64,000 nt of DNA from Escherichia phage fp01. The notes below the pieces were generated by a model. The model worked only from the letters and a program-made list of their open reading frames with translations. It did not search any database and had not been told where the DNA came from. The translations under genes were made by a program, and so were the position numbers. The stretch lies in sequence record NC_048731.1; one strand, given 5' to 3'. Shown here piece by piece: positions 1-64,000 of the stretch; the first letter of the stretch is position 1, and each line of letters begins with the position of its first letter.

Positions 1-226
1 TCCAAAGAACCCTACAATACGCATGTAGAACAAGCATTCTTTGGCTGTCATATTATTTACTGCTTTTTTCTGCTTTTCATCTTTAAACTTCTGTTCTTGA
101 TCATCAATACGTAGATACTTAATAAACCATTCAGCAGAGTATTCGTCCAAATGTCTAATAATAGCTATCGCATACCCAGCACCAATTAAAAACCAAGTTG
201 TAACAAGAATTAGTAATGTAGTCATA
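1..226 (-). CDS. partial CDS (start at 226, C-terminus beyond window edge); small hydrophobic/membrane protein
   Basis: ATG at 224-226 preceded by GGAGATAAT SD-like sequence; open frame to position 1; translation MTTLLILVTTWFLIGAGYAIAII... is hydrophobic. Confidence 0.35.
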
Positions 227-335
227 TTATCTCCAGTTATGGCTAGCAGCCACCTCACCACTTACCGCACTAAGGGGCACGACTCCCTTATCCGTAACAG
301 TTGCAGGTGACGCAACTCGGTCCTACGCGAGTTCT

Positions 336-620
336 TTAAGTATTCTGCATTTCAGCTTTAAATTTTTTCATATTACGAGTCTTTCTATAAAAGAAAAACA
401 CAGATGTTGGGCCTAGAAGAATATCCACAATAAATATCATAGATCTAGCACATCTGAGTAATGTTTTATCATCAAGAGGTGGCAGATCTAACGGTCGAGT
501 TTTATGTATAACGTATAATAGTACATCTTTATTCTTAGAAATATACAGATCATCAACCAAGCTGTAAATAGCAACCACAGACCCAATGACGAACCAAAGA
601 GCAAATGGGGAGATAATCAT
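336..620 (-). CDS. hypothetical small membrane protein
   Basis: ORF track 94 aa; hydrophobic N-terminus; part of a tightly packed minus-strand gene string. Confidence 0.5.
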   Translation of the reverse strand: MIISPFALWFVIGSVVAIYSLVDDLYISKNKDVLLYVIHKTRPLDLPPLDDKTLLRCARSMIFIVDILLGPTSVFFFYRKTRNMKKFKAEMQNT

Positions 621-913
621 TTCAGATCCTTTTCATTAATTAGAATATTAGTAAACAGTGGGGTAAATCCCAGGCTCATAGTAGGTCCAAACGTATTCAT
701 GGCTACCCATAATTGCATAGTGATCATCCCATCTTTAATCTCTGGATCTTTATATTCTTCTATACGTTTTTTAGCAAAGGCAACTACATCTGGAGTACTA
801 CCGTTCTTTACAACATGATCATGCCAAAACTGAGCGTTTTCACTCCGTAAGAATGTTAAAACATCCTTAGTTGCTGGAATCTGCACTGTGCTATTGATGT
901 TTAGTCTTTTCAC
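617..913 (-). CDS. hypothetical protein
   Basis: ORF track 98 aa; 4-nt overlap with neighbour, typical operon packing. Confidence 0.5.
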   Translation of the reverse strand: MKRLNINSTVQIPATKDVLTFLRSENAQFWHDHVVKNGSTPDVVAFAKKRIEEYKDPEIKDGMITMQLWVAMNTFGPTMSLGFTPLFTNILINEKDLK

Positions 914-1310
914 GTTCTTCTCTCCGACGTTTGCGTTCTTTCATCATATGAGCTGCTACAACTTCATGGTAGTAGTCATTAATGTTATCTTCTGGCAAGA
1001 AGTGCTTAATAGTCTCTAGCTGACAAATAACTCGATGAAGATGGTTATTTGGTAGACATAATTTTATACCTGCAACAAATCCAGAGAAGCCTGGAACACT
1101 GAACATGGGTTGAGCTTCTACTCTACCTTCAGAGTTGATATTAAGCTCAATTGAGATACCCATTTTCATGCTATAAAGCTGGCAATATTCTCCATTACCA
1201 GACCTTGACCAAACAGTAAAATCCTCATCAATTTGATCTTGAATTTCTGTAATAGCAAATTTAATTCTAGGGTCTAAATTATTCATCTTCACCTTCAAAG
1301 TCGCAATCAT
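891..1310 (-). CDS. hypothetical protein
   Basis: ORF track 139 aa. Confidence 0.5.
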   Translation of the reverse strand: MIATLKVKMNNLDPRIKFAITEIQDQIDEDFTVWSRSGNGEYCQLYSMKMGISIELNINSEGRVEAQPMFSVPGFSGFVAGIKLCLPNNHLHRVICQLETIKHFLPEDNINDYYHEVVAAHMMKERKRRREEREKTKHQ

Positions 1311-1584
1311 AACGACAAGTAAAAGAACTGGAGCTATTAGTACGTTGAGTGGTTATTTCACCGCGTTTGCTAATAGTAACGGCTGGAGTAGAGAAGTTTT
1401 TATTAGTATAGATTTCTACTTTACCATTACGTTCTTTAACATCACGAACTTTACCATACTCGGTAATAATGCCGTTCTGTTGGACTTTAACATTACCATT
1501 TTTCATAGAAACTTTGGTAGATGCCAGAGAACCGAAACTAACTGCGGAGATCATCAATGTAATAATAAACTTATTCATCTTCAT
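1279..1584 (-). CDS. small secreted/lipoprotein-like protein (signal peptide), Cys-rich acidic C-terminus
   Basis: Start moved to ATG 1582-1584, which has a GGGGAGG SD immediately upstream; N-terminus MKMNKFIITLMISAVSFGSLA looks like a signal peptide; C-terminus ...CRYDCDFEGEDE. Confidence 0.5.
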   Translation of the reverse strand: MKMNKFIITLMISAVSFGSLASTKVSMKNGNVKVQQNGIITEYGKVRDVKERNGKVEIYTNKNFSTPAVTISKRGEITTQRTNSSSSFTCRYDCDFEGEDE

Positions 1585-1852
1585 CCTCCCCACTACAATC
1601 ACGACATACATCATAATCGTTGAAAGAACGTTCGTGAGCTTCACACCACCAAGAACAAGAATCGCAGAGAAACATTTCGGTTTTCTCTAGTGCTTGACCT
1701 AAAAGATCATCAGCTTCCTCAGCAGTAATCTTCAATCCGCACACATCTGCCACACGTTCTTTAATTAAACGACCTGCTTCGTGGTAAGACATACAGGTTC
1801 CCGCAACATCATGTTCAAGAACATGAACAGCACAGTCTAGACGAGTTTTCAT
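1571..1852 (-). CDS. hypothetical Cys-rich protein with acidic C-terminal tail
   Basis: ORF track 93 aa; C-terminus CDSCSWWC...CRDCSGEDEDE resembles the tail of the adjacent gene. Confidence 0.5.
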   Translation of the reverse strand: MKTRLDCAVHVLEHDVAGTCMSYHEAGRLIKERVADVCGLKITAEEADDLLGQALEKTEMFLCDSCSWWCEAHERSFNDYDVCRDCSGEDEDE

Positions 1853-1882
1853 TTCAAACCTCTCTCATCAATTTATAAACAT

Positions 1883-1911
1883 ATTATAGCAAGAAAAGAG
1901 AGGTTTAGCAA
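1883..1911 (-). promoter_or_regulatory. T5-type early promoter (-10 TATAAT / -35 TTGCTA, 17-bp spacer), minus strand
   Basis: plus-strand attata 1883-1888 and tagcaa 1906-1911; conserved flanking aatttataaa block. Confidence 0.55.
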
Positions 1912-1928
1912 ATGAATTATTTCAGAAT

Positions 1929-2276
1929 TTAGTCATAGCACCACCATAACCCACGTTTACGCATGTCATGATCGCGATTATAATCATAATTTTCTGGATC
2001 TTTCATCACGCGGTGGAGTTCTTGACGATTCCCCTGACGAACCATTTTATTAGAATGCCACTTAACATTCTTACTAATGGAATTCCAGTTATAACCATCC
2101 TTTTTCTCATTACGAATAGTTGCTTCCTTCATTTCTTTTTTGATGTCATCCCAGGATTTGGCATAAATAACACGAATCCAGTAGCCATTTTCTTTGAGGA
2201 AAGAATATTCTTGAGAGAATTGTTCTTTAGACTTCCACCACTGATCACCAGATTGTTTACGATAAGTACGGCTCAT
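1929..2276 (-). CDS. hypothetical protein (Trp/Tyr-rich)
   Basis: ORF track 115 aa. Confidence 0.5.
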   Translation of the reverse strand: MSRTYRKQSGDQWWKSKEQFSQEYSFLKENGYWIRVIYAKSWDDIKKEMKEATIRNEKKDGYNWNSISKNVKWHSNKMVRQGNRQELHRVMKDPENYDYNRDHDMRKRGLWWCYD

Positions 2277-2353
2277 ATTACCTCCATTAAGTCTTTTAAA
2301 TTAACCTAATGTGGATGAATTTTATTACACATATATTATGTACCTTTATACAG

Positions 2354-2386
2354 AAAAACCCCAGACTACTTATTCAATAGCTGGGG
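2354..2386 (-). terminator. rho-independent terminator (minus strand)
   Basis: hairpin CCCCAG...CTGGGG (2359-2386) with A-run 2354-2358 on plus = U-run after the hairpin on the minus transcript. Confidence 0.5.
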
Positions 2387-2397
2387 TTTGTTATTAA

Positions 2398-2703
2398 TTA
2401 CAGATCGGGGTGTTCATCTTCGAACGCTACGAAGCCATCAAATTCATCATTTGAAATACCACCAGTATAGGTGATGTCCGCAATCATCGCTTCCATTTTC
2501 CTGATCTCCGAGGTTTTCATACCTGCTTTACTATTCTTATAATATTTGCGAGGGTTCCCACACATCCAACAAGAACAGATGCAAGGAGTAGTAGTGATAA
2601 TACCTAACCGCTTAGGGCTTTCTTCATGTGGGAAGACTGTCCAGTACTTCTTGCGGTTGTTCTTCACACGTTGCCGGTGATGGCGTCTTAATGCTCGATC
2701 CAC
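2398..2703 (-). CDS. hypothetical Cys-containing protein
   Basis: ORF track 101 aa. Confidence 0.45.
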   Translation of the reverse strand: MDRALRRHHRQRVKNNRKKYWTVFPHEESPKRLGIITTTPCICSCWMCGNPRKYYKNSKAGMKTSEIRKMEAMIADITYTGGISNDEFDGFVAFEDEHPDL

Positions 2704-2784
2704 ACATTCCTCCTAAAACTTGGGAGATAAACGGAGTTTGCTCGACTACCTTGCGTAGCTGGGAGAAATCGTATCCAAACCCCA

Positions 2785-3153
2785 TTACATCGCCTGAGTA
2801 AATGTACGACTAATAACGTCGTTCTGTTGTTCACGAGTCAGTGCATTAAATCGAACAGCGTAGCCAGAGACACGGATGGTCAACTGAGGATATTTTTCAG
2901 GATGTTTCTGCGCATCCAAAAGCTGATCACGGCTTAACACATTGACATTTAGGTGCTGACCACCTTCGATTTGAGGGGCGACTTCCACCTTAACTTCACG
3001 GAAGGCTTCAGGATCGAATTGTGGTGTGATACCTTCTAGATCTTCAACTAGAACTTTCTGTTTAAGTTCACCATTGTCGGAGTATAGCTGAATAATCTGA
3101 TTTTCATGAACAAGGTTAATTACGCCAGATTTAAGATTTTGATATGCTTTCAT
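2785..3153 (-). CDS. autonomous glycyl-radical cofactor (GrcA/YfiD-like spare-part protein)
   Basis: 122 aa; C-terminus ...[35 protein letters not shown] carries the RVSGYAV glycyl-radical motif and GQHLNVNV block typical of GrcA and PFL C-termini. Confidence 0.8.
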
Positions 3154-3195
3154 TAGATCTCCCCGATATTAGAATTTGGCTCAGCTATTTATTCT

Positions 3196-3390
3196 TTATA
3201 CTTTTCCATAGTATACGGAAACTGTCTTACCAGTTTGGTTCATGACATATGCTACTTCATCTTCTTTTAAAAAGATGGCTTGATCTACTCCAACTATAGC
3301 CAATCTTTTATTTCTAGGATTAAAGCTTACACTTTTGCCTGTATGAATCTGTTCCCCATTCTTGGCTGACATTATTTTAATTGTTAACAT
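3196..3390 (-). CDS. hypothetical protein
   Basis: ORF track 64 aa. Confidence 0.4.
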   Translation of the reverse strand: MLTIKIMSAKNGEQIHTGKSVSFNPRNKRLAIVGVDQAIFLKEDEVAYVMNQTGKTVSVYYGKV

Positions 3391-3427
3391 AGCTGCTCCT
3401 AAATTTGGCTATCTCTAGCCCTTTTAA

Positions 3428-3503
3428 TGGTAGTTAGTAGTGGATTTGAACCACTGTAGTCGCTCCGTATGAAGGAGGTGCATAACCACTCTGCCAACTA
3501 ACT
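3428..3503 (-). tRNA. tRNA, anticodon CAT (Met/Ile2 family)
   Basis: cloverleaf read by eye: acceptor AGTTAGT/ACTAACT, T-arm AGTGG-TTCAAAT-CCACT, anticodon loop TTCATAC, encoded CCA. Confidence 0.7.
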
Positions 3504-3599
3504 ATTATGTTTTACTAGACTAAGTAAGTATTCTTTATACTCTTTAGACCAATTAGCTTTTTTAAACTTTCCTGGACGCATAGTCTTAATTCCTAAATT

Positions 3600-3676
3600 T
3601 GGTACTCCGGGAGGGATTTAAACCCCCGATCTCTCGGTTATCAGCCGAGTGCTTTAGATCGCTAAGCTACCGAAGC
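3600..3676 (-). tRNA. tRNA-Ile (anticodon GAT)
   Basis: acceptor GCTTCGG/CCGGAGT (wobbles), D-stem GCTT/AAGC, anticodon stem CTCGG/CCGAG with loop CTGATAA, CCA encoded. Confidence 0.7.
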
Positions 3677-3677
3677 A

Positions 3678-3905
3678 TTAACATTTTACAGCAGAACGTT
3701 TGCCATTTCTGGGTGCACCTGGAAGTCGTGCACGTTCTGACATTCTTCGCTTAATCTTTGAGATATTTTCTAGTGTTTGTTCTTCAGGCTTAATACCTGA
3801 AACACTACACCACTGATTACCATCCCATGCGGTAATGATCATAACACCATTACTCATGATCTTTTCTGTAAAAGTAATCCTCATTATAGCAACTCGTCTA
3901 AGCAA
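3678..3905 (-). CDS. hypothetical protein
   Basis: ORF track 75 aa. Confidence 0.4.
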   Translation of the reverse strand: MLRRVAIMRITFTEKIMSNGVMIITAWDGNQWCSVSGIKPEEQTLENISKIKRRMSERARLPGAPRNGKRSAVKC

Positions 3906-4177
3906 GAGGTATATTTAAGTTTACCATCTTTATCTACTTTGATTTCGACTTCCACTCGTGGTACTTGACGAACTACACCATGAATCATCTTATAGTTAAT
4001 AGACTTAGATGGTTCATAATCTTTTGGAAAGACTTGCTTAACCGTTACTACCTTGTACCCATCACGCGGTGTTAGTACAACTACTTGATCACCTTCTTTG
4101 ATTTTCCAAGAGCCAGGAAATTCATAAGTATAGCGTTGACCACCAGTTTGGAACACAACAGAAAGATAACGTTTCAT
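3884..4177 (-). CDS. hypothetical protein
   Basis: ORF track 97 aa; lies directly downstream of promoter 4208-4236. Confidence 0.5.
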   Translation of the reverse strand: MKRYLSVVFQTGGQRYTYEFPGSWKIKEGDQVVVLTPRDGYKVVTVKQVFPKDYEPSKSINYKMIHGVVRQVPRVEVEIKVDKDGKLKYTSCLDELL

Positions 4178-4207
4178 TTGGCTTCCCTCTCATTAATTTA
4201 TATAAAT

Positions 4208-4236
4208 ATTATAGCAATAAATAAGAGAGAAAGCAA
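4208..4236 (-). promoter_or_regulatory. T5-type early promoter (minus strand)
   Basis: plus attata 4208-4213, aagcaa 4231-4236, 17-bp spacer; flanking aatttatataaat block. Confidence 0.55.
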
Positions 4237-4244
4237 ATGAATTT

Positions 4245-4412
4245 TTAATAAAGTTTAGTCACTTCATAAACTATACTACGAGATTCTTTATTACGTTCTA
4301 TTAAATTAGCATATGCTTTTTCAGCTTCATTTTTAGTATTAAAGTCTATAACGTGGGAGGTATTCGCTCTATTTGATTGACTATACCAGATAACTACTAA
4401 CAGTTTAAACAT
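4245..4412 (-). CDS. hypothetical small protein
   Basis: ORF track 4245..4439; start trimmed to an internal Met because the upstream part overlaps the tRNA at 4427-4513. Confidence 0.3.
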   Translation of the reverse strand: MFKLLVVIWYSQSNRANTSHVIDFNTKNEAEKAYANLIERNKESRSIVYEVTKLY

Positions 4413-4426
4413 ACTAGTCCTTAAGT

Positions 4427-4513
4427 TGGTGCTGGGCACAGGATTCGAACCTGCAATGGGATTACTCCTCCTGATTACAAATCAGGTGCATTCAACCATT
4501 CTGCCAACCCAGC
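4427..4513 (-). tRNA. type II tRNA (long variable arm), anticodon loop TTTGTAA; identity uncertain
   Basis: acceptor GCTGGGT/GCCCAGC, T-arm GCAGG-TTCGAAT-CCTGT, variable arm GGA-GTAA-TCC, CCA encoded; loop position 34-36 reads TGT, which is atypical for a type II body. Confidence 0.55.
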
Positions 4514-4521
4514 AGAACCCG

Positions 4522-4686
4522 TTATTTCAACGGGATTTCTTTTTCAATAACAGGAGACTTATCAGTCATGACTGTCATTGCCATTTGTTGTAGAAATTCA
4601 AAGGTGAAGGCTACACGTTCTTCACCAATCTCTACTTCTACACGTTTCTTTTGTTTGTCGATCTTAACTTTTAGGTTATCAGCCAT
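4522..4686 (-). CDS. hypothetical small protein (54 aa)
   Basis: manual translation MADNLKVKIDKQKKRVEVEIGEERVAFTFEFLQQMAMTVMTDKSPVIEKEIPLK; below the ORF-track size cutoff. Confidence 0.3.
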   Translation of the reverse strand: MADNLKVKIDKQKKRVEVEIGEERVAFTFEFLQQMAMTVMTDKSPVIEKEIPLK

Positions 4687-4930
4687 TAGAGATTACAGTA
4701 CTGGTAGTTGGCAGTATTACAGATGAAGCAACAGTGTTTAAATGCTTTCTCCAGTCTAGGTTAAATTGTTTTCGAAAATCTTCATAAGGTTCTTCCGGAT
4801 AAAAGCTAAAACCTCCTTTTTCATCATTCAGGATAACAGAGCCGTCAGTTTGTTCGTATGCTCGGTATGTTTCTCCAATAATAATAACTCGTTTATCGGT
4901 ACTTTTATTACGAAATTCAAAAACGTGCAT
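4679..4930 (-). CDS. hypothetical protein
   Basis: ORF track 83 aa. Confidence 0.4.
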   Translation of the reverse strand: MHVFEFRNKSTDKRVIIIGETYRAYEQTDGSVILNDEKGGFSFYPEEPYEDFRKQFNLDWRKHLNTVASSVILPTTSTVISNG

Positions 4931-4946
4931 AACGTTTCCTTAAAGT

Positions 4947-5022
4947 TGGAGCGGCTAGAGGGAATCGAACCCTACTCAGCGAGGCTTGGAAGGCCTGCGA
5001 CACAACCCGTGTGCTTAACCGC
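4947..5022 (-). tRNA. tRNA-Gly (anticodon TCC)
   Basis: acceptor GCGGTTA/TAGCCGC, anticodon loop CTTCCAA, T-loop TTCGATT, CCA encoded. Confidence 0.65.
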
Positions 5023-5030
5023 TTATTGTT

Positions 5031-5108
5031 TGGCAGGGGATATTGGATTTGAACCAATGATCTCGACTTCAAAGGCCGAAGCTTTAGGCCAGGCTAAGCT
5101 AATCCCCA
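5031..5108 (-). tRNA. tRNA-Gln (anticodon TTG)
   Basis: anticodon stem TCGGC/GTCGA with loop CTTTGAA; T-arm ATTGG-TTCAAAT-CCAAT; position 1-72 unpaired; CCA encoded. Confidence 0.65.
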
Positions 5109-5114
5109 ACTGTT

Positions 5115-5190
5115 TGGCAGAAGGTAGTGGGTTCGAACCACTGATCGGGGTTTCAGAGACCCCAGCCTTAACCGACTTGGCTAACCTTCT
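5115..5190 (-). tRNA. tRNA-Gln (anticodon CTG)
   Basis: acceptor AGAAGGT/ACCTTCT, anticodon stem GGGGT/ACCCC with loop CTCTGAA, T-arm AGTGG-TTCGAAC-CCACT, CCA encoded. Confidence 0.65.
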
Positions 5191-5749
5191 TCTTAATACT
5201 TTTTGGATCTTTACCTGTTAAGGATTTATAACGTTTACGTAGTCCGTTATCAGATAACCCTAACTCTTTTGATGCTTTAACCCATGAATAGTTTATTACC
5301 CAATATTCTATTTGCTCTGCTGTAATATCAGGGCTACTCTTAGGTTTACAGTCAAAACAAGTTTTAGAGGAAGAATTTATTTGTTTATTACAGTAAGGGC
5401 ATTTATTACCACCTATTGTATGCCCCCTTTCAACTGTAGTTTTTATTCTATGCTCTTCCTTGGTCATGACCACCAGATTATCTAAGGAAAAGTTCAATTT
5501 ATTCCTATCTTTGTGATCCACTTCTAGTTCAGATTCTAGTGAAGGTAAATCTTTAAATACTCTAGCTAATAATCTATGCAATACAATAGAGACATTCTTA
5601 CCCTGCTCATAGAACGTTACAAACGGATACCCTGCACTACCTAAGTGATGTGTTAGTAATTTATTACTCTTAGTAGAGTAAACCTCCCCATATGGGGAGA
5701 TTAAGTATTTGGGATACTCCGGAATTACTTTGAAATTCTCTAATTTCAT
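5168..5749 (-). CDS. HNH homing endonuclease
   Basis: 193 aa; HNH motif VDHKDRNKLNFSLDNLVVMTKEEHRIK; Cys pairs CPYC/CFDC; 3' end overlaps the tRNA-Gln(CTG) gene by about 23 nt. Confidence 0.7.
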   Translation of the reverse strand: MKLENFKVIPEYPKYLISPYGEVYSTKSNKLLTHHLGSAGYPFVTFYEQGKNVSIVLHRLLARVFKDLPSLESELEVDHKDRNKLNFSLDNLVVMTKEEHRIKTTVERGHTIGGNKCPYCNKQINSSSKTCFDCKPKSSPDITAEQIEYWVINYSWVKASKELGLSDNGLRKRYKSLTGKDPKSIKKKVSQVG

Positions 5750-5750
5750 C

Positions 5751-5951
5751 TTACTCTACAGGAACCGTGGCGATTGGTTCTGGATCTTCTAAACGTTTGC
5801 CTTCATGATCTACTCGAATAACTCCGCATCCCTCGCAAATCACAACAGCACCGTAGCCTTCTTTAACTTCAGCTTCTGTAATCAAACCAGAAAGATCACC
5901 AGTATCTCTGCCCCACATATCAATGGAGCATTGTTTGCAGAAATCAGCCAT
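5751..5951 (-). CDS. hypothetical Cys-rich small protein
   Basis: ORF track 66 aa; CKQC ... CEGCG motifs. Confidence 0.45.
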   Translation of the reverse strand: MADFCKQCSIDMWGRDTGDLSGLITEAEVKEGYGAVVICEGCGVIRVDHEGKRLEDPEPIATVPVE

Positions 5952-5976
5952 ATTTTATTTCCTATTTAAGTTAATT

Positions 5977-6053
5977 TGGGGTGGCTAGTGGAATTCGAAT
6001 CCACATAGGCCTGATTCACAATCAGGATCATTAACCAATTATGATATAGCCAC
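5977..6053 (-). tRNA. tRNA-His (anticodon GTG)
   Basis: acceptor GTGGCTA/TAGCCAC, discriminator C, D-stem TCAT/ATGA, anticodon stem CCTGA/TCAGG with loop TTGTGAA, CCA encoded. Confidence 0.75.
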
Positions 6054-6422
6054 AATTGAAAACTCGCAGGGTTAGCGAAACCTTCCTCAATTAGCATGTT
6101 CTAGAATACTAATCAAGTTATCTCCTATTGCACGCAGCTCAAGACGAGTACGAATTTTCAATTGTGGCGGCTCTCCGAAACTCTTCTACTCTAGCCTTAG
6201 CAGCTTACTCCCGAACGCATGTCGGGAAAGTCTTACTAAGAGCATCAAATAGCACCGTTACACTTTGAGCCATAGATATATCAAGAAGCAGAAGGACTTG
6301 AACCTTCACGAGATAGACCATTTATCTCAGCCGCTTTATGAGGTATGTTGCAGGGAGTGGATGTTCCCTATAAACCTTTTAGGCAGCCCCGTCTACCGAT
6401 TCCGGCATACTTCAAGAATTTT

Positions 6423-6596
6423 TTATAAACCAGCAGAAGCCTCATTTAAAGCATCAACAATAGCTTCACGTTGGGTCATTCCGTACCCGGTGGAATCTAG
6501 GTGTGGCAAATAAGCCATCCATCCCTTATCTGTTTCATGAAGACATGCTTTAAATTTTTTACCATCCTTCATTGTTACAGTAACTGTTTTGCTCAT
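6423..6596 (-). CDS. small HicB-like (antitoxin-fold) protein, 57 aa
   Basis: manual translation MSKTVTVTMKDGKKFKACLHETDKGWMAYLPHLDSTGYGMTQREAIVDALNEASAGL; the Y-x-P-x-L-x-G-x-G-x-T-x-x-EA-x-x-A-x-x-EA pattern resembles HicB/UPF0150 N-domains. Confidence 0.4.
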   Translation of the reverse strand: MSKTVTVTMKDGKKFKACLHETDKGWMAYLPHLDSTGYGMTQREAIVDALNEASAGL

Positions 6597-6616
6597 AAGA
6601 CTTCCTTATAGTTAAT

Positions 6617-6706
6617 TGGCAGAAGATAATGGAGTCGAACCATCACCGTATCGCTACAGCGGGCTGGTTTTCAAGACCAGTTACGTACCACTACGTCCTA
6701 TCTTCT
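6617..6706 (-). tRNA. tRNA-Ser (anticodon TGA), type II
   Basis: acceptor AGAAGAT/ATCTTCT, anticodon stem CTGGT/ACCAG with loop CTTGAAA, long variable arm, CCA encoded. Confidence 0.7.
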
Positions 6707-6712
6707 ATTGTT

Positions 6713-6803
6713 TGGCGGAAGAGGAGAGATTTGAACTCTCAAGCCGTTTTACCAGTCAGCCGCTTTCCAAGCGGTTTTCGTCGCCAATTCGATTTGCTCT
6801 TCC
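6713..6803 (-). tRNA. tRNA-Ser (anticodon GGA), type II
   Basis: acceptor GGAAGAG/CTCTTCC, T-arm GAGAG-TTCAAAT-CTCTC, anticodon loop TTGGAAA, long variable arm, CCA encoded. Confidence 0.7.
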
Positions 6804-6915
6804 AATAATAAGATGATGCCTCTATCACACCAGGCAGTTACGCCTCGCTGGGATTCGAACCCATTAAAACAGCTCAACCGAGATAGTAGGTTTAATTTAC
6901 TCTGACCATCAAATT

Positions 6916-7000
6916 TGGTGGGGCTAGGGAGACTCGAACTCCCACGCATTTAAGCTACGGAATCTAAGGCCGTATTGTCTACCAGTTCCAGCATAGCCCC
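6916..7000 (-). tRNA. tRNA-Leu (anticodon TAG), type II
   Basis: acceptor GGGGCTA/TAGCCCC, anticodon stem TACGG/CCGTA with loop CTTAGAT, T-arm GGGAG-TTCGAGT-CTCCC, CCA encoded. Confidence 0.65.
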
Positions 7001-7005
7001 GAATT

Positions 7006-7079
7006 TGGTGGAGAAAGAGGGAGTTGAACCCTCGTCTTCTGCGTGCAAAGCAGATGTTCTACCATTAAACTATATCCCC
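7006..7079 (-). tRNA. tRNA-Ala (anticodon TGC)
   Basis: anticodon stem TCTGC/GCAGA with loop TTTGCAC, T-arm GAGGG-TTCAACT-CCCTC, CCA encoded. Confidence 0.65.
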
Positions 7080-7411
7080 AAATTCTTTAGTTTACTAAGG
7101 CTATTAGCTCGGCGTAACTACAGCACCTTCGCTTCGAGCGGAAGGAACTGCGTCATCTCGCAAACCCAATACACTATTCAGTTGCCACTGAATCTAGTGG
7201 ACTAATCTAGAACTTCTCCCGAATCGTAGGGATCGTGCTTTTTGGCAGCCAGTCCTAGGTCGAGCTAATACCTTAGTGAACTAAATTGATGGATACCAGA
7301 CTAATTTTGCTACGACGTTTATCCTGAGGATCTCTTTTTCGGTAGCTCTGCTAGTGTAGACGTCATACACCTGATATCTAGGCAGCTATTTTCGCATCAA
7401 TTTATATAAAT

Positions 7412-7440
7412 ATTATAACAAGAAATTAAGCATCAAGCAA
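7412..7440 (-). promoter_or_regulatory. T5-type early promoter (minus strand) firing into the ORF-free region 7080-7405
   Basis: plus attata 7412-7417, aagcaa 7435-7440, 17-bp spacer; flanking caatttatataaatatt block. Confidence 0.55.
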
Positions 7441-7458
7441 CTGCGTTTTTCTTGAAAT

Positions 7459-7537
7459 TGGTAGATCGCCTGGGACTCGAACCCAGAACCTTCCGATTAA
7501 AAGTCGGATGCTACTAAACCTATTGAGCTAGCGATCT
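7459..7537 (-). tRNA. tRNA-Lys (anticodon TTT)
   Basis: acceptor AGATCGC/GCGATCT, anticodon stem TCCGA/TCGGA with loop CTTTTAA, T-arm CTGGG-TTCGAGT-CCCAG, CCA encoded. Confidence 0.75.
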
Positions 7538-7538
7538 A

Positions 7539-7706
7539 TTAGTAACCATTATATACTTCTTTAATAGAGTGAACTTTCAAGTAAGGGTGATTAGTATTAA
7601 ATTCTACCATTACTTCATCCCAATTTTTACCATAATGAGCAAGTAAGGATTTTGATGTATTCTTACCTAATCGTTTGTCACTTACTACTAATCGAAATAC
7701 TTTCAT
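7539..7706 (-). CDS. hypothetical small protein (55 aa)
   Basis: manual translation MKVFRLVVSDKRLGKNTSKSLLAHYGKNWDEVMVEFNTNHPYLKVHSIKEVYNGY; below ORF-track cutoff. Confidence 0.3.
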   Translation of the reverse strand: MKVFRLVVSDKRLGKNTSKSLLAHYGKNWDEVMVEFNTNHPYLKVHSIKEVYNGY

Positions 7707-7726
7707 TTCGAAATCCTCTATTAAAA

Positions 7727-7804
7727 TGGAAGCGGGTGCAGGGATCGAACCTACCTCTTTCTAGCTTATGAGACTAGCGATCTCTACCAGAGATCTAACC
7801 CGCA
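7727..7804 (-). tRNA. tRNA, anticodon CAT (Met/Ile2 family)
   Basis: D-stem GATC/GATC, anticodon stem CTAGT/GCTAG with loop CTCATAA, T-arm GTAGG-TTCGATC-CCTGC, position 1-72 unpaired, CCA encoded. Confidence 0.65.
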
Positions 7805-7810
7805 ATTGTT

Positions 7811-7886
7811 TGGTCAGTGCGGCAGGACTCGAACCTGCGACCCGAAGCATCCAAGGCTCCCACGCTACCAACTGCGCTACGCACTG
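7811..7886 (-). tRNA. tRNA-Pro (anticodon TGG)
   Basis: acceptor CAGTGCG/CGCACTG, D-arm GCGC-AGTTGGTA-GCGT, anticodon loop CTTGGAT, T-arm GCAGG-TTCGAGT-CCTGC, CCA encoded. Confidence 0.75.
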
Positions 7887-7917
7887 TTAATTTTTGTTAA
7901 CTCACTTTATAAAATAC

Positions 7918-7946
7918 ATTATACAGATAATTAAGCAGAATAGCAA
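7918..7946 (-). promoter_or_regulatory. T5-type early promoter (minus strand) upstream of tRNA-Pro/tRNA-Met
   Basis: plus attata 7918-7923, tagcaa 7941-7946, 17-bp spacer. Confidence 0.5.
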
Positions 7947-8083
7947 ATGAATTTTTAATAAATTTACTTATTGTGTAGGCCACCTGGAGGCTACCAACCC
8001 CACGGCTGACAAAGAAGTTTGCGAGACCTCTCTTAAATGCCAGAATAGACCCGCCAATCTATCGGAACCTACATAATAAGTAA

Positions 8084-8207
8084 ACTTTATAGTGTCATTC
8101 TAGACAGGACTCGAACCTGCTATCACTTGTGCGGACTTACGAGAACCATTCTTTCACTCGAGTCGAACGAGCTTCTGCCCTAGCCAAGCTGGTTTCCCCA
8201 TCAACCA
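8084..8207 (-). ncRNA. elongated tRNA-like gene (about 124 nt): perfect acceptor stem, D-arm and T-arm plus a ~49-nt insertion
   Basis: minus-strand 5' ATTCTAG (plus 8201-8207) pairs perfectly with 3' CTAGAAT (plus 8088-8094); D-arm TGGT-TGATGGGGAA-ACCA; T-arm GCAGG-TTCGAGT-CCTGT; an extra internal hairpin CTCG-TTCGACT-CGAG; no canonical anticodon arm. Confidence 0.35.
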
Positions 8208-8338
8208 CGCTAGAATGTTTGATTGTTTTCAGTGCAAGAGTCCGAGTCTTGGACACGACCGCTTCGCAAGTACATAGGCAGCTTATCATGAGTCAGCACT
8301 TCCGAATTGCTAGCTCCGTGTTCTGCACTGAAATTTTG

Positions 8339-8686
8339 TTAATTTAATAGTAAAGTATTATCTACTTCACCATTAATTGTTCGGCATTCTTCTGGGATTG
8401 CTGGGGTGGCCTTGTATTCCCACCACTCAGAACCATCATATTCACCACGTTCTAACCAAGTTCCATCAGTAAACCATACGTTACCGTAAAGCAATTGTCC
8501 ACCGAAACCAGAATCATATTTAAAGTCTAGATTATTTAGAAAATCTTCAATATCTTTTTCTGTATAACCTACTGGTAATACCCAAACTTCTTTGTCCCCA
8601 TAATAACCGAATTCTATCTTAATACACTTAACTTCAGAATTAGTATTCTTTAGGGCAAGTAACAACTCTTCTTTAGCATTAATCAT
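8339..8686 (-). CDS. hypothetical protein
   Basis: ORF track 115 aa. Confidence 0.5.
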   Translation of the reverse strand: MINAKEELLLALKNTNSEVKCIKIEFGYYGDKEVWVLPVGYTEKDIEDFLNNLDFKYDSGFGGQLLYGNVWFTDGTWLERGEYDGSEWWEYKATPAIPEECRTINGEVDNTLLLN

Positions 8687-8712
8687 AGCGTATTTCTCGT
8701 ACTAGTTTAGTT

Positions 8713-8788
8713 TGGTACACCCACTAGGACTTGAACCTAGAACCCTCCGCTTAAGAGGCGGTAGCTCTAACCATTGAGCTATGGATGT
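8713..8788 (-). tRNA. tRNA-Lys (anticodon CTT)
   Basis: acceptor ACATCCA/TGGGTGT, D-arm GCTC-AATGGTTA-GAGC, anticodon loop CTCTTAA, T-arm CTAGG-TTCAAGT-CCTAG, CCA encoded. Confidence 0.7.
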
Positions 8789-8969
8789 ATATTTGAAGAA
8801 TCTCTCGTAAGAATTTCTTCAAATACCCTCTCCTGTGAAAAAGGGATTTGCTTAATTATTGTGGCTAGGGCGCGGTAAAGCAGCTTTCTAGTCGGAAGCC
8901 CCAGAGCATATCCGTCTAAAGACCATATGTGACCTCCCCTATCTTTACCTACTCTGTACCCTAATTGTT

Positions 8970-9046
8970 TGGCGCGACCGATGGGATTCGAACCCACATT
9001 CTCTCCCGTGACAGGGGAGTACCATTACCAAGCCAGCCCCGGTCGC
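8970..9046 (-). tRNA. tRNA-Asp (anticodon GTC)
   Basis: acceptor GCGACCG/CGGTCGC, anticodon stem CTCCC/GGGAG with loop CTGTCAC, T-arm GTGGG-TTCGAAT-CCCAT, CCA encoded. Confidence 0.75.
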
Positions 9047-9055
9047 ATAATTCAT

Positions 9056-9241
9056 TTACTCAGCTTTGAGTTTTTCAATAGCTGCATTAAGTTCCTTAAG
9101 AAACTCTTTTCGTACATTAAGACGATTAAGACTTACTAGTATATCATGTTTAAGTTCTTCGATGTATTTCTTCTCCACTTCAATATTGTTGATAGTGCTA
9201 TCACGATGAACTTCTAGCTGCGCAATTACATTCTTGGACAT
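9056..9241 (-). CDS. hypothetical small coiled-coil protein
   Basis: ORF track 61 aa. Confidence 0.4.
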   Translation of the reverse strand: MSKNVIAQLEVHRDSTINNIEVEKKYIEELKHDILVSLNRLNVRKEFLKELNAAIEKLKAE

Positions 9242-9343
9242 GCTTGTTTCCTCAGTTATTAATGAAAATGGTATCTGTGGCTGAATTCGATATCAGCAAT
9301 GATAGCTGGTTGGCTACCGGTTTACTTAACTCTACACAGAATT

Positions 9344-9426
9344 TGGCGGGCCGTGTAGGATTCGAACCTACGTTGTCTTTCGACATGGATTAACAGTCCA
9401 CCGCCAAACCGCTTGGCTAACGACCC
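9344..9426 (-). tRNA. tRNA with anticodon GTT (Asn by loop position) but an extended variable arm
   Basis: acceptor GGGTCGT/ACGGCCC, anticodon stem GTGGA/TCCAT with loop CTGTTAA, variable GTC-GAAA-GAC, T-arm GTAGG-TTCGAAT-CCTAC, CCA encoded. Confidence 0.55.
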
Positions 9427-9578
9427 TAAATTTATATTGCTGACTAGGATTTTCACCTAGACGGAGTTAGCACCGTAGCGTGTAGCGGCATACCTCTCCA
9501 AACCGTGCCTCATCTTTCAATTACGGAGACAGTGTTCCTACGCGTGCCTGAATTGATTTAACAATTCTTTCAGCAAAT

Positions 9579-9654
9579 TGGACGACCGCATGAGATTTAA
9601 ACTCACATAAAAAGGATTTGCAATCCTTCGCCTAAGCCATTCAGCCAACGGTCG
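9579..9654 (-). tRNA. tRNA-Cys (anticodon GCA)
   Basis: acceptor CGACCGT/GCGGTCG, anticodon stem AAGGA/TCCTT with loop TTGCAAA, T-arm GTGAG-TTTAAAT-CTCAT, CCA encoded. Confidence 0.7.
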
Positions 9655-9703
9655 ATTTATCTTGTTCTGTCATGTTGCTCCCCACAGTTCAATTTATGTA
9701 ATT

Positions 9704-9732
9704 ATTATACAGAACTTTTGGAAACTAAGCAA
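9704..9732 (-). promoter_or_regulatory. T5-type early promoter (minus strand)
   Basis: plus attata 9704-9709, aagcaa 9727-9732, 17-bp spacer; overlaps the 3' end of ORF 9725-10012. Confidence 0.45.
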
Positions 9733-10012
9733 CTACATTTTTTAAGAATTTGATGCCTTTCTTTTTCTTCTTATATTTCCACGTTAATGGATTCTGTCGA
9801 TTGTGAACGCTTGAGATCTTCGTCTCGTCAAAGTTCTTCAATATCATGTAATCACAAGATAATTGTTCTAGTGGAATGTGATCACCATCAAAAGCATATA
9901 CATAAGGCTGTTGACTAGCACGATAATGATAGACTTTGTTAATTCTACGTTTCAGCGACTTATCCGCGCAGTAAATAAAGAAGTTTTCAGGATGCATCAG
10001 CAGCTCCTTCAA
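9725..10012 (-). CDS. hypothetical protein
   Basis: ORF track 95 aa. Confidence 0.45.
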   Translation of the reverse strand: MKELLMHPENFFIYCADKSLKRRINKVYHYRASQQPYVYAFDGDHIPLEQLSCDYMILKNFDETKISSVHNRQNPLTWKYKKKKKGIKFLKNVVA

Positions 10013-10014
10013 TT

Positions 10015-10089
10015 TGGTGCACCCTGTTCGTATCGAACGAACCTCTCAAGCTCTTCAGGCAAGCGCTAATCCATCTCAGCTAAAGGTGC
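10015..10089 (-). tRNA. tRNA-like gene with atypical anticodon arm (identity unresolved; possible pseudo-tRNA)
   Basis: acceptor GCACCTT/AGGGTGC, T-arm GTTCG-TTCGATA-CGAAC and CCA are good; no clean 5-bp anticodon stem with a 7-nt loop could be drawn. Confidence 0.4.
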
Positions 10090-10095
10090 AAATTT

Positions 10096-10178
10096 TGGCA
10101 AACCTACTAGGACTCGAACCTAGACCGTACGGTTTTGGAGACCGACATGCTGTCCAGTAACACTCTAGGAATGCAGGA
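10096..10178 (-). tRNA. tRNA-like gene, candidate anticodon CCA (Trp), weak acceptor stem
   Basis: T-arm CTAGG-TTCGAGT-CCTAG, anticodon stem CGGT/ACCG with loop CTCCAAA, CCA encoded; acceptor stem has two T-T mismatches. Confidence 0.4.
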
Positions 10179-10180
10179 AT

Positions 10181-10257
10181 TGGCGTCCTGTGCGGGGATC
10201 GAACCCGCAAATCCTACCTTGAAAGGGTAGTGACTTTACCAGTTTGTCTAACAGGAC
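10181..10257 (-). tRNA. tRNA-Glu (anticodon TTC)
   Basis: acceptor GTCCTGT/ACAGGAC, anticodon stem CTACC/GGTAG with loop CTTTCAA, T-arm GCGGG-TTCGATC-CCCGC, CCA encoded. Confidence 0.75.
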
Positions 10258-10263
10258 TTAAAT

Positions 10264-10350
10264 TGGTGGGGAAAGATGGAGTCGAACCACCCGAGTCGCA
10301 ATGACAACTGATTTACAGTCAGCTCTGCTACCACTTACAGAATATTCCCC
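10264..10350 (-). tRNA. tRNA-Tyr (anticodon GTA), type II
   Basis: anticodon stem GCTGA/TCAGT with loop CTGTAAA, long variable arm, T-arm GGTGG-TTCGACT-CCATC, CCA encoded. Confidence 0.7.
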
Positions 10351-10482
10351 CATATTTAGAAGTATTCAAAAAATTCTAATTTAAACACTTTTAAATATGT
10401 TTCCAAATTAGATAACTATTATACCAAGTTTTAAGGCACTGAGCAAGTCAAATTTTAAAGAACTTGCTCAGTGCTGTATTAG

Positions 10483-10758
10483 TTAGTCGAACTTAGGAGT
10501 GACAGTTAAGGAGAATGGAAGTTCGAAAACTTCTTCACCCTCATCACTAACAGTAATTACACGACCTTTAAGTTCAGACATTGAAATATCAATATCAGCT
10601 TTTGCATCCGGAGCCATGCCAGCTTCAACACATTTAGCTTTAATTTCCGGCAGAAGTTCTACATCGTAGAAATAAAGCCATTCAATCTCACCTTCCCAGC
10701 CTTCCCAGGATTTACAGATTGCACTTTCAATACCAGCTGCTATAACACGATTTTGCAT
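10483..10758 (-). CDS. hypothetical protein
   Basis: ORF track 91 aa. Confidence 0.5.
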   Translation of the reverse strand: MQNRVIAAGIESAICKSWEGWEGEIEWLYFYDVELLPEIKAKCVEAGMAPDAKADIDISMSELKGRVITVSDEGEEVFELPFSLTVTPKFD

Positions 10759-10848
10759 TCGTTAACTCCTTCATCAATTTATATAACTATTATATCAGAA
10801 ATTTAAAGCAAAAGGCAAGTACATTTTTAAAAATTCTATTTGGAGGAG

Positions 10849-11055
10849 CTAAACTCCAGATTCTTCAGCCAAGTCTAGACTAATAAGAGATATAGCCATA
10901 ATTGCCGCTCCATGCTCTTTTTCTCCAGTCTCTTTAGCTAGAGTTATAATGTCAAGAAATTGCTTATGAAAATCTGCAACCTCTTGAGTTATACCTGCCT
11001 CAGCAATCATGCCTTTAAGCATGAAACGTTGTGCTGTAATTTCAGGATTAGCCAT
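10849..11055 (-). CDS. hypothetical protein
   Basis: ORF track 68 aa; ATG overlaps the stop of the upstream small ORF (TAATG-style coupling). Confidence 0.45.
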   Translation of the reverse strand: MANPEITAQRFMLKGMIAEAGITQEVADFHKQFLDIITLAKETGEKEHGAAIMAISLISLDLAEESGV

Positions 11056-11215
11056 GTTGTTTCTCCAGTTTCATCTTTAATAGTCTACAAATAAAATCAA
11101 TGTCTTCATCCGTGCCTAGATCTCTGTCTTCAAGAGTTGCCTTGAAGTTTTTAGTCAATTCCATGAGGATAACTTCCCTAGAACGACGTGTTGGCGGAGG
11201 TGGATGTCTATACAT
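11048..11215 (-). CDS. hypothetical small protein (55 aa), Pro-rich N-terminus
   Basis: manual translation MYRHPPPPTRRSREVILMELTKNFKATLEDRDLGTDEDIDFICRLLKMKLEKQHG; below ORF-track cutoff. Confidence 0.3.
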   Translation of the reverse strand: MYRHPPPPTRRSREVILMELTKNFKATLEDRDLGTDEDIDFICRLLKMKLEKQHG

Positions 11216-11230
11216 CTTATTTCCTTAATT

Positions 11231-11307
11231 TGGTAGGGGTGGTGGGATTCGAACCCACAAAACCTGAATTTTAAGTCCAGTACCTATGCCAATTCGATTA
11301 CACCCCC
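11231..11307 (-). tRNA. tRNA with anticodon TAA (Leu by loop position) on a short-variable-loop (type I) body
   Basis: acceptor GGGGGTG/CACCCCT, anticodon stem CTGGA/TTCAG with loop CTTAAAA, 5-nt variable loop, T-arm GTGGG-TTCGAAT-CCCAC, CCA encoded. Confidence 0.55.
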
Positions 11308-11408
11308 GTGTAATCAGTTTATTAGTTGATACATATTATAGCCTAGTGAAAACCCTACTACTAGTCCCACAAACCAACCAATATAATAATCTTTTAGTTT
11401 CACAGGTA

Positions 11409-11594
11409 TTATCCTCTTTCAATATCTAGAGAAATACCACAGTTAGGATTAATACCTGTACCCTTGCAATTTGGGCAAACCCATATATTGCAAAAAGTAT
11501 CTCCTGCTTCTGCATCAGAACTTTCACCAATTCCCCTACACTCAGGGCAGGCACACTTTTCTAGCTCTTGCTTGAGTTCTTGAAACTTGGACAT
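11409..11594 (-). CDS. small zinc-ribbon protein
   Basis: ORF track 61 aa; CACPEC...CPNC Cys pairs. Confidence 0.45.
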   Translation of the reverse strand: MSKFQELKQELEKCACPECRGIGESSDAEAGDTFCNIWVCPNCKGTGINPNCGISLDIERG

Positions 11595-11603
11595 ATAGTC
11601 TCC

Positions 11604-11792
11604 TTAGTCAATTACTTTTGAGGCTTCAAGGTAGTCGATATAGTGTACGTTTTCTACCGTAATCATATAATCTGCCACTTTATCCATAGCTTGGGCTTCA
11701 GAGGTAGCTCTGGCTAGCCTATATCCTTTTTTATATTCATCCGGGTATTCTCTATCTTGAATAAACACAACATAAACTATATACAGATCCAT
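11604..11792 (-). CDS. hypothetical protein
   Basis: ORF track 62 aa. Confidence 0.45.
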   Translation of the reverse strand: MDLYIVYVVFIQDREYPDEYKKGYRLARATSEAQAMDKVADYMITVENVHYIDYLEASKVID

Positions 11793-11810
11793 TTGTGACC
11801 TCTATTTAAT

Positions 11811-11888
11811 TGGTGGCTCCCCGAGGATTCGAACCTACGTACCTTCCGGTTATGAGCCGGGTGCTCATACCATATGAGCTTGAGAACC
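11811..11888 (-). tRNA. tRNA, anticodon CAT (Met family)
   Basis: acceptor GGTTCTC/GGGAGCC, anticodon stem CCGG/CCGG with loop CTCATAA, T-loop TTCGAAT, CCA encoded; third CAT tRNA in the array. Confidence 0.6.
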
Positions 11889-11894
11889 AAAATC

Positions 11895-11983
11895 TGGCGG
11901 AAGAAGTGGGAATCGAACCCACAAGGCTATATTTCAAACCGACAGATTAGCAATCTGCTGCAATACCGTTATGCTATTCTTCC
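11895..11983 (-). tRNA. tRNA-Ser (anticodon GCT), type II
   Basis: acceptor GGAAGAA/TTCTTCC, anticodon stem GCAGA/TCTGT with loop TTGCTAA, long variable arm, T-arm GTGGG-TTCGATT-CCCAC, CCA encoded. Confidence 0.7.
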
Positions 11984-12004
11984 GAGTTTATAAGATATAT
12001 TATA

Positions 12005-12574
12005 TTAGAAATTTAGCTTCATAGCAAGAAAATTTTTCAAGTTTTCGGTAGACATCTCATCCACATCTACGGGAGAAACAAAGCCGTTTAATTTTCTAGC
12101 AAATTTTTCACCCGCAGGATCATTATCCCCGACAGCTACCAATTTAAAGGGTAGTAATTTCAGTTGCTTTAATAACGCTTTTCCTGGAGAAGAACCCAAC
12201 ATTGCTAGGGCTGGATAACCAGCATTATGTAATGCAACTGCCTTAAATACAGATTCAGCAATCAATACTACTTTTTCATCTCCATTGAGAGTTTCTAGTC
12301 CCCATACACACTGTGTAGTGGAGTAGGTAAAATATTTAGCCTCAAAAGGGCACTTACCATGCCCTTTTGGAGCAGAAGGATTATACGTCTGATAGCCCCG
12401 CAACATCCCAGAGAAGTCATACAATGGGACTGTTAGCCATCCTTCCGGACTTAACCAGCAATGATATTTATCTGTATCAAATCCTCTAGATAAGAGGTGC
12501 TGTGTTAGCTCATCAACATTCATATCTGGTTCCTCTCTCAAATTTATAGATATATTATACAGAGAATTTAGCAT
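12005..12574 (-). CDS. hypothetical protein with Toprim-like acidic motif (LVAVGDNDPAGEKFA)
   Basis: ORF track 189 aa; DxD-containing motif resembles Toprim domains; promoter 12554-12582 immediately upstream. Confidence 0.5.
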   Translation of the reverse strand: MLNSLYNISINLREEPDMNVDELTQHLLSRGFDTDKYHCWLSPEGWLTVPLYDFSGMLRGYQTYNPSAPKGHGKCPFEAKYFTYSTTQCVWGLETLNGDEKVVLIAESVFKAVALHNAGYPALAMLGSSPGKALLKQLKLLPFKLVAVGDNDPAGEKFARKLNGFVSPVDVDEMSTENLKNFLAMKLNF

Positions 12575-12582
12575 TCAAGCAA
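12554..12582 (-). promoter_or_regulatory. T5-type early promoter (minus strand)
   Basis: plus attata 12554-12559, aagcaa 12577-12582, 17-bp spacer. Confidence 0.5.
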
Positions 12583-12698
12583 TCAAATTTTTTAACTTTT
12601 TATAGGAAAATCATAGGGCACTTAAGGGTAGCAGATAAGTGGTGAGGACCAAAATTTGTGCCCCCACTAAAAATCCGGGGGCAATTTTTAAAGACCCC

Positions 12699-12727
12699 TT
12701 GACATTTTCGCTGGGGTAGTGTAAAGT
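12699..12727 (+). promoter_or_regulatory. sigma70-like promoter (TTGACA-17-TAAAGT) for the plus-strand low-complexity cassette
   Basis: TTGACA 12699-12704, TAAAGT 12722-12727; diverges from promoter 12554-12582. Confidence 0.5.
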
Positions 12728-12789
12728 ATATGTTATGGATGAGTGATCAAAGAGACACACATTTTCTATATACTAGGAGGTGTCAAAAA

Positions 12790-13773
12790 ATGACAGAAGA
12801 AGTAGCTAAGAGTCCTGAGACCGTCGCTAGCGTTGCAGCAGAACTGCACCGTCACGAGGAATCAGATAAGAAAAAGTGGGAGAAGGTCAGAGCCTACGAA
12901 GAAAAACATCGTGAACACGATGATGAAGAAGATGATGATGAACATTGTCATAAATATGGAAAACATAAAATGCAAGAACCAGTAAACGTATTCACTAGTG
13001 GCTTCCCTGGCCTACTGGGTGGTTACCCAGCAAACGCAAGTGCTTTCGGTGGTGAAGGTATGGGACTATTCGGAGCTATCCTAATCGGTGCTCTATTAAC
13101 AGGCGGATTCGGTGGTTTCGGTGGATTCGGTGGACGTGGTGTAGTTGGTGAAGGTACCGCAGTTGATGCAGTACTTCAGAACCAAGATACCGCTAGTATT
13201 CTAGCAGCTATTAACACTACTCGTACAGAAGCTAACCAGGGTACTGGGGCTGTTTTAAGCGCAGTTAACAATGGTTTTAGCCAGACATCCCAAAACCAGA
13301 GCCGTGATACTCAGTCTGTACTAACTACGATCTATGGTACAGGTGCTAATCTGTCTAATCAGATCTGCCAGGAAACTCGCAACGTTATTCAGGGTCAGTT
13401 CGATCTTTCTCGCCAGATTGATCAATCTTTCGCAGCTAACCAGATAGCTCGTGCACAAGATAAGTTTGATTCTGCACAGATCGCTTTCCAGCAGACTTTA
13501 CAAACTAATAACCAGTTTGCCGCTGTTCAGGCTCAGATGTGTGCTAACCAGAACTCTCTGGAACGTCAGATCGCTGAATGTTGCTGTGAACTTCAGACTG
13601 CGATCGCTGGTGTAACTACTGCACGTATCCAGGATGAGTTAGACGCATGTCGCCTACGTGAAGCAATCGCTGCGGGTAGTGGTGCTAACGGTCAGGTAAT
13701 TAATCAAATCGCTTTAAGTCTTGGTGCTATCACTCAGACTCTGGCTGGTCTGCAGGCTAAACTGCCGGCTTAA
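12790..13773 (+). CDS. low-complexity protein: acidic His-rich N-terminus, Gly-zipper hydrophobic segment, Q/N/A-rich C-terminal half
   Basis: ORF track 12730..13773; start placed at ATG 12790 with AGGAGG SD upstream; GLFGAILIGALLTGGFGGFGGFGGRG segment; CCC in ...IAECCCELQ. Confidence 0.6.
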   Translation: MTEEVAKSPETVASVAAELHRHEESDKKKWEKVRAYEEKHREHDDEEDDDEHCHKYGKHKMQEPVNVFTSGFPGLLGGYPANASAFGGEGMGLFGAILIGALLTGGFGGFGGFGGRGVVGEGTAVDAVLQNQDTASILAAINTTRTEANQGTGAVLSAVNNGFSQTSQNQSRDTQSVLTTIYGTGANLSNQICQETRNVIQGQFDLSRQIDQSFAANQIARAQDKFDSAQIAFQQTLQTNNQFAAVQAQMCANQNSLERQIAECCCELQTAIAGVTTARIQDELDACRLREAIAAGSGANGQVINQIALSLGAITQTLAGLQAKLPA

Positions 13774-13794
13774 TATTAAGGGGAGGAGCCCATT

Positions 13795-14211
13795 ATGAGT
13801 AAATATGGTTTTGTAAATAACGGACTTAATCAAAGTATGGGCTCCCAGCAGCCCATTCCGGGTCTGGATAATCCCTACTTACAACAGTTGCAACAGCGTT
13901 TAGCAGAAGCGCAACAGATGCAGCAACAACTCCAGCAAAATCCTGGAAGTGTGAGTCCTATGCAAATGATGCAGCAAATGAGCGGGCAGTCGCAAATGCC
14001 TCAACAAATGCAGCAACAGATGCCACAGCAGCAAGTTCAGCAACAAACCCAACAACCGCAGGTTTCTGCGGAAGGACAGGCAGTACTAGCCCTTTTCGAA
14101 GACTTCGCAAAGACAGAGGATGGGAAGCAGCTTGTATCACTTATGGGTAAGTTTAATAGCTTCTGCCAAAGCCAAATTGCAAAAGCTCAAAATAGTGGTA
14201 ATAACTCCTAA
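13795..14211 (+). CDS. Gln-rich low-complexity protein
   Basis: ORF track 138 aa; SD GGGGAGGAG upstream; QQLQQRLAEAQQMQQQLQQ... repeats. Confidence 0.6.
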   Translation: MSKYGFVNNGLNQSMGSQQPIPGLDNPYLQQLQQRLAEAQQMQQQLQQNPGSVSPMQMMQQMSGQSQMPQQMQQQMPQQQVQQQTQQPQVSAEGQAVLALFEDFAKTEDGKQLVSLMGKFNSFCQSQIAKAQNSGNNS

Positions 14212-14220
14212 GGAGGAATT

Positions 14221-14415
14221 ATGTGTTGCAGAAAATCTGTTTCGTGCTGCCCAATGCCTGTAGCACGTTGTTGCTCTCCAGCAATGTTTACGCAAATACC
14301 GGCGTTCAATCCGTTTGCCTTTAAGCCTACTCTTATCCTGCCCCCTAGAGTAGATTTTCAGTCAAGATTGGCCTCCCGTATGGGTGGTTGCTGTAACAAG
14401 AGTATATGGTTCTAA
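14221..14415 (+). CDS. small Cys-rich protein (CC pairs)
   Basis: ORF track 64 aa; SD AAGGAGGA upstream; MCCRKSVSCCP...RCCSP...GGCCNKS. Confidence 0.5.
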   Translation: MCCRKSVSCCPMPVARCCSPAMFTQIPAFNPFAFKPTLILPPRVDFQSRLASRMGGCCNKSIWF

Positions 14416-14430
14416 AGAACCAAACAATAA

Positions 14431-14466
14431 AGCCCCTAGTCGAAAGACTTAGGGGCTTTTTCTTTT
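14431..14466 (+). terminator. rho-independent terminator (plus strand)
   Basis: hairpin AGCCCCTAGTC-GAAA-GACTTAGGGGCT followed by TTTTTCTTTTT. Confidence 0.6.
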
Positions 14467-14479
14467 TCCTTAAATACAG

Positions 14480-14510
14480 AAAAGCCCGCGCTCTCGGAGG
14501 AAACGCGGGC
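14480..14510 (-). terminator. rho-independent terminator (minus strand) after the SPFH gene
   Basis: hairpin GCCCGCGCTCTCGGAGGAAACGCGGGC with A-run 14480-14483 on plus = U-run on the minus transcript. Confidence 0.55.
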
Positions 14511-14535
14511 TTGGTTCGAAGATTACGTGTAACTA

Positions 14536-15483
14536 TTACTTGTTACGCATATCCATAATCATTTGACCATCATAGCCAGTGCCAACTACAGTCTGAGGTA
14601 CACCACCTTGATATTTCTGAGCACGAATCATCTCAACTTCCAGTTGTTTCCAACGAATCATCTCAGGAGTAATGGTACGTTGCAGTGCGGCGTTAGCTTC
14701 AGCTTCTTTCTTAGCTGCGTACAGTTTAGCATCTGCGTCACGTTCATTAGCGATAGCTTGGTTGTTGCGAGCTTCACGATCAGCTTCTGCTTGTTTAACT
14801 TTCTGCTGAGCTTCTTGTTCAACACGAGCAAGCTCAGCTTTCGCAGCATTAACTTGCTCTTCACGAACTTTGGTATTCTGTACCTGTTCCATGATTACCG
14901 GTGGCAAAGTAATATCCTGAAGGAACACCTGCTTAACTGTGTAACCATATGGGCGCGCATACTCTTCAACTTCCTGTTGAATTGCGGTTTGCAATTGAGC
15001 CTGAATTTTAGCATCAAATAAATCTTGTGCTTTAGGTACAGACTTACCAAACTCACGAATAGTAGACAGTAATTTTTCAGTTACATATTTGTCTAATGCT
15101 TGATCCTGAGTACCTGCATTAATACGGTTAATCGGTGCCTTAGAACCATCAAACTGCAACATAACAGTCAGGTCAACAGTGGATTTAAACTTATCCTGAC
15201 TAGGGACCTGAAGTTTATCTAATTTTAGAGCAATATCTTTAGTACTAAAAGTATCGAAAGAAGCAAAAGGATTTACAATATGAAAGCCGGGTAATACTGG
15301 GCTAGGGTCAACTTTACCCAGGAAAGTCTGGGTTTTAACAGTACCGTCTTGAACAACAGTGTAAGAGTTAAGAGCCAGAACTAAACCTACCAAACCAACT
15401 GCAGCCCCAATACCCCAACGTTTGATATTACGCATTAATTTTTGCTCATAAGTCAGTTCTTTAGTGTTTTTAGTAGCAAACAT
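14536..15483 (-). CDS. SPFH/band-7 (stomatin/prohibitin/HflK-C-like) membrane protein
   Basis: 315 aa; N-terminal TM helix (WGIGAAVGLVGLVLAL), SPFH-like core and C-terminal Ala/Glu/Gln-rich coiled coil (VREEQVNAAKAELARVEQEAQQKVKQAEADREARNNQAIANERDADAKLYAAKKEAEANAALQR). Confidence 0.8.
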   Translation of the reverse strand: MFATKNTKELTYEQKLMRNIKRWGIGAAVGLVGLVLALNSYTVVQDGTVKTQTFLGKVDPSPVLPGFHIVNPFASFDTFSTKDIALKLDKLQVPSQDKFKSTVDLTVMLQFDGSKAPINRINAGTQDQALDKYVTEKLLSTIREFGKSVPKAQDLFDAKIQAQLQTAIQQEVEEYARPYGYTVKQVFLQDITLPPVIMEQVQNTKVREEQVNAAKAELARVEQEAQQKVKQAEADREARNNQAIANERDADAKLYAAKKEAEANAALQRTITPEMIRWKQLEVEMIRAQKYQGGVPQTVVGTGYDGQMIMDMRNK

Positions 15484-15517
15484 ATATTTCCTTTGTTTTA
15501 GTTACAGTTAATAAAAT

Positions 15518-15592
15518 TGGCCGAGGTGACAGGATTCGAACCTGCATAAAGGAATTTAGAAGACTCCTGCCTCTCCCTTAGACTACACCCCG
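15518..15592 (-). tRNA. tRNA-Arg (anticodon TCT)
   Basis: acceptor CGGGGTG/CACCTCG, anticodon stem GGAGT/ATTCC with loop CTTCTAA, T-arm GCAGG-TTCGAAT-CCTGT, CCA encoded. Confidence 0.65.
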
Positions 15593-16094
15593 TTTAAGTA
15601 TTTTTAAGAACTCTCGTAAAAACTCTTAAAAATACAGACGATACCGGGAGAGTCATAAGTCTCACTCATTAAGTATTTCAAGACAAAATACGGTAACGTC
15701 TATTATTTTCCAGTTTAAGTCAGGGTGACTTAGTGGTTATGTCCTGCGGTATATTGAGGACTCGGTTAGGCTTGGGGTCATGACTTCCCGCCTTTTGCTG
15801 CTACTCAACAGGAATTATCGCGAATTACCTGTGCTATTGTGCACCATTAGTGACATCTCTCATGTCAGCATTTCCCACTTTGTGGATAGCTTGAAAAACT
15901 ACTCCGATATGGAGAAAGAACTTCACTATCCTAGAATACCTTCTAAAGTTCTTCTTTAGTCTGGACATAGTTAAATCGTAATAAAACTATTCAGCAGACT
16001 GGTTGGTTAGTCTGGAACCAACTACCGCGTGGTTTAGGCAGTGCGCAACTAACCTCGGAAGCTTTTACATTAAAAGCACCAGTTATCCAGTTCT

Positions 16095-16175
16095 TACCGA
16101 CCGTAGGATTCGAACCTACATCTTCCACCAGTTACGGCTTGATAATACCAATTATACTAGGACGGCAGTGTTACT
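16095..16175 (-). ncRNA. degenerate tRNA-like element (pseudo-tRNA)
   Basis: T-arm GTAGG-TTCGAAT-CCTAC and acceptor GCCGTCC/GGTCGGT are present, but the D-arm is aberrant and no anticodon stem can be drawn. Confidence 0.35.
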
Positions 16176-16389
16176 ACATAAGTGATTTCCACACCCCACT
16201 ATTTATAAATTAGAGAAGAGTTTAGGGGAGAGGTTTCAGACGCCTCATTTTACACGTTCTAGCCACTAACCGGGATTGCCGCCCCCTGTGTACTAGTTTT
16301 ACAACTAACCCACCGACTCTATTCAATGCGCTCCGGTTGGGATTCTGCACTCAGCGTAATCGGCTCGCTGTTCCCTAATTTATGAATAT

Positions 16390-16418
16390 AGTATACAGAA
16401 TTTAAAGGCATTTAGCAA
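16390..16418 (-). promoter_or_regulatory. T5-type promoter (minus strand, -10 TATACT) firing into the ORF-free region 15593-16389
   Basis: plus agtata 16390-16395, tagcaa 16413-16418, 17-bp spacer. Confidence 0.45.
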
Positions 16419-16426
16419 ATAAATTT

Positions 16427-16870
16427 TTAATTAAATTCGCCAGCAATCTGAGCAGCAGTACCACCATCATAACGCCCAGGAAATTCTTCCTTAATCGCTT
16501 TCATCAGCATACCTTTTGTAATTCCAGGGTTTAGCTTAACTAATTCTGCAAAGTATTTACGAATCTCAGTATCAGATAACTGAGGGGGCAGATACTCCTG
16601 CAACCACTTATTTAGAATGTATTCATACTGAGCAGACTGCAAGCTATAACTATCAAGATCTTGACCATGAAGTTTAGCTTTCATCTGGTTAATGCTTTTT
16701 AGTTGAGCTTTGAGATAAGACACAAACTGTTCAGAAGTGATGAAATCTTTATCAATACGCTGAAGATCCCCGATTATGGTCTGATAGCTTTTAGCGATTT
16801 CTTTATCAGAACCATTAAACTTAGAATCCTGCAAAGCTCTGCGCAAAACATCTAAAATATTTTCTTCCAT
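16427..16870 (-). CDS. GatB/YqeY-domain protein
   Basis: 147 aa; C-terminal ...GMLMKAIKEEFPGRYDGGTAAQIAGEFN resembles YqeY/GatB C-domains. Confidence 0.65.
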   Translation of the reverse strand: MEENILDVLRRALQDSKFNGSDKEIAKSYQTIIGDLQRIDKDFITSEQFVSYLKAQLKSINQMKAKLHGQDLDSYSLQSAQYEYILNKWLQEYLPPQLSDTEIRKYFAELVKLNPGITKGMLMKAIKEEFPGRYDGGTAAQIAGEFN

Positions 16871-17040
16871 TATTTCATTCCTAACGCCTGGTTAAAAGAT
16901 TGTTCTGTCATAACTGCTGAGACTTTGGCGAAATCAAACTTTTTAGGGTTTGTAGTGATTTCAGCAACGTTAGAAGTTTTAACAGTTTTCGTAGTACGAA
17001 TACCGCGGGTGTTAACACCAATAATTACAACTGATTTCAT
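16870..17040 (-). CDS. hypothetical small protein (56 aa)
   Basis: manual translation MKSVVIIGVNTRGIRTTKTVKTSNVAEITTNPKKFDFAKVSAVMTEQSFNQALGMK; stop overlaps the downstream ATG (TAATGG). Confidence 0.35.
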   Translation of the reverse strand: MKSVVIIGVNTRGIRTTKTVKTSNVAEITTNPKKFDFAKVSAVMTEQSFNQALGMK

Positions 17041-17071
17041 ATTTTGCTTCCTCTCATTAATTTATGGAAGT

Positions 17072-17100
17072 ATTATACGGAAATTTAAGTATTTAAGCAA
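17072..17100 (-). promoter_or_regulatory. T5-type early promoter (minus strand)
   Basis: plus attata 17072-17077, aagcaa 17095-17100, 17-bp spacer. Confidence 0.5.
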
Positions 17101-17108
17101 GTAAATTT

Positions 17109-17576
17109 TTAAGTTTTAGTGACAACAGGTTTATAGAATGTATGTCCCTTAATCTTAGTTGTTTTCTTAAATTTCTTTGTCCAGTAAGGTTTATCTTTAC
17201 CACTATGGAAGTATAGTGCTCCATATGTAGGATCTTGTGGTAAATCAACGTAGTATATCACTCTAGCTAAATTCTTAGCGGTTTGCCAAGCCTCATCAGT
17301 TTTATCAACTTTTGGTCTCTTAGATACCCAAGAGAACTGGTTAGACTGATATACTACTTTACAGTAGGAATCTGGGAATTTACCGGAGTTTACACGGTTT
17401 TTAGTAACATGTGCAATCGCCGTCATTCCCTTTATGCCCTCACCACGACTCTCGAAATAGATATTTTTAGCAATGCAATCTATTTCTTTTGCATCATGCG
17501 ATGCCTGACTACTAAAGCTGAAGGTAAGGGCAGCTACTAAAAGCAAAGCTGCCTTCATTCTTTTTACTCCTGCCAA
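17109..17576 (-). CDS. cell-wall hydrolase, SleB-like (Hydrolase_2 family), with signal peptide
   Basis: 155 aa; N-terminal signal peptide MKAALLLVAALTFSFSSQA; CIAKNIYFESRGEG...AIAHVTKNRV...YCKVVYQSNQFSW conserved blocks. Confidence 0.7.
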   Translation of the reverse strand: MAGVKRMKAALLLVAALTFSFSSQASHDAKEIDCIAKNIYFESRGEGIKGMTAIAHVTKNRVNSGKFPDSYCKVVYQSNQFSWVSKRPKVDKTDEAWQTAKNLARVIYYVDLPQDPTYGALYFHSGKDKPYWTKKFKKTTKIKGHTFYKPVVTKT

Positions 17577-17881
17577 TCATATTCAACACGATTGGGATTT
17601 TCTTTATACCCTAAGTCAAGCAAATCATTACGCATATTTTGCTTAGCTACTGGGTTCGAGGTTACTAGTACCACTTTCTTTGGTCTCTGCCCAAATTCTA
17701 AGAGTAAACGAAGAATTTGATAACCTTCCATACCATCTACAGCCAAGTCATTATCCATATAAACGAAATGGCCTGTGGTATCAGTTTTATTCAGAAACTC
17801 TACAGCGGCTTCTGGGGTTCGAATGATAATGTCCATTCCGTGAAGATTACGCACATCATCAATCAAAATATGAAAAGTCAT
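17564..17881 (-). CDS. hypothetical protein (receiver-like fold possible)
   Basis: ORF track 105 aa. Confidence 0.5.
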   Translation of the reverse strand: MTFHILIDDVRNLHGMDIIIRTPEAAVEFLNKTDTTGHFVYMDNDLAVDGMEGYQILRLLLEFGQRPKKVVLVTSNPVAKQNMRNDLLDLGYKENPNRVEYDWQE

Positions 17882-17911
17882 AATAGCCTCGTTTCATCAA
17901 TTTAAAAATAT

Positions 17912-17940
17912 ATTATACATATAATTTAGTAGATTAGCAA
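17912..17940 (-). promoter_or_regulatory. T5-type early promoter (minus strand)
   Basis: plus attata 17912-17917, tagcaa 17935-17940, 17-bp spacer. Confidence 0.5.
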
Positions 17941-18323
17941 ATACATTTTTAAATTGTGAAACTAGTAAACCGATAAACAGCCTAGAGGCGCCACAGGCCA
18001 TATCTTATGAGCCATGTACCTTTGATCTAGGGTTTGAATCATCAACGAATACTTTGCATCTTTTAGCTTTAGAAGTTTAGAAGTTTGAGTTCTTTAAACT
18101 TTTCAGCTTTCATACTTAAATGTTGATCTTTGAAGTTGTGTCGGTAATATCAACGACGCTTTGTTCTTACGTGTCAGCTTAAAAGGCTGGTGTAATAAAC
18201 ATAATCTCCAATAGATTATACTTTATAGTATGGTCAGCGGTCTTATTTAACCTCGTATTTCAACCGCTACTGCGAGGTAAGATGCTTGGGCTTTCGTCTA
18301 CCGATTTACTAGCTTTTAAATTA

Positions 18324-18962
18324 TTACTCTACTTCAATGAAGGTAGAGGCGTTAGACTCGGACAGAACAAAGTCAACATTTGTTGCAAAGTCCTGGTATT
18401 CCTCGTCATGCTGCTTAATCAGCTTCTCCAGTTCCAGCGGATCAATCAAGAATGGAGTATTCTTGAGTTCCAGCAGGTTGAGCTGCATTTTAACTTCATC
18501 TTCGGAAGTTTTCTTATCGCGGGTAGCCATGCTATCCTGCAAACGCTCATATTTAGCATCAAACTGTGCTTTCTGCGTATTAAACTTAACCGTAGCGGCA
18601 TGGAACTGCTTACGCATATTAGCCAGCAGTTGGGCTTTAAGTTCCATAGAACGCTTAGCTTCAATTGCTTCCGCAACAGTCATTTTACGAGAACCGATCT
18701 CAACTACTGTTTCCGCATTGCTCTTAATCAGAGCAGCTTTGATACGATCACGCTGGGACATCATATCCAGGAGAGATTGGAAATCTGCCTTAATACGAGC
18801 AGACAGATCGTCTACTTCGATTGCAGCGCCAACTACAACCTTATTTTTATCTTTACCTTCACCAACAGCGATCAGGAGTTGTTGTTCAGTAGCTTTACGG
18901 ATTTTAGCTTCCAGAGATTTGATAGTTGCCAGAGCGCGAGTTTTAGAGATACGAGTAGTCAT
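18324..18962 (-). CDS. hypothetical coiled-coil protein
   Basis: ORF track 212 aa; chosen over overlapping plus-strand ORFs because it fits the minus-strand gene string. Confidence 0.55.
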   Translation of the reverse strand: MTTRISKTRALATIKSLEAKIRKATEQQLLIAVGEGKDKNKVVVGAAIEVDDLSARIKADFQSLLDMMSQRDRIKAALIKSNAETVVEIGSRKMTVAEAIEAKRSMELKAQLLANMRKQFHAATVKFNTQKAQFDAKYERLQDSMATRDKKTSEDEVKMQLNLLELKNTPFLIDPLELEKLIKQHDEEYQDFATNVDFVLSESNASTFIEVE

Positions 18963-19015
18963 TATTTGCTTCCTTATATGAAGTTTGAGATTTGAATTTA
19001 TTTAAATTTGGTCTA

Positions 19016-19198
19016 TTACAGACCAATTGCCAGCAGAGTGCGCAGAACAGTATCATTACTGTTATCAATTTTAGGATTAGCACGATTTAGCAGATCAAAG
19101 ATTTTCTGGATACCTGATTGACGTTCAGCCATACGACGGATACCCAGATTACGAGTAGCTTTCTTACCATTTTTACGAACATTTTTAGATACTGGCAT
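19016..19198 (-). CDS. hypothetical small basic protein
   Basis: ORF track 60 aa. Confidence 0.4.
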   Translation of the reverse strand: MPVSKNVRKNGKKATRNLGIRRMAERQSGIQKIFDLLNRANPKIDNSNDTVLRTLLAIGL

Positions 19199-19238
19199 AT
19201 TTGTTTTCCTTTTATTGTTTTCTCAAATTTATGAATAT

Positions 19239-19267
19239 ATTATACAGAATTTTGGAGCCGGAAGCAA
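19239..19267 (-). promoter_or_regulatory. T5-type early promoter (minus strand)
   Basis: plus attata 19239-19244, aagcaa 19262-19267, 17-bp spacer. Confidence 0.5.
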
Positions 19268-19268
19268 A

Positions 19269-19970
19269 TCAAATTTTCATTTTTTCGATCATAGCTGCAA
19301 CACAATAGCTCTCAACTAAGGCATCAAATGCTGGGTCGTGCTTAACCGGGTAGATCCCATAACGAATAGTGTCCATCTTCTCCATTTTAGCTATTGCCCA
19401 GCTAATACCTTCGGTCTCTAGAGCCTTATAACTGTATCCAGCTTGCATCCAGAGATTACGAAGAGATCGAACATTACCCAAATTCCAGAATTTCCACGGA
19501 ACTACCTCTTCATTGGTTCCAGCATGGAATGTGTTTGCAGAGTAGATAGTCATATCAAACTCTGGGCCATTACCATAATACAAAGCATTTTCGCCTAGAG
19601 CCAACTCCATAATATTTTGAGCCATAGAGTAGGCAGCATAGTTTGAGCCTAATTTATTAGTGCAATGATGTTTACCATTTTGGAAGGCAATCAGTTTTGG
19701 ATTACGTTCCTTCATAGCTTCCATAATGTGAATAGCAGATGGGCTATGTTTAGCTTGATCCATCCAGAATGCTAGAGTAGATGCTGTAACTTTGGCACCA
19801 GAATTAAGCTGATCCTGCACATCCAAAGTAACAAATACTAGATCAGGGTCTTTATCAATTCCATGCATAGCCACAAAAGCGAATGAAGGCATTGCGATAT
19901 GAGTAGTACCACAATCTCCTGGAGTTCCCAGAGATTCGATATCTAGCATACCAAATGGTTTTACTTTCAT
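19269..19970 (-). CDS. DEDDh-type 3'-5' exonuclease (DnaQ/RNase T-like)
   Basis: 233 aa; MLDIESLGT (Exo I D-x-E) near N-terminus and HDPAFDA (Exo III) near C-terminus. Confidence 0.6.
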   Translation of the reverse strand: MKVKPFGMLDIESLGTPGDCGTTHIAMPSFAFVAMHGIDKDPDLVFVTLDVQDQLNSGAKVTASTLAFWMDQAKHSPSAIHIMEAMKERNPKLIAFQNGKHHCTNKLGSNYAAYSMAQNIMELALGENALYYGNGPEFDMTIYSANTFHAGTNEEVVPWKFWNLGNVRSLRNLWMQAGYSYKALETEGISWAIAKMEKMDTIRYGIYPVKHDPAFDALVESYCVAAMIEKMKI

Positions 19971-19998
19971 AACTTATCCTTTATTGTGTAGAAAACTA

Positions 19999-20220
19999 TT
20001 AAAGAGCTGTCTCTTTAATAGACTCCCACTTCTTGGGGTCTTTAAAACCAGGAAGCATATCCTCACTGACATCCCAGTTCTCTTCCATATAGAGGTCATC
20101 TAAGTCTAACTCATCCACTGCTAGATCCATTACCTCATGACTAGAAAGTCGTGTATAATCCCTAGCGGACTTATGAGTGCTAGCACGGTTAAAATCGTTC
20201 TTTGCTACAAAATTATGCAT
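19999..20220 (-). CDS. hypothetical protein
   Basis: ORF track 73 aa. Confidence 0.4.
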   Translation of the reverse strand: MHNFVAKNDFNRASTHKSARDYTRLSSHEVMDLAVDELDLDDLYMEENWDVSEDMLPGFKDPKKWESIKETAL

Positions 20221-20261
20221 AGTTTCTCCAAATAAGAGGGGCTTTCGCCCCCTGATTTAAA

Positions 20262-20477
20262 TCACTTGCCCAGCAGTTTAAGGATATTTTCCATAATAGT
20301 TTGGGCAGATTTTTCACTCTTGTTGGTTTCAGCCAACTTTAAAGCGAGTTCTTCCTGCTGTTTCTGAATATCAGCTGCGATTTTTTGATCAGCCTCAATA
20401 CGAGCTTGAAGCTCATCAGTGATAGTGGTAAAGGAAGCAACGATTTCAGTAACAGAACGTGGTTTCTTAGAGAACAT
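20262..20477 (-). CDS. hypothetical protein
   Basis: ORF track 71 aa. Confidence 0.4.
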   Translation of the reverse strand: MFSKKPRSVTEIVASFTTITDELQARIEADQKIAADIQKQQEELALKLAETNKSEKSAQTIMENILKLLGK

Positions 20478-20541
20478 AAAAAATATCCTTGATTAGTTAG
20501 AGAATTAGTAGATTGTAGGGGCTTCTGCCCCTATTTATCTA

Positions 20542-21057
20542 TTACTTCGCTTTACGCTTGCGAGCTGGTTTAGCAGATTTACGAGCAGAATCACCCGTGA
20601 ACTTAATGCCTACACCGTAACACAGAGCACGAACATTATCTTTAATATACTCTACGCCAAAGATATTTGGCTTAACAGAACCAAACTGTCCACGAGTATC
20701 ACGCAGTACATCTGCTGTTGGTTTACGCTTCTGGTTAACTGCCTTCTCATAGTCTTTCATAGACATACCATTACGAGGGAACAGTTCAGCCCCAGCGTTG
20801 AAGCTCAGGGAAACTGGGACAGATTTGTGGCCGTAATTTTCTACATACATAACCATTTTGTAGGATTTACGGGTGGCATTTTTAGCTTTAGGCTTCTGAC
20901 GAATCGGAGCCGGACTATTCAGTGCTTGCGCAGCCTGAGCATCGGTAGGATGCTTACGCAGGTGGCGTTCCAGACGAGCTTTGCGATTAGCCTCGGTCTG
21001 TGGGAAAGTTTTAACTGCCGGAGCTGCTTGAGTTTTTGCGTTTTTCTGCTTAGCCAT
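20542..21057 (-). CDS. hypothetical basic (Lys/Arg-rich) protein
   Basis: ORF track 171 aa; basic termini. Confidence 0.5.
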   Translation of the reverse strand: MAKQKNAKTQAAPAVKTFPQTEANRKARLERHLRKHPTDAQAAQALNSPAPIRQKPKAKNATRKSYKMVMYVENYGHKSVPVSLSFNAGAELFPRNGMSMKDYEKAVNQKRKPTADVLRDTRGQFGSVKPNIFGVEYIKDNVRALCYGVGIKFTGDSARKSAKPARKRKAK

Positions 21058-21095
21058 TATTTATTTTCCTTTTTGTTTATCAATTTATGAAGTAT

Positions 21096-21124
21096 ATTAT
21101 ACGAGAATTTGAAGCGTTTAGCAA
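21096..21124 (-). promoter_or_regulatory. T5-type early promoter (minus strand)
   Basis: plus attata 21096-21101, tagcaa 21119-21124, 17-bp spacer. Confidence 0.5.
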
Positions 21125-21140
21125 ATGAATTTTTTAAAAA

Positions 21141-21419
21141 TTATCTACCAACCATCTTAGCTTGTTCGGCATCTGAGACATATTGATACGCTCCTTTATT
21201 ATACGCCGGAGCAGTACACATTTTCTTACGCTCAATCTCTTCTTGAGCTTTTCTTTCGCGTTCAGCTAATTCTTCGTCCAGATAAACTAAACGTTGTTCT
21301 GGAGGAGGTGGAAGACGTGTTTCTGGCTCACCAATATTAGCCTCTCTTATTTGACGAGGTGATTGTGCACGTTTTCTCAATGGTTTAAATCCTAATGAAT
21401 TTGAGTTATAAATCCGCAT
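21141..21419 (-). CDS. hypothetical protein
   Basis: ORF track 92 aa. Confidence 0.45.
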   Translation of the reverse strand: MRIYNSNSLGFKPLRKRAQSPRQIREANIGEPETRLPPPPEQRLVYLDEELAERERKAQEEIERKKMCTAPAYNKGAYQYVSDAEQAKMVGR

Positions 21420-21446
21420 AAAGCCCTCCTCACTTTCAATACGAAT

Positions 21447-21475
21447 ATTATACTAAATTAGAGGGCTTTAAGCAA
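21447..21475 (-). promoter_or_regulatory. T5-type early promoter (minus strand)
   Basis: plus attata 21447-21452, aagcaa 21470-21475, 17-bp spacer. Confidence 0.5.
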
Positions 21476-21496
21476 GAAAATTTTTTAATTTATTTA

Positions 21497-21973
21497 TCAC
21501 ATCTCAGCCATTTCAGCTTCAGTAATAACTGTGTTACACAATGCATCTACGGCTTCATTACCACTAATACCAGAATGTCCTTTAACCTTAATAAAGGTGG
21601 GGTTAGTATTATGAAAGTTAATATACTGCTGTGTTAACTTAAATGCTTCTTGCCAAAGTTCTAGATTAAGAGGAACTTCACCATCTGCTTTCTTCCAGCC
21701 TTTCCTTTGCCAAGAAAACATCCAACTTTCCATGCCATTTTTGCAATAAGCAGAGTCAGTATAGATAGCAATTGGTCTATTATCTTTTTTAACAGACCAA
21801 CGTAGAGCTTCTACAATAGCTGTGAGTTCCATCTCATTATTTGTAGTTTTAGGATTATAACCAGATTTAGAACCTAAACGATCGTCGTTATCATCATAGA
21901 CAATAAAACCCCAAGAACCTGGACCTGGGTTAGACTTACAAGCACCATCTGTGTAAATGTGGAAAACGCTCAC
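21497..21973 (-). CDS. rnhA: ribonuclease HI
   Basis: 158 aa; IYTDGACKSNPGPGSWG N-terminal motif, internal NNEMEL (catalytic Glu) and TDS blocks, C-terminal HSGISGNEAVDAL. Confidence 0.85.
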   Translation of the reverse strand: MSVFHIYTDGACKSNPGPGSWGFIVYDDNDDRLGSKSGYNPKTTNNEMELTAIVEALRWSVKKDNRPIAIYTDSAYCKNGMESWMFSWQRKGWKKADGEVPLNLELWQEAFKLTQQYINFHNTNPTFIKVKGHSGISGNEAVDALCNTVITEAEMAEM

Positions 21974-22518
21974 TTATTAAGTTCCTCTACTGGTGGGTAA
22001 TAGTTGGTATAGAAATCTTCTATAACTGCTTCGCTACCATGAAGTGTTTTTCTTAGTTCATTAGCCTTTATGACCGCACTTTCTAGGTCTAAGTAGTCAA
22101 AAACACCCCCGTAAATATTTTTACCATTATTATCAATCACCTGTACTTGCCATTTCTGTAGTTGTTTGTTCCAGTGTACACCTAGATATCCAGATTTACT
22201 CGATGCGGTACAATTTCTATTATTAGACTGGCTTGTAGCTTCTCTTAGATTTATCCACCTATTATCTGACCTAATTCTATTTTTGTGGTCTATTAAATCA
22301 GGTATTGATCCTGTCATGTATAGAAAGGCTAACCTATGTGCTAAATAATCTATTTTATCTATCTTAATAGTTATATAGCCATCTTTTCTTAGGTATCCAG
22401 CGGGCGAACCTGCTTTTCCTCCCCTACCACGACTCACCTTATTAGTAAATATACCAGTATCTGGATCATAGATTAGTATTTCTTTTAATCTTTCTTGGCT
22501 AGGTAACTTTTTACTCAT
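21970..22518 (-). CDS. HNH endonuclease (homing-endonuclease-like)
   Basis: 182 aa; IDHKNRIRSDNRWINLREATSQSNNRN HNH motif. Confidence 0.75.
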   Translation of the reverse strand: MSKKLPSQERLKEILIYDPDTGIFTNKVSRGRGGKAGSPAGYLRKDGYITIKIDKIDYLAHRLAFLYMTGSIPDLIDHKNRIRSDNRWINLREATSQSNNRNCTASSKSGYLGVHWNKQLQKWQVQVIDNNGKNIYGGVFDYLDLESAVIKANELRKTLHGSEAVIEDFYTNYYPPVEELNK

Positions 22519-22894
22519 CTAACCATCCTATGTCTATACTAAGTAATGCTTTTATTCCTGTAATACCTGTACCATAAGTGTTATATCGAATAGCACTTCT
22601 GCTCTTTACTTCAAGTATATTTTCATACTCTGTATTTTCTAGAATTTCTGTAGATATACCTAAATATCCTAATTGATCTTCCTCGTCCCAACCCATATCT
22701 TCTAGAAGATTTAGACGTAACTCTACCTTCTCATCTCCATTTCCTACAGAGTAGTAGTCTTCTAAAGTCCTGAATTTAGAAGTGATAGAGTCTAGTATTA
22801 ATAATACCTGTTCCTTAGTAATAGTTTCTTTATCACCCTGCAAGTAATTGGAGTAATTCAGAAGGGCTTGTTCTAATTCAATTTCTTTACTCAT
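22511..22894 (-). CDS. hypothetical acidic protein
   Basis: ORF track 127 aa. Confidence 0.5.
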   Translation of the reverse strand: MSKEIELEQALLNYSNYLQGDKETITKEQVLLILDSITSKFRTLEDYYSVGNGDEKVELRLNLLEDMGWDEEDQLGYLGISTEILENTEYENILEVKSRSAIRYNTYGTGITGIKALLSIDIGWLDE

Positions 22895-22993
22895 TTTATT
22901 ATCCTTTTGTACTTATTGAGTATATTATATTTGAAATTGTACTCAATAAGCAAGTACAATTTCAAATATAATAGCCCCGAAGGGCTACTTAAG

Positions 22994-23833
22994 TTAAGAG
23001 GACATCTTAGCTTTAAGAGCTGGATGTGGATCATATCCTTCCAGCTTGAAAGACCAGGCCGCAGTATTATTCTCTAATAAATCATAAAGATCTACAAATT
23101 CTGGCATTACTAGAGTTGGCAAAGGACGTGGTTTACGTTTCAATTGCTCCTCTACTTGCTCTATATGATCACTATAAATATGTGTATCTCCACCACTAAA
23201 AATGAGATAACGAGGTTTTAATCCAGTCAGTTTTGCTAGGATATGTGTTAGTAAAGCATAACTAGCAATATTGAAAGGTAGACCTAGAAAACAGTCTACA
23301 GAACGTTGTGTCCATTTAAGATCTAAGTATCCATCATTACTTACGTAACATTGGAAACCATAGTGACATGGTGGTAATGCCATCTTATCCAGTTCAGCTA
23401 CGTTCCATGCAGATACTAGGTGTCTACGACCATGTGGATTATTCTTGAGACCCTCAATGAGTTCTAGGATCTGATCTCGTCCACCAAAGTTGCGCCATTG
23501 TTTACCATATACTGGCCCCAGATTACCTCTGTCATAACCCATGCTTATGGCTTGGTCTTCATAATTTGGAGTCCAGATAGTCCACTGTCCTTCGTCACGC
23601 CCAAATGTGAATACTCGTAGATCATGGAGATTTGTAGATCCAGATAAAAACCATAGGAGTTCTCCAACTACCGATTTCCAAGCTAGACGTTTAGTGGTTA
23701 CAGCTGGAAATCCTTCACGTAGGTCGAACTTAGCATAGGAATCGAAAATCGAAACTGTGCCTGTCCCCGTACGATCGTTACGTGGTTCACCTAGTAAAAT
23801 TACATCTGTTAGAATTTTTAAATATTGTTGCAT
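22994..23833 (-). CDS. thyA: thymidylate synthase
   Basis: 279 aa; ...RTGTGT..., LPPCH active-site Cys context, DLKWTQRSVDCFLGLPFNIASYALLTHILA conserved blocks. Confidence 0.95.
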   Translation of the reverse strand: MQQYLKILTDVILLGEPRNDRTGTGTVSIFDSYAKFDLREGFPAVTTKRLAWKSVVGELLWFLSGSTNLHDLRVFTFGRDEGQWTIWTPNYEDQAISMGYDRGNLGPVYGKQWRNFGGRDQILELIEGLKNNPHGRRHLVSAWNVAELDKMALPPCHYGFQCYVSNDGYLDLKWTQRSVDCFLGLPFNIASYALLTHILAKLTGLKPRYLIFSGGDTHIYSDHIEQVEEQLKRKPRPLPTLVMPEFVDLYDLLENNTAAWSFKLEGYDPHPALKAKMSS

Positions 23834-24366
23834 TAATAAGTAACCAATTCCTGTACAAATCGCAGGCTGTTATCACTGTTTGCGCCAGTTGCGTAAACTA
23901 AACGAGTAGATTCATAGTTGTAATCTAGAATCGTATTATCCAGATGTACATCTGCCTCTAGTTTTTGAGTACTAAAGATCGTGGATACAAAAGCACTTTC
24001 AATATGTCCATGAATATACATTTCGTACAGTAATGTTGCACCACCTAAAACCACTGTCTGTTGATCTTTTAAGAATGTAGGTAATGTATCCCCAATCTTT
24101 GAAATTGGGGTATAGATACCCTGTTTAATCTCATCAGGCAGAGGACGATCCGCACGAATAAAGAGGTCGGATTCTCCAATCATACGTTGCCGAACAACTT
24201 CTGGAAGTGCTAAATAAGTACCCGCACCAATGATGATGTTATCTGGGTTCAACACGTCCAGTTGAGAATAGAAAGCATCTAGTTCTTCTTTGAAGGAACC
24301 CCATGGAAGTTTACCTCGGAGGCCGAACTCCCCATTCGGCCCAACTGCATACATTGCTGTAATCAT
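23833..24366 (-). CDS. dihydrofolate reductase
   Basis: 177 aa; start overlaps thyA stop; DHFR-like N-terminus MITAMYAVGPNGEFGLRGKLPW. Confidence 0.8.
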   Translation of the reverse strand: MITAMYAVGPNGEFGLRGKLPWGSFKEELDAFYSQLDVLNPDNIIIGAGTYLALPEVVRQRMIGESDLFIRADRPLPDEIKQGIYTPISKIGDTLPTFLKDQQTVVLGGATLLYEMYIHGHIESAFVSTIFSTQKLEADVHLDNTILDYNYESTRLVYATGANSDNSLRFVQELVTY

Positions 24367-25508
24367 AAGAAATCTCCAAATTCATTACCCAGATCTTTCA
24401 GAGTATCAGTAGAGGTTTCGGTGACTTGACCTACACGATATGCTGCACCAATCTGGATTTCTTGTGGAGCAGGCTGTAAAGAAGTGGTATCCAACCAGTT
24501 CATGATCCACGGAATAGGGTTTTTGGTGATTACTGGTAAATGACTAGGCCATTCTACACCGATGTGCATAAATGCATTACGTCCCACAAAATACAGATAT
24601 TCTTCTAGAAGTTCTGCATTTAAACCAATCAGACTACGACCTTTGAAAATGAAATGACCCCACTCAATTTCAGTTTTCAGAGTTTTCAGAAGCTGTGCGG
24701 GTGCTTTAGCCAATGCTTCATCCACCAGATCTTTGTCAAACTGCTGGAACATAATCTGGATGATTGCTTTAGACATCTGAGTGTGTAGAGCTTCATCTTT
24801 AGCGATTAGTTGTAGGTTTTTAGCAATACCTTGCAGAATATCGTTCTCTGCTAATGCAAAGGTACATGCAAAGGATGCGTAAAACTGCATTGCTTCCAGA
24901 CCGTAGATTGCAAAGTAAGCATCTAATAGCTTAGCCTGAGTTTCACGTTTAACTTCAGGAAACTCGGTTTCTGGGTAAGTATTATCGCCACGATGATCAC
25001 GTACTGCTAGGAAATACTGACCTAACTGATATAGCTCATCAAATAGCTCAACAGAATCAGCGATGCGTGCGAATGCTTCCTGGTTTTTGGTTACAGAATC
25101 AATAAATTCTGCTGGATCAGTCAGCACATTACGAATAATATTACTATATGCACGGCTATGCAGATCTTCGAAGTAGCTCCACTGCTTGAGCATACCTTCC
25201 AATTCTGGACGACTTACAAGTGGCATAATAGCTGCTTCAGGAGCACGACTGATAAAGGAGTCAGTTTGGGTTTGCCATGCTAAGTTCAGGAGTGTAATTT
25301 CCTGAATTTCACGTGGGAGATTGGGCCATTGTTTCTTATCTGCTTCCAGACTGATTTCAGTTTCAGTCCAAAATTGAGAGCGTTGCAGAAGTGCCAGACG
25401 TTCTAGTTCTGGATGTGCTACACGTACATAATCTGCGATACCGAGAGAATCTCCCAGGAAAAGGTCAGCGTTAGTATGGTCCCAATTCAGGTTTAGTAAA
25501 GTAGTCAT
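24363..25508 (-). CDS. nrdB: ribonucleotide reductase class Ia small subunit
   Basis: 381 aa; di-iron ligand blocks (...EALH..., ...FKGRSLIGLNAELLEEYLYF...) and conserved C-terminal tail. Confidence 0.95.
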   Translation of the reverse strand: MTTLLNLNWDHTNADLFLGDSLGIADYVRVAHPELERLALLQRSQFWTETEISLEADKKQWPNLPREIQEITLLNLAWQTQTDSFISRAPEAAIMPLVSRPELEGMLKQWSYFEDLHSRAYSNIIRNVLTDPAEFIDSVTKNQEAFARIADSVELFDELYQLGQYFLAVRDHRGDNTYPETEFPEVKRETQAKLLDAYFAIYGLEAMQFYASFACTFALAENDILQGIAKNLQLIAKDEALHTQMSKAIIQIMFQQFDKDLVDEALAKAPAQLLKTLKTEIEWGHFIFKGRSLIGLNAELLEEYLYFVGRNAFMHIGVEWPSHLPVITKNPIPWIMNWLDTTSLQPAPQEIQIGAAYRVGQVTETSTDTLKDLGNEFGDFL

Positions 25509-25539
25509 TGATTTTCCTCTTTCTCACTATTTCAGGAAT

Positions 25540-25568
25540 ATTATAGCAAATCTGGTAGCGATTAGCAA
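25540..25568 (-). promoter_or_regulatory. T5-type promoter (minus strand) for nrdB
   Basis: plus attata 25540-25545, tagcaa 25563-25568, 17-bp spacer. Confidence 0.5.
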
Positions 25569-25580
25569 GTAAAATTTCAA

Positions 25581-25606
25581 AGAAAAAGGAGACCCGAAGA
25601 TCTCCT
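25581..25606 (-). terminator. hairpin plus U-run between nrdA and nrdB (minus strand)
   Basis: AGGAGACCCGAAGATCTCCT hairpin with flanking A-run on plus (U-run on minus transcript); sits upstream of the nrdB promoter. Confidence 0.45.
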
Positions 25607-25614
25607 TGTTTTTA

Positions 25615-27945
25615 TTAAATAGTACAACCACCGGATGCACAACCTGCTGCTTCTTCTCCAGCACCCCCACCATTTGCGGTATTGAAGTTAGCATAATACC
25701 AAGTTTTCCACCCATACTTAACAGCAGTCATGAAATCACGAACTACTACTGGGCCAGGAATAATTTCATTCTCAAACTTGGTGTAGTCATAGTACATATT
25801 CGTACTGATAGACTGACTGAAGAATTTCTGCATAGTTGCTACCCATTTGATCCACTCGATACGATCTACATCATAAGCCAATTTATAGCTCATTAACGTT
25901 TCCCAATCGGTTGCACCTGGAGCAATTGCAATTACTTTATTTACTGCACTACCTTTAATAGATACAATCTTACGAGGCGGTTCGATAGAGTTAGTAACTC
26001 CTAGCAGAACAGAAGAACTTTCTCCGGGCATCTGAGCAGTCAGAACAGAGTTACGCATACCATATTTCAGAATATCTGCACGCAGAGACTCCCAATCCAT
26101 TTCTAGACCTACGGATACCAGTTCATCAACAGTTTTCTTGTACGTGTCGATTACCAGGATTCCTTTAGATGGTTTAGTACGATCAAACCACTCACATGCA
26201 CCCTGTTCCTTAGCCAGGCGTACAGAGGCTTTATGCAGGAAGTAAGACAGTTTTTCAGCCTCACGGTGGATCCAGTTACGAGCTTCAATACCTTCGTAAG
26301 CCAGACCTTCTGCTGCCATTGCACCTGCTGCGTTCATTAGGCCAATACCAACATTACGACGTTTCTTAGCCGTATACTCCATAGTTGGGAACGGATAATC
26401 CTGAATTTCAATAATTGTATCAACGAATTTCAGAAGGATGTAGCAAGTTTTTTCCCACTCAGCTAGAGATTCCATGCGTCCAAGTACAACACCACCTAAG
26501 TTACACAGAGATACTTCACCAATATCCTCCGGCTTCATTTGATCAAGCTGCTCTTTTGTCTTATACAGCTCTGTGATATGATGGAACGGGCGTGTAGGCT
26601 GAGTAATTTCAACACAAAGGTTTGTCATGCGGATCGGATCAAGGAAGTTACCGTGACGATTAGATTCCCCGATGTGATGAGCATACATACGTCCTGTTTC
26701 CATTCGGATACGTAGCCAAGTATCTAGGATTTCTTTTGCAGAGACTTTAGGAGCTGCAGGAACTGTTTTTCCTTCGTGGTCGATCTTTGTAAGAGATGCC
26801 ACACGTTTCTCCGCTGCCACGTAGATTTCTTCAAATTTAGCCTCGTCATCACTATAAAACGCTTCATGAACTTCTGGAGCATAGAAGTATGAAATTAGCG
26901 TAATATCTTCGTTTTTAAGATAACGTTTTAACAAAAGATTGTTAAAGCTCAGAGAATAGTCCATCTTATCGATTTTATTCTCATCTGTAGCACGTTGTTG
27001 CTTAACCTGCATCAATTGAATGATTTCAGGGTCGAAGTATGGATAAGACACTGTAGCAGAACCACCACGAGTTTGCTGAGTATTGGCCTTTACTGAGCGG
27101 TCAATGTGTCGATAATATGGCAGTTTTCCGGAATGCGGGAATGCCCCATTTCGCACCGGATCAGCAATTGATCGGCTTTCAAGATGATACCCGATTCCCG
27201 CTCTGGCTGCGACCATTTTGAAGACGATGTGCTCGGCGGTGTCGATTGAATCCAACGTGTCAGTGGAATCCACGAGGCAGCAACTAGCAAATCCACGGTC
27301 ACTAGAGCGCAGACCAACCAGTGGCGGCGTAGGAACGTTAATTTTGTGGAGCGACATTGCGTTGTAGAGATCGATTGCATCTAGAATTGTCCAGTTAGGT
27401 TGAGATAGCATCGCCATTGCCATACCCATGTAGGCAAACTGCGGAGTTTCATAAATTTCACCAGTGGCTATGTTACGGCGGGAATACTTATCAAAGAACT
27501 GCTTCAGCCCACCACTAGTAAAAAGACGGTCACGATCATGGTCGATAACCTGATTCAGAGCTTCAAATTGCTCATCGGTAATCCATGCACTCATGTCTTC
27601 CCATGCACCTACGCTAACCATATGGTCATGGAAGAAGCGTAGAGAAGGTGGTTCGAAAGAATCATAAAGGCGTTTACGCATTTGCGCAAGACGTAATTCC
27701 TTTGCTGGCACATCATATGCTGGATTATCTTTAATAAGACTTTCAGCAGCTTTAATTAATGCATCCATCAGAGTGTCGGAATCTACAACCCCTTTAGGCA
27801 GAGTTTTTTGAGCAGCCATAGTAATGGCTGACCAACTTACATCAACTGTTTTGCAACCATACTCTGCCCAACCATTGATTTTTTCAGGAGCAAAGTCTTC
27901 TACAGTACCGTCACGTTTAATTACTTTTTCAATGCGATGGCTCAT
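25615..27945 (-). CDS. nrdA: ribonucleotide reductase class Ia large subunit
   Basis: ORF track 25615..28050; start moved to ATG 27943-27945 (MSHRIEKVIKRDGT..., AAGGAAAG SD upstream), giving about 776 aa; ATP-cone N-terminus and Cys-containing C-terminal tail. Confidence 0.95.
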   Translation of the reverse strand: MSHRIEKVIKRDGTVEDFAPEKINGWAEYGCKTVDVSWSAITMAAQKTLPKGVVDSDTLMDALIKAAESLIKDNPAYDVPAKELRLAQMRKRLYDSFEPPSLRFFHDHMVSVGAWEDMSAWITDEQFEALNQVIDHDRDRLFTSGGLKQFFDKYSRRNIATGEIYETPQFAYMGMAMAMLSQPNWTILDAIDLYNAMSLHKINVPTPPLVGLRSSDRGFASCCLVDSTDTLDSIDTAEHIVFKMVAARAGIGYHLESRSIADPVRNGAFPHSGKLPYYRHIDRSVKANTQQTRGGSATVSYPYFDPEIIQLMQVKQQRATDENKIDKMDYSLSFNNLLLKRYLKNEDITLISYFYAPEVHEAFYSDDEAKFEEIYVAAEKRVASLTKIDHEGKTVPAAPKVSAKEILDTWLRIRMETGRMYAHHIGESNRHGNFLDPIRMTNLCVEITQPTRPFHHITELYKTKEQLDQMKPEDIGEVSLCNLGGVVLGRMESLAEWEKTCYILLKFVDTIIEIQDYPFPTMEYTAKKRRNVGIGLMNAAGAMAAEGLAYEGIEARNWIHREAEKLSYFLHKASVRLAKEQGACEWFDRTKPSKGILVIDTYKKTVDELVSVGLEMDWESLRADILKYGMRNSVLTAQMPGESSSVLLGVTNSIEPPRKIVSIKGSAVNKVIAIAPGATDWETLMSYKLAYDVDRIEWIKWVATMQKFFSQSISTNMYYDYTKFENEIIPGPVVVRDFMTAVKYGWKTWYYANFNTANGGGAGEEAAGCASGGCTI

Positions 27946-28087
27946 TTGGCTTTCCTTTTTATAGTTATCAGGATTTAAGGAATATTCTACATTATTATTG
28001 GTCATTAGGCAAATAAAATTTTCTGATAGAAAAGGCCCGAGTATTTTCATACCCAGGCCCTGTATATTACCAGTCTAGCTTTTTAGC

Positions 28088-28308
28088 TTATTCAATTACT
28101 TTAGCTCTAGCTACTTCTTTTAATAGAATATCTATGGAGGTGCTCAGCTCGTTATAATTGAATGGTTTATTTGGATTTGAGGTTACAATTTTCCACGCTA
28201 GGGTTGTCTTAGGACTTTCTTCTCCTTCCTTACGTGTAATAATATTAGCAGCACTCAGTGAAGTACGATGTATTTTAGTTTTACGGCTCAGATGAACGAC
28301 GTTTCCCA
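28088..28308 (-). CDS. hypothetical protein
   Basis: ORF track 28088..28378 trimmed to ATG 28306-28308 (MGNVVHLS...) just after the phoH stop. Confidence 0.4.
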
Positions 28309-28310
28309 TA

Positions 28311-29063
28311 TTACACCTTCCCCATGTCTTTAAAAATATCATAGAATGCTTTAGACTCGACAGAACGAACGTTATCAATCAATTCGATCATTGAGAATGG
28401 GGCATTTTCGTATTTCTCATAGACTTCCATAAGGAGTGCTAGACCTGAGTCACCTTTAATGTCTTTCTGAGCTATATCTCCGCAGATAATTAAACGGCAG
28501 TCTTGTCCTACACGAGTTAGGAGACAAATCATTGCCTCAACGGAAATATTCTGAGCTTCATCGACAATTACATAGGAGTTGTTGAAAGTTCTGCCACGAG
28601 CATGTTCTACAGCCAAAAATTTAATTTTCTGACGTTCGACATATCCTTTATATGCATGATCGCCGATGGCCCATTTCATACCATCAGCTATTGGCTCCAA
28701 CCAAGGCTCTAGCTTTTCCGCTAGATCACCAGGAAGCATACCAAGAGACTTACCCAGAGGTTCATTAGGACGTACGAGGATCACTTGCTCAATATCTGAG
28801 TGAAGGTCTACGAGTTCCTGAGCTGCAAGAACGGACGGAATAAAGGTTTTACCAGTACCTGGCTCACCGATACCCACAGTCACTGTGTTGTTCTTGATCA
28901 TATTGATATATGATTTTTGCTCGCGGTTTTTACCTACTAGGGATTTAGCAACTGGATTAGCGTAATCATTAGAAAAATCAGCCTGAATTACGTTATTCTC
29001 ATACTTGTTGCCACGCTTTCTTGAACCATTGCGGTTCTCTCTTTTTTGACGTGCTTTTCCCAT
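28311..29063 (-). CDS. phoH: PhoH-like ATPase
   Basis: Walker A GEPGTGKTF, Walker B VIVDEAQN; start set at ATG 29061-29063 with AGGAG SD 8 nt upstream. Confidence 0.9.
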   Translation of the reverse strand: MGKARQKRENRNGSRKRGNKYENNVIQADFSNDYANPVAKSLVGKNREQKSYINMIKNNTVTVGIGEPGTGKTFIPSVLAAQELVDLHSDIEQVILVRPNEPLGKSLGMLPGDLAEKLEPWLEPIADGMKWAIGDHAYKGYVERQKIKFLAVEHARGRTFNNSYVIVDEAQNISVEAMICLLTRVGQDCRLIICGDIAQKDIKGDSGLALLMEVYEKYENAPFSMIELIDNVRSVESKAFYDIFKDMGKV

Positions 29064-29136
29064 AAATAACACTCCTATAGTGTACTTCGCTAACAGAGGA
29101 TCAACAAAAAGATCTTGTTTATCAACTTACAAATAT

Positions 29137-29165
29137 ATTATACCAATATATACAGTAAAAAGCAA
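29137..29165 (-). promoter_or_regulatory. T5-type promoter (minus strand) for phoH
   Basis: plus attata 29137-29142, aagcaa 29160-29165, 17-bp spacer. Confidence 0.5.
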
Positions 29166-29357
29166 CTACAATTTTAAATAAGCCTATGATATTGCATTTA
29201 AATAAAAAATTTGCTTGCTTTTAACGTGAGATGTGTGATACTAGATAATCATTTTATATCGCGTACACGAGTGCGTGATTATACAATTTTTAATAGAGAT
29301 TGGCAAATAAAATTTTTTGACTCAGATCATGTTACAGAACTTTATAGTAAAATATTG

Positions 29358-29386
29358 TTGACATCCGCCCTCGAATGAGTTATAAT
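29358..29386 (+). promoter_or_regulatory. consensus sigma70 promoter (TTGACA-17-TATAAT) for nrdD
   Basis: TTGACA 29358-29363, TATAAT 29381-29386; GAAGGAGAG SD before ATG 29416. Confidence 0.6.
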
Positions 29387-29415
29387 AGTAGTCTTAGTTA
29401 GAGAAGGAGAGTATA

Positions 29416-31290
29416 ATGAATCGCAATGAAGAACTAAAATATAAAGAAATGCAGGCGTTAATTAGAAACTGCAAAGAGATTATCGAAGGGTCAGCAGACG
29501 AAGAGCTGCTGTTTAATAATGCCAATAAACCCTCAGAACGTTTTCCTACACAAAGGGATATGCTTGCAGGTGAGTTGAGTAAGTATCTGATTCTAGAAGA
29601 AATGCCAATTCAGATTCGAAATGCTCATATGATTGGGGATATTCATTTCCATGATGCTGATTATGCTGCATTAGGCATGACTAACTGTTGCCTGGTAGCT
29701 CTGGAAGATATGTTAAAGAATGGTATGAAGGTTGGTAATGCTGAAATTAGCACTCCAAACTCTATCACTACTGCGGCGGCTATCACTGCTCAGATTATCA
29801 CTCAAGTTAGCTCCCATCAGTATGGTGGTACTTCTGTAGATCGCCTTGATGAAGTATTAGCCCCTTATGTTCGTAAATCATATGATAAAAATCATGCGTT
29901 TGCAAAACGTTGGACTAAGGATGAAGCCAAAGCATCCGTAATGGCTACGGAGATGACTGAAAAAGAAGTCTATGACGCTTGTCAGGGTTTAGAATATGAA
30001 ATCAATACCATGTTCAACTCTAATGGTCAGAGTCCATTTATTACCTTTGGTTTTGGTCTAGGAACTTCTTGGGAAGCACGTCTAGTACAGAAAGCAATAC
30101 TGAAAGTACGCATGGATGGTTTAGGTATCAATAAACGTACAGCTATCTTCCCGAAACTGGTATTTGTACTTCGTGATGGCGTAAATATGAAACCAGGAGA
30201 TGTTAATTATGACATCAAGAAGTTAGCTATGAAATGTACTGCTGAACGTATGTATCCAGATTATATCAGCTATGACAAGGTTGTAGAAGTTACTGGAGAC
30301 TACAAAGTTTCTATGGGCTGCCGTTCATTCCTAGCTGCTACAGAAGATGGTGAAACTGCCGGCCGTAATAACTTAGGTGTTGTTTCTGTAAACTTGCCTA
30401 GAATTGCTATCGAAGCTGAGGGAAATATTGACCTATTCTTTGATTTGCTTGAGCTACGTGTGGATACAGCGTTAAAAGCATTGGAGTGGAGAGTTGATCG
30501 CTTAAAATACATTCAAGCTAAAGCTGCACCTATCCTCTATATGTCAGGAGCCTTTGGGTTACGCTTGGAGCCTGATGAGTATGTATTCGATCATTTCTAT
30601 AACCGTGCTTCTGTATCTCTAGGGTATATTGGTTGCCATGAAATGCTACAGTTTATGTTTGGCAAAGATGTAGACACAATGTCCGAGACCTGCATCAAGT
30701 TTGTTCAGCGTGTATTGCAGTACATGCGGGATAGAGTCGATCAGAAGAAGGAAGAAACTAAGTTAGGTTATAGCCTGTATGCTACACCATCAGAATCCCT
30801 ATGTGACCGTTTTTGTCGTCTAGACCGTGAATATTTCCCAGAGCATGAAGATATTCTGTCCAAAGGATACTACACTAACTCGCACCACCTTGATGTAGAA
30901 CGTAAAGTTGCTCCCAATGTGAAATTTGATTATGAATCTAACTTTACTCCGATTGCTTCTGGTGGGTGCATTTCCTATGTAGAACTACCGGATATGAAAC
31001 GATTCCCAGATGCACTGGAATGGGTTATTAATTATGCTGCTAGTAAGGTTCATTACTTCGGTATTAATACCCCAGTGGATTCTTGTGGTAAATGTGGATT
31101 CTTAGGTGAAACAATAGCATCCGAAGATGGATTTAAGTGCCCTATCTGTGGTAATCATGACCCCGAAACTCTTGAAGTAACTCGTCGAGTTTGTGGGTAT
31201 CTTGGAAATCCGGGTGCTCGTCCATTTAACCCCGGCAAACAGCACGAGGTTATGGGCAGAGTGAAACATCAGGATATTCGAGCTAAATAA
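29416..31290 (+). CDS. nrdD: anaerobic ribonucleoside-triphosphate reductase (class III)
   Basis: 624 aa; C-terminal Zn-ribbon CGKCGF...CPICG followed by glycyl-radical motif TRRVCGYLG. Confidence 0.95.
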   Translation: MNRNEELKYKEMQALIRNCKEIIEGSADEELLFNNANKPSERFPTQRDMLAGELSKYLILEEMPIQIRNAHMIGDIHFHDADYAALGMTNCCLVALEDMLKNGMKVGNAEISTPNSITTAAAITAQIITQVSSHQYGGTSVDRLDEVLAPYVRKSYDKNHAFAKRWTKDEAKASVMATEMTEKEVYDACQGLEYEINTMFNSNGQSPFITFGFGLGTSWEARLVQKAILKVRMDGLGINKRTAIFPKLVFVLRDGVNMKPGDVNYDIKKLAMKCTAERMYPDYISYDKVVEVTGDYKVSMGCRSFLAATEDGETAGRNNLGVVSVNLPRIAIEAEGNIDLFFDLLELRVDTALKALEWRVDRLKYIQAKAAPILYMSGAFGLRLEPDEYVFDHFYNRASVSLGYIGCHEMLQFMFGKDVDTMSETCIKFVQRVLQYMRDRVDQKKEETKLGYSLYATPSESLCDRFCRLDREYFPEHEDILSKGYYTNSHHLDVERKVAPNVKFDYESNFTPIASGGCISYVELPDMKRFPDALEWVINYAASKVHYFGINTPVDSCGKCGFLGETIASEDGFKCPICGNHDPETLEVTRRVCGYLGNPGARPFNPGKQHEVMGRVKHQDIRAK

Positions 31291-31295
31291 GCTAA

Positions 31296-31330
31296 TCAGC
31301 CGGGTTGCTAGTCGACCTGGCTTTTATTTT
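31296..31330 (+). terminator. terminator-like hairpin plus T-run after nrdD
   Basis: AGCCGGGTTGCTAGTCGACCTGGCT hairpin followed by TTTTATTTTATTT. Confidence 0.45.
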
Positions 31331-31332
31331 AT

Positions 31333-31361
31333 TTGCTTTCAGCCAAAAATTTATATATAAT
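31333..31361 (+). promoter_or_regulatory. T5-type early promoter (plus strand)
   Basis: TTGCTT 31333-31338, TATAAT 31356-31361, 17-bp spacer; downstream AGATTTATAAATTTGAGAGGAG block. Confidence 0.55.
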
Positions 31362-31389
31362 AGATTTATAAATTTGAGAGGAGAAAGAT

Positions 31390-31770
31390 ATGGAATTAAA
31401 ACCCTATATAGTTGAATCTACATGTGGTAGTTTCCATCTGGGTGTGGATGATATTGCTGAGGCTGTCTTTGCTGCCACAGGTGATTACTCGCATATAGAG
31501 GGTGTTGCATACCCTACCATTATTGGCGATTGGGTGGGAACAAATCTAGATGTATCGCCTTATAACCCATATTGCTTGTTTGATGAAGATAGAGATGAAG
31601 TAAAATGTAATCTTGAATTTGTGTATAATAGAGTGTTAAAAGTATACCAACGTAGCCCCAATGGGTACGAAGATATTACTTGGAGTATTAAACAGTATCT
31701 TAAAGATATATACTCTAGTTTTTCTGACGAAGACCTAGAAACAGTTGCAGTGGAGTTTAATAATGACTAA
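31390..31770 (+). CDS. hypothetical protein
   Basis: ORF track 126 aa; no radical-SAM CxxxCxxC motif, so not an NrdG-type activase. Confidence 0.5.
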   Translation: MELKPYIVESTCGSFHLGVDDIAEAVFAATGDYSHIEGVAYPTIIGDWVGTNLDVSPYNPYCLFDEDRDEVKCNLEFVYNRVLKVYQRSPNGYEDITWSIKQYLKDIYSSFSDEDLETVAVEFNND

Positions 31771-31969
31771 GAATGTGAAACATCTTAAATATCGCTTAAT
31801 TTACAATGGACGTATGGAAACAGAAGATCTGGCCCAATTAGCTATTAATTCTAATGAGGTTACAGTGCGTGCGCTGGCAATTGAAAAGTTGCGTGCCTCT
31901 TATGAAAATCGTGTTATGGAACTAGAGGAGAAACTTTATGGCATTCTCGAAGCCGATGCTACCAGATAA
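31745..31969 (+). CDS. hypothetical protein
   Basis: ORF track 74 aa. Confidence 0.4.
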   Translation: MQWSLIMTKNVKHLKYRLIYNGRMETEDLAQLAINSNEVTVRALAIEKLRASYENRVMELEEKLYGILEADATR

Positions 31970-32159
31970 GGGTTTAAACGCTGCTTTGGAAAACGCATTA
32001 ATGCAGCACTGGGAAACTGGCTATAAGGATGGTGTTGAATCCTGTGCTACTATGCTAGAAGTTATTGCTAATACCTTAATGGAGAAAGGCAATAAAGAAT
32101 TAGCTGAGCTATTAGACAGTATTGGGCAAAATTTCAGAGAACAGGTGAAAAATGCGTAG
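31938..32159 (+). CDS. hypothetical protein
   Basis: ORF track 73 aa. Confidence 0.4.
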   Translation: MAFSKPMLPDKGLNAALENALMQHWETGYKDGVESCATMLEVIANTLMEKGNKELAELLDSIGQNFREQVKNA

Positions 32160-32988
32160 ATTAATTATTATTAGCGGTGCGGGTTTGAGTGTTGAAAGTG
32201 GTGTACGAGCTTTTCGTACTGATACTGCTAGTGGTAAAGCATTGTGGGATGATTATGATCTAGAAGAAGTATGTAATATTCATGCCTTTCGTGGTAACTT
32301 CTATCATAAAACCCATATGTTTTACAACAAGCGTCGTGAAGAGCTAAAAACTGTTGAACCCAATCTTGCGCATTTGCGTATTGGTGAATGGTATAAACAA
32401 TATCCAGGTCAGGTAGTAAACTTGACTACCAACGTTGATGACCTTATTGAGCGTGCTGGCGTTCCAAATAGTGACATTCTGCACATTCACGGATATTTAA
32501 AAGAGGTTGTTGTAGCTGATAGCTACAATAGTAGCAATAAACGGATTATTGATGTAGGATACAATTCTATTGATCCAGATGATTATAAATGGGTTAAACC
32601 TAATGTAATCTTCTTTGGGGAGCATGCTCCAGCGTATGCAGAAATGTACAATGTTTTTGATGGTATTACCAGTCAAGATATGATCATTGTGGTTGGTTGC
32701 TCTAACCAAGTAATTAACTTCTACTGGGAATTATTTCCTGTTCTTAATTTGAATGCTGCCAAACTAATGGTAGTTAACTACTATGATAGTGCCCTCGCAG
32801 CGGAACCGGGCTATCAAGGTATGACTCGTAGTGAGATGTACCAACTGGAAGAACGTGGTATCCCTTACTGGAGTAAAGGTGCGGTAGATGCTTTTAGTGA
32901 CCCTGATTTTATTGCTCGTGTAGAAGCTCATTTAGAGGGTAGACCTTATGTGTCGAGAAGCAAGGGAAACAGATATGTCCATAGTTAA
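32152..32988 (+). CDS. Sir2-family (sirtuin-like) NAD-binding protein
   Basis: 278 aa; GAGLSVESGVRAFR N-terminal motif, TTNVDDL block and HIHGYL (catalytic His); no CxxC...CxxC zinc-binding cluster. Confidence 0.7.
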   Translation: MRRLIIISGAGLSVESGVRAFRTDTASGKALWDDYDLEEVCNIHAFRGNFYHKTHMFYNKRREELKTVEPNLAHLRIGEWYKQYPGQVVNLTTNVDDLIERAGVPNSDILHIHGYLKEVVVADSYNSSNKRIIDVGYNSIDPDDYKWVKPNVIFFGEHAPAYAEMYNVFDGITSQDMIIVVGCSNQVINFYWELFPVLNLNAAKLMVVNYYDSALAAEPGYQGMTRSEMYQLEERGIPYWSKGAVDAFSDPDFIARVEAHLEGRPYVSRSKGNRYVHS

Positions 32989-33157
32989 ACCTGTGTATAC
33001 ACATCCTGATGATATATTTGTATGGGCGGACGGTAGTTGGTGCTATCGCTGTGAGCTGTGGGAAATGGATTATAAATCCGATGACTATGGTGTTATATAT
33101 GTTGATACGGTTGAGTATGATACGTTCTTAGAAAGGAACAAAAATGGAAATAAGTAA
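32948..33157 (+). CDS. hypothetical protein
   Basis: ORF track 69 aa. Confidence 0.35.
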   Translation: MCREARETDMSIVKPVYTHPDDIFVWADGSWCYRCELWEMDYKSDDYGVIYVDTVEYDTFLERNKNGNK

Positions 33158-33650
33158 TACTCCAATTATTTTTCTAGACATTGATGGGGTGCTCAATTCG
33201 AGCATCTCCCACCATCATGCACCTGATAATGAAAAGATTTTCTTTGGAAGTGACTGGGTTTTCAAACCCCTTCTCAAGGCTTTTCAGGATTTTATTCGTC
33301 CTTCTCCGATAATGATTGTTGGAGTATCCTCATGGTTCTCTGTCAGGAATGAGATGGAGAACGTTCAGATTATGACCGGATTAGGTCTTATCGATCGTTT
33401 TCTTGGTACAACGGATTTTACTGGGGGTGGATTATCTAGAGGTAATTCTGTTCTTCGTTTCGTTGAAAAGCATAAGCTCAAACATTGGTGTGTGCTTGAT
33501 GATGCTGGTGCTATGATGTATCAGTATCCAACGGTTATAGTCAACGGTAGGACTGGGATAAATCTTCAAGATTTAAAAGCTGTTAGCTATATGCTAGAAT
33601 TTAGCCCAGATCTTGAAATGTGTAAATCCTTACAACAATTTAAGGTGTAA
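33144..33650 (+). CDS. HAD-superfamily phosphatase-like protein
   Basis: 168 aa; HAD motif I IFLDIDGVLN near N-terminus, later VLDDAG acidic motif. Confidence 0.6.
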   Translation: MEISNTPIIFLDIDGVLNSSISHHHAPDNEKIFFGSDWVFKPLLKAFQDFIRPSPIMIVGVSSWFSVRNEMENVQIMTGLGLIDRFLGTTDFTGGGLSRGNSVLRFVEKHKLKHWCVLDDAGAMMYQYPTVIVNGRTGINLQDLKAVSYMLEFSPDLEMCKSLQQFKV

Positions 33651-33652
33651 AT

Positions 33653-34081
33653 ATGTTCAATAATGTATTCTCTAAAGAAGCTAACCCAATTTTGGTTAAC
33701 TTTTGGCGTACCCTCCCGGCTAGCCTGTATAATGAGGCTATTAACTCTTTGAAAATATGGTGTGAGAATAACGAAATCTCCTTTGCTTTTAAAGATGATA
33801 TTGATGAGGCCCCTTGTATTGGTTTAATTGTTCAGGTAGAGGAGGGTCTTGAAGAGATTGTCGGCTGGAAAGAGTTAGATGAAATGGGCTTAGTTTTTGC
33901 ATTAAACTATAAGCTGTTTATGCCTGCTAAGCATCGCCTCGTTGTTAACTATAAAACTAGTGAATCTCCTGGTTTTCAGGTTAATGAACGTTATGGTTGG
34001 TCTTACTCACCGGAAGAAGTAAATGAGGGGATTCAGAAACTTCGACGTTTCGGGTATATGATCCCAGGTTTAACTGCTTAA
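33653..34081 (+). CDS. hypothetical protein (paralog A)
   Basis: 142 aa; shares PCIG...W.EL..MGL..ALN..LF.P...PG motifs with the next gene. Confidence 0.5.
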   Translation: MFNNVFSKEANPILVNFWRTLPASLYNEAINSLKIWCENNEISFAFKDDIDEAPCIGLIVQVEEGLEEIVGWKELDEMGLVFALNYKLFMPAKHRLVVNYKTSESPGFQVNERYGWSYSPEEVNEGIQKLRRFGYMIPGLTA

Positions 34082-34090
34082 GGAGGCAAA

Positions 34091-34483
34091 ATGGAACAAG
34101 TATATTGGCGTCAGATTGACCCTAGTTTGGTAAAGCGTGCGGAAAAGCTGCTACAACGTTGGTTGGGAGTAAGACAAGCCTCCTTCACTTTTCCGGAGCA
34201 GCAAACGGATGATCCCTGCATTGGCGTTTTCCTGTCTGGGTATGCCGGGGAATGGGAGATGGACTGGAATGAATTGTCCGCTATGGGTTTAATTGTTGCC
34301 CTAAATTTCTCTTTGTTCCATCCACGTGGTTTTGCCATATGTCGTGTGCCGGATGATGGCTGTTCGCCACATCTTTTACAGGTGGAAGACGATATTTGGG
34401 AGTACACTCCAGGTATTCTCAAAGAAGCTAAAGAACAGTTAAACAGTGTTGGGATCTATGTTCCGGGATTAAATGATGAATAA
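34091..34483 (+). CDS. hypothetical protein (paralog B)
   Basis: 130 aa; tandem paralog of 33653-34081; GGAGG SD upstream. Confidence 0.5.
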   Translation: MEQVYWRQIDPSLVKRAEKLLQRWLGVRQASFTFPEQQTDDPCIGVFLSGYAGEWEMDWNELSAMGLIVALNFSLFHPRGFAICRVPDDGCSPHLLQVEDDIWEYTPGILKEAKEQLNSVGIYVPGLNDE

Positions 34484-34667
34484 AGAATATTGGGTATGTT
34501 ATGGTAAAATTAAAAAGTGGAATAAGGGTCAACTTTCAGCTAAGCAAGTAAAATTTATGGCAAGATATTTGACTGATCCCACTTTCGATATTAAAAAGTT
34601 AAGTAGCTCAAACCGCGCTATTATACTTAAATTTGCTAGTACTATTCGTGGTCTTTTTTATGATTAA
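34473..34667 (+). CDS. hypothetical protein
   Basis: ORF track 64 aa. Confidence 0.4.
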   Translation: MMNKEYWVCYGKIKKWNKGQLSAKQVKFMARYLTDPTFDIKKLSSSNRAIILKFASTIRGLFYD

Positions 34668-34743
34668 TCCGTATAACCGAGTCATTTTGACTCGGTTTTC
34701 TCTATGCTCAAAGACACTGATAGCACCTTTGGGAAAAATTTAC

Positions 34744-34772
34744 TTGCATGATGCCCAAAATCTTGATATAAT
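34744..34772 (+). promoter_or_regulatory. T5-type early promoter (plus strand)
   Basis: TTGCAT 34744-34749, TATAAT 34767-34772 with TG extension; downstream ATTTATATTGAATTGAGAG block. Confidence 0.55.
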
Positions 34773-35073
34773 ATTTATATTGAATTGAGAGACATTAGTA
34801 AAAATTGATTTTGCTAATTTTTCTTGTTTACAATCCGCGATACGGAACAGTTAGGCTGCCCCATTAAGGGTTGTTTTAACTGTTACGTGTTAGTTTTTAA
34901 ACAAATAGTTAATAGAATACTTAGCGATCTGCGTCCCATAGGAACCCTGGTAAGGCCTCGAAGCAACCTAGTATGAGGTGGTTGTGAAGTGAGATGGGAG
35001 GAGTGAAAAACTACCGAGACGTGATTCTGTAAGTTATATTGCATCTAGTATGAGCTAGTACATGAAGCATTAG

Positions 35074-38061
35074 GTGAGCAAATCTGGCTTAGCGGCCATC
35101 CTCAAGGATTTGTGCGGTATAATGAGGCAGCAGCGCAGCGTGAAAGTGGAAGTTGCCACCCCACTTCAGTATTTGCGATTAATTGTTGAGAAATTGACAG
35201 TAACAGTTGTTCTATTCTTTCTGAATAGTCCTAAAGAAAACTTATTTCATTTCCAACACAGGAGTATTGTTGTGTTCTCAATCCTACAAGGTCATGCAGG
35301 ATTTCATCGCGATTTAGCCACTGGCATTTGGCGAGAAGTTAAAGCAGAAGACTATCTTTTTGCTAAAAGATTTTCCTCAAAGCATCCTGAAGGTAAACCA
35401 GCTTCAATGCCCTTCAAGTTTGATGTAATTGATGAAATTGATCCTCAAACCCTAGTAGAAATGCTCCCCCTTATGAGACGTTTAACGTCTGACCCTCATA
35501 TCGTTGCGGTACGAGGACGATGTCTTGCACCCAAAAATAATGTGCGACGTAAGAAGGGCAACTTTAATGTATCTAACCCAAGTCATATAATTGCAATGGA
35601 CGTGGATGGTATTGTAGATACAGGTGGTTGTAACAAGTTTGATCTTGTTGGCATGGCTCGACATATTATTAGGATGTTAAATAGTATTAGTGAGGATATG
35701 TTTCCTCTTGATGCAGGGTTTATTGCTCATGCATCGTCTTCGGCTGGGCTAAAACCAGGTATCCGAATGCACTTAATACTAGAATCTAATGTTAAAGTAA
35801 CTCAGGGTCAAATCAAATTCTTATTTACATCTATCAACGAAAGTAGTAGACAAAAGTATGGCTTTGATATTGCCGACTTAGCTTATTACTCTTCCGTACA
35901 GCTCCATTATTTTGCAGATCCGTTGTTTACCGATGGTATAGTAGATCCGTTTAAAGCGGAGGGTGCTTCACGTCTGGTATTTGTTAAGGGTTCTAAAGTA
36001 AATTTACCCAATAATCTGGTTGACTATGAAACAACTAGAGGTGAGTTTAAAGAAGAGTTCTACTCTTTACTCGACCAAATTAAGGGTAAAAAAGCTGCCT
36101 CTGATAAAGTAGAAGAAACTATCAGCGAACTAGAAGAAGCTGAGGATGGAGTGTATCTACGTATTATTCCTAAACTCTATCACAGGGCTTTGGAGGATGG
36201 TGTTGATTTTGCATGGTTAGAAAAAGAAATCCGTCCAGCCTTATCAGAATATATTGCAACTAAAGATAATAGTCGTAATATTCAAGACTACTTTAATAAT
36301 GGTCGTAAACAGGCTCTAAAAGCGTTTGTTAATAATTCTAAACGTGATATACCGGATGTTTTAAAAGGTATTCCACTTAAAAAGCTAGAAACTAACTCTT
36401 TAGAGACTGATAACTTCTTGAAATTAAATACTGTACCACCAGAAGGTTATATGACTTTTGTAAAAGCAAGTTTAGGTACAGGTAAAACTACAGCGGTTGT
36501 GCGTTGGTTAGATTCAGGAGTTATTAAAGGTAATTTCTTAGCAATTACCAATACTCGAGCACTGGTATCTTCAAATGCTAAGAAATTTAGTGCAGGACAA
36601 TATGATAAGTCTGTAGATATGCTTAATTTTAAGCGTGGTGCTATTGACCGTATGTCCACAACTATTCACTCTTTGCATAAGTTCAAGAGTTTTATTGGTC
36701 AAATCGATGCAATCTTTATCGATGAATGTGATGCTGTAATGAATGACCTATTGTTCGCCCCTGTTGTTAAACAACGTCGTGAATGTATTCAGGTTCTTCG
36801 GGATATTCTTGCAACTGCAAAAATCATTATATTATCTGATGGTGATATTAGTGCAGAAACAATTGAAGCATATGGTTCTTTGATTGAGTTTGATAAACCG
36901 GTTGCATTTTATAATCATCACCGTAAAATGCTGTCAAAAGCTCATGCTTACGAGTTCCCTGACGAATCCAGTATTTGGGTTGCACTTCAGACTTCTCTAG
37001 AGATGGGTGAGAAATCTATTCTGGTATCTGACTGTGGGCCGGATGAACTGAATGAGAAGGGCATGGCGTTGCGTCGTAATACGGGTGCATTAGTTAAGGA
37101 AATCCACTCAAACTCTACGTCTGATGTAGATATTAGACGTATTCTGGATTACACAACTAATGAGCTAATTGACCAACAAATTGATTGCTTATTATGTAGT
37201 CCATCCGTAACGAGTGGTGTTGACTTTAACTATTTTGATAACGTATTCGTTATCACTAGAACTAGTAACCAAGCGCCAAACATGCGTTTCCAAGCAATCA
37301 GGCGCGACCGTGGTGCTCAGAACATTTATTATTTTATTGATAAATCTACGAGTGGATTCTCCGCAGGTTCTGAGCAATATAACATTGATGAAGGTTGGCT
37401 GGAGTTAGCACAGCAATTATACGCACGTCGAAGAGAGCTGGAATCTAGGAACTATACTAGTACTTTACGTTATTATTTGCTTGATCAAGGTGCAACTATT
37501 GATATTTTCAGTGAAAGCTGGGGAACTATCGAAGGTGCAGGAAAAGAGTATACGGAAGAGCGAATCAAAGCTATATTGTATTCAACTCCTGATTATTGTG
37601 CTCCACGTCATGCAGATGCGTATGAAGCTAAACTACTTCTTGTTCGCTATTATCATCTTGAATCTATTAAAGATGTAACAGTTGAGCATGTTGAACAATA
37701 TATCAAGGATAAACCGAATGATCGAGCAGCATTCTTCCATAAAATGCACGAGATGTTCTGGGAAGATATTAAGAAGTGTTCAAATGTCACTATCAAACCA
37801 TTCATAGAAGCTCTGAAAGGTAAGAAGAAAGATTTCTTCCTTAAAACAGGTCAGAGTGCTAACCCAAAATATGCCAGAATGTATCTTGGTATGATGGGTA
37901 TTGGTAAGGATATGAACACGGAGAATATTGTAGACTGGTACAGAACTTATTGTAAAATCGAGTGTATGCCAATCCCGTATAAGTTTATGACTGATGAGGA
38001 GAAACATATGCATGATGAAGCAATGGCAGAGCTAGGTGCTAGAAATGACAGTGAAGAATAA
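35074..38061 (+). CDS. large P-loop NTPase (helicase/origin-binding-like replication protein)
   Basis: 995 aa; Walker A ASLGTGKTTAV and Walker B IFIDECDAV; ORF-track start is GTG and the true start is uncertain. Confidence 0.65.
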   Translation: MSKSGLAAILKDLCGIMRQQRSVKVEVATPLQYLRLIVEKLTVTVVLFFLNSPKENLFHFQHRSIVVFSILQGHAGFHRDLATGIWREVKAEDYLFAKRFSSKHPEGKPASMPFKFDVIDEIDPQTLVEMLPLMRRLTSDPHIVAVRGRCLAPKNNVRRKKGNFNVSNPSHIIAMDVDGIVDTGGCNKFDLVGMARHIIRMLNSISEDMFPLDAGFIAHASSSAGLKPGIRMHLILESNVKVTQGQIKFLFTSINESSRQKYGFDIADLAYYSSVQLHYFADPLFTDGIVDPFKAEGASRLVFVKGSKVNLPNNLVDYETTRGEFKEEFYSLLDQIKGKKAASDKVEETISELEEAEDGVYLRIIPKLYHRALEDGVDFAWLEKEIRPALSEYIATKDNSRNIQDYFNNGRKQALKAFVNNSKRDIPDVLKGIPLKKLETNSLETDNFLKLNTVPPEGYMTFVKASLGTGKTTAVVRWLDSGVIKGNFLAITNTRALVSSNAKKFSAGQYDKSVDMLNFKRGAIDRMSTTIHSLHKFKSFIGQIDAIFIDECDAVMNDLLFAPVVKQRRECIQVLRDILATAKIIILSDGDISAETIEAYGSLIEFDKPVAFYNHHRKMLSKAHAYEFPDESSIWVALQTSLEMGEKSILVSDCGPDELNEKGMALRRNTGALVKEIHSNSTSDVDIRRILDYTTNELIDQQIDCLLCSPSVTSGVDFNYFDNVFVITRTSNQAPNMRFQAIRRDRGAQNIYYFIDKSTSGFSAGSEQYNIDEGWLELAQQLYARRRELESRNYTSTLRYYLLDQGATIDIFSESWGTIEGAGKEYTEERIKAILYSTPDYCAPRHADAYEAKLLLVRYYHLESIKDVTVEHVEQYIKDKPNDRAAFFHKMHEMFWEDIKKCSNVTIKPFIEALKGKKKDFFLKTGQSANPKYARMYLGMMGIGKDMNTENIVDWYRTYCKIECMPIPYKFMTDEEKHMHDEAMAELGARNDSEE

Positions 38062-38278
38062 AAAATGGGAAACAAGGAAGTTCCCAGTAAAAGAACGTAA
38101 AGTTCCTGTTTACGACACTTCGGAAAAGCTATGTAGGGTGGTACCACATAGATTAGCTGGCATCCCTAACATATCCGAGTGGTTACTTAAACAACGGAAA
38201 ACAAACGTGTCTCTTCGCATCGGCTTTGAGTTAGATAAAGTCTATGCTGAACTTGCTTCTTTGCTCAAGGAATCGTAA
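38036..38278 (+). CDS. hypothetical protein
   Basis: ORF track 80 aa. Confidence 0.35.
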   Translation: MLEMTVKNKKWETRKFPVKERKVPVYDTSEKLCRVVPHRLAGIPNISEWLLKQRKTNVSLRIGFELDKVYAELASLLKES

Positions 38279-38286
38279 AAATTTAT

Positions 38287-38315
38287 TTGCATAGTGCAAA
38301 AAATTTCTGTATAAT
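38287..38315 (+). promoter_or_regulatory. T5-type early promoter (plus strand)
   Basis: TTGCAT 38287-38292, TATAAT 38310-38315; downstream AGATTCATAAATTTGAGAGAGGAG block. Confidence 0.55.
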
Positions 38316-38346
38316 AGATTCATAAATTTGAGAGAGGAGTTTAAAT

Positions 38347-39051
38347 ATGGCTGGTTCTCGTAGAAAGAAACATATCCATGAAATCCCTGATGAAGTCTTT
38401 AAAAAGGTTATAGAGCATCTGGGGAACGGTGGTACTAAGAAAGCAGCATGTGAAATGCTCGGCGTATCATCTAATCCAACTATGGAAAGGATGATTGAAG
38501 AATGGCAAGACCGCCAGATTCAAGTTGCCGAAATGAAGAAAAAGAAACGTGGCACACTTATTGAAGGCATCGAGCTAGCTAACGTTATTGAGCAGTATTT
38601 GTCTGGTGATTCTTTTGAAGAGATTGCCGATCGTAATTATCGCTCTGTAGCAATGGTTAAATCTGTTCTGGAACGATATGGTGCTCTACTTCGTTTGAAC
38701 GATATTGTAGATCCATTGAATCCTCCGATTATTCCTGATGATGCTGTAGCAGAAGAATTTGCAGTTGGTGAGCTTGTTTGGGTTCCTGGATACCAGTGTA
38801 TCGGTGAAATCAAAAAAGCAATGGATAATCCTGTTGGTTGCTACCGTGTATGGCTTCTATCAGAAGGCAAACAACAGAACGTCCATTATATGAATTACGA
38901 GCTGGCCTCTGTTAAACATCTGGAAAAGCTAGGGGTTGACGTAAAGTCTCTGGGATATAAATGGACTCGTGAAGAAATTATTACGTTGATTAACGAAGCT
39001 GTTAAGGCTGCCCTGAAACTTGATAAAGAAAAAGGAAAACGCCGTGAGTAA
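38347..39051 (+). CDS. putative DNA-binding protein with N-terminal HTH
   Basis: 234 aa; TKKAACEMLGVSSNPTMERMIEEW helix-turn-helix-like segment. Confidence 0.5.
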   Translation: MAGSRRKKHIHEIPDEVFKKVIEHLGNGGTKKAACEMLGVSSNPTMERMIEEWQDRQIQVAEMKKKKRGTLIEGIELANVIEQYLSGDSFEEIADRNYRSVAMVKSVLERYGALLRLNDIVDPLNPPIIPDDAVAEEFAVGELVWVPGYQCIGEIKKAMDNPVGCYRVWLLSEGKQQNVHYMNYELASVKHLEKLGVDVKSLGYKWTREEIITLINEAVKAALKLDKEKGKRRE

Positions 39052-39295
39052 GCTAACTGATTTGCTTAAAGATGGGGAAGTAAAAACTCTGTACCGTAGA
39101 AGCTGGGATAATGATAATAATGGCTTAGTATTACTAACTCTAGATGCTGATTTGGATGTAGTTACCCAACATACCTGGGTAGCTGGTAACTATCCGTATA
39201 GCGAGGTTGTAGCATTAACAGTATGCGAAGCTATTGCGGACGATTGGGAGGTTTCCAGCATCGATGATATGCTCGCTGTTGGCCTAGTGGAGTAA
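39020..39295 (+). CDS. hypothetical protein
   Basis: ORF track 91 aa. Confidence 0.4.
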   Translation: MIKKKENAVSKLTDLLKDGEVKTLYRRSWDNDNNGLVLLTLDADLDVVTQHTWVAGNYPYSEVVALTVCEAIADDWEVSSIDDMLAVGLVE

Positions 39296-39312
39296 CTACT
39301 GAAAAATTTCAG

Positions 39313-39341
39313 TTGCTTAATCCTATAATTCTTGATATAAT
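39313..39341 (+). promoter_or_regulatory. T5-type early promoter (plus strand)
   Basis: TTGCTT 39313-39318, TATAAT 39336-39341, 17-bp spacer. Confidence 0.5.
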
Positions 39342-39398
39342 ATTCTCATAGTTTGAAAGAACTATTCTGTTTAATTCTTAATTAAGGAAATATAAAAT

Positions 39399-39809
39399 AT
39401 GACTACTCCAACTCAGTGGACTGATGAACTGTTCGAAAAAATGTCTTCCGAATACGTTGCTCGTATGGAGCAATTCCCAGAGGATGAACGTCCGGGTGTT
39501 AGCATGGAAATTGTTAGCGAAATTGCCCAAGAAAATGGTGTAACTCCGAACGGTTTTCGTATGAAGCTGACTAAAGCAGGTTTGTATATCAAGAAAGCTG
39601 CTGGCTCTGCTTCTAAATCTAGCGCATCTACAGGAGAAAAAGCTTCTGGTGGTTCTCGTACTTCCAAAGCCCAAGCTCATGCCGACCTTCGTTCAGCATT
39701 CTCTGATGCTGGCCTAGCACCAGATTTTCTGGATGATGCAATTATCGACAAACTGACCGGTAAAGCGGCTGCTCATCTGGCAGAAGCAATCCGAGCTATC
39801 ACTAAGTAA
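39399..39809 (+). CDS. hypothetical protein
   Basis: ORF track 136 aa; AAGGAAATATAAAAT ATG context. Confidence 0.5.
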   Translation: MTTPTQWTDELFEKMSSEYVARMEQFPEDERPGVSMEIVSEIAQENGVTPNGFRMKLTKAGLYIKKAAGSASKSSASTGEKASGGSRTSKAQAHADLRSAFSDAGLAPDFLDDAIIDKLTGKAAAHLAEAIRAITK

Positions 39810-39823
39810 TAAGGAGATTATAC

Positions 39824-40114
39824 ATGAACAAGCAAGAAATTATCTCCGCATGTGAAGCTCATAACGAGTTCTATCTTCATTACGAGAAATTACGCCAAAA
39901 AGGTACTACGTACCTTCAAGGTACTATGGATTTTTCTGATAAGTACCTTAGTAAACGATTTGCCCAGGAGCGTATTCGTCAACCAAAAGACGACGAGATT
40001 CTAGTATTTAGTCGTACTAATGATAGCTTCCGTTTTATTCCTGTAAATAAGGTGAAACGTATTACTTCATTGTCTAGTGAACTCGATAGAGCTACGCCAG
40101 TAGGCAAAAAATAA
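39824..40114 (+). CDS. hypothetical protein
   Basis: ORF track 96 aa; AAGGAG SD upstream. Confidence 0.45.
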   Translation: MNKQEIISACEAHNEFYLHYEKLRQKGTTYLQGTMDFSDKYLSKRFAQERIRQPKDDEILVFSRTNDSFRFIPVNKVKRITSLSSELDRATPVGKK

Positions 40115-40161
40115 TAAAGAAAAGGAGAGCTTCGGCTCTCCTTTGTTGTATATGGGTTATA

Positions 40162-40827
40162 GTGAAAAAGTTAACAGCAAAGCAAATAAATAAAGAATTA
40201 GAGCCGCGAGGTTTTAGTATAGTAAGTGAGTGGATTAATATAAGGACACCCGCCATATTTAAGTGCTCAAAAGGTCACCAATGGAGGGCATACCTAAACA
40301 ACATAAGAAAAGGTAGTGGTTGTCCACACTGTAGTAATAAAGCTAAGCTTACTATAGAGCAAATAAATCAACAATTAGCCAATAGAGGTATAAAACTTGT
40401 ATCCACGTATATCAATGCCCATAGTCAAGCAGTATTCGAGTGCGAAGAAGGACATAGGTGGACTAGTAGCGTGGATAAGATTAAAAATGCAGGAAGATCT
40501 TGTCCTATCTGTATAGCTACAAGCTATTTGTATATATTTTATAGCCAGCAGCTTGGAACAAAAATAGGAACATCTAAAAGTCCAGAGAGAAGACTTTTAG
40601 AGATCAAAAAAGATTCTAATCTAGAGGACTTGAGTGCATATGGAGTATACTCTTGTGAGGGGTCAGCATATAATCTAGAAAATAAAGCACATAGATTCTT
40701 TAGTGCTACACAGATATTTACAGAATCAATATTTGACGGTTCTACTGAGTTTTTCAATATTCAACCAGAGGAGGCAGAGGAATATCTCCTAAGTCAGGGA
40801 GCAATAAAATGTCAGGAGATAATGTAA
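40162..40827 (+). CDS. putative endonuclease with tandem zinc-ribbon repeats and GIY-YIG-like segment (homing-endonuclease-like)
   Basis: 221 aa; duplicated CSKGHQW...CPHC / CEEGHRW...CPIC modules, then YLYIFYSQQLGTKIGTSKSPERRLLEI; GTG start in ORF track. Confidence 0.45.
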   Translation: MKKLTAKQINKELEPRGFSIVSEWINIRTPAIFKCSKGHQWRAYLNNIRKGSGCPHCSNKAKLTIEQINQQLANRGIKLVSTYINAHSQAVFECEEGHRWTSSVDKIKNAGRSCPICIATSYLYIFYSQQLGTKIGTSKSPERRLLEIKKDSNLEDLSAYGVYSCEGSAYNLENKAHRFFSATQIFTESIFDGSTEFFNIQPEEAEEYLLSQGAIKCQEIM

Positions 40828-41120
40828 ATCAGGATTATGTTGGACATGTAGATGATCAGTCCATAGTTATCTGGGAAAGAGAAGATGGCCAACAGGTTAG
40901 GCTAACTGTATCTGAGTTTAGGGGGAATCTATACTTAGGAATTAGGTACTGGCTCCAAGATATAGAAGGTGAATGGTTTCCAACAAAAAGTGGATTCAGT
41001 ATGCCCTACACTCTAGAAACAACATCTCATTTATTTAAGGCATTTACTAAAATATTATCTAATAGTGAGGTTTTATTAGAAGTAGAAAAAGAAGCTAAAC
41101 GCCTGGCGGAAAAAGAATAA
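40809..41120 (+). CDS. PC4/Sub1-like ssDNA-binding domain protein
   Basis: 103 aa; QVRLTVSEFRGNLYLGIRYW...WFPTKSGFSMP resembles PC4-family domains. Confidence 0.45.
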   Translation: MSGDNVNQDYVGHVDDQSIVIWEREDGQQVRLTVSEFRGNLYLGIRYWLQDIEGEWFPTKSGFSMPYTLETTSHLFKAFTKILSNSEVLLEVEKEAKRLAEKE

Positions 41121-41126
41121 ATGTAT

Positions 41127-41155
41127 TTGCTTTCAACTCAGTTTTGTTATATAAT
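41127..41155 (+). promoter_or_regulatory. T5-type early promoter (plus strand) for ligase A
   Basis: TTGCTT 41127-41132, TATAAT 41150-41155; downstream ATTTATATAAATTGATGAGAG block. Confidence 0.55.
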
Positions 41156-41186
41156 ATTTATATAAATTGATGAGAGATACAAATAA

Positions 41187-42158
41187 ATGACTAATGTAAA
41201 AGACTTTATTAAACGTTGTCAAGAAGCATATTACCAGGGAATGTCTTTAATCTCTGACGAAGAATATGATCGTCTGATTAAAAGATTTCCGTTAGAAGAA
41301 GAGATCGGGCCTAAGGGTGATATTCCACATCTGTATCGTATGTATTCTTTACAGAAAGTTTATTATAATCGTGGAGATAAACCCCCATTTAACCCGTTAG
41401 GTCAGGTAGAAACTGATAAGTTAGATGGTTGTGCGATTTCTCTGTTATATATTAATGGCGAATTTGTTCAAGCACTAACTCGTGGCAATGGTATTCTAGG
41501 GAATGATGTCACAAGCAACGTAAGATTGCTGAACATCCCCAAAAAGATTTCCCAAAAAGTACCTACTCAAATCACTGGTGAAGTTCTAATTACAAAAGAA
41601 GTAGAAAATAAACGTAACTTTGCCTCTGGTGCTATTAACCTCAAAGATAGCGATGATTTCGTACAACGTATCGGAGAAGGTGGTTTAATCTTCGTTGCAT
41701 ATGGTATCCAGTGTTCTGCTGAATCTGTAGGTATTACAGAAACGTATTTAAAAGATATGCTTTGGCTAGAGAATGAGAACTTCTTAACAGTTGTTAATGT
41801 GCGTTCCTTCTTTAAATGGATTCCGACGGATGGTAAAGTTGTTCGTATTAATGACAACAACAAATTCTTCCGAGAAGGCTGGACTAATAAATTCCCTCGT
41901 GGAGCATTCGCTATTAAAGAGGATGAAGAAGGCGAGATTACAACTCTTACTAAAGTTGAATGGCAGGTAGGGGCTTCTGGTAAAGTAACTCCAGTTGGTT
42001 ATTTCGAACCGGTAATTATTGATGATGCTACAATTGTTAAGGCGACTCTTAATAACGTTGATTATATTAACTCTCTTGATCTAGAGATCGGTTGCCAGAT
42101 TCGAGTGATTCGTGCCGGTGGTGTAATCCCGTGCATAGTAGAGCGAGTATACGATTAA
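41187..42158 (+). CDS. NAD-dependent DNA ligase, adenylation/OB-fold subunit (ligase part A)
   Basis: 323 aa; adenylation motif KLDGCAI with TRGNG block. Confidence 0.8.
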   Translation: MTNVKDFIKRCQEAYYQGMSLISDEEYDRLIKRFPLEEEIGPKGDIPHLYRMYSLQKVYYNRGDKPPFNPLGQVETDKLDGCAISLLYINGEFVQALTRGNGILGNDVTSNVRLLNIPKKISQKVPTQITGEVLITKEVENKRNFASGAINLKDSDDFVQRIGEGGLIFVAYGIQCSAESVGITETYLKDMLWLENENFLTVVNVRSFFKWIPTDGKVVRINDNNKFFREGWTNKFPRGAFAIKEDEEGEITTLTKVEWQVGASGKVTPVGYFEPVIIDDATIVKATLNNVDYINSLDLEIGCQIRVIRAGGVIPCIVERVYD

Positions 42159-42301
42159 TACATAACCCTTTGCTACCCATCCACCATATCGGAATTATAA
42201 AGTGGTTATTGACATTTTCGCCGCTTAGGTATATACTATTATCATTCAGTTGAGGGATAGAAAGTTATGGCGAGGGTAAGCAAAGTTAGTTAAAATTGTA
42301 G

Positions 42302-42330
42302 TTGCTAAATGCTTAAATACTTGCTATAAT
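42302..42330 (+). promoter_or_regulatory. T5-type early promoter (plus strand) in the ligase A/B spacer
   Basis: TTGCTA 42302-42307, TATAAT 42325-42330; downstream ATTTATATAAATTGATAAGGAAG block. Confidence 0.55.
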
Positions 42331-42357
42331 ATTTATATAAATTGATAAGGAAGAAAT

Positions 42358-43140
42358 TTGATGAAAATCGAAATTCCAACACAATGTCCCTCTTGTGGTT
42401 CTAAGCTAGATCTTGTCAACGGACAATTATTCTGTCGGAATAAGTCCAACTGTCCAGCGCAATCAAGTAAGTTAATTGAGAACTTCTGTACAAAAATGAA
42501 GTTAAAGGGCTTTGGCCCAAAAACTATTGAGAAGCTGGAGCTGACGAAGATTTCAGAACTATTTTACCTAACCGAAGAAGATTTGGTTAGAGCCGTGGGT
42601 AGCAAGGTTGCCGCTAAGTTAATTAGCGAATTAAATACTAAAGTTCGCGGAGACATTGACTTTGGTTCAGTTCTCGGTTCTTTAGGAATCCCTCTAATAG
42701 GAGAGGTTGCAGCAAAGAAATTATCCCAAAATTGCACTAGCTTCCACGATGTGAAGGCTGACGGCAAGGCTGGAGAAAATTATAAAGCCTGGCTAAATTC
42801 CCCACAAGGCAGGGATGTTATCGAACTACCGTGGAAATTTTCAACCGGTATTAAGGGCACTAAAGCTAATATCATCATTACAGATGAATTAGTTGCCCAG
42901 CCAAATGGAATCGCGGTATGTATTACCGGATCTTTGCAAGATTTTGCAAATAGAACGGATGCAACAAACTATTTAGAAGGTCTAGGATATACGGTTAAGA
43001 AATCCGTTACCAAAGACGTCAAATACCTGATCTGTGAGGATGAATCAAAACGTTCTTCCTCATCTTATAAGAAAGCCGAAACGAATGGGATAGAAATCCT
43101 GTCGATTAAAGAACTATTGGAGAAAAATAATAATGTCTAA
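42358..43140 (+). CDS. NAD-dependent DNA ligase, Zn-finger/HhH/BRCT subunit (ligase part B)
   Basis: 260 aa; CPSCGSKLDLVNGQLFCRNKSNCPAQ zinc finger; C-terminal BRCT-like region. Confidence 0.8.
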   Translation: MMKIEIPTQCPSCGSKLDLVNGQLFCRNKSNCPAQSSKLIENFCTKMKLKGFGPKTIEKLELTKISELFYLTEEDLVRAVGSKVAAKLISELNTKVRGDIDFGSVLGSLGIPLIGEVAAKKLSQNCTSFHDVKADGKAGENYKAWLNSPQGRDVIELPWKFSTGIKGTKANIIITDELVAQPNGIAVCITGSLQDFANRTDATNYLEGLGYTVKKSVTKDVKYLICEDESKRSSSSYKKAETNGIEILSIKELLEKNNNV

Positions 43141-43900
43141 ACTGAACTGGAACGTAGAAGGTGTAACCGAGTCTCTGAAAGCAAAAGCCACTGCTCTGGG
43201 TGTTTCTGTAATCTCTCAAGAACAAGTAGCTGCTATCGCTGCTGAACTGGCTGCTGAAACTGGCAAAGATGTTACTGCCCGCTCTGTTGGCTCTAAACTG
43301 CGTAAAGAAGGTTTTGAAGTACAGAAAGCTAACGAAGTACAGAAATCCCCGTGGACTCCTGAGCAGGAAGCTGAACTGGTTGATTTCCTGAACGCTCATG
43401 CTGGTCAGTATACCTATGCTGAAATCGCTGCTGCTGTAGCTGGTGGCCAGTTCGGTGCTAAACAGGTACAGGGTAAGATTCTGAGCCTGGAAATGACCGC
43501 TTCTGTTAAGCCAACCGAAAAAGCTGCTGCTGTTCGTTCCTTCACTCCGGATGAAGAAACTGATTTTGTTAATCAGGTTGTTGCTGGTGCTACTATTGAA
43601 GCTATCGCTGCTCACTTCGGTCGTAATATCAAGCAGATCCGTGGTAAAGCTCTGAGCCTGCTTCGTGAAGGTCGTATCGCGGCTATGCCGGTACAGGAAA
43701 CTTCAAGTGCTAAAACTCGTGAAGATCTGTTAGAAGGTCTGGATCTGGTTAACATGACTGTTGCTGAGATCGCTGAGAAAACTGGTAAATCTGAGCGCGG
43801 TGTTAAATCTATGCTGTCTCGTCGTGGTCTGGTTGCTAAGGACTATGATGGTGCCGCTAAGCGTGCTAAACTGGATGCAAAAGCTGCGGCTGTTGAATAA
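43133..43900 (+). CDS. abundant-type repeat protein (four ~55-aa HTH-like repeats), E. coli-optimal codon usage
   Basis: 255 aa; repeated ...EIA...G......K.LSL... modules; strong CTG/GCT/CGT/GGT codon preference unlike neighbouring genes. Confidence 0.6.
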   Translation: MSKLNWNVEGVTESLKAKATALGVSVISQEQVAAIAAELAAETGKDVTARSVGSKLRKEGFEVQKANEVQKSPWTPEQEAELVDFLNAHAGQYTYAEIAAAVAGGQFGAKQVQGKILSLEMTASVKPTEKAAAVRSFTPDEETDFVNQVVAGATIEAIAAHFGRNIKQIRGKALSLLREGRIAAMPVQETSSAKTREDLLEGLDLVNMTVAEIAEKTGKSERGVKSMLSRRGLVAKDYDGAAKRAKLDAKAAAVE

Positions 43901-43917
43901 TCTGGTAAATTAAACCT

Positions 43918-43950
43918 AAGGGGAGGGGGCTATGCTCCTTCCCCTTTTTG
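43918..43950 (+). terminator. terminator-like hairpin plus T-run after the repeat protein gene
   Basis: AAGGGGAGGGGG...CTCCTTCCCC hairpin followed by TTTTTG. Confidence 0.45.
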
Positions 43951-43982
43951 CATTTAGAAGGCACGAAAGCGTGCAAAGGAGA

Positions 43983-45455
43983 ATGACCTTGTTTAACGTG
44001 CAAGCTGTAGTGTTGAAGATGCTTCTAGCTTCCGAACAGAAGCAAATAGCATTGGAAACATTCTCAAAACTGCATAAAGATCATTTTAATGACGCTTTCT
44101 CCTCAATTTACCAAGCCGTCCAGAATTATTATAAAAAATATAACACAATGCCGTCCATTGACGCACTTATGCTTGAAGCTAATAGGAACGCCCGCCTTTC
44201 TCAAGCTCTAGTCGTCTTAGCTAACACTCAAATTCCAGAAGTGAGCATGGAACAGGCACTTGAAGTCCTAGAAGCCGAGTATACGCAGGATTTATTCTTG
44301 AAGCTTCTAGAAACAGACGTGCTTCAAGATTTAACAATGCTGGATCAGGGAGAAATTCTCAACCGAGTTGCCTCCCTTCACTTAAAATTAGAAGAGAAAG
44401 TAACGAATACTGGAAAAGTATTCAACGCAGATAACATGCGTATTTTCCAGAGAGAAGAAGATACCAAACTGAACTTAATCGCTCTTGGTATTTGTAATGA
44501 GTTCGACGCTCAAATTGGTTTAGCTCGCACAGAAACGTTACTGCTTGGTGGTTGGCGTGGTACTGGTAAATCCATTATCTGTTCAAACATACAGGTTCAG
44601 CAATATTTGAATGGAGATATTGCTCCATACTTCTCAATTGAGATGAAAGAACATGAAGTATTTAGACGTAATCTAGCCATGTTAGCTGGTGTATCAGCAC
44701 TAGCAATGCGTAATAATACTCTAGAAGGTGCAGCTCTGTTGAGATTAGCCAGAACTAGAGCTAGAATGTTTAATGGTGGTGAAGAGCTTTTCGATAACTT
44801 CGTTAAACAGTATACAATGGCTAAGATGAGTGATTTCTACGATATGGAGAGTAAGCTAATAGAAGGGTATGAACTACATACTCCTATGATTATTGTTTAT
44901 GATCCTGAACTGTCCATTACAACAGTTGACGTAGAATTAAATAAGTTAGTTGCTAGATATGGTGATAAAGTTACAGTAGCTTTACTTGATTATATTAACC
45001 AAACCCGACTTCCAGACTCTAAAACCATTGATATGTATGACTGGAAAGAACAGATGGTTGTTAGCTCGTCTTTCAAATCTATCTGTCAGAAACATAACGT
45101 GGCTGGCGTAGCTCCTTACCAGATCGATCAAGATGGTAGAACACGTATGTCAAAGGGGATTCTTGATTCCGCAGACATGGCTGCTAATCTTAATGCTGCA
45201 AAAGCTGATAATGGTCAAGGTGCTATTATGTTTGACTTCGTTAAGACTCGTTCTTCTGATAGCGTGAAGTTTATGCCTAAAATGAACTGGGAAACCCTGC
45301 GGATGGATAACACTACCAATCTAGCAATGGAAGATATATCTCAAATGGAAGCTGAGTTCGTTATCCCTATTGAGAAGGATAAGCCGGCTCAACCTAAACG
45401 TGCTAAGAAAGACAAAACTGAAAATTCAACAGGTGAACAGGCCAGCGATATATGA
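43983..45455 (+). CDS. DnaB-like replicative helicase
   Basis: ORF track 43932..45455; start moved to ATG 43983 (MTLFNVQ...) after AAGGAGA SD and downstream of the hairpin; Walker A GGWRGTGKS. Confidence 0.75.
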   Translation: MTLFNVQAVVLKMLLASEQKQIALETFSKLHKDHFNDAFSSIYQAVQNYYKKYNTMPSIDALMLEANRNARLSQALVVLANTQIPEVSMEQALEVLEAEYTQDLFLKLLETDVLQDLTMLDQGEILNRVASLHLKLEEKVTNTGKVFNADNMRIFQREEDTKLNLIALGICNEFDAQIGLARTETLLLGGWRGTGKSIICSNIQVQQYLNGDIAPYFSIEMKEHEVFRRNLAMLAGVSALAMRNNTLEGAALLRLARTRARMFNGGEELFDNFVKQYTMAKMSDFYDMESKLIEGYELHTPMIIVYDPELSITTVDVELNKLVARYGDKVTVALLDYINQTRLPDSKTIDMYDWKEQMVVSSSFKSICQKHNVAGVAPYQIDQDGRTRMSKGILDSADMAANLNAAKADNGQGAIMFDFVKTRSSDSVKFMPKMNWETLRMDNTTNLAMEDISQMEAEFVIPIEKDKPAQPKRAKKDKTENSTGEQASDI

Positions 45456-46342
45456 GTAGAATAACAGAACTACTTGATCTGAAAGGCATTGAATATAAAG
45501 ACACAGGTGGGGACATCCTCATCTGTTGTCTCAATCCAGATCATGACGATAAACACCCAAGTTTGCGTATTGATCCTGAAACAGGTATTATGCACTGCTT
45601 GAGTTGTGGCTTCGGTAAAGGTATACCGAGCATTTACCATTATTTTAATGAGACTCAGTACCGACAGTCTCCAAGACTATCGCAGGTACGTAAAAAGATT
45701 TCAGAGATTAGGAATGGATCTACGAATCTTGCAATTCCTGAATCTGCTTACCTTTTCGAAGGTGATTTCCGAGGTATAAGTTCTAAGACCTTGAAGAAAT
45801 ATTTTGCTTTCCAACACCAAGCAGACTGGGAAGGCAGAATTGTATTCCCAATCACAGATGCTGTTGGACGCAATATCCTATTTTTGGGTCGTTCTATAAA
45901 CAGTTCTGCCCCTCCTAAATACTTAGTAAAACCAAAACAAGTTTCACCACCGATTTTCCCTGTACGATATAATACTCCAGTTCTTATTCTAGTTGAAGGT
46001 ATCTTTGATATGCTGAACCTAGAGGATAATGGTATAGACTATGCTTCTTGCTGCTTTGGCACACATCAGTTCACCTCAGATAACATTGCAGATAAGTTCA
46101 GTCCTTATATTATTGCTGGTGTTAAAGTTGTTGTTATCTTACTAGATAATGATGCTTCTGGTAATAAGGCTGCACAAGCATTGGCCAAATTAATTCGTAC
46201 AAAAACGCGTTTAACACCTGTAGTTGCTAACTTTCTTCTACCAGAAGGCAAAGATCCAGGTGACTTAAACAAAGATGAAATTGATATGTTAGCAAAACGT
46301 ATTGAAATTTTAGTTGCTGAATCGCTTAAAGATTTGGTATAA
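45452..46342 (+). CDS. DNA primase (DnaG-like: CHC2 zinc finger plus Toprim)
   Basis: 296 aa; CCLNPDHDDKHPSLRI...HCLSCG zinc finger; Toprim EGIFDMLNL...LLDNDASGNKAA. Confidence 0.85.
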   Translation: MSRITELLDLKGIEYKDTGGDILICCLNPDHDDKHPSLRIDPETGIMHCLSCGFGKGIPSIYHYFNETQYRQSPRLSQVRKKISEIRNGSTNLAIPESAYLFEGDFRGISSKTLKKYFAFQHQADWEGRIVFPITDAVGRNILFLGRSINSSAPPKYLVKPKQVSPPIFPVRYNTPVLILVEGIFDMLNLEDNGIDYASCCFGTHQFTSDNIADKFSPYIIAGVKVVVILLDNDASGNKAAQALAKLIRTKTRLTPVVANFLLPEGKDPGDLNKDEIDMLAKRIEILVAESLKDLV

Positions 46343-46404
46343 TATATTGGTAAGTTAGAGAAGAAACACTGAAGTTATACTTACTTACCAAGAGGAGATT
46401 AAAT

Positions 46405-48972
46405 TTGAAAATCGCAGTAGTTGATAAAGCTCTAAATAACACTCGTTACGATAAACATTTCCAGCTATACGGCGAGGAAGTTGATGTATTCCATATGTGT
46501 AACGAGAAGTTATCTGGTCGTTTGCTTAAAAAGCACATTACTATTGGAACACCAGAAAACCCATTTGATCCGAATGATTATGATTTTGTTATACTAGTAG
46601 GTGCTGAACCTTTCCTGTATTTCGCAGGTAAGAAAGGCATTGGTGACTATACTGGTAAACGTGTAGAGTATAATGGATATGCTAACTGGATTGCGAGTAT
46701 CAGCCCAGCCCAGTTACACTTTAAGCCTGAAATGAAACCAGTTTTCGATGCAACAGTAGAAAATATCCACGATATTATCAATGGTCGTGAGAAGATTGCA
46801 AAAGCTGGTGATTACCGTCCTATTACTGACCCTGATGAGGCGGAAGAATATATCAAGATGGTGTATAATATGGTTATCGGACCTGTCGCATTCGACTCCG
46901 AAACCTCAGCACTATACTGTCGAGATGGTTATCTGCTAGGTGTTTCTATATCTCACCAAGAGTATCAGGGTGTATATATCGATTCTGATTGTCTCACAGA
47001 GGTTGCAGTATATTATCTCCAGAAAATTCTGGATAGTGAAAACCACACTATTGTTTTTCACAACTTGAAGTTTGATATGCACTTTTATAAGTACCATCTG
47101 GGACTTACTTTTGATAAAGCACATAAAGAACGCAGGCTCCATGATACTATGTTGCAGCATTATGTTCTAGATGAGCGTCGTGGTACTCATGGCTTGAAAT
47201 CTCTAGCAATGAAGTATACCGATATGGGTGACTATGACTTTGAACTAGATAAGTTCAAGGAGGATTACTGCAAAGCACATAAAATCAAGAAAGAAGATTT
47301 CACCTATGATTTAATTCCGTTTGATATTATGTGGCCTTACGCTGCGAAAGATACTGATGCCACCCTACGTTTGCACAACTTCTTCTTACCAAAAATTGAG
47401 AAGAATGAAAAACTTTGCAGCCTGTATTATGATGTCCTAATGCCTGGTTGTGTATTTCTCCAGCGTGTTGAGGATCGTGGTGTACCTATTTCTATTGATC
47501 GTTTAAAAGAAGCACAGTACCAGTTAACCCATAATCTGAATAAAGCTCGTGAGAAGCTGTATACTTATCCAGAAGTAGTTCAGCTAGAGAAAGATCAGAA
47601 TGAAGCGTTTAACCCAAACTCTGTTAAACAACTCCGTGTTCTTCTGTTTGACTATGTTGGCTTAACTCCAACAGGTAAATTGACGGATACTGGAGCAGAC
47701 TCTACAGATGCAGAAGCTCTGAACGAATTGTCTACGCAGCATCCAATTGCTAAGACTCTACTAGAGATTCGTAAGCTGACTAAGCTGATCTCTACTTACG
47801 TTGAGAAAATTCTTCTGAGTATTGATGCAGATGGTTGCATTCGTACTGGCTTCCACGAACACATGACTACTTCTGGTCGCCTGAGTTCTTCTGGTAAACT
47901 GAACCTGCAACAGTTACCTCGTGATGAATCTATTATCAAGGGCTGTGTAGTAGCTCCTCCCGGGTATCGTGTAATCGCATGGGACTTAACAACTGCGGAA
48001 GTTTATTATGCTGCTGTTCTATCTGGCGATAGAAATATGCAACAAGTATTTATCAACATGAGAAATGAACCAGATAAATACCCGGACTTCCACTCTAACA
48101 TCGCACACATGGTATTTAAGCTCCAATGCGAACCTCGTGATGTTAAAAAGTTATTCCCAGCTCTGCGTCAAGCAGCTAAAGCAATCACCTTTGGTATTCT
48201 ATATGGTTCTGGCCCAGCTAAAGTAGCTCATTCTGTTAACGAAGCTCTTCTGGAGCAGGCTGCTAAGACAGGCGAACCGTTTGTAGAATGTACGGTTGCA
48301 GATGCTAAAGAGTATATCGAAACTTACTTCGGTCAGTTCCCGCAGCTTAAGCGTTGGATTGATAAGTGCCACGATCAGATCAAGAATCATGGATTTATCT
48401 ATAGTCACTTTGGTCGTAAGCGTCGTCTGCACAATATCCACTCCGAAGACCGTGGTGTTCAGGGTGAGGAAATCCGTTCTGGATTTAACGCAATCATTCA
48501 GTCTGCTTCTTCTGATAGTCTCCTTTTAGGTGCTGTAGATGCAGATAATGAGATCATTTCTCTTGGCCTAGAACAAGAGATGAAGATTGTTATGCTGGTT
48601 CATGACTCCGTAGTTGCTATTGTTCGTGAGGATTTGATCGACCAATACAATGAAATCCTGATTCGTAATATTCAGAAAGACCGTGGTATCAGTATTCCTG
48701 GCTGTCCGATTGGTATTGATTCAGATTCTGAAGCTGGAGGTTCTCGTGACTACTCTTGTGGTAAGATGAAGAAGCAGCATCCATCAATCGCTTGTATTGA
48801 TGATGATGAATATACCCGCTATGTCAAAAGTGTGTTACTTGATGCAGATTTCGAGTATAAGAAACTAGCTGCAATGGATAAAGAGCATCCAGATCACAGC
48901 AAATACAAGGATGATAAGTTTATTGCTGTATGTAAAGATTTGGATAACGTGAGAAGGATTCTCGGTGCTTGA
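46405..48972 (+). CDS. family-A DNA polymerase with 3'-5' exonuclease domain (T5-type Pol)
   Basis: 855 aa; FDSETSAL exo motif, KAITFGILYGSG motif B, LVHDSVV motif C; TTG start after GAGGAG SD. Confidence 0.95.
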   Translation: MKIAVVDKALNNTRYDKHFQLYGEEVDVFHMCNEKLSGRLLKKHITIGTPENPFDPNDYDFVILVGAEPFLYFAGKKGIGDYTGKRVEYNGYANWIASISPAQLHFKPEMKPVFDATVENIHDIINGREKIAKAGDYRPITDPDEAEEYIKMVYNMVIGPVAFDSETSALYCRDGYLLGVSISHQEYQGVYIDSDCLTEVAVYYLQKILDSENHTIVFHNLKFDMHFYKYHLGLTFDKAHKERRLHDTMLQHYVLDERRGTHGLKSLAMKYTDMGDYDFELDKFKEDYCKAHKIKKEDFTYDLIPFDIMWPYAAKDTDATLRLHNFFLPKIEKNEKLCSLYYDVLMPGCVFLQRVEDRGVPISIDRLKEAQYQLTHNLNKAREKLYTYPEVVQLEKDQNEAFNPNSVKQLRVLLFDYVGLTPTGKLTDTGADSTDAEALNELSTQHPIAKTLLEIRKLTKLISTYVEKILLSIDADGCIRTGFHEHMTTSGRLSSSGKLNLQQLPRDESIIKGCVVAPPGYRVIAWDLTTAEVYYAAVLSGDRNMQQVFINMRNEPDKYPDFHSNIAHMVFKLQCEPRDVKKLFPALRQAAKAITFGILYGSGPAKVAHSVNEALLEQAAKTGEPFVECTVADAKEYIETYFGQFPQLKRWIDKCHDQIKNHGFIYSHFGRKRRLHNIHSEDRGVQGEEIRSGFNAIIQSASSDSLLLGAVDADNEIISLGLEQEMKIVMLVHDSVVAIVREDLIDQYNEILIRNIQKDRGISIPGCPIGIDSDSEAGGSRDYSCGKMKKQHPSIACIDDDEYTRYVKSVLLDADFEYKKLAAMDKEHPDHSKYKDDKFIAVCKDLDNVRRILGA

Positions 48973-49462
48973 TTTCAAATTGCCCGTATATGCTTTACGG
49001 GCGTTTGTATCAATTGAGCAAGAGGGTGATTATTCCGTAATTACAACAAGGTATAATAAATATGTGCTAGATAACAGGAAGTTGCCTGGCACGTTTTCTC
49101 AACGTAGGCTTATTCTATTTGAGAAACGGAAAGAATTACCCTACAAGCTCTACCCTATTAGAGGTAGAATATCAATGTTGTCTCAATTAGTTGGGTCAAA
49201 GCGTAGCCAATTTATAGATTCTGATGGAAATCTTATTAACTGGAAGAAAACTACATTCTATGATGTTGTCACCTCTAAAGTTTTGCATTCAGCTAGAATT
49301 TATAATGGAAAATACCAATGCTATGTAGCTAAAGTTCCATACCCATTTGTATTATCCTATGTTCCAGCTTATATAAGCTATATTCTGGTAAATAATAGCC
49401 CTGTTATTTACCAAGTCCATCAAGAGGAGCCTGAAATTCCTAGACTTAGAATAAAATTATGA
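48965..49462 (+). CDS. hypothetical protein
   Basis: ORF track 165 aa. Confidence 0.45.
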   Translation: MLDFKLPVYALRAFVSIEQEGDYSVITTRYNKYVLDNRKLPGTFSQRRLILFEKRKELPYKLYPIRGRISMLSQLVGSKRSQFIDSDGNLINWKKTTFYDVVTSKVLHSARIYNGKYQCYVAKVPYPFVLSYVPAYISYILVNNSPVIYQVHQEEPEIPRLRIKL

Positions 49463-50811
49463 AAGTTGTTATATCTAATAAAGCCTATTTCAAGCCCGAT
49501 GATGAACTTTGGGATTATTGTAGTAAGCAAACCACTTATCACATAGAGACAATGACTAGTAAATACCCTATTATGTATAAGAATAGTGGTGTTGTTGCCA
49601 AAGAGATTAAGTGGATTCCTATCACTCGTCTAGATTTATTAGATGCTAAAGGAGTAAAATACGAATTAGTCGATAAACGCACATTAGCTCCGGCAGATAT
49701 ACCAAAACCTAAGTTCAAGCTGCGTGAAGAAGATCAGCTTCCAATATACGAAGAATGCGATGATACCTGTATTATTAATGGTAAGCCTGGATTTGGTAAA
49801 ACTATCCTAGCCCTTGCACTTGCGTATAAATTTGGCCAAAAAACTCTGGTAATATGTACGAATACATCCATTCGTGAGATGTGGGCAGCAGAAGTTCGTA
49901 AATGGTTTGGGTTTGAACCGGGTATCATAGGTTCTGGGAAATACAATATTGATCCACCAATTGTAGTCAGTAATATTCAAACAGTGAATAAACATGCGAA
50001 TAATCTTTCTAAAGTATTCGGTACTGTTATAGTTGATGAAGTTCACCATTGTGTGGCTACAACTTTCACTAACTTCCTAGAAATATCATGTGCTCGCTAT
50101 AAGATTGGACTATCCGGTACATTAAAAAGAAAAGATGGTCTACAAGTTATGTTCAAAGATTTCTTTGGATATAAGATTTTTAGCCCACCGGTTAATAATA
50201 CTGTTGCACCTACAATCCATAGGTACTCTGTACCTGTTGAGTTATCAGGAAATCAGAATGTGCCATGGGCATTACGTGCTAATGATGTGTACAATCATCC
50301 TGAGTATCGAGAAACTATTATAAACCTAGCACATTTATATGTGAATATGGGGCATAAAGTACTCATTGTAAGCGATAGAACAGAGTTAATCCAAACAGTA
50401 CTAGAAGCTCTTGCACAGCGTGGTGTTACAACTTATGAAATTATAGGGGCAACCCACTTAGATGACCGATTAAAAATCCAGGAAGATATAGCAAAAGGTG
50501 GACCTTGTGTACTTGCAGCAGCTCAGAGTATCTTCTCTGAAGGTATTTCCCTTAATGAGCTATCTTGTTTAATAATGGGAAGTCTTATTAATAATGAATC
50601 TCTCATTGAACAGCTTGCAGGACGTGTTCAACGTATTGTCGATGGTAAACTCGACCCTATTGTTGTAGATCTAATCATGAAAGGTGGTACTGGGCTAAGA
50701 CAGGCTTCTGGACGTATGGCAGTATATCGTAACAACGGGTGGAAAACTATTACCACGACTCCGGAGAAAGCAGTTCAATTAGCTAAAATTGCATTTGGCA
50801 ACAGCTCATAA
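49459..50811 (+). CDS. SF2 DNA helicase (DExH-box)
   Basis: 450 aa; Walker A GKPGFGKT, DExH VIVDEVHH. Confidence 0.85.
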   Translation: MKVVISNKAYFKPDDELWDYCSKQTTYHIETMTSKYPIMYKNSGVVAKEIKWIPITRLDLLDAKGVKYELVDKRTLAPADIPKPKFKLREEDQLPIYEECDDTCIINGKPGFGKTILALALAYKFGQKTLVICTNTSIREMWAAEVRKWFGFEPGIIGSGKYNIDPPIVVSNIQTVNKHANNLSKVFGTVIVDEVHHCVATTFTNFLEISCARYKIGLSGTLKRKDGLQVMFKDFFGYKIFSPPVNNTVAPTIHRYSVPVELSGNQNVPWALRANDVYNHPEYRETIINLAHLYVNMGHKVLIVSDRTELIQTVLEALAQRGVTTYEIIGATHLDDRLKIQEDIAKGGPCVLAAAQSIFSEGISLNELSCLIMGSLINNESLIEQLAGRVQRIVDGKLDPIVVDLIMKGGTGLRQASGRMAVYRNNGWKTITTTPEKAVQLAKIAFGNSS

Positions 50812-50823
50812 ATGATGTATAAT
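50795..50823 (+). promoter_or_regulatory. T5-type promoter (TTGGCA-17-TATAAT) overlapping the helicase stop
   Basis: TTGGCA 50795-50800, TATAAT 50818-50823; downstream ATATATACATAAATTTGAGAGAG block. Confidence 0.5.
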
Positions 50824-50894
50824 ATATACATAAATTTGAGAGAGAAAGTTTCGGATTGATAAGAAAGTCCGAAGCAGAAAAATAAAAATTTTAG

Positions 50895-50924
50895 TTGCTA
50901 AATTCTCTCGAAATCTAGTATAAT
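50895..50924 (+). promoter_or_regulatory. T5-type promoter (TTGCTA-18-TATAAT), second of a tandem pair
   Basis: TTGCTA 50895-50900, TATAAT 50919-50924; downstream ATATACATAAATTCGAGGAG block. Confidence 0.5.
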
Positions 50925-51031
50925 ATATACATAAATTCGAGGAGAAAACAAAAATTAAATTCTTCGATTATGAAAAGCTATACTTACTAGCTAGAGGAAA
51001 TTCCGACCTAATTATTAAGCTATTCAAAAGA

Positions 51032-51316
51032 ATGCTTACAGAGCCTGATGCTCACCAACTATTGGTCGGTTCCTCATTCATTTTGAATGAATCAACTATT
51101 GTTGATAATCCAAATAAATTGTCTAATAGACAACTGGCAGAATATCTAGGAATTTTAAGTCTACGAAATTATGCCGAATACAAGTTTACAAACGATCCTA
51201 GTTTGGACATGCAATATGTTCCAGTATGGATACCACGTTTAGTAATCGACACTAACCCACTAATCGCAATTAACAAATCGAAATTAATCTTTAAAGAGGA
51301 AATAAAATATGGCTAA
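51032..51316 (+). CDS. hypothetical protein
   Basis: ORF track 94 aa. Confidence 0.4.
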   Translation: MLTEPDAHQLLVGSSFILNESTIVDNPNKLSNRQLAEYLGILSLRNYAEYKFTNDPSLDMQYVPVWIPRLVIDTNPLIAINKSKLIFKEEIKYG

Positions 51317-52082
51317 GTCTTGGGGCGAAACTACTGGCGGTTCTAACGATAAAATCGAATTCCTGAAGTTCAACAACGGTATCACTCGTGTTCGTATCGT
51401 TTCTGGTGTTCTTCCACGTTATGTCTATTGGCTGACTAATAAAGAGGGTAACGTAGCTCCTTTTGAATGTCTCCGTTTTAACCGTGACAAAGAGAGCTTT
51501 GTTCGTGGTAAAGCTGATCCAGTTCATGAGATGGGCTTCTTCGAGAAAGAGCTGGATAAAGATGGTAATCGTGTTCCGCTGAAACCGAAGAAAAACTATA
51601 TCGCTTTTGTTATTGACCGTTCTGATAACAAACTGAAAGTAATGGAAGTCAAGGCTACTATTCTGAAAGGCATCCAGTCTATCATGAAGCAGCTGAGCCT
51701 GGCAACTCCGTTTGATATTGATATTTCTATCGAGAAAAAAGGTAAAGGTTTCGATACTGAGTATGATGTACAGCAGATTGCTGCTATGCAGTTCCAGATT
51801 AAGCTGCAAGATCCTAACAGTGCGGAATCTAAGCAATATGCTGCGGATGTCGATCTGATCGGTGAAGCTATGTGTGATGAAGATGGCGACATCATTAAGT
51901 TCGAAAAAGTTCCTTCTCTGGAACAAACCTATCCGGTTCCTACCTATGAAGAGCAGAAAGAAGCAATTCAAGCCTTCATGGAGGGTCGTGAGAATAAAGA
52001 TGATGATGCCAAATCTGGTAATAGCAATGCAGGCTCCCAGAAAGGTATTGACTCAGAAGCTGCAAGCGATCTGGACGACTAA
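51309..52082 (+). CDS. putative ssDNA-binding protein with acidic C-terminal tail
   Basis: 257 aa; C-terminus ...AASDLDD; optimal codon usage; sits among replication genes. Confidence 0.5.
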   Translation: MAKSWGETTGGSNDKIEFLKFNNGITRVRIVSGVLPRYVYWLTNKEGNVAPFECLRFNRDKESFVRGKADPVHEMGFFEKELDKDGNRVPLKPKKNYIAFVIDRSDNKLKVMEVKATILKGIQSIMKQLSLATPFDIDISIEKKGKGFDTEYDVQQIAAMQFQIKLQDPNSAESKQYAADVDLIGEAMCDEDGDIIKFEKVPSLEQTYPVPTYEEQKEAIQAFMEGRENKDDDAKSGNSNAGSQKGIDSEAASDLDD

Positions 52083-52087
52083 TAAAT

Positions 52088-52113
52088 AGAGGGGCTTCGG
52101 CCCCTTTCTTTTT
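52088..52113 (+). terminator. rho-independent terminator (plus strand)
   Basis: AGGGGCTTCGGCCCCT hairpin followed by TTCTTTTT. Confidence 0.6.
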
Positions 52114-52118
52114 AACCA

Positions 52119-53096
52119 ATGAGAATATTATTTAGTGCTGATCATCATATCAAACTAGGACAAGATAAAGTTCCAAAGGAATGGCAGAAGCGTCGCTTCC
52201 TGATGCTAGGAGAACGGTTAAATGATATATTCCATAATCATAACTGTGATCTTCATATTGCTGGTGGTGATATACTTGATGTTGCCGACCCGTCGTCAGA
52301 AGAAATAGAACTGCTTGAACAGTTCATGTCAAGACTTGACCATCCAGGCAAAATCTTTACTGGAAATCATGAAATGTTAACTAAAACCATTTCATGTCTA
52401 TATCATTATGCAGGAGTTATTAATAAAGTAACGAGCGGGAAGTGGGAAGTAATTACCAAACCATATCGTTCCCCTGAATTTGATATTGTTCCATATGACG
52501 AAATCCATAAATCTAAGTGGAAACCATCTGAATCAAAACTATGTTTCACGCATGTTCGTGGTGAAATCCCTCCACATGTAAAACCAGAAATTGATCTAAC
52601 TAAGTATAACTGTTATGATACTGTAATTGCTGGCGATTTACATTCTTATACTAATAGCCAGACTATCGGATCTACTAGACTTCTCTACCCAGGGTCTCCA
52701 TTAACTACATCGTTCCATAGAGAACGCACAAAAGGTACAAATGGTTGTTTTATCGTTGATACCGACACATTAAAAGTAGAATGGATTGAACTCGGTGATT
52801 TACCACAACTGATTCGTAAAACAATCGGAGCCGGTGAAGAGATGGAACCTAGTGATTATGATCGTGTAGTATATGAAGTTACTGGTGACGTTGTTCAATT
52901 AAAGTCAATCAAAGACTCTGATTTATTAGATAAGAAGATTAACCATCGAGTTACTAAAGACGCTAAGTTAAATCTTGTCGATCTTGATATGTTAGGTGAA
53001 CTTGAACTTTACTTCCGTGAAGTCGAGAAGCTATCTCAAGGCGACATTGATAGAATCTTGGCTAGAGCTGCGAAATATGTCAAAGATTACAATTAA
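52119..53096 (+). CDS. SbcD/Mre11-family nuclease
   Basis: 325 aa; calcineurin-like phosphoesterase motifs DHH, GGD, GNHE. Confidence 0.9.
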   Translation: MRILFSADHHIKLGQDKVPKEWQKRRFLMLGERLNDIFHNHNCDLHIAGGDILDVADPSSEEIELLEQFMSRLDHPGKIFTGNHEMLTKTISCLYHYAGVINKVTSGKWEVITKPYRSPEFDIVPYDEIHKSKWKPSESKLCFTHVRGEIPPHVKPEIDLTKYNCYDTVIAGDLHSYTNSQTIGSTRLLYPGSPLTTSFHRERTKGTNGCFIVDTDTLKVEWIELGDLPQLIRKTIGAGEEMEPSDYDRVVYEVTGDVVQLKSIKDSDLLDKKINHRVTKDAKLNLVDLDMLGELELYFREVEKLSQGDIDRILARAAKYVKDYN

Positions 53097-54915
53097 GACA
53101 CTAAAATTTAGTAACGTTATGTCTTACGGTAAGGACATCGTAATTCATTTCGATAAGAATCCAGTTACTCAACTAATTGGTGGCAATGGGCTAGGGAAAT
53201 CCACTATTGCTACTGTTATTGAAGAATTGTTTTATAACAAGAACTCACGGGGTATTAAGAAGGACGCCCTGTTCTCTTGGTCTACTCCGAAAAAAGAGTA
53301 TGATATGCACGCTTACTTCTCGAAAGATGAAGATGAGTATGAATTGCATAAAGTAGTTAAATCAACTGCTAAAGTAACTCTTATTAAGAATGGAGAAGAT
53401 ATTAGTGGCCACACGGCAACTCAAACATACAAGATGATTGAAGAGATTATGGGTGGTGACTTCCAAACATTCACCAAACTAATTTATCAATCAGTGGGTT
53501 CCAATCTAGACTTTCTAAAAGCAACAGATGCAACACGTAAGGCTTTTCTTGTCAACTTGTTCAATCAAGAACAGTATAAAGAAATGTCAGAAACTATTAA
53601 GGCTGACCGTAAAGAAATAGCAAATACCTTAAATAATTTGCAGGGCCAAATGGCTGTAATTACGAAGATCCTTAATGGAAAGAATAATCTGGGAACTTTG
53701 CAGGAACCTGTAGAAGTACCGGAGTTTGATGAAGAGCCATTAGCACAAGAACTTACTGAATCGAAAATTAAGGCGGCATTAGCCAAGTCTCAAGAGGCTA
53801 ATATTACTAAATTGCGTAATTTGGACAAAGCTGTACAAGTTGCCGAACAATCTTTCGAACCTTTCAAAAATTTGCCCGCGCCTACTGACCAAAACGAAGA
53901 GATCTCAAGTGTTACGCGTGACCTAACGATTGTGACCTCACGTGCGGGAGAAGTTAAGAAACGTTATCAGAAGTTCAAGCAAGAGGCTTCAAATACTGAA
54001 TGTCCTACTTGTGGTACTCATCTGGATACAACTGCTGCTCAAAAAGCAATGGATATGGCTAGAATAGAATATGACCCTCTGTTCAAAGAGAAGCAATCTC
54101 TTGAAGCTAAGCTAGAACAGTTGAAGAAAGAACAACTTGAGTACGTTGCGTATACTAGAGCAAAGGATGCTTTGGATAAAGCAGTGGCAGCTAGAGACGA
54201 GTTCAAAAATTCAATGAGTGACGCCTCTTTTGAAGAACTCAATGTGCAAAACCTACAGGTGCAAATCCGACAACTAGAACAGGAAATAGCTGATGGCCGT
54301 TCTAAGGTTGCAATTGCCAAAGAGCATAATGCAAATGTCGAATTAGCCAATGCAAAATATAAAGCGAAACTAGAACAGATTGAGAAAGCTGAGGCAGAAA
54401 TGTCTGAGATTACTTCCAAACTGGATGAAGTATCAGAAGCTGTTTCTGATCTAGATATTCTGATTGCTGCATTGAAAAATCTGGTAGGGTATAAACTAGA
54501 ACATAGCGTGAAAGTATTTGAAGAGCTTATCAATAAATACCTTTCCATTATGACTGGCGGTAAGTTCGCACTTGGATTTGAACTTGATGAAACAAAATTA
54601 CAAGTAGTAATCTTCAATGATGGAAACCGTACTAGTATGGAGAATTGCTCTACTGGTCAGCAAAGTCGAATCAACCTAGCAACTCTGTTAGCTATTCGAA
54701 TGCTACTAACATCTATTAGTAAAGTTAATATTAATCTTCTATTCCTTGATGAAGTAATTAGCTTTATTGATACGAAAGGACTTGACACCCTTGTTGAATT
54801 ATTAAATGAGGAAGAAAGTCTAAATTCTATCATTGTTTCTCATGGGCATACGCATCCATTGGCCCATAAGATTACTGTCAAAAAAGATGCAGAAGGATTT
54901 TCCTACTTAGAATAA
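53077..54915 (+). CDS. SbcC/Rad50-family ATPase
   Basis: ORF track 52996..54915; start placed at ATG 53077 (MSKITIKTLKF...); Walker A GGNGLGKST, zinc-hook CPTCG, Walker B LFLDEVISFID; 20-nt overlap with the SbcD-like gene. Confidence 0.9.
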   Translation: MSKITIKTLKFSNVMSYGKDIVIHFDKNPVTQLIGGNGLGKSTIATVIEELFYNKNSRGIKKDALFSWSTPKKEYDMHAYFSKDEDEYELHKVVKSTAKVTLIKNGEDISGHTATQTYKMIEEIMGGDFQTFTKLIYQSVGSNLDFLKATDATRKAFLVNLFNQEQYKEMSETIKADRKEIANTLNNLQGQMAVITKILNGKNNLGTLQEPVEVPEFDEEPLAQELTESKIKAALAKSQEANITKLRNLDKAVQVAEQSFEPFKNLPAPTDQNEEISSVTRDLTIVTSRAGEVKKRYQKFKQEASNTECPTCGTHLDTTAAQKAMDMARIEYDPLFKEKQSLEAKLEQLKKEQLEYVAYTRAKDALDKAVAARDEFKNSMSDASFEELNVQNLQVQIRQLEQEIADGRSKVAIAKEHNANVELANAKYKAKLEQIEKAEAEMSEITSKLDEVSEAVSDLDILIAALKNLVGYKLEHSVKVFEELINKYLSIMTGGKFALGFELDETKLQVVIFNDGNRTSMENCSTGQQSRINLATLLAIRMLLTSISKVNINLLFLDEVISFIDTKGLDTLVELLNEEESLNSIIVSHGHTHPLAHKITVKKDAEGFSYLE

Positions 54916-54918
54916 AAC

Positions 54919-55401
54919 ATGGCTGTAGATAGTAGAGAGAAAGGTAAACGTGGTGAATATCAGGTAAGAGATATTCTACGTGAGCGTACAGGTCTTGAGT
55001 GGGAACGTGTTCCTGGCTCTGGTGCTTTTGGCCAGAGCCACGGACTAAAAGGTGACATCTACCTTCCACCACAAAGCGGACACATTAGTAGATACTGCTT
55101 CGAAGTTAAGTGGTATAAAGATGATAATATATCAAGTAATTTATTTAATGTTGGTGAATCCACTCTAGAGAAGTGGTGGCAGCAGTGCTCACGTGAAGGT
55201 GAGCAAATGAACTCCAAACCTGCATTAATATTCAAAAAAGACAGAGGACAGTGGTTAATAGCTTTGGATAGCTCAGACCCGATGGTTGACAACTTAATGA
55301 GTCGTACCCATATGGTGTTAAATAAGAAAGACATGGAAATCGTAATTGGTTTATTTGAGCCGTGGCTACATCATGCATCTGTTGAGGACTTAATTAAATA
55401 A
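54919..55401 (+). CDS. Holliday-junction resolvase-like PD-(D/E)xK nuclease (Hjc-like)
   Basis: 160 aa; KGKRGEYQVRDIL...RVPGSG...DIY...EVK pattern. Confidence 0.55.
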   Translation: MAVDSREKGKRGEYQVRDILRERTGLEWERVPGSGAFGQSHGLKGDIYLPPQSGHISRYCFEVKWYKDDNISSNLFNVGESTLEKWWQQCSREGEQMNSKPALIFKKDRGQWLIALDSSDPMVDNLMSRTHMVLNKKDMEIVIGLFEPWLHHASVEDLIK

Positions 55402-56276
55402 TGAGTAAATCCTGGGGAAAATTTATTGAAGAAGAGGAAGCTGAAATGGCTTCCCGTCGTAACCTAATGATTGTCGATGGAACTAACTTAGGCTTTCGCT
55501 TCAAGCATAACAATAGTAAAAAACCATTTGCCTCAAGTTATGTTTCCACTATTCAGTCTCTTGCAAAATCTTATTCTGCTAGAACTACAATAGTTTTAGG
55601 AGATAAGGGGAAGTCTGCATTCCGCTTAGAGCATTTACCTGAGTATAAGGGTAATCGAGATGAGAAATACTCTCAGCGTACGGAAGAGGAGAAAGCGTTA
55701 GATGAGCAGTTCTTCGAGTATTTGAAAGATGCTTTCGAATTATGTGAAACTACGTTCCCAACTTTCACTATTCGTGGTGTAGAAGCAGACGACATGGCAG
55801 CTTATATTGTTAAGCTCATCGGGCATCTATATGATCATATTTGGCTAATTTCTACCGATGGTGACTGGGATACTTTATTAACTGATAAAGTATCTCGCTT
55901 CTCTTTCACAACACGTCGTGAATATCATCTTCGTGATATGTATGAGCATCATAATGTTGACGATGTAGAGCAGTTTATCTCCCTGAAAGCAATTATGGGT
56001 GATTTAGGGGATAATATCCGAGGTGTTGAAGGTATTGGGGCAAAGCGTGGGTATAATATTATTCGTGAATTTGGTAACGTTCTGGATATTATTGATCAGC
56101 TTCCACTGCCTGGAAAACAGAAATATATACAGAATTTAAATGCTTCGGAAGAATTGCTTTATCGAAACCTAATTCTGGTTGATTTACCTACCTACTGTGT
56201 GGATGCTATTGCTGCTGTAGGTCAAGATGTATTAGATAAATTTACAAAAGATATTTTGGAGATTGCAGAACAATGA
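55401..56276 (+). CDS. 5'-3' exonuclease / flap endonuclease
   Basis: 291 aa; MIVDGTNLGFRF N-terminal motif, EADDMAAY, helix-hairpin-helix region. Confidence 0.9.
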   Translation: MSKSWGKFIEEEEAEMASRRNLMIVDGTNLGFRFKHNNSKKPFASSYVSTIQSLAKSYSARTTIVLGDKGKSAFRLEHLPEYKGNRDEKYSQRTEEEKALDEQFFEYLKDAFELCETTFPTFTIRGVEADDMAAYIVKLIGHLYDHIWLISTDGDWDTLLTDKVSRFSFTTRREYHLRDMYEHHNVDDVEQFISLKAIMGDLGDNIRGVEGIGAKRGYNIIREFGNVLDIIDQLPLPGKQKYIQNLNASEELLYRNLILVDLPTYCVDAIAAVGQDVLDKFTKDILEIAEQ

Positions 56277-56719
56277 TTAAAATTAAATTAACTCATCCAG
56301 ATTGTATGCCTAAGATTGGTTCCGAAGATGCTGCAGGTATGGATCTGCGAGCATTCTTTGGTACTAACCCTGCTGCAGATTTACGTGCTATTGCACCAGG
56401 CAAATCCCTAATGATTGACACCGGTGTCGCGGTGGAAATTCCGCGAGGTTGGTTCGGTTTGGTAGTTCCTCGTAGCTCTTTAGGTAAGCGTCATTTGATG
56501 ATTGCAAATACCGCGGGAGTGATTGACTCAGACTATCGTGGAACTATTAAGATGAACCTGTTCAACTACGGTTCTGAAATTCAAACTCTGGAAAATTTTG
56601 AAAGACTTTGTCAGCTGGTAGTAGTACCACACTACTCAACTCATAATTTTGAAATTGTTGACGAACTAGGGGAGACTGATCGTGGAGAGGGTGGCTTTGG
56701 AAGTTCGGGAAGTAAATAA
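56273..56719 (+). CDS. dut: dUTP pyrophosphatase
   Basis: 148 aa; AAGMDLRA, PRSSLGK, GVIDSDYRG, C-terminal RGEGGFGSSG motifs. Confidence 0.95.
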   Translation: MIKIKLTHPDCMPKIGSEDAAGMDLRAFFGTNPAADLRAIAPGKSLMIDTGVAVEIPRGWFGLVVPRSSLGKRHLMIANTAGVIDSDYRGTIKMNLFNYGSEIQTLENFERLCQLVVVPHYSTHNFEIVDELGETDRGEGGFGSSGSK

Positions 56720-56740
56720 TCTACATATCAAATAAATAAT

Positions 56741-56776
56741 AAACCCCAGAGGGATATCCCTCTGGGGTTTTCTTTT
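56741..56776. terminator. bidirectional rho-independent terminator between convergent dut and tail-fibre genes
   Basis: perfect hairpin CCCCAGAGGG-ATAT-CCCTCTGGGG flanked by A-run and T-run. Confidence 0.7.
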
Positions 56777-58904
56777 ATTGAGGTACTATCTGTACCTTTA
56801 ATTGCTTGAGTTCTTCTTCTAAGTCTTCAATCCTTTTAATAAGATCTTGAACAACATGCATAGTATCAAGAAGCATTGGAGTTGTATCAAGTTCTTTTTG
56901 TTCCTGTTCTGCCCCATTGTTATCATAGAATTTTCTAGTTTTAACATAAAGCGGTTCTATAACTTCTGTTTCCTGAGCGATAACACCTCGTCTTATACGT
57001 TGAAGATTATCGTTATTATATATGAATGTCACAAAGTTTAGATTTTTGATGTTTTCTAAAGCTTTTTCAACAGTTGTATTTTCTATAGAATGTTTAAGGC
57101 GCCTATCTGAAGTTGCATTCTTTTGTAAAGTGTATGTTTCTTCTGATCCTGGTTGCCATTTGTGGAAAAAAATATCGGAATTTAATGGTTGAATACCGAC
57201 ACGAACTCCATAAGCGTTATTAGCATCGCCAGCAATATGCCATACGGATTGTGCAAAAGATGTTCCGTTGTGATGAATCATCCCCCAGTGACACGAAGTC
57301 TTATAACCACCTTGACTAGATTGGGCACCACTAAGAAGACTATTAAAAGCGTAATTTGCTCCAATAGCCTGGTCTTCCGCGCTAAATGTACCTTTAGTAA
57401 AACCTGTTTCACTCCAAGCCATCATAGTCCCATATCTTGCTCTATATCGATCGCTACTCAGCGTACCTGTGTCATCAAAGGCAAGGTCTTTTGTCACCCC
57501 TTTTGTCTTGTTGTATACAGACAGAATCGCATAATAAAGGCCATCCATGTATGCATCGCATCGCAATCCTGCATCCGCTTCAACAACGGTGCCGATTTTG
57601 TATTGGGCCTTTACCTGTCCTGACAATGCCTTTACGCCAGAGCCTGGGCGGACAGCATCAGCATTCATTACACTCCAAGACGTATTCGCGGCAACAAAGC
57701 CACCAGAGGCACGAATCACCCAAACGCCGACAAAGTTGCGCGGAACGATTTCTGCTGCTGAACGACCATAAACAGGACTGCAGCGAGAAGCGTCAAAGTT
57801 GGTTTGTATGTACCTTGAACCAGAGCCAACCGCAGCAGGAGCGTCCCCCGAAGTTATCGACTGAAAAGCACCGTTAGTTGCCACTTGGCTTGCTAAAGAA
57901 GCCAATGTCACCATTGTGTGCGGCGCTGCGTAAGTTATATTTGGAGCGCCTGATTCAGACACAACCCCGTTGGACGATGAATTCCCGCCGTCACCCCTGC
58001 CAAATAAGGCCTGTATGGAACCAGTTTGAACACCGTTCCTGTCAGGCACTCGAAACGTTGTTGTTCCGTTACCCAAAGAATATTTACCACGCTTTGATGC
58101 GTCAGCAAGCCATTCCGCATCTGAAATCGGCGTAAGCATTTGCGCATATGCCCAAAGCTCAGGCCAGTCAGCCCTGTTAAGAAGCTGCCCATCAGAAACC
58201 ACCTCATACGGTTGAATATACGCACGGCTATCTCGAAGATGGAAATCACCGACACCGTAGTTCATCACGCCATTCATTGTGGGTCCTACTGTGCCAGTAT
58301 TAATTTTGTTCTCCACCCAACGCTTAGTTACAGCATCATAATCATTAACGGGGTCTCCCGCAAGGGGGGTAGATCCAATAGGACGAACATTTAACCACGC
58401 AGCTGCGCGATCTGCTAAATCTGATAAATTATTTTCAGTCAATAGGCTTTCGTCTTTTGTTGGCACATTATAACTTTGTCTAAAAGCTTCTTTTGATACT
58501 ACTCCAGTACCCCCTTGTTCTATAGAAAGTGCAGTGGTTAAACCTGTTAAAGATTTAATAGTTGAGTTGGCACCATCCATGTCTATACTAGCAAATCTTG
58601 ACCATGCAGTCCATGAACTGTAAAAAGATCTACTATATATCTCATTACTATTATAAGGTAAGTAAATTTGAGTACAAGAAGTTGCTAAATTGCTTGCATT
58701 ATTTTTTAAAACTAGTAATGTACCTGCAGCCGCAACAGGATAGTTAAGAGAAGTAGGAGAGTTAGCATTTTCAGATTGCCAATACTTTCCATACACACTC
58801 CCATCAAGTGTATTTAAATTTGTTCCTGTAGTAATTAAACCATATACAGGTAAAGCGGCTACATCAGTAGCCTTTAAGTTAATTTTATCAATTCTAAGAG
58901 CCAT
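56775..58904 (-). CDS. tail-fibre protein with C-terminal intramolecular chaperone (peptidase S74-like) domain
   Basis: 709 aa; C-terminal ...SDRRLKHSIENTTVEKALENIKNLNFVTFIY...QDLIKRIEDLEEELKQLK typical of auto-cleaving chaperone domains of phage fibres. Confidence 0.75.
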   Translation of the reverse strand: MALRIDKINLKATDVAALPVYGLITTGTNLNTLDGSVYGKYWQSENANSPTSLNYPVAAAGTLLVLKNNASNLATSCTQIYLPYNSNEIYSRSFYSSWTAWSRFASIDMDGANSTIKSLTGLTTALSIEQGGTGVVSKEAFRQSYNVPTKDESLLTENNLSDLADRAAAWLNVRPIGSTPLAGDPVNDYDAVTKRWVENKINTGTVGPTMNGVMNYGVGDFHLRDSRAYIQPYEVVSDGQLLNRADWPELWAYAQMLTPISDAEWLADASKRGKYSLGNGTTTFRVPDRNGVQTGSIQALFGRGDGGNSSSNGVVSESGAPNITYAAPHTMVTLASLASQVATNGAFQSITSGDAPAAVGSGSRYIQTNFDASRCSPVYGRSAAEIVPRNFVGVWVIRASGGFVAANTSWSVMNADAVRPGSGVKALSGQVKAQYKIGTVVEADAGLRCDAYMDGLYYAILSVYNKTKGVTKDLAFDDTGTLSSDRYRARYGTMMAWSETGFTKGTFSAEDQAIGANYAFNSLLSGAQSSQGGYKTSCHWGMIHHNGTSFAQSVWHIAGDANNAYGVRVGIQPLNSDIFFHKWQPGSEETYTLQKNATSDRRLKHSIENTTVEKALENIKNLNFVTFIYNNDNLQRIRRGVIAQETEVIEPLYVKTRKFYDNNGAEQEQKELDTTPMLLDTMHVVQDLIKRIEDLEEELKQLKVQIVPQ

Positions 58905-58913
58905 TTTAACTCC

Positions 58914-59219
58914 TTATGCCCACATGCGAACAGGTGTTTCTGGGTTTACTATAAATTTATCTAGTATAGAGAGATCAAAATCATCAATATTCATAATACG
59001 CAGATTAACGTGATATCCTTCTTGCACTACATACTCAATATCTTCTATATTTTGATACTCTGTTAAGGGTTTTGCAGGCTGACTGATAATACCGATAAAA
59101 TCAATACTGACATTTTCACAATATAAACTACCTGTTTCTTCATCTAAACTAAAGCCAAATTTTATCAAATTAATTTTCATTTCATCAGCATTAGTAAATT
59201 TTAGATATAAATCTTTCAT
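58914..59219 (-). CDS. hypothetical protein
   Basis: ORF track 101 aa. Confidence 0.45.
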   Translation of the reverse strand: MKDLYLKFTNADEMKINLIKFGFSLDEETGSLYCENVSIDFIGIISQPAKPLTEYQNIEDIEYVVQEGYHVNLRIMNIDDFDLSILDKFIVNPETPVRMWA

Positions 59220-59265
59220 TATAGAATCCTTAATTTTATGGGAACATTATATAATATTCCTGTAC

Positions 59266-61169
59266 TTACCGTAAGCCATTAATTTGATCATTATTTAAAG
59301 CCCTATACCATACTCGGAAATTCTTAATATGATATACAAATTTAGAAGGGGTAGGAGATGGTGATGCACCTAACCTAGACGGAATACCTGTCAAACTCAC
59401 GGGAGTACTAGTAGATTTAGCAGTTTTACCATTAAAGAAATTACTAATCTCATTCCCTGTTATTTTTTGAGCATAGGTCATAGGAGGTAGACTTTCTATA
59501 TCTGGAATAGCTAAGGTTGGCCCTGTACTAGATCTATATGTTCTTATAGTGGCATTATCAGCGCTATCACAGCGGCAGATAATGTCATACTTAGAACCTC
59601 TTACTTGCATAACTTCTACATAACTAGTATAAGGTCGTACTTTACAATTAAATTCAAAAGATACTGTGCGCTCAAAGTAGTCCGCCAGGGTTCTATAGCC
59701 GGCATTATCTGGTATACACCACCATTCATCTGCTGTTCTAGTAGTGGTGGTATCAGTGCTATTACGGATGTAAGAAGTTGGAGCTATGCCTTCCTCAACC
59801 TGTATACCCCAAATGTAGAAACCAGAAACACCATCCCCCTGGTAGACAGTAGTATTGGTATTTTTAGCCATCTGGAGTCTAAATATAGTGCTTCGACTTT
59901 CAGTGGCTGCAAAAGAAACCCAAATTCTATATATACCTCCAGTTAATCTCTCATACCCCCCTCTAATATTACTAGCAGAACCACTTGTAGCAACAGTTTC
60001 ATTTTTAATATCAAAAAACATACCAACAGTTGTACCGGAAGCTACACGTAGATATACTAAACGGTTAGCGGTATCATCTTTAACATAAGCAGAATAGCAA
60101 TAAAAAGTATCAGCAGTCAAAGATATCCATTTATCGTTGCAGTAATGCTCGCCGTCATTGGTATTCTCGGTAAACTTAGTCATCAACATTTCGCCAGTCG
60201 GGCACGCCGAAGCATTAGGAGTTGTAATAACTAGACTACCTCCAGTAATTGCTTCTGAATTAGTATATAAATTAGTGCACTGAGACTCCATTAATAAACC
60301 TTGCTTTTCAAATCTAGGTTCATTAATATCTGCAAAACACATTTTACCACTTTTATCTATATAACTGGCGGTAGTTGAGCGAGTAAAATTTGCAGATTTT
60401 GTTGGCAATTCCAGAGTTACATCATTAATTGTTGCTAAATCGTAGGGGGCCATACCAGATAATAATCTCATATCATCAGTTAAAGGTACCCAAACATCCG
60501 GATAAGGGACAGGTTCATACATAATAATACTAGCAGCAGAAGCAGCGGCGGCAGCTTCAGAAGCTTTAGCATTAATTTCAGAAGCTTTAGCGTTAGTCTC
60601 TGAAGCTTTAGCATTAGTCTCAGAAGNNNNNNNNNNNNNNNNNNNNNNNNNNNNNNNNNNNNNNNNNTTTTACTTGCTAATGCATTAGTTTCGCTAGTAG
60701 CAGCATTAGTTTCCGAGGTTTTAGCTTTGGTTTCACTAGATTTTGCATTAGTTTCTGATGCTTTTGCATTAGTCTCGGATGTTTTAGCCTTAGTTTCACT
60801 AGCTTTCGCATTAGTCTCAGATACTTTAGCTGCTGCGGCTGATGCTGCAGATCTATCCGCTGATGCAGCAGATTGAGTAGCAGATGTAGCGGACTGAGTG
60901 GCAGAGGCTTCAGAAGCTCCAGCAGAAATAGCAGCTTCCTGTTCAGAATCCTTAGCATTAAGTTCTGAAGTCTTAGCAGCTATCTCAGAAGCTTTTGCAG
61001 CTGCAGCAGATTTAGCCGTAGCCTCAATAGAGGATACTAATTCACTTGCAGTAATAGAGCTAATAGAATTACCTAGAGTTACAGTATATCTAGGAAATTT
61101 ACTAGCAGTAGCTTTAGTATCATCAATATTTAATATCTGTTGTACAATAATCTTAGTAGTTACTGCCAT
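59266..61169 (-). CDS. tail-fibre protein with N-terminal S-E-T-N-A-K-A heptad repeats, interrupted by an assembly gap
   Basis: ORF track splits it (59266..60522 and 60480..61169); the frame of the downstream ORF stays open upstream through SETNAKASETNAKASEINAKASEAAAAAS to the N run, matching the repeat in the upstream ORF. Confidence 0.55.
60627..60667. other. assembly gap (41 N) inside a repetitive coding region
   Basis: run of n characters flanked by near-identical 21-nt repeats (aagctttagcattagtctcag...). Confidence 0.95.
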
Positions 61170-61591
61170 TATTTAGTTACCCCATCACTGATAAATACTT
61201 TACCCTCCATTATGCGAAAGGAGCTAATTGCAGATCCTACAACATCTCTAGTCATGATTATATCATAGTATCCTGCTAATCGCTGACGGGGGTTATACTT
61301 ATCTCTATCTTTAGATGCTTTAGCTCCTAGATTTTCCACGGATTCTACTGGCAAACTTATAGCCACAGCCCCCTGGGCAGCATCAATAATATTAGTAGTA
61401 AAGGATGCTAGGGTTTCTGCGTTCTCTTCTAGACTACTTTTTATAACACCTCTTAGAGAATACCCCGTTAAATTAACAGGGGTATTTGTAGGTGGGTAAG
61501 TACTATCATCAACATCTAAGAACTGCATCATTAAACCATATGGTACTTTCTCATCTATTACTAAGTCTATAACTCTATTTTCAGTACTCAT
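61169..61591 (-). CDS. hypothetical tail-associated protein
   Basis: ORF track 140 aa; start overlaps neighbour stop. Confidence 0.45.
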
Positions 61592-61594
61592 TAT

Positions 61595-63652
61595 TTACCT
61601 TATATGGATGTACCCGTTTTGCAGGTCTATCTTCATTCTGTAATAGGCTTCCGGGTTGGAGGATAGTGCTGCTGCACGATCATATATAATATTTACACCG
61701 ATTTGGGATAGGAAAGCATTACCAGCAACTATTTTACTAGCAGTTACAGTACCATTAACTATCATATCACCGTGTAAGACCATAGCAGGGCTAACCCATG
61801 CCGAGCCATTCCATTGTCTAGTAAATGCTGTTTGCGGAGCATTACTATTAAACTCAGTTAATACATCGTATTTAACAGGCGGGGAACCAAAATTACTTTG
61901 GAAGAAGGAGTTAGCACGACTATCGTCCCATCCTCCTAATCCGGCCACTCCAAGAGAATACATGCCCGGACCTCTCTGGCCATCCGCACCAATAGTACCT
62001 TCAGTACCACTCCACTGAACAACATCCGCCCAACTAGTACCTTCCAATAATTTATTTGTAACAGGGTCTAGAGTACCAGTTGTAGCATAAATATTCTGAG
62101 TCATATCAGTACGGTTAGGTGGTGTTTTAGACCATCCAGGAGGCGGATAATCTTGCTCCAATGGTTTTGCTGGCAAACTTTTACCAAGTTTATAAACAAA
62201 TACTGTTTGTTTACCCTGCATCCCAGTACCAATATCTACGTCTCCATTAGGAGTACCAATAACAACTCCACTAGAAATACGAAGAGTATCGCCATCATAG
62301 CGTATCCACTGAGTAGCATTACCTATATCTAACTTTGGCTTAGCAGAAGTGTTATCCATTCCCATCCAGATACCAGATTTTGTATCTCCCCAAGTTTTAC
62401 CTTGAGTATAGATTGCCGGGTTATCTTGGCCAGTTAGATTAGTCATTACAAAGTTAGCAGCATTGATAGTTTTAGTTATAATACTACCATCAACGTTAAC
62501 TATCTTTTTAATAGGGTCGAAAGATATTGGTGCTTTTCCTTCTGCATCTAGGAGGCCTATATTAATAGCACCAGTAGCAGCATCGATTAAAAATGTTTGC
62601 TTCCACGTGGAGCCATCTTTGATCTTACCTTTAATATACGCATAGTTTACTTCTATACCAGTTTCATTAACAAAGCTATTATCAAGATGGGTGTCCTCAT
62701 TTAGTATAAAAGTCTGTACTGCAGAATCTGTAACATCTTGAGCATTTGGCCCCCACGCTATAGAGGAGACCTTAAATTTATGCTCAATTTTCCACGGAAA
62801 CGATATAATAGTTGCCGCTTGTGCAGCACCTACGTTAATTTTTTGGGCCTTAGTCCATCCAGTTCTTGCAAATTCTGTGGAATCTATATAAGAAACGACA
62901 AATTCCCGAACATTGGCTCCAGATCCCCTATTCCACTCCCACTGTACACGAAGGTCATATCTCTCTTTACCATCTGCAATTCTTGCAGCCTTGAAGGTAA
63001 TATTGCTAGGAGCAGTGGGCGGTACAAAGTTATACTCTACAGTAAGAACTTTAGAAAATTCAAAGTATCCAGAGGAGTCTACCGTTACACCATCAGGCAT
63101 AGTAACTTGCCCTGATATGCGTACTTTATAATCACCAATAGGGACACCACCAAATCTAATAGTGGGGGATAACGGACCTACATAATATTTTACCCACGTA
63201 CTATTTGAAGGTTGAGTACTTTTTAACTCAATAGTACAGTAGCTTGCTTCACCAGTTGTTTCTACGACAACTATCGGTGCACCTACCCCAACATCCACAG
63301 GTTCTGATTCAGATCTTGCTGCAACAATTGTTGGCTTCTCTTTTGTCCTAAAGTTAGTCTCATTAGAGAGATTGATACCAATCTTAGCCTCTAACAGTTC
63401 AGAATCAATAATAGAGTCGTAAAAAGCCCCTTGAATCTCATAAGAGGTTGAAGGGGTCAGATTATTAATCATTACGAAGAAAGTATCTATACCAGTATAA
63501 TCACGTCTATCTATACTTTCTCCTGTCTTTAACCAAAAAGATCTGCCAATAACGTCATAGTCAGTATATATAGAATGCTGGACATATGCCATTGTATATC
63601 CAGTCATTATACTATTTAAGACCATTTTGGCTGGTGCATTATTCGAAATCAT
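61595..63652 (-). CDS. tail/baseplate structural protein (beta-rich, fibre-like)
   Basis: ORF track 61595..63667; likely start is ATG 63650-63652 (MISNN...) overlapping the upstream stop as TAATG; Gly/Thr/Ser-rich with no enzymatic motifs. Confidence 0.55.
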   Translation of the reverse strand: MISNNAPAKMVLNSIMTGYTMAYVQHSIYTDYDVIGRSFWLKTGESIDRRDYTGIDTFFVMINNLTPSTSYEIQGAFYDSIIDSELLEAKIGINLSNETNFRTKEKPTIVAARSESEPVDVGVGAPIVVVETTGEASYCTIELKSTQPSNSTWVKYYVGPLSPTIRFGGVPIGDYKVRISGQVTMPDGVTVDSSGYFEFSKVLTVEYNFVPPTAPSNITFKAARIADGKERYDLRVQWEWNRGSGANVREFVVSYIDSTEFARTGWTKAQKINVGAAQAATIISFPWKIEHKFKVSSIAWGPNAQDVTDSAVQTFILNEDTHLDNSFVNETGIEVNYAYIKGKIKDGSTWKQTFLIDAATGAINIGLLDAEGKAPISFDPIKKIVNVDGSIITKTINAANFVMTNLTGQDNPAIYTQGKTWGDTKSGIWMGMDNTSAKPKLDIGNATQWIRYDGDTLRISSGVVIGTPNGDVDIGTGMQGKQTVFVYKLGKSLPAKPLEQDYPPPGWSKTPPNRTDMTQNIYATTGTLDPVTNKLLEGTSWADVVQWSGTEGTIGADGQRGPGMYSLGVAGLGGWDDSRANSFFQSNFGSPPVKYDVLTEFNSNAPQTAFTRQWNGSAWVSPAMVLHGDMIVNGTVTASKIVAGNAFLSQIGVNIIYDRAAALSSNPEAYYRMKIDLQNGYIHIR

Positions 63653-64000
63653 TAAATGGATGCCCACTCCACAGACTGTTCTCCATCATCTCCTTCCGCT
63701 CTAATACGAAAATATAGTTTTCTATTGATTCCTAGAGCATCACTATTATGAAGAGCAAAATCTGCCTTATTATACATTAATAAATAGTCATAAGTATACT
63801 GATTTTCAATACGTACACTTCTTAGCATTCTATTCTGGGAATCATAGATTTCCAGAGTATAGAATATACTTTCTATTATATCTTCTTCTGGTATCCTATC
63901 CCAAGCTAGTTTTACATCTGGGCCTACAAATTCAGTTACATCCCCAGAAGCCGTATTAGTTACCCTAAAATTAGATACTACGCTTAGGTTTTTAGCAGAG
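63652..64000 (-). CDS. partial CDS (C-terminal part; N-terminus beyond window end), probable tail structural protein
   Basis: open minus-strand frame from the window edge to stop at 63652-63654 (...EWASI*). Confidence 0.4.
   Translation of the reverse strand, partial: SAKNLSVVSNFRVTNTASGDVTEFVGPDVKLAWDRIPEEDIIESIFYTLEIYDSQNRMLRSVRIENQYTYDYLLMYNKADFALHNSDALGINRKLYFRIRAEGDDGEQSVEWASI

What the first reader, a model, noticed from the sequence alone, without database searches (positions are those of the whole stretch)
8084..8207. Elongated tRNA-like gene with a perfect acceptor stem and a second internal T-arm-like hairpin
On the minus strand, ATTCTAG (plus 8201-8207) and CTAGAAT (plus 8088-8094) form a perfect 7-bp acceptor stem. 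It is followed by a canonical D-arm (TGGT-TGATGGGGAA-ACCA) and preceded at the 3' side by a canonical T-arm (GCAGG-TTCGAGT-CCTGT). The unit is about 124 nt because roughly 49 nt, including another T-arm-like hairpin (CTCG-TTCGACT-CGAG), sit between the anticodon region and the T-arm, and no standard anticodon arm can be drawn. It could be an insertion-bearing or fused tRNA, a pseudo-tRNA, or a tRNA-derived regulatory RNA.
Basis: seen in the sequence. Interest (0 to 1): 0.6.

Follow-up and report, generated by a model that had tools for sequence, protein, structure and literature searches.

The report
Known phage tRNA-like RNA2 gene
This is the T5-type phage gene "RNA2", a transfer-RNA-shaped molecule whose anticodon loop is replaced by a conserved folded insert of about 55 bases; the gene is already annotated in phages T5 and BF23, its function is unknown, and I find relatives in very different phages.

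Summary
The 7-bp stem pairs 8216-8210 with 8103-8097 on the minus strand, and the whole RNA spans 8093-8217. It is 96-98% identical to misc_RNA "rna2" of phage T5 st0 (AY692264) and of BF23 (NC_042564). BF23's curators describe it as "tRNA-like RNA with unknown functions". The gene is therefore already known, though not characterised.

ARAGORN and Rfam do not call it. A covariance model built here scores it at 104 bits (E about 1e-25). Ordinary tRNAs fit the same model end to end once the insert is deleted.

In 48 distinct homologues, compensatory changes support all five main helices: acceptor, D stem, an anticodon-like stem, the second T-hairpin and the T-arm. In total 89% of cells pair, against 60% in shuffles.

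Relatives occur in T5-like, Klebsiella and Pectobacterium phages, in 160-170 kb phage contigs including an Acinetobacter phage, and in 250-363 kb jumbo-phage contigs. They usually lie inside tRNA clusters.

Best reading: a non-decoding RNA on a tRNA scaffold that displays a conserved module. The module's target is unknown. A viable T5 deletion strain lacks the gene.

The parts
8093..8217 (-). Whole RNA2 gene as delimited in the T5 and BF23 records (125 nt: C(-1), 120-nt tRNA-like body, discriminator G, then ACA)
   Evidence: Alignment to AY692264 rna2. blastn to BF23 RNA2 gives 97.6% identity. Covariance-model hit 8093-8219, 104.4 bits.
8210..8216 (-). Acceptor stem, 5' strand AUUCUAG. An eighth pair, C8217-G8096, is possible.
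   Evidence: Sequence. All 7 pairs show changes on both sides across 48 sequences; 88% of cells pair.
8190..8207 (-). D-arm: stem UGGU/ACCA and loop UGAUGGGGAA containing the GG
   Evidence: Sequence. All 4 stem pairs have compensatory changes.
8185..8188 (-). Anticodon-like stem P1, 5' strand CUUG (pairs with 8126-8129)
   Evidence: All 4 pairs have compensatory changes; 91.5% of cells pair. It is the top pair in my own mutual-information scan.
8130..8184 (-). Insert of 55-56 nt that replaces the anticodon loop. In order: J1/2 GCUA, P2 GGGC/GUCC, P3 AGAA/UUCU, the T2 hairpin, the bulge GAAAGAAUGG, CGUAA, and GCA.
   Evidence: Segmentation checked against the sequence. The insert is 52-63 nt in 39 members. 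CGUAA is invariant, UCC nearly so (38 of 39), and GCA nearly invariant. This invariance is partly forced by how members were retrieved.
8156..8172 (-). Second T-arm-like hairpin T2: stem GCUCG/CGAGU and loop UUCGACU
   Evidence: 4 of its 5 pairs have compensatory changes; 92% of cells pair. The loop is UUCGAUU in 36 of 39 members. It is also kept in members retrieved with a pattern that did not specify it.
8177..8180 (-). Proposed helix P2, 5' strand GGGC (pairs with GUCC at 8133-8136)
   Evidence: Only the innermost pair varies: U-A 18, C-G 12, not paired 17. Support is modest.
8142..8145 (-). Proposed helix P3, 3' strand UUCU (pairs with AGAA at 8173-8176). The register differs between clades.
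   Evidence: The pair at alignment columns 53:96 shows A-U 19, G-C 9, U-A 3, C-G 1. The natural variant L334 lacks T2 and closes P3 as GAAGU/ACUUC. Support is modest.
8126..8129 (-). Anticodon-like stem P1, 3' strand CAAG
8121..8125 (-). 5-nt variable loop UGAUA
   Evidence: Sequence. Its position is that of the variable loop of a class I tRNA (established tRNA anatomy).
8104..8120 (-). True T-arm: stem GCAGG/CCUGU and loop UUCGAGU
   Evidence: 3 pairs have compensatory changes and 2 are invariant G-C; 95% of cells pair.
8097..8103 (-). Acceptor stem, 3' strand CUAGAAU, followed by discriminator G8096 and then ACA. No CCA is encoded.
   Evidence: Sequence. Three of 39 homologues encode N-CCA here: UCCA twice and GCCA once.

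Best explanation
The element is the orthologue of the T5/BF23 gene rna2 (RNA2). It is a non-decoding, tRNA-derived structured RNA.

Shown: it keeps a complete tRNA frame. That frame has a 7-bp acceptor stem, a D-arm with GG, a 4-bp anticodon-like stem, a 5-nt variable loop, and a T-arm with a canonical T-loop. The 7-nt anticodon loop is replaced by a conserved module of about 55 nt, which contains a second hairpin with a nearly invariant T-loop (UUCGAUU). All five helices are maintained by compensatory substitutions in phages that share nothing else. The gene usually sits on the tRNA strand, within or beside tRNA clusters and often within 0-10 nt of a neighbouring tRNA.

Inferred: it is co-transcribed with its neighbours. 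The host tRNA-processing enzymes (RNase P, 3' trimming, the CCA-adding enzyme) cut it out and stabilise it because of its tRNA frame. In this it resembles the engineered 'tRNA scaffold' used to express foreign RNAs.

Inferred: the module is the working part. I model it as an irregular coaxial stack, P2-P3-T2, capped by a T-loop. A conserved A-rich bulge ending in YGG could dock on that loop, giving a second tRNA-'elbow'-like head on the end of the anticodon arm. It most likely binds a host or phage factor that recognises tRNA shape, so the RNA would act as a mimic or decoy rather than in decoding. The partner is unknown.

The gene appears dispensable for T5 growth on laboratory E. coli.
For: Orthology and annotation: 96% identity and the same gene order as AY692264 rna2. 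97.6% identity to NC_042564 RNA2, annotated 'tRNA-like RNA with unknown functions'.

tRNA frame: model R1 scores the window copy at 104.4 bits, and ordinary tRNAs match the same model end to end at 20-46 bits with the insert deleted.

Not a decoding tRNA: there is no ARAGORN call even with introns allowed, and no Rfam hit at the gathering threshold or at E up to 10.

Covariation: across 48 distinct sequences, 89.1% of cells pair against 60.5% in shuffles. There are 452 double-change cells against 138, and the covariation score is 0.673 against 0.166 (0 of 500 shuffles reach it). Slid controls give 34-48%. An alignment not fitted to the structure gives the same acceptor, D, T2 and T helices, and a mutual-information scan recovers all five helices, including the anticodon-like stem.

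Distribution: 480 phage records match. Members occur in IMG/VR contigs of 100-363 kb and in metagenomes. Only one of 60 hits in 185,579 species genomes is a true member, on a 167-kb contig that carries 14 tRNA genes in 8 kb. No match was found in 5,426 E. coli genomes.

tRNA-cluster context.

Dispensability: T5Mos lacks 30661-38625 and is viable (PMC11464382). RNA2 lies at 32959-33083 of the 121,750-bp T5 contig.
Against: I found no expression, end-mapping or CCA data. The BF23 record calls RNA2 'tRNA-like' but calls RNAI, III, IV, 2H and X 'stable RNA', so RNA2 may never have been seen as a discrete species.

Most copies, including this one, do not encode CCA, whereas the neighbouring phage tRNA genes whose 3' ends I read do.

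The acceptor stem is weak or absent in some clades, notably the 160-170 kb phage contigs and L052. That weakens the claim that tRNA-type processing is universal.

The single-sequence fold is no better than shuffled sequence (z = -0.51).

The interior helices P2 and P3 rest on one to three covarying pairs each. An alternative pairing, YGG with CCR, is 98% compatible.

No neighbouring protein recurs that could point to a partner.

Part of the apparent invariance of the module comes from the search patterns used to find members.
Confidence: 0.72

Rival explanations
1. It is an intron-bearing tRNA gene. The insert of about 48-55 nt is removed and a functional tRNA results; ARAGORN's relaxed reading is tRNA-Arg(CCG).
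For: With the score threshold lowered to 80%, ARAGORN calls tRNA-Arg (ccg) at 8216-8096 with a 48-nt intron starting at position 34. The conserved UCCGCA would then supply U33, anticodon CCG, and positions 37-38.
Against: At default thresholds ARAGORN finds nothing, even with introns allowed. Position 37 would be C (or U in the clade with UCCAUA), whereas tRNAs carry a purine there (established tRNA anatomy). The intron would sit at 32/33 rather than the usual 37/38. About 50 nt is far too short for a group I intron, and by established knowledge bacteria have no splicing endonuclease for short protein-spliced introns. The 5' junction nucleotides differ between near-identical phages (GCUA, GCGA, GCUU, CCGA). 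The insert is better conserved than the supposed exons, which is the opposite of what introns show.
Confidence: 0.07
2. It is a cis-acting processing signal. The tRNA-like shape only recruits RNase P and 3' nucleases, to separate the upstream mRNA (ORF 8339-8686) from downstream RNAs, and the excised piece has no function of its own.
For: In this window it lies between a protein gene and RNAIV, with no promoter-like or terminator-like site nearby until the promoter-like site at 7946-7918 (T5 promoter P13a). tRNA-like punctuation of this kind is known from organelle transcripts (established knowledge).
Against: Punctuation needs only an acceptor/T minihelix. It does not explain a nearly invariant 55-nt module kept across unrelated phages. 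In many phages the element lies directly between ordinary tRNAs, which already provide cleavage sites.
Confidence: 0.1
3. It is a decayed pseudo-tRNA carrying junk sequence, or a piece of the 50-codon ORF (8137-8289, minus strand) that some genome records annotate as a hypothetical protein.
For: An ORF of 50 codons overlaps it and is annotated in, for example, phage WP85. tRNA finders reject the element.
Against: There are paired compensatory substitutions in five helices, including acceptor stems of entirely different sequence: AUUCUAG/CUAGAAU, UACGGGG/UCCCGUA and GUGUCAU/AUGACAC. The element is retained in phage groups that share no other DNA similarity. In other clades it is packed between tRNAs, which leaves no room for the ORF.
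Confidence: 0.03

Closest known systems
RNA2 (gene rna2) of phages T5 and BF23: GenBank AY692264 misc_RNA 32962-33086; NC_042564 misc_RNA 5701-5825, 'tRNA-like RNA with unknown functions'
   Same: It is the same gene. Identity is 96-98%, the length is the same 125 nt, and the position is the same, downstream of the T5p065 / ORF trn 2.10 homologue and upstream of RNAIV.
   Different: There are only point substitutions, for example T2 loop UUCGACU here against UUCGAUU in T5. BF23 has an extra tRNA-Gly between RNA2 and RNAIV that this window lacks.
Phage T4 species 1 and species 2 RNAs (rnaC, rnaD)
   Same: They are small RNAs encoded in a phage tRNA cluster on the tRNA strand, and their role is still unknown (PMC3014915).
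   Different: Model R1 does not match them; in the T4 locus only the true tRNAs score. No shared module was detectable.
Canonical tRNA (Rfam RF00005)
   Same: It has an acceptor stem, D-arm, anticodon-type stem, 5-nt variable loop, T-arm and T-loop. Ordinary tRNAs align end to end to the family model.
   Different: It has no 7-nt anticodon loop, no U33 in context and no anticodon. A 52-63-nt structured insert stands there instead. RF00005 and ARAGORN do not call it.
Engineered 'tRNA scaffold' for recombinant RNA expression (Ponchon and Dardel, 2007; from my own knowledge, not checked here)
   Same: The design is the same: a foreign structured RNA is grafted onto the anticodon stem so that the tRNA frame drives processing and protects the RNA from nucleases.
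   Different: This one is natural, evolutionarily conserved and encoded by phages. Whether it is processed in the same way has not been tested.
tmRNA and bacterial Y-RNA-like YrlA (tRNA-like domain plus a second functional domain)
   Same: They show the same general logic: a partial tRNA mimic is fused to another functional RNA domain.
   Different: ARAGORN finds no tmRNA and there is no tag reading frame. Rfam gives no hit to tmRNA or YrlA at E up to 10. By my recollection, the 5' and 3' ends of YrlA lie at the anticodon-side helix rather than at the acceptor stem, so the topology is permuted.

Membership tests
T5/BF23 RNA2 (rna2) | Sequence orthology to the annotated misc_RNA | tested here: met
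   96% identity to AY692264 rna2 over 125 nt. 97.6% identity to NC_042564 RNA2.
T5/BF23 RNA2 (rna2) | Same genomic position: after the 115-aa ORF (T5p065 / trn 2.10) and before RNAIV and promoter P13a | tested here: met
   ORF at 8339-8686, RNA2 at 8093-8217, RNAIV at 7972-8074, promoter-like site at 7946-7918.
T5/BF23 RNA2 (rna2) | Exists as a discrete RNA in infected cells | not testable with these tools
   No transcript data were available. The record's note says only 'tRNA-like RNA with unknown functions'.
Canonical decoding tRNA | 7-bp acceptor stem, D-arm, and T-arm with a T-loop | tested here: met
   Sequence and covariation.
Canonical decoding tRNA | 5-bp anticodon stem closing a 7-nt loop with U33, an anticodon and a purine at position 37 | tested here: not met
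   A 4-bp stem closes 56 nt. No ARAGORN or Rfam call.
Canonical decoding tRNA | Aminoacylation and a 3' CCA end | not testable with these tools
   CCA is not encoded here (G-ACA). N-CCA is encoded in 3 of 39 homologues. The discriminator base and the first acceptor pairs are not conserved.
Intron-containing tRNA (group I or protein-spliced) | Removing the insert restores a standard anticodon loop; the intron carries recognisable splicing features | tested here: not met
   Only a sub-threshold ARAGORN call exists, with C at position 37. The junction varies among close relatives. The insert of 52-63 nt is too short for a group I intron. No Rfam intron hit.
T4 rnaC / rnaD | Detectable homology in sequence and structure | tested here: not met
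   Model R1 gives no hit at L113 4909-5172.
tmRNA | tRNA-Ala-like domain plus a tag reading frame and pseudoknots | tested here: not met
   ARAGORN default finds no tmRNA. No Rfam hit.
YrlA / Y RNA | Match to the Rfam model; a Ro-binding helix formed by the 5' and 3' ends | tested here: not met
   No Rfam match at E up to 10. Here the ends form the acceptor stem. Ro binding cannot be tested with these tools.

The most novel reading that the evidence does not exclude
RNA2 may be the T5 representative of a widespread, so far undescribed family of phage non-coding RNAs: a 'two-headed' tRNA in which a second minihelix-and-elbow mimic (P2-P3-T2 with an invariant T-loop) sits on the anticodon arm. 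The family is kept in T5-like phages, in 160-170 kb phages including an Acinetobacter phage, and in jumbo phages. It could trap or redirect a host factor that reads tRNA shape, such as a tRNA-targeting defence nuclease, a processing or modification enzyme, or a ribosome-associated factor. It would then add an RNA decoy to the known phage counter-defence by tRNAs. Rfam 15 has no such family, and I found no paper that describes it.
Probability: 0.3. Interest if true: 0.7.

Novelty: already known. Interest (0 to 1): 0.4.

Why it matters
The small stable and tRNA-like RNAs encoded in the tRNA clusters of T-series phages have had no known function for decades. A T4 review still says so for RNAC and RNAD (PMC3014915).

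This work does not discover a new gene. It does three things:
- It corrects the coordinates.
- It links the element to an existing annotation that most T5-like genome records omit or replace with a spurious 'hypothetical protein'.
- It gives a covariation-supported secondary structure and a 48-sequence alignment.

The alignment shows the same design in unrelated phage groups. That makes the function testable by deletion, pull-down and structure probing. It is timely because T5 tRNAs were recently shown to neutralise tRNA-cleaving defence systems (PMC11464382).

Tried and rejected
- ARAGORN (default, and with introns) and Rfam (gathering threshold, and E up to 10) gave no call for the element.
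- Single-sequence MFE folding did not recover the cloverleaf and was no better than shuffles (z = -0.51). It is uninformative here.
- A MAFFT alignment of all clades put the T2 hairpin of the T5-type copies one column out of register. I therefore built the model from 12 other sequences and realigned everything to it.
- I tested a pairing of the GC after P1 with the GC of GCA. There is no covariation: the 5' side varies and the 3' side is fixed. One tool call for this used wrong columns and is disregarded.
- The alternative interior helix YGG/CCR is compatible in 98% of cells but shows only one-sided changes. It is neither adopted nor excluded.
- Homology of T5 RNA1 to RNA2 through the shared GGUUGAGAU..AAUGGUCU..CUCGU motif is not supported. 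The local alignment score of 38.5 falls within the shuffle range (mean 26, maximum 46.5), and R1 does not hit RNA1.
- T4 rnaC and rnaD are not members: no R1 hit.
- No protein partner emerges from gene neighbourhood. Neighbours include an RF-1 domain protein, a YqeY-like protein, an RNA ligase and an R2K ATP-grasp protein in different phages, and none recurs.
- Looking for a host sequence that the RNA might mimic found no match in E. coli genomes.
- Loci around distant homologues of the neighbouring ORF (L026-L036) contain no RNA2.
- Eight valid literature searches found no description of RNA2's structure, expression or function.

Full report
**1. What is in the sequence**

The window is the tRNA region of a T5-like phage. 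ARAGORN finds 23 tRNAs on the minus strand. A megablast of 7880-8720 finds 365 phage records; the best-scoring are Salmonella phages, and those I opened are classified as Tequintavirus.

Read on the minus strand, the element has these parts:
- acceptor AUUCUAG, 8216-8210
- CG
- D-arm UGGU/UGAUGGGGAA/ACCA, 8207-8190
- G
- CUUG, 8188-8185
- a 56-nt insert, 8184-8130
- CAAG, 8129-8126
- variable loop UGAUA
- T-arm GCAGG/UUCGAGU/CCUGU, 8120-8104
- acceptor CUAGAAU, 8103-8097
- discriminator G, then ACA

Its span 8084-8207 loses the 5' acceptor strand.

**2. Identity**

The T5 st0 record AY692264 annotates a misc_RNA 'rna2' (125 nt) between the T5p065 homologue and RNAIV. Pairwise alignment places it at window 8093-8217, and RNAIV at 7972-8074.

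It is 97.6% identical to the window copy.

All other T5/BF23 misc_RNAs also have homologues in the window. So the gene and its tRNA-likeness are already on record. Most other T5-like genome records leave it blank or annotate an overlapping 50-codon ORF instead.

**3. Standard software does not resolve it**

ARAGORN (default, and with introns allowed) and Rfam 15 (gathering threshold, and E up to 10) give no call. Only at an 80% score threshold does ARAGORN propose tRNA-Arg(CCG) with a 48-nt intron. The minimum-free-energy fold of the single sequence is unremarkable (z = -0.51).

**4. Relatives**

A sensitive blastn finds 480 phage records. They include Klebsiella Sugarlandvirus (76-78% identity), Pectobacterium DU_PP_V, and a 73-nt match in the 167-kb Acinetobacter phage vB_AbaSt_W16.

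Two pattern scans of IMG/VR, one of metagenomes and one of 185,579 species genomes were screened with a covariance model, R1. I built R1 from 12 copies other than the window's.

Members score 46-126 bits and are 105-125 nt from acceptor strand to acceptor strand. A few outliers, described in section 6, are shorter or longer. They occur in:
- T5-like genomes
- contigs of 155-170 kb
- jumbo-phage contigs of 250-363 kb
- many unclassified metagenome contigs

Of 60 hits in cellular genomes, only one is a true member. It lies on a 167-kb contig with 14 tRNAs in 8 kb, which is probably a phage. No match exists in 5,426 complete E. coli genomes.

The window copy scores 104.4 bits, E = 4e-25. Ordinary tRNAs match R1 end to end at 20-46 bits with the insert deleted. 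This shows directly that the frame is a tRNA.

**5. Structure**

On the model-guided alignment of 48 distinct sequences (A6), I counted seven helices:

| Measure | Observed | Shuffled |
|---|---|---|
| Cells that form a standard pair | 89.1% | 60.5% |
| Cells with a change on both sides | 452 | 138 |
| Covariation score | 0.673 | 0.166 |

None of 500 shuffles reached the observed values. Sliding the partners by 1-3 columns gave 34-48% pairing.

Compensatory changes per helix:
- acceptor: 7 of 7 pairs
- D stem: 4 of 4
- anticodon-like stem P1: 4 of 4
- second T-hairpin T2: 4 of 5
- T stem: 3 of 5 (the other two are invariant G-C)

Acceptor sequences differ completely between clades: AUUCUAG/CUAGAAU, UACGGGG/UCCCGUA, GUGUCAU/AUGACAC, and a 10-bp stem GUGUUAUCUG/CAGACGACAC.

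A MAFFT alignment not fitted to any structure gives the same acceptor, D, T2 and T helices with RNAalifold. My own mutual-information scan recovers all five helices, including P1, as its top pairs.

Inside the insert, two further helices have modest support:
- P2 (GGGY/RUCC): the innermost pair is U-A in 18, C-G in 12 and unpaired in 17.
- P3: the pair at columns 53:96 is A-U 19, G-C 9, U-A 3, C-G 1.

P3 is also supported by a natural variant, L334. It lacks T2 and closes P3 as a simple hairpin. A competing pairing, YGG/CCR, is compatible but shows only one-sided changes.

**6. The module**

Conserved features are RGGG, the T2 loop UUCGAUU (36 of 39 members), an A-rich bulge ending in YGG, CGUAA, UCC and GCA.

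One caveat applies. The first search pattern required GGUUCGAUUCC and CGUAAnnCC, so part of this invariance is forced by the search. Two observations limit the concern. Copies found by BLAST show only single substitutions in the T2 loop. Members retrieved by a pattern that did not specify T2 keep UUCGAUU on stems of different sequence.

The T2 loop is more uniform than the true T-loop, which has 12 variants. Two further contigs carry about 50 extra nt inside T2.

**7. Context and dispensability**

Members lie on the tRNA strand, and many are within 0-10 nt of a neighbouring tRNA. In this window no terminator-like site lies in 7700-9100. The next promoter-like site is at 7946-7918, which corresponds to T5 promoter P13a. 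Co-transcription with the upstream genes, followed by processing, is therefore inferred.

Neighbouring proteins differ from phage to phage: an RF-1 domain protein, a YqeY-like protein, an RNA ligase and an R2K ATP-grasp protein.

The viable strain T5Mos lacks 30661-38625 (PMC11464382). RNA2 lies at 32959-33083 of the 121,750-bp T5 contig. The gene is therefore dispensable on laboratory hosts, assuming the paper uses that coordinate system.

**8. Interpretation**

- *Shown:* a tRNA-derived, structurally constrained RNA gene that cannot decode.
- *Inferred:* it is matured and stabilised through its tRNA frame, and it presents the module as its functional part.
- *Model:* P2, P3 and T2 stack into a 12-13-bp helix capped by a T-loop, about the size of the acceptor/T minihelix of a tRNA. 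The bulge GG is available to dock on the loop as D-loop G18/G19 do in tRNA. The result would be a second 'elbow' on the anticodon arm. This model is a hypothesis.
- *Most likely role:* mimicry of tRNA shape toward a host or phage factor. No partner is identified.

**9. Rivals**

- *Intron-bearing tRNA.* It is unlikely. Position 37 would be a pyrimidine, the junction varies, there is no splicing machinery or intron signature, and the insert is more conserved than the supposed exons.
- *Pure processing punctuation.* It does not explain the conserved module.
- *Pseudo-tRNA or the overlapping ORF.* Covariation refutes both.

**10. Verdict**

The gene is already annotated as RNA2 in T5 and BF23 with unknown function. 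The new contributions are the covariation-supported structure and the finding that the design is shared by distant phage groups and is absent from Rfam 15.

Noticed in passing
window 8220-8338 (minus strand), between the ORF stop and RNA2: This 119-nt intergenic stretch is almost invariant. It occurs in 218 phage records, 152 of them at least 99% identical, which is tighter than RNA2 itself. Its ends can pair (CAGUGCAGA...CUUGCACUG); the fold gives -31.7 kcal/mol, z = -1.34. It is not annotated in the T5 or BF23 records, and it is absent where RNA2 directly follows tRNA-Lys (Epseptimavirus).
   Followed up: partly
window 7972-8074 (minus strand): This is the homologue of T5/BF23 RNAIV, a 'stable RNA with unknown functions'. 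It is 95% identical and lies 18 nt downstream of RNA2. It is closed by a long terminal stem, UAUUAUGUAGG...CCUACACAAUAA; z = -1.61.
   Followed up: partly
window 6055-6160, 6165-6271, 6272-6416, 7099-7270, 9269-9341, 15593-16376 (all minus strand): These are homologues of the other T5/BF23 misc_RNAs: RNAIII, RNAI, RNA1, RNA2H, RNA3 and the 784-nt RNAX. None has a known function. The Rfam tRNA hit at 16095-16166 (35.5 bits, not called by ARAGORN) lies inside RNAX.
   Followed up: partly
window 11811-11888 (minus strand): Rfam calls a tRNA here (40.3 bits) that ARAGORN misses. It is 97% identical to BF23 tRNA-Ile2.
   Followed up: partly
L040 566-686 and 702-932 (Acinetobacter phage vB_AbaSt_W16, PP174317): In this 167-kb phage the RNA2-like element sits 15 nt upstream of a 76-aa ORF with an RF-1 (peptide release factor / ArfB-like) domain, Pfam E = 3e-10. 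Other members I examined (L163, L051, L053) do not share this neighbour.
   Followed up: partly
L334 1048-1153; L308 7915-8087 and L331 11916-12088: These are natural architectural variants of the family. L334 lacks the T2 hairpin altogether, and its P3 is closed by a 4-nt loop. L308 and L331 carry about 50 extra nt inside the T2 loop.
   Followed up: no
window 8137-8289 (minus strand); L002 536-688: A 50-codon ORF overlapping RNA2 is annotated as a 'hypothetical protein' in several T5-like genome records, for example WP85_CDS105. Given the RNA-type covariation, this is probably a mis-annotation.
   Followed up: partly
L084, L163, L053, L052 (contigs that also carry an RNA2-like element): ARAGORN reports tRNAs with anticodon CUA in these clusters, which it labels 'tRNA-Pyl'. 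They would be amber-suppressor-type tRNAs.
   Followed up: no

Follow-up and report, generated by a model that had tools for sequence, protein, structure and literature searches.

A dispensable three-gene cassette of T5-like phages, its recurrence in other phage backbones and the CCC-helix superfamily of its first product

T5 is a classic model phage, in which three genes, T5.077, T5.078 and T5.079, have carried the label 'hypothetical' ever since the genome annotation. Their homologues in the window analysed here, a 64,000-nucleotide stretch of the T5-like Escherichia phage fp01 (NC_048731.1), are likewise hypothetical in the existing GenBank annotation. The cassette that they form also comprises promoter P12 and a terminator described as bidirectional, and is flanked on both sides by minus-strand genes (Toprim/primase-like, 12005-12574; SPFH/band-7, 14536-15483). 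Is this cluster of anonymous low-complexity reading frames a working unit, and what might its products do for a phage? Literature searches for T5.077-079, their protein accessions, T5 deletion mutants and prion-like phage proteins returned nothing relevant. The three genes, P12 and the terminator were already annotated; the dispensability, selection and mobility of the cassette and the large family of its first product are new, and they make the cluster a defined candidate for an accessory function of the conflict type.

Layout and control signals of the cassette

A preliminary description had placed three plus-strand genes between a sigma70-like promoter and a strong terminator within a minus-strand region. 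All elements were confirmed at the stated positions, and their arrangement agrees with the GenBank annotation of T5 and of Salmonella phage 5. The features are given below, with the evidence for each.

12699..12727, plus strand: sigma70-type promoter (T5 'P12'), TTGACA-17 nt-TAAAGT, 10/12 matches; P12 annotated in T5 and Salmonella phage 5
12776..12781, plus strand: Shine-Dalgarno sequence of gene 1, AGGAGG; ribosome binding site in the phage 5 annotation
12790..13773, plus strand: gene 1 (T5.077 homologue), P1, 327 aa; open reading frame, PHROG 8119, dN/dS, AlphaFold, family search
12817..12912, plus strand: N-terminal helix of P1, aa 10-41, with conserved 'AAEL..HE..D' motif; AlphaFold (pLDDT 87-96 for residues 11-40), alignment
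13060..13128, plus strand: Gly-zipper hydrophobic segment of P1, aa 91-113, GMGLFGAILIGALLTGGFGGFGG, presumed membrane anchor; hydropathy, alignment
13189..13761, plus strand: single predicted alpha-helix of P1, aa 134-324, presumed coiled-coil stalk; AlphaFold (block-mean pLDDT 86-97 for residues 161-270)
13579..13587, plus strand: Cys264-Cys265-Cys266 motif of P1 (TGT TGC TGT) within ...RQIAECCCELQ...; invariant in a 37-sequence alignment
13795..14211, plus strand: gene 2 (T5.078 homologue), P2, 138 aa; open reading frame, PHROG 7894, alignments, AlphaFold, dN/dS
14221..14415, plus strand: gene 3 (T5.079 homologue), P3, 64 aa; open reading frame, identity to the T5 protein, positional homologues
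14429..14470, plus strand: intrinsic terminator of the cassette, 13-bp stem and U-tract; folding (the hairpin folds on the minus strand too), T5 and phage 5 annotation
14482..14512, minus strand: second hairpin, terminator of the convergent SPFH gene, 12 pairs, dG -20.7 kcal/mol

Of the protein lengths proposed earlier, 138 and 64 aa hold, while the first product has 327 rather than 328 residues when counted from the ATG that follows a Shine-Dalgarno sequence; an alternative version of 347 aa would start from the ATG at 12730. Strong Shine-Dalgarno sequences, as had also been claimed, precede all three genes (AGGAGG, GGGGAGGAG and AAGGAGG, each 5-8 nt before the ATG). The G+C content of the genes, 0.457-0.469 (46-47%), compares with 0.393 (39.3%) for the whole window, a difference that may be due in part to the Ala/Gly/Gln-rich composition of the proteins.

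Promoter-like sites are not enriched in the region, with 6 found against 7.9 expected from shuffled sequences. The P12 site itself is kept 55-62 nt 5' of the gene 1 ATG, even in T5-like relatives whose P1 is only ~43% identical, and its distance to the ATG is constant across T5, L005 and L006. Outside the T5-like contexts, a search of the 300 nt 5' of gene 1 yielded no consensus sigma70 promoter. At the other end of the cassette, the terminator hairpin (14429-14459) is followed by UUUUUCUUUUU and has a dG of -20.2 kcal/mol (z -4.85), a value that was reached in 0/200 shuffles. This is consistent with the T5 annotation, which describes the terminator as efficient, bidirectional and rho-independent. 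A terminator-like hairpin lies 3' of gene 3 in 8/8 contexts, the one in the lambdoid context being weak. The second hairpin coincides with the right-hand deletion boundary in relatives that lack the cassette, as seen from the alignment of the junctions.

Loss, retention and spread

Among 407 matching T5-like records, 216-220, or about half, carry the cassette, and DT57C, atrejo and Bas33 are examples of phages without it. The remnants left behind differ, with the promoter still present in Bas33 and the last ~25 nt of gene 3 in DT57C, which shows that there were two independent deletions. The cassette is hence dispensable in T5-like phages, several lineages of which have deleted it independently. 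Absence from close relatives had been proposed as a sign against it; the observed pattern speaks for dispensability and not against the reality of the genes, and where the cassette is retained, genes 1 and 2 are under purifying selection. For gene 1 the dN/dS ratio is ~0.15 and for gene 2 it is 0.15-0.29 (dS up to 0.75), while the values for gene 3, which offers very few sites, are noisy (0-1.6). The single Tequintavirus transcriptome and proteome that turned up (PMC13250531) come from Bas33, a phage without the cassette. Nature provides isogenic-like pairs of phages that differ in having or lacking the cassette, as in the BASEL collection, where Bas26, Bas27 and Bas32 carry it. A functional link to the neighbouring SPFH gene was considered and rejected, as this gene persists in phages that lost the cassette and no Band_7 Pfam match was obtained among the called genes of three contigs (L023, L042 and L043).

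The same module, consisting of genes 1, 2 and 3 in this order and a terminator-like hairpin, recurs in no fewer than four further backbones of unrelated phages. The three genes are carried by the Pseudomonas phages KPP23/RSP, by an N4-like contig with a virion RNA polymerase, by one further phage contig and by a lambdoid contig (L023), where they lie in opposite orientation between antiterminator Q and the holin/lysozyme/Rz genes. Gene order, Shine-Dalgarno sequences and terminator are kept across the five backbones at P1 identities down to ~38%. Directly 5' of gene 1, a divergently transcribed Zn-ribbon ORF is present in four non-T5 contexts and is a possible regulator of the module; in a Pfam scan these ORFs gave only sub-threshold matches to generic zinc-ribbon families and NinG. 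Searches with two motifs revealed no prophage copies in 185,579 species genomes, the lambdoid version was not found in 5,426 complete E. coli genomes, and a scan of IMG/VR returned T5-like phages only.

The three proteins and the CCC-helix superfamily

P1 matches PHROG 8119, a family of unknown function, over its full length (E 3.1e-203). In agreement with the acidic and His-rich N-terminus described earlier, residues 1-70 carry a net charge of -8 and 7 His. Versions of P1 from Epseptimavirus contain long His runs (HHYHHHHHEH...), and the His-rich tract is missing from the distant T5-like, N4-like and lambdoid versions. The most hydrophobic 19-mer, LFGAILIGALLTGGFGGFG, reaches a Kyte-Doolittle value of 1.72, and in the Gly-zipper region residues G90, G92, G95, G100, L102, G106, G109, F113 and G114 are invariant in the alignment. 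The long Q/N/A/T-rich part that follows is predicted by AlphaFold to be one long helix and not disordered. With ~190 residues it would extend to ~28 nm if straight. Conservation peaks in its last ~25 residues, where I304, N305, Q306, I307, A308, S310, L311, Q316, L318, A319, L321, Q322 and K324 are invariant, and besides the CCC motif at 264-266 cysteines occur at positions 53, 193, 251 and 287. The hydrophobic periodicity of the helix peaks at 3.6-3.7 residues but is not significant compared with shuffled sequences, so that we make no claim for a heptad over a hendecad repeat.

P2 shows a full-length profile match to PHROG 7894, also a family of unknown function (E 6.4e-80). Its helix (aa 27-48) is followed by a variable linker rich in Q, P and M and then by a helical hairpin (aa 92-134), which is nearly invariant and contains one conserved Cys; the mean pLDDT of the AlphaFold model of P2 is 59. 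Glutamine accounts for 38 of the 138 residues (27%), as expected from the earlier description of a poly-Gln protein. Homologues differ in the length and the sequence of the Q-rich stretch, of which some proteins of 101-107 aa have almost nothing left, while the helices on either side of it are conserved. Such variability between conserved helices is the behaviour of a spacer, and the Q-rich part of P2 thus behaves as a disordered linker of variable length.

P3 is a basic, Cys/Pro/Phe-rich peptide with an FNPF motif, which starts with MCC (MCCRKS). Its four CC pairs, noted before, are at positions 2/3, 9/10, 17/18 and 57/58, and cysteine, which makes up 12.5% of the residues, occurs in CC pairs only. 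The peptide is 100% identical to the T5 protein, and its open reading frame is intact in 220 phage records, in most of which it is unannotated. Positional homologues of gene 3 were found in all other contexts. The N-terminal MCC is present in 7/8 aligned representatives from five backbones, the lambdoid copy having MSC. P3 matched neither a PHROG nor a Pfam family, and a signal peptide, a lipobox or a hydrophobic leader was not found. We also considered whether P3 is the detached Cys/Pro-rich C-terminal tail of the P1 homologues encoded in phage contigs with lysis genes of the Gram-positive type, in the sense of a 'Rosetta stone' fusion. The profile-profile comparison gave a probability of 0.2%, so that the likeness of P3 to these tails is compositional only.

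The suggestion that the cassette proteins are membrane-associated can be kept for the 327-aa P1, which has a conserved Gly-rich hydrophobic segment and in whose family 52 of 131 proteins show a TM-like segment, but not for P2 and P3, which lack a hydrophobic segment (maximum Kyte-Doolittle values of 0.46 and 0.85). None of the three proteins is matched by a model in Pfam, NCBIfam or PADLOC or by a PDB sequence, and together with their distant homologues they returned only PHROGs of unknown function or matches at chance level (RIFIN, Granulin, ZorA tail).

A family search with P1 recovered 132 cluster representatives (E <= 1e-3) from phage-type contigs of several kinds. P1 is a member of a large, unannotated 'CCC-helix' superfamily, which is delimited here and whose members are covered by no Pfam family. 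The three cysteines are the only invariant columns in the superfamily alignment of 37 sequences, and CCC is present in 95 of 131 members. The family motif, ...AECCCE(L/I)K...R(I/L)(R/Q)DEL..., lies in a long helix that is optionally preceded by a Gly-rich membrane segment, an arrangement that P1 fits. The charge bias across the family favours an N-out/C-in orientation. Following the positive-inside rule, the helix of P1 most likely faces the cytoplasm, and the density of cysteines is 2.74 per 100 aa in the part assigned to the cytoplasm on this basis compared with 0.21 elsewhere. For the T5-type P1 itself the topology is ambiguous, since its N-terminal tail of ~90 residues contains ~12 K/R, which argues against export of the tail.

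Distant homologues of P1 are located 3' of lysis genes in phage contigs with lysis genes of the Gram-positive type, and once directly before an integrase. Their neighbours in these contigs include Q/Y/P-rich and RGG/SY-rich proteins. One soluble member, P0044, is encoded among the head genes of an SU10-like phage, between the genes for the SU10-type major capsid protein and an adaptor, a position which hints that the family, at least in part, may have a structural role.

Candidate functions of the cassette

On balance, and with moderate confidence, we favour a reading of the cassette as a 'moron', an accessory operon that is autonomous and moves horizontally and whose products would form a coiled-coil complex anchored in the membrane. 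Judging from hydropathy and the predicted model, P1 would be a single-pass inner-membrane protein, whose 190-residue helix may oligomerise into a stalk of ~28 nm. The CCC layer would act as a thiol staple of this stalk, as a metal-thiolate if it is cytoplasmic and as a disulfide if it is outside; a cytoplasmic stalk would also fit the missing signal peptides of P2 and P3. P2 could be an adaptor with two helical binding elements on a flexible Q/P tether, and P3 may join the complex through its CC pairs. The complex would work outside replication, morphogenesis and canonical lysis. As many morons do, it may serve a conflict at the cell membrane, either superinfection exclusion or another interaction between the phage and the host envelope, which we put forward tentatively: as no profile match was found for P1, P2 or P3, it is the context alone that points to such a role. 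Rather unlikely, although still worth stating, is the wider proposal that the T5 copy represents a widespread, unrecognised phage-borne system of cysteine-stapled, inner-membrane-anchored stalk, adaptor and peptide, with P1 as founding member of the CCC-helix superfamily, that moves between unrelated virulent and temperate phages and provides a new kind of exclusion, defence or sensing at the membrane. If exclusion or defence is true, the known systems would gain a new design, a coiled coil anchored in the membrane; otherwise the cassette would still show clearly how virulent and temperate phages exchange morons.

Several features of the family recall lysis proteins. In four contexts a P1-family gene has lysis genes as neighbours: it follows those for a CHAP endolysin and a holin in L004 and one for a holin or an amidase in L012 and L015, and in L023 it is arranged back to back with the genes for holin, lysozyme and Rz. 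The combination of a membrane segment, a long Cys-bearing helix and a small Pro-rich partner encoded downstream is reminiscent of the Rz/Rz1 spanins. P1 could accordingly be a spanin-like or holin-regulating accessory that acts at the envelope late in infection with P3 as its proline-rich partner. We consider this improbable, as T5-like phages possess their own holin, endolysin and i-/o-spanins, encoded in a separate cassette elsewhere in the genome (PMC4342426, PMC11664485), and as DT57C and Bas33 are viable without the three genes. Homologues are also found in contigs whose lysis genes are of the Gram-positive type (CHAP/CW_7, Amidase_2/3) and whose presumed hosts lack an outer membrane, the charge bias suggests a cytoplasmic helix, the promoter has an early-type sigma70 consensus, and the slot just after the lysis genes is a usual slot for morons too. 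The narrower version, in which P1 and P3 form a two-component spanin, was rejected: P3, with its first Cys at residues 2-3, has neither lipobox nor leader, T5-like spanins are separate, relatives without the cassette are viable, and the third component, P2, sets the cassette further apart from Rz/Rz1. In the cytoplasm, thiols are usually metal ligands and not partners in disulfides, and a module at the membrane in which the His/acid-rich N-terminus and CCC motif of P1 and the CC pairs of P3 bind or buffer a metal during infection (Zn, Cu, Ni or Fe-S) would be in line with the His runs of Epseptimavirus P1, with the invariant CCC, with the cysteine content of P3 and with the near confinement of cysteines to the part of the family members assigned to the cytoplasm. 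This too has a low probability, given that the distant T5-like, N4-like and lambdoid versions do without the His tract, no metal-binding family was matched, CC pairs do not belong to the classical chelating motifs and a benefit to the phage is not evident. Metallothionein-like proteins have a very high Cys content arranged in CxC/CxxC clusters; for comparison, P3 has 12.5% Cys, in CC pairs only, and no Pfam match.

The high glutamine content of P2 and the Q/Y/P-rich and RGG/SY-rich neighbours of P1 homologues in contigs with lysis genes of the Gram-positive type would suit a low-complexity scaffold, formed as a condensate or aggregate at the membrane by P2 and its partners, which comes near the earlier suggestion of aggregation-prone proteins. 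The spacer behaviour of the Q-rich stretch makes this reading distinctly doubtful. The location of P0044 in a head-gene block, the fibre-like composition of the P1 helix (Q/N/T/S/A-rich and poor in charge) and the possibility that CCC staples a trimer once it is released into an oxidising medium would agree with a role of P1 as a coiled-coil fibre or decoration protein, stapled by disulfides, that belongs to the virion or to a structure on the cell surface. This alternative is slightly more doubtful still: KPP23_074 is not among the nine proteins detected by mass spectrometry in the KPP23 virion (PMC4031330), virions are normal in phages that lack the cassette, P1 contains a membrane segment, and the cassette lies in the early/tRNA region behind an early-type promoter. 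That the genes are chance reading frames or decaying remnants in a non-essential region is very improbable. Absence from about half of the relatives, the noisy dN/dS of gene 3 and the fact that gene finders usually do not call it could be read in this way, but the dN/dS values of genes 1 and 2 at the observed dS, the conservation of gene order, Shine-Dalgarno sequences and terminator in five backbones and that of the CCC motif across the superfamily are at odds with it.

Phage morons include bor and lom of lambda, the stx genes between Q and the lysis genes, and gp15 of HK97. The cassette resembles them in having its own (predicted) promoter P12, its own terminator and a G+C content unlike that of the flanks, in its patchy presence among collinear relatives and its insertion between functional blocks, with one copy in the lambdoid slot between Q and lysis. 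It differs in comprising three genes rather than one, in being carried mainly by virulent phages (T5-like, N4-like and KPP23-like), and in proteins that resemble no characterised moron product. The superinfection-exclusion proteins of the envelope (T4 Imm/Sp, P22 SieA, T5 Llp, Cor, Sie2009 and HK97 gp15) are likewise dispensable and patchy in their occurrence, and membrane association and early or prophage expression are further features that the cassette would share with them; these are, however, single small proteins without sequence or profile similarity to P1, P2 or P3.

A long coiled coil that sits on the inner membrane and reaches into the cytoplasm, as it would in P1, is also found in ZorA of the Zorya system. 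One member of the P1 family gave a weak match to the ZorA tail region (E 0.005), which is at chance level for coiled coils, and P1 was rejected as a ZorA protein because it has no MotA-like multi-pass domain and no ZorB/C/D partners. Bitopic proteins of the ZipA type have an N-out/C-in anchor followed by a P/Q-rich tether. With an N-terminal anchor and its bulk probably in the cytoplasm, P1 would be arranged similarly, and P2 has a flexible P/Q-rich linker between its putative binding elements, but the tether of the cassette is on a separate polypeptide, and neither an FtsZ-binding domain nor sequence similarity is present. Coiled coils stapled by cysteines are known from COMP and matrilin, with a ring of interchain disulfides, and from designed three-stranded coils with Cys3 metal sites. 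The Cys layer of P1, in a long helix that is predicted to oligomerise, is comparable to these, except that each chain would contribute three consecutive cysteines, which is unusual.

Anatomy of the cassette

The window has 23 minus-strand tRNA genes and hence includes, at a minimum, the early/tRNA region of a phage of Tequintavirus type. Over the 2 kb with the cassette, identity is 98.7% to Escherichia phage PNJ1902 and about 90% to T5. In agreement with the preliminary description, three plus-strand genes are found here amid minus-strand genes, between a sigma70-like promoter and a strong terminator.

The cassette and its flanks in the window
Left flank, minus strand: Toprim/primase-like gene
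12699-12727: promoter-like site TTGACA-17-TAAAGT, upstream of gene 1
12790-13773, plus strand: gene 1 ORF, 327 aa (protein P1)
13795-14211, plus strand: gene 2 ORF, 138 aa (protein P2)
14221-14415, plus strand: gene 3 ORF, 64 aa (protein P3)
14429-14459: terminator hairpin and U-tract, -20.2 kcal/mol, z -4.85
14536-15483, minus strand: convergent SPFH/band-7 gene, right flank (Pfam E 2.5e-17)

The strong Shine-Dalgarno sequences described for all three genes are seen ahead of each ORF, and recomputation reproduced the described protein compositions throughout; the lengths of 138 and 64 aa stand, while P1 has 327 instead of 328 aa, a trivial difference. The T5 record (NC_005859) annotates the homologues T5.077, T5.078 and T5.079 between a 'promoter P12' and an 'efficient bidirectional rho-independent transcription terminator', and that of Salmonella phage 5 (AJ604531) holds the entries 'ORF 327aa', 'ORF 138aa' and 'ORF 64aa'. 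As a sequence feature in GenBank the cassette is thus already known; its genes are all named hypothetical proteins in both records, and no mention of T5.077-T5.079 was found in the searched literature.

A GC-rich hairpin (GCCCCC...GGGGGC, then AATTTTT; 12659-12683, dG -13.9 kcal/mol) directly upstream of P12 may insulate the cassette against upstream transcription; its statistics are weak (z -2.3), and it is partly deleted in Bas33. The three genes share one reading frame (starts 12790, 13795 and 14221, each 1 mod 3), as they do in T5, Lindwurm, NBEco001 and UTK0010. This is probably a coincidence, since the common frame is not kept in PRF-SP12 or GreteKellenberger.

Loss, selection and transfer

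The query matched 407 phage records but was covered in only 216 of them; in the rest the match is limited to its last ~200 nt or less, where the terminator lies and the SPFH gene ends. By tblastn, gene 1 was detected in about 218 and gene 3 in 220 T5-like records. In DT57C and Bas33 (HildyBeyeler), which are without the cassette, the primase-like gene directly adjoins the SPFH gene, and in atrejo, likewise cassette-free, a nicotinamide-nucleotide adenylyltransferase gene does so. In alignments of the junctions, Bas33 retains promoter P12 and the first part of the 5' leader, followed by the second hairpin, whereas DT57C has lost the promoter; what remains there is the final ~25 nt of gene 3 with a terminator. 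An ancestral cassette was deleted here in two distinct ways. Tequintavirus and Epseptimavirus each have cassette-bearing and cassette-free members, and therefore the cassette is accessory. The preliminary description would have counted absence from close relatives against the cassette. Such absence was indeed found, but it demonstrates dispensability. The SPFH gene, named 'lipoprotein' in many records, is retained in phages without the cassette, which rules out a functional tie between the two.

Between the window and T5 or Epseptimavirus relatives, dN/dS is 0.15-0.17 for gene 1, with dS up to 0.45-0.67, and 0.15-0.29 for gene 2, while the values for gene 3 are unstable (0 to 1.6) because of too few sites. 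Gene 3 is supported in other ways: its ORF, usually missed by gene callers, is found intact in 220 phage records, the window and T5 versions are 100% identical, and in every context examined an ORF of this type follows gene 2 ahead of a terminator-like hairpin.

A word-indexed search with gene 1 found mostly T5-like contigs; an exhaustive profile search yielded 132 cluster representatives. Tracing the closer relatives (36-47% identity to P1 of the window) revealed the complete order of genes 1, 2 and 3 with a terminal terminator-like hairpin in four non-T5 settings.

Module copies in non-T5 settings
63-kb Pseudomonas phages RSP and KPP23
Lambdoid contig, flanked by antiterminator Q on one side and the holin/lysozyme/Rz genes on the other, oppositely oriented
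N4-like contig with virion RNA polymerase
One further phage contig

The Q-to-lysis position of the lambdoid copy is a classical slot for morons, the autonomous accessory transcription units of phages. Distant T5-like contigs with a P1 of about 43% identity have kept the module and, at the same distance, a TTGACA-17-TA(A/G)AGT promoter. Scans of 185,579 bacterial species genomes with the chosen motifs, and of complete E. coli genomes for the lambdoid version, revealed no copy of the module.

In all four non-T5 settings a divergent Zn-ribbon ORF of ~50 aa (CPxCG...CPECGxWFxKxRxxQxYCxPxCRxRK and a basic tail), with generic zinc-ribbon similarity only, lies just upstream of gene 1. It may encode a dedicated regulator of the module; a counterpart is absent from the window and T5.

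Zn-ribbon ORFs upstream of gene 1 (phage contigs)
L023 (lambdoid), 5744-5917, minus strand
L043, 6756-6911, minus strand
L042, 6759-6914, minus strand
L011, 4435-4581, minus strand

Predicted proteins and possible role

The AlphaFold model of P1, based on a 37-sequence alignment (mean pLDDT 73.8), comprises a helix at residues 10-41 (block pLDDT 87-96 over residues 11-40), a disordered Gly-rich stretch within which a short helix (94-103) makes up the hydrophobic core, and a single unbroken helix from 134 to 324 (block-mean pLDDT 86-97 over 161-270). At 0.15 nm per residue the latter would span ~28 nm, and this uninterrupted length suggests a coiled-coil stalk. Cys264, Cys265 and Cys266 (CCC) are the sole invariant columns of the superfamily alignment; CCC occurs in 95 of 131 family members and a TM-like segment in 52. 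Among the closer homologues aligned, which comprise T5-like, N4-like, lambdoid and Pseudomonas-phage versions, P1 is most conserved in its last ~25 residues (NGQVINQIAxSLGAITQTLAALQAK). In the 52 membrane-anchored members, K and R number 19 in the 20-residue N-flank vs 46 in the 25-residue C-flank. Short N-tails are without any K or R in 28 of 42 cases, and cysteines are almost completely confined to the C-terminal part (2.74 vs 0.21 per 100 residues elsewhere). By the positive-inside rule this favours an N-out/C-in orientation, which would place the stalk and CCC on the cytoplasmic side. Such an orientation is also consistent with the absence of signal peptides from P2 and P3 and with soluble family members. 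The topology of the T5-type P1 is uncertain owing to its long charged N-tail.

P2 combines a conserved helix (YLQQLQQRLxEAQxMQ), a Q/P/M-rich stretch of variable length, of which some homologues retain almost nothing, and a hairpin with hardly any variation (S.EGQAVLALFEEFAKTEDGKQLVSxMGKFNSFCQS..AK), modelled by AlphaFold as two helices (pLDDT about 80), a layout that resembles the design of a tethering adaptor. P3 is a basic protein with a high content of Cys, Pro and Phe that lacks any hydrophobic segment; seven of eight aligned representatives start with MCC, the lambdoid copy with MSCNCGCGG, and additional CC pairs together with an FNPF-like motif are seen in most. The P2 family is found solely in phages that carry the module, and no P3 relatives were found beyond module contexts. 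Several GenBank records of relatives misname P2 'cAMP-dependent protein kinase catalytic subunit', probably via poly-Q similarity, and P3 of phage RSP is misnamed 'alpha/beta hydrolase like protein'.

Distant P1 relatives occur in phage contigs with Gram-positive-type lysis genes (CHAP/CW_7, Amidase_2/3), downstream of these genes and, in a single temperate phage, immediately ahead of the integrase. Around the P1 homologues of contigs L012 (7112-10012) and L004 (3170-4193) lie unusual low-complexity proteins without a Pfam match, among them Q/Y/P-rich (185 aa), Q/M-rich (81 aa) and RGG/SY-rich ones (143 and 174 aa) and some with CxCGC motifs (155-161 aa).

As these data show, the cassette is a mobile and autonomous operon of three genes, under selection although phages can do without it. 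P1 would form a coiled-coil stalk that is anchored in the membrane and contains a thiol layer. P2 and P3 would be its partners, given that the three genes strictly co-occur in one order in five backbones and that the C-terminus of P1 and the hairpin of P2 are co-conserved. From context we guess, with low confidence, at a function in conflict between phages or with the envelope, e.g. superinfection exclusion; the guess draws on the moron anatomy, the moron slots occupied in temperate phages, the repeated loss under laboratory-neutral conditions, the transfer between phage families and the possible dedicated regulator.

A canonical lysis or spanin role was rejected, because T5-like phages possess separate spanins (PMC4342426, PMC11664485) and P3 is not a lipoprotein. 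With regard to the virion, the soluble CCC-helix member P0044 (167 aa; L020, 7001-7504) of an SU10-like phage is encoded between the SU10-type major capsid protein and adaptor genes, flanked by non-coding gaps of about 340 nt and 180 nt, and might serve as a fibre or decoration protein of the head, or represent a moron within the structural operon. For the T5 and KPP23 versions of P1 a virion role is unlikely; the homologue KPP23_074 is not in the list from KPP23 virion mass spectrometry (PMC4031330). A metal-handling or a condensate role of the cassette is a weak possibility.

Within the searched literature, the single mobile module common to unrelated phages, its loss through independent deletions, the placement of P1 in a large unannotated 'CCC-helix' family and the predicted architecture of the three proteins appear to be new. 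The moron is a known kind of element; the content of this one is unlike anything characterised.

Neighbouring elements in the window

Amid the tRNA genes, a 61-aa ORF with two CPxC-type motifs (11409-11594, minus strand; CPECRG...CPNCKG) encodes a zinc-finger-like protein, with no kinship to the Zn-ribbon ORF of other module copies. Rfam detected two tRNA-like elements not reported by ARAGORN.

tRNA-like elements
11814-11888, minus strand: 40.3 bits, at the position of T5 tRNA-Ile2(CAU)
16095-16166, minus strand: 35.5 bits, inside the T5-annotated stable 'RNAX' region

Just past the cassette terminator, T5 carries an annotated 'major DNA single-chain interruption' (39746-39747; nick consensus Pu-GCGC). 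Its counterpart in the window is AAGCCCGCGCTCTC, contained in the second hairpin (14482-14512).

Follow-up and report, generated by a model that had tools for sequence, protein, structure and literature searches.

The window, a 64,000-nucleotide stretch of Escherichia phage fp01 (NC_048731.1), derives from a T5-like phage genome and shows 99% identity to Tequintavirus isolates. Its minus strand holds, at 14536..15483, an open reading frame of 315 amino acids plus stop that starts with ATG and is the orthologue of a known T5 gene, T5.080 (Escherichia phage T5, NC_005859, YP_006908). The two genes are 95% identical at the amino-acid level and occupy equivalent positions, flanked by tRNA-Arg/RNAX on one side and by the 32.6% nick and bidirectional terminator on the other, with no material difference between them, and further orthologues are present in Tequintavirus and Epseptimavirus. 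The SPFH/band-7 identity of the T5.080 family is already given in public records. Read in the direction of the gene, the locus comprises the following features.

16390..16418, minus strand: sigma-70 early-type promoter, TTGCTA-17 nt-TATACT, equivalent of T5 'P 16-17' (promoter scan)
15593..16383, minus strand: non-coding leader, equivalent of T5 rnaX, with an approximate 5' end (T5 annotation, alignment)
15597..15636, minus strand: AT-rich hairpin with a perfect 17-bp stem, next to the 5' end of the tRNA-Arg, identical in T5 (RNA fold)
15518..15592, minus strand: tRNA-Arg with anticodon UCU, 34 nt before the ATG of the SPFH gene (ARAGORN; Rfam, 49.3 bits)
15489..15493, minus strand: ribosome-binding site AAGGA, 5 nt from the ATG (read directly from the sequence)
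14536..15483, minus strand: coding sequence of the SPFH/band-7 protein, orthologue of T5.080 (ORF, Pfam, PHROG, T5 annotation)
15415..15483, minus strand: basic N-terminal tail, residues 1-23, with 6 K/R and 2 D/E (composition, homologue alignment)
15361..15414, minus strand: predicted single transmembrane signal-anchor helix, residues 24-41, lacking a lipobox (hydropathy; AF2 helix 12-38)
14908..15360, minus strand: alpha/beta SPFH domain, residues 42-192 (Pfam, AF2, Foldseek, alignment invariants)
14674..14901, minus strand: 'wall' helix CC1, 76 residues (195-270), rich in Ala/Glu/Gln/Lys (composition, AF2)
14539..14667, minus strand: second helix (273-290) and conserved C-terminal segment, residues 273-315 (AF2, alignment)
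14482..14512, minus strand: first downstream hairpin, terminator-like for the SPFH transcript (terminator scan, RNA fold)
14429..14459, both strands: second hairpin, bidirectional intrinsic terminator (folds on both strands; T5 and HdH2 annotations)

As read from these elements, the SPFH gene is the 3' cistron of a single predicted promoter-RNAX-tRNA-Arg-SPFH unit driven by the sigma-70 promoter. In alignment with T5, this promoter corresponds to the annotated P16-17, whose -10 element is TATAAT, and its region contains an exact copy of the motif AAAAATTTATTTGCT at 16414-16428, which recurs in the window at up to two mismatches (20 occurrences versus 0.9 expected). The leader, of about 790 nt, contains no ORF of note and has a core almost identical in alignment to that of T5 rnaX, annotated there as a 'stable RNA with unknown functions', and it encloses a tRNA-like element at 16095-16166 (Rfam tRNA, 35.5 bits; gathering score 29). 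The linkage between the tRNA-Arg and the SPFH gene is kept across T5-like records. A need of the gene for this co-transcribed tRNA-Arg(UCU) was considered and rejected, as all 14 of its Arg codons are CGT or CGC and it contains neither AGA nor AGG.

The initial annotation had placed strong terminators on both sides of the gene, a claim that stands for the 3' side and falls for the 5' side. Downstream, the first hairpin (14482-14512, minus strand) has a 12-bp GC-rich stem (-20.7 kcal/mol, z=-3.3) followed by a U-rich tail, and the second (14429-14459; z=-4.7 on the plus strand and -3.9 on the minus strand) corresponds to what the T5 reference describes as an 'efficient bidirectional rho-independent transcription terminator', common here to the SPFH gene and the convergent plus-strand genes at 12730-13773 and 13795-14211. 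Upstream, a terminator scan on the gene's own strand found none, so that the SPFH gene lacks terminator insulation on its 5' side. The structured elements in that region are the tRNA-Arg and the AT-rich hairpin at 15597-15636, which lacks a U tract, is not a canonical terminator and was not reported by the scan. This hairpin, which may be a processing signal, is probably what had been taken for an upstream terminator.

The Pfam Band_7 profile (PF01145) matches residues 52-225 of the protein with E=2.5e-17 and 63.9 bits, well above the curated gathering cutoff of 23.6, and the PHROG 200 profile covers residues 7-314 (E=1.5e-85). The alignment of the family reveals invariant motifs in the SPFH domain (VPSQDKxK, EFGK, AQDLF and QDITLP), and the AlphaFold (AF2) model, with a pLDDT of 80, begins with a transmembrane helix and the SPFH domain, continues with a helix of 76 residues and then another helix, and ends in short strands at the C-terminus. 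With this model, Foldseek returns a probability of 1.00 for more than 30 solved SPFH chains over some 290-305 aligned columns, with E-values of 1e-14 for erlin1/2, 5e-13 for prohibitin, 4e-12 for HflK/C, 9e-12 for stomatin, 3e-10 for QmcA and 2e-8 for flotillin; the predicted structure hence matches cage-forming SPFH proteins over its full length. Band_7 profile, predicted fold and full-length structural matches thus bear out the earlier proposal of a phage-encoded, membrane-anchored scaffold-type SPFH/band-7 protein with an SPFH-like core, and the Band_7 search suggested as its check was passed. The proposed N-terminal transmembrane helix likewise corresponds to one hydrophobic helix at residues ~24-41 (AF2 helix 12-38), and the proposed Ala/Glu/Gln tail to residues 206-270, in which A, E, Q, K and R make up 72% of positions, Pro and Gly are absent, and AF2 models a single helix (195-270). 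The suggested likeness to HflK/C or stomatin is upheld by structure, where the match is full length; by sequence the protein lies nearer QmcA and prohibitin than HflK/C: the best solved match is QmcA (E=1.9e-6 with the single sequence, 8.7e-7 with the family profile), the family profile reaches QmcA and prohibitins but not HflK/HflC in the PDB at E<0.01, and the NCBIfam HflK/HflC models do not match the protein. The record labels 'membrane protease', 'ion transporter' and 'recombination-related exonuclease' found among relatives have no supporting domain, Band_7 being the sole Pfam match, and a PHROG 'protease' match is marginal (E=1e-3) and falls within the coiled coil. A defence or anti-defence likeness was also rejected, PADLOC defence-system models yielding no match at E<=0.01.

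Two features of the C-terminal half point to assembly. Among 112 distinct homologues, the length of the wall helix differs only by -11, 0, +11 or +22 residues, and the C-terminal 45 residues are highly conserved, yet unstructured in the monomer model, where the segment GGVPQTVVG...MIMDMR forms two short strands with low pLDDT and many invariant residues. The hendecad-quantised helix lengths and the conserved C-terminus amount to an assembly constraint that is indirect evidence for a ring or cage. By analogy with its structural matches the protein is probably ring-forming, and the C-terminal segment would act as an inter-subunit cap. The best structural matches, the PHB1/PHB2 prohibitin and erlin1/2 cages (PDB 8RRH, 9O9Z, 9VVJ, 9O9U; E from 1e-14 to 5e-13), resemble the phage protein in the type II anchoring predicted for it and in a cage lying on the non-cytoplasmic face, and PHB2 and PHB1 also show weak but significant sequence similarity to it. 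They differ in being eukaryotic organelle proteins that form two-paralogue hetero-oligomers, at 15-20% identity. The nearest solved structure by sequence, the E. coli QmcA-YbbJ (SPFH-NfeD) complex (PDB 8Z5G; E~1e-6), involves a protein of similar length that forms a homo-oligomeric cage, as the phage protein would; QmcA, in contrast, faces the cytoplasm and has an NfeD partner, whereas the phage protein is predicted to be periplasmic and has no NfeD neighbour.

The orientation of the protein can be approached through its anchor, which has a Kyte-Doolittle hydropathy of 1.81 and has a predicted counterpart in 119 of 120 close homologues. Six K/R residues lie on the N-terminal side of the helix and one on the other side, and an N-terminal excess is found in 109 of the 120 (mean 2.96 versus 1.23), the positive-inside rule being a statistical one from which the remaining 11 depart. 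Sequence conservation within residues 1-23 is poor. Moreover, 17 distinct family representatives, comprising one close homologue (P0114, a Morganella phage protein with 57% identity) and 16 distant ones, carry in place of the anchor a signal peptide with a lipobox-type Cys under a relaxed pattern, located 2-6 residues before SPFH strand 1, and such a signal peptide requires these homologues to be exported. The positive-inside rule and the lipobox homologues together suggest that the SPFH domain and the coiled coil are probably on the periplasmic face, with the N-terminal tail (residues 1-23) presumably cytoplasmic. Ser at position +2 of a lipoprotein sends it to the outer membrane in enterobacteria, and some of the lipobox homologues carry it, so that location may vary within the family.

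Two readings of the anchor compete with this topology. A scaffold of the stomatin/QmcA type, with its N-terminus out and its C-terminus in the cytoplasm, would fit the identity of the top sequence match among solved structures, since QmcA faces the cytoplasm, and this counts against a periplasmic model. The basic tail and the positive-inside bias across the family, the necessarily exported lipobox-type homologues and the absence of an NfeD partner gene from all phage contexts examined (none among the window neighbours in a Pfam scan, and none annotated in T5, HdH2, RB43, Privateer or phiAS4) argue against it and make it very unlikely. The product name in RefSeq and PHROG 200 implies instead a lipoprotein, perhaps like the receptor-blocking lipoprotein Llp of T5, and this name is indeed given in many records, and a lipobox does occur in part of the more distant family. 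The protein, however, contains no cysteine, which makes its lipid modification impossible and refutes a lipoprotein identity here; 114 of the 120 close homologues are likewise Cys-free, a strict lipobox occurs in none of the 120, and the RB43 and Privateer versions have a plain transmembrane helix. The name fits neither the fp01 nor the T5 protein and is wrong for most family members, for which 'SPFH domain-containing membrane protein' would be better. A spanin-like reading, suggested by a type II anchor and a periplasmic coiled coil, was set aside in view of the SPFH domain, the early-type promoter and the lack of an o-spanin partner.

Demerecviridae, Straboviridae and Grimontviridae all have members that carry the same gene, with 75-83% identity where the sequences align, and within the collection searched the gene's phage carriers are exclusively large virulent phages. 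Chromosomal relatives of the same subfamily, length and architecture (46-60% identity) occur in Morganella, Providencia and Aeromonas as stand-alone genes with no partner, the Aeromonas copies having a lipobox-type signal peptide instead of the transmembrane anchor. They differ from the phage gene in being cellular genes in ordinary metabolic neighbourhoods, and derivation of the copies in Morganella and Providencia from prophages was rejected on these grounds, given that they are flanked by decarboxylase, permease, TetR, ABC exporter, racemase and PTS genes. A neighbour-joining tree of the family, built without bootstrap support, was put to qualitative use only. In some records, relatives appear as 'prohibitin family' or 'PHB domain' proteins, and viral SPFH copies are common in both phages and giant viruses. 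A SleB-type cell-wall hydrolase lies within about 2 kb of the SPFH gene in T5-like phages and Privateer. A functional tie to it was rejected, because the hydrolase is spread over many phage groups, with 1,396 records, and hence shows no specific co-occurrence with the SPFH gene.

The gene is under strong purifying selection, with a dN/dS of 0.06 relative to T5 and only synonymous change in two relatives. It is also non-essential and dispensable in the laboratory. In a CRISPRi-ART knock-down screen, T5.080 was scored 'Not Fit', with no fitness defect (PMC11879866, supplementary file 16), and a natural in-frame deletion removes most of the gene in phage NG_S8, a viable isolate; the functions first suggested for it, modulation of FtsH or of lysis timing, are speculative, and a role in lysis or host proteolysis, if any, is hence non-essential under laboratory conditions. 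Literature searches on T5.080, in main texts, and on heat-stable deletion mutants of T5 yielded nothing usable.

The reading that best accommodates these observations, to which we assign a probability of about 0.6, is that of an accessory, putatively early-expressed membrane protein of the SPFH superfamily, forming a periplasmic ring or cage with a probably conditional purpose. In this model, the N-terminal tail would stay in the cytoplasm and the hydrophobic helix would act as an uncleaved signal anchor, so that the SPFH domain and the coiled coil would lie at the inner membrane on its periplasmic side, in the orientation of HflK/C, prohibitin and erlin. By analogy with every solved SPFH protein of such architecture, many copies would then pack laterally to form a closed ring or cage, with the SPFH domains on the membrane, the long helices as its wall and the conserved C-termini closing the top, which would fence off a patch of host membrane and whatever protein sits inside. 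Such a structure would most likely serve a conditional purpose, adjusting some envelope or membrane process of the host when natural hosts are infected or stress is met, a core replication or lysis step being less likely.

More specific roles can be proposed for this cage, each of them improbable as it stands. One is mimicry of HflK/C, in which the cage would capture host FtsH from the periplasmic side and shift the choice of proteins degraded during infection. In the E. coli HflK/HflC-FtsH complex (PDB 7WI3, 7VHQ, 9CZ2), HflK and HflC have an SPFH domain preceded by an N-terminal transmembrane anchor and followed by a long wall helix and a C-terminal cap segment, in a periplasmic orientation, and the phage protein matches their overall fold along the full length and would share their topology. 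An FtsH-type protease is likewise the partner of prohibitin, the other SPFH cage that faces the exoplasm. Furthermore, one Vibrio phage homologue is annotated as a 'putative modulator of FtsH protease', a label transferred by similarity. Identity to HflK/C, however, is at most 19%, the family profile does not reach HflK/C in the PDB at E<0.01, the NCBIfam HflK/HflC models do not match the phage protein, and the single phage gene differs from the obligate, heterodimeric two-paralogue pair, no second SPFH or HflC-type paralogue being present in the window or in the phage and cellular contexts examined. In addition, the lipoprotein-anchored members lack the transmembrane helix with which HflK/C encircles FtsH, and knock-down of T5.080 has no effect on fitness, all of which leaves this mimicry a doubtful proposition.

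Alternatively, the ring might stabilise or repair the inner membrane of the infected cell, in response to DNA-injection pores, envelope stress or premature depolarisation by holins or abortive-infection effectors, as a possible analogue of flotillin- or PspA-linked SPFH proteins. Such a conditional role would be compatible with dispensability and agrees with the early-type promoter, with the restriction to large virulent phages in the collection searched and with the location of the T4-like copies in the tk-rI region, where they adjoin the lysis-inhibition gene rI; parts of the published record also tie membrane stress responses to bacterial SPFH proteins (PMC8581546). All this support is circumstantial, however, since the tk-rI region attracts accessory genes in general and the SleB-type hydrolase next to the gene does not co-occur with it specifically, and the cited stress-related SPFH proteins act on the cytoplasmic face, as opposed to the periplasmic one predicted here, so that a membrane-integrity function seems unlikely. 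A broader proposal, similarly tentative and of low probability, is that an early homo-oligomeric periplasmic cage, passed horizontally among three unrelated phage families, encloses a host membrane machine, either FtsH or another envelope protein, and thereby reprogrammes envelope proteolysis or protects the membrane, with an advantage confined to natural hosts or to stress or defence conditions. If true, a viral SPFH protein would for the first time have a defined client, and a virus would for the first time be seen to deploy a membrane-microdomain cage of its own.

The structural understanding of SPFH cages is recent, and their clients are known in few cases. No functional study of a viral SPFH copy was found in the literature, and a genome paper describes SPFH function in bacteriophages as 'poorly understood' (PMC7760394). 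T5 offers a tractable model in this respect, with a gene that forms a single cistron, can be dispensed with, is strongly conserved and recurs in several phage families, and that would hence provide a convenient entry to what a virus gains from its own membrane scaffold.

A further observation concerns the first downstream hairpin, which encloses, at 14488-14491, the sequence GCGC, the consensus of the 32.6% major single-strand nick of T5 according to the T5 nick annotations. The alignment over this hairpin shows that the GCGC is conserved and that compensatory changes preserve the stem.

Positions 13500-16500 of the window share 99% identity with Escherichia phage PNJ1902 and Salmonella phage STP-SP2 and match 445 Demerecviridae-type records; by sequence comparison, the window is a segment of a T5-like phage genome. 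A minus-strand ORF of 315 codons occupies 14536-15483, exactly where the initial annotation had placed it, with a ribosome-binding site (AAGGA, minus strand) 5 nt ahead of the ATG; its product shares 95% amino-acid identity with T5.080 of the T5 reference genome, of which it is the orthologue. The SPFH-like core proposed for this protein was borne out by a Pfam Band_7 (PF01145) search (residues 52-225, E=2.5e-17, 63.9 bits with the gathering threshold at 23.6), and PHROG 200 covers the protein end to end (E=1.5e-85), while NCBIfam models and PADLOC defence models gave no match. The N-terminal transmembrane helix and the Ala/Glu/Gln coiled-coil tail were likewise recovered, the former as a single hydrophobic helix at residues ~24-41 and the latter as a segment (residues 206-270) in which A/E/Q/K/R make up 72% of positions and Pro and Gly are absent. 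An AlphaFold2 model built from a 25-sequence alignment (mean pLDDT 80) resolves the following elements.

Elements of the AlphaFold2 model
Residues 12-38: transmembrane helix
Residues 41-192: alpha/beta domain
Residues 195-270: 76-residue helix (wall helix)
Residues 273-290: second helix
C-terminal end: two short strands, low confidence

The top Foldseek matches to this model in the PDB are exclusively full-length cage-forming SPFH proteins, aligned over ~290-305 columns at no more than 20% identity: erlin1/2 (1e-14), prohibitin (5e-13), HflK/C (4e-12), stomatin (9e-12), QmcA (3e-10) and flotillin (2e-8), with the major vault protein ranked below the others. Among solved proteins, QmcA (E~1e-6) and prohibitin-2 and -1 lie closest in sequence, and a phage-family profile searched against solved structures did not pick up HflK or HflC. 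The protein hence belongs firmly to the SPFH superfamily, given the agreement of Pfam, PHROG 200, AlphaFold2, Foldseek and sequence matches, but its assignment to the HflK/C families lacks support; the earlier likening to HflK/C or stomatin holds for the fold and, as regards HflK/C, fails at the level of sequence profiles.

Two features of the family hint indirectly at assembly. Measured between two conserved anchor motifs in 112 distinct homologues, the wall helix differs in length from that of the window protein by -11 (1 homologue), 0 (100), +11 (10) or +22 residues (1), with no other change among them, the added residues being copies of an 11-residue unit. Since 11 residues make three helical turns, such steps keep helix face and register, which suggests a helix packing side by side with its neighbours, as wall helices do in SPFH cages. 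Furthermore, few parts of the family are as conserved as the final 45 residues, yet these are left unplaced by the monomer model, a pattern that would fit an inter-subunit cap. As for orientation, the helix of the window protein is flanked by six K/R on its N-terminal side and one on its C-terminal side, a bias shared by 109 of 120 close homologues (means 2.96 vs 1.23). Within the wider family, 17 distinct representatives, among them a Morganella phage protein (57% identity to the window protein) and chromosomal Aeromonas proteins, carry in place of the anchor a signal peptide that ends in a lipobox-type Cys, 2-6 residues ahead of the first SPFH strand; these members must therefore be exported. 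The SPFH domain of the window protein would thus lie outside the cytoplasm, an orientation shared with HflK/C, prohibitin and erlin, but not with QmcA, stomatin and flotillin.

The gene closes a transcription unit in which it is the sole protein-coding cistron.

Elements of the SPFH transcription unit
16418..16390 (-): sigma-70 promoter TTGCTA-17-TATACT, aligning with T5 promoter P16-17
15593-16383 (-): leader equivalent to T5 rnaX, ~790 nt without ORFs
16095-16166 (-): tRNA-like element inside the leader, Rfam tRNA 35.5 bits
15597-15636: perfect AT-rich 17-bp hairpin immediately 5' of tRNA-Arg, identical in T5
15518-15592 (-): tRNA-Arg(UCU), 34 nt ahead of the SPFH start codon
14482-14512 (-): first hairpin after the stop, 12-bp stem, -20.7 kcal/mol, U-rich tail
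14429-14459: second hairpin after the stop, folding well on both strands, T-runs both ways

The promoter contains the motif AAAAATTTATTTGCT, which forms the upstream half of the well-known early promoters of T5 that expression vectors employ, and which occurs 20 times across the window at two or fewer mismatches against 0.9 expected. The leader corresponds to what the T5 annotation calls a "stable RNA with unknown functions"; its tRNA-like element, not called by ARAGORN, is named tRNA-Ser, tRNA-Sec or tRNA-OTHER in other records. The rnaX core including this element has almost 100% identity with T5 across ~290 nt, unlike the adjoining SPFH gene, which reaches only ~91% at the DNA level. Compared with T5, the window has 147 nt inserted at ~16217-16363 (-), directly behind the position where transcription of the unit is predicted to start, and 87 nt present in T5 are missing farther downstream, near 15715; Rfam returned no significant family. 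The hairpin at 15597-15636 has no U tract and is therefore not a canonical terminator, but may be an RNA-processing signal. Dependence of the SPFH gene on the co-transcribed tRNA-Arg was considered and is ruled out, since all 14 of its Arg codons are CGT or CGC (AGA/AGG account for 28% in the window's long ORFs). The description of the gene as bracketed by terminators is accordingly half right: two hairpins follow it, but upstream there is no terminator, only tRNA-Arg(UCU), the AT-rich hairpin and the ORF-free stretch. The equivalent of the second hairpin is labeled an "efficient bidirectional rho-independent terminator" in the T5 reference, which also places the major single-strand nick of T5 DNA (32.6%) between it and the SPFH gene. 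The nick consensus GCGC is kept in the window at 14488-14491, within the first hairpin, whose stem shows compensatory substitutions with respect to T5 that maintain pairing.

Selection on the gene is strongly purifying: dN/dS against T5 is 0.06, and the HdH2 and SP33 proteins are 100% identical to that of the window despite dS of 0.10-0.13. It is nonetheless dispensable in the laboratory, as indicated by a natural deletion and by knock-down. In the Epseptimavirus isolate NG_S8 (an Escherichia coli phage, LC788711; locus L022, 3250-3629), an in-frame deletion joins residues ~1-15 to ~276-315, its junction lying in a microhomology (I(K)RW / IRW), and leaves the remnant MFTKNTKELTSDQKV followed by IRWKQLEVEM...; a new 66-codon ORF lies between tRNA-Arg and this remnant, and T5.077/078 are gone from the region as well. 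When CRISPRi-ART was used to knock down genes across the T5 genome, T5.080 was scored "Not Fit" (7 guides, fitness -4.28), as were its neighbors (PMC11879866, supplementary file 16). Such a pairing of conservation and dispensability typifies genes whose function is accessory and condition-dependent.

The best-supported reading, to which we assign a probability of about 0.6 as a whole package, is that the SPFH protein would be made early in infection, would face the periplasm at the host inner membrane, and would assemble there from identical copies into a homo-oligomeric ring or cage. The initial annotation had proposed an action through host FtsH; this is possible but rather improbable, as nothing specific speaks for it, the HflK/C sequence signal is missing, the gene is single, lipid-anchored relatives exist and knock-down of T5.080 had no fitness effect. 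A role in membrane integrity or lysis timing is equally circumstantial, and we hold it to be just as improbable. A QmcA-like protein facing the cytoplasm would agree with the nearest sequence match, but the K/R bias and the lipobox-type relatives put the SPFH domain on the other side of the membrane, making this quite unlikely. The product name "lipoprotein" is explained by the lipobox-bearing relatives and is misleading: cysteine is missing from the anchors of T5.080, RB43 ORF139c, Privateer gp101 and the window protein, the last of which contains no cysteine anywhere in its sequence, so that a lipoprotein is hardly credible here.

The SPFH assignment is correct but already known. The gene has been present in the T5 annotation ever since the genome was sequenced, the domain was tabulated in 2006 for the T4-like orthologues 44RR ORF098c, Aeh1 ORF064c and RB43 ORF139c (PMC1524935), and "SPFH domain / band 7" is the label in many GenBank records. 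In the literature searched, no report of experiments on an SPFH protein from a phage was found, and one genome paper describes SPFH function in phages as "poorly understood" (PMC7760394). What is added here is the argument for a periplasmic orientation, the hendecad-quantised wall helix, the corrected "lipoprotein" label, the sharing across phage families and with cellular relatives, the anatomy of the transcription unit and the gathered evidence of dispensability.

Genes around the SPFH unit
17109-17576 (-): SleB-type cell-wall hydrolase, Pfam Hydrolase_2, E=4e-25
13795-14211 (+): T5.078 equivalent, PHROG 7894, convergent with the SPFH gene
12730-13773 (+): T5.077 equivalent, PHROG 8119, convergent with the SPFH gene
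3428-11983 (-): array of 22 tRNA genes with small ORFs between, typical T5 tRNA region

The N-terminus of the SleB-type hydrolase resembles a signal peptide (MAGVKRMKAALLLVAALTFSFSSQAS), and the enzyme, which is not known to be the canonical T5 endolysin, may be an exported early muralytic enzyme. An early-type promoter motif at 17096-17110 overlaps the 3' end of its gene and probably serves the unit that follows downstream. CRISPRi-ART scored the hydrolase, too, as "Not Fit" (PMC11879866). The T5.077 equivalent combines a His/acid-rich N-terminus, Q/N-rich repeats, a CCC motif and a glycine-zipper-like hydrophobic stretch (GGFGGFGGFGGRG), and the T5.078 equivalent is Gln-rich to an extreme; Pfam matched neither. 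T5.076, a neighbor of the SPFH gene named "DNA primase" in RefSeq, is listed as a "Semi-Fit" anti-defence gene that "subverts retron-mediated defense" (PMC11879866, supplementary file 8), and at least one host-interaction gene therefore lies around the SPFH gene.

By tblastn, the SPFH gene is found in 736 phage records, comprising T5-like Demerecviridae, RB43/Miller/Klebsiella T4-like Straboviridae (83% identity from residue 39 on, adjoining rI and tk), Privateer/7-11-type Grimontviridae (75%), Aeromonas T4-likes (63%) and Vibrio phages (23-44%). In a neighbor-joining tree without support values, one tight clade appears to be common to three unrelated virulent phage families. An exhaustive profile search retrieved 2,013 cluster representatives (E<=1e-3) out of 1.84 billion, so that the subfamily is narrow; SPFH folds are common in other phages and giant viruses too. 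Stand-alone chromosomal genes (55-60% identity) occur in Morganella and Providencia, in ordinary, non-prophage neighborhoods unlike each other, and more distantly related chromosomal copies in Aeromonas, Bacterioplanoides and Cetobacterium; NfeD or a second SPFH gene was absent from every phage and cellular context examined. In RB43 ORF139c (locus L003, 3917-4810), the otherwise conserved C-terminus departs from all relatives over its final ~25 residues (…MNYSTRYKVVYLKLSWVLITLAK), suggesting a frameshift or an error in sequencing.
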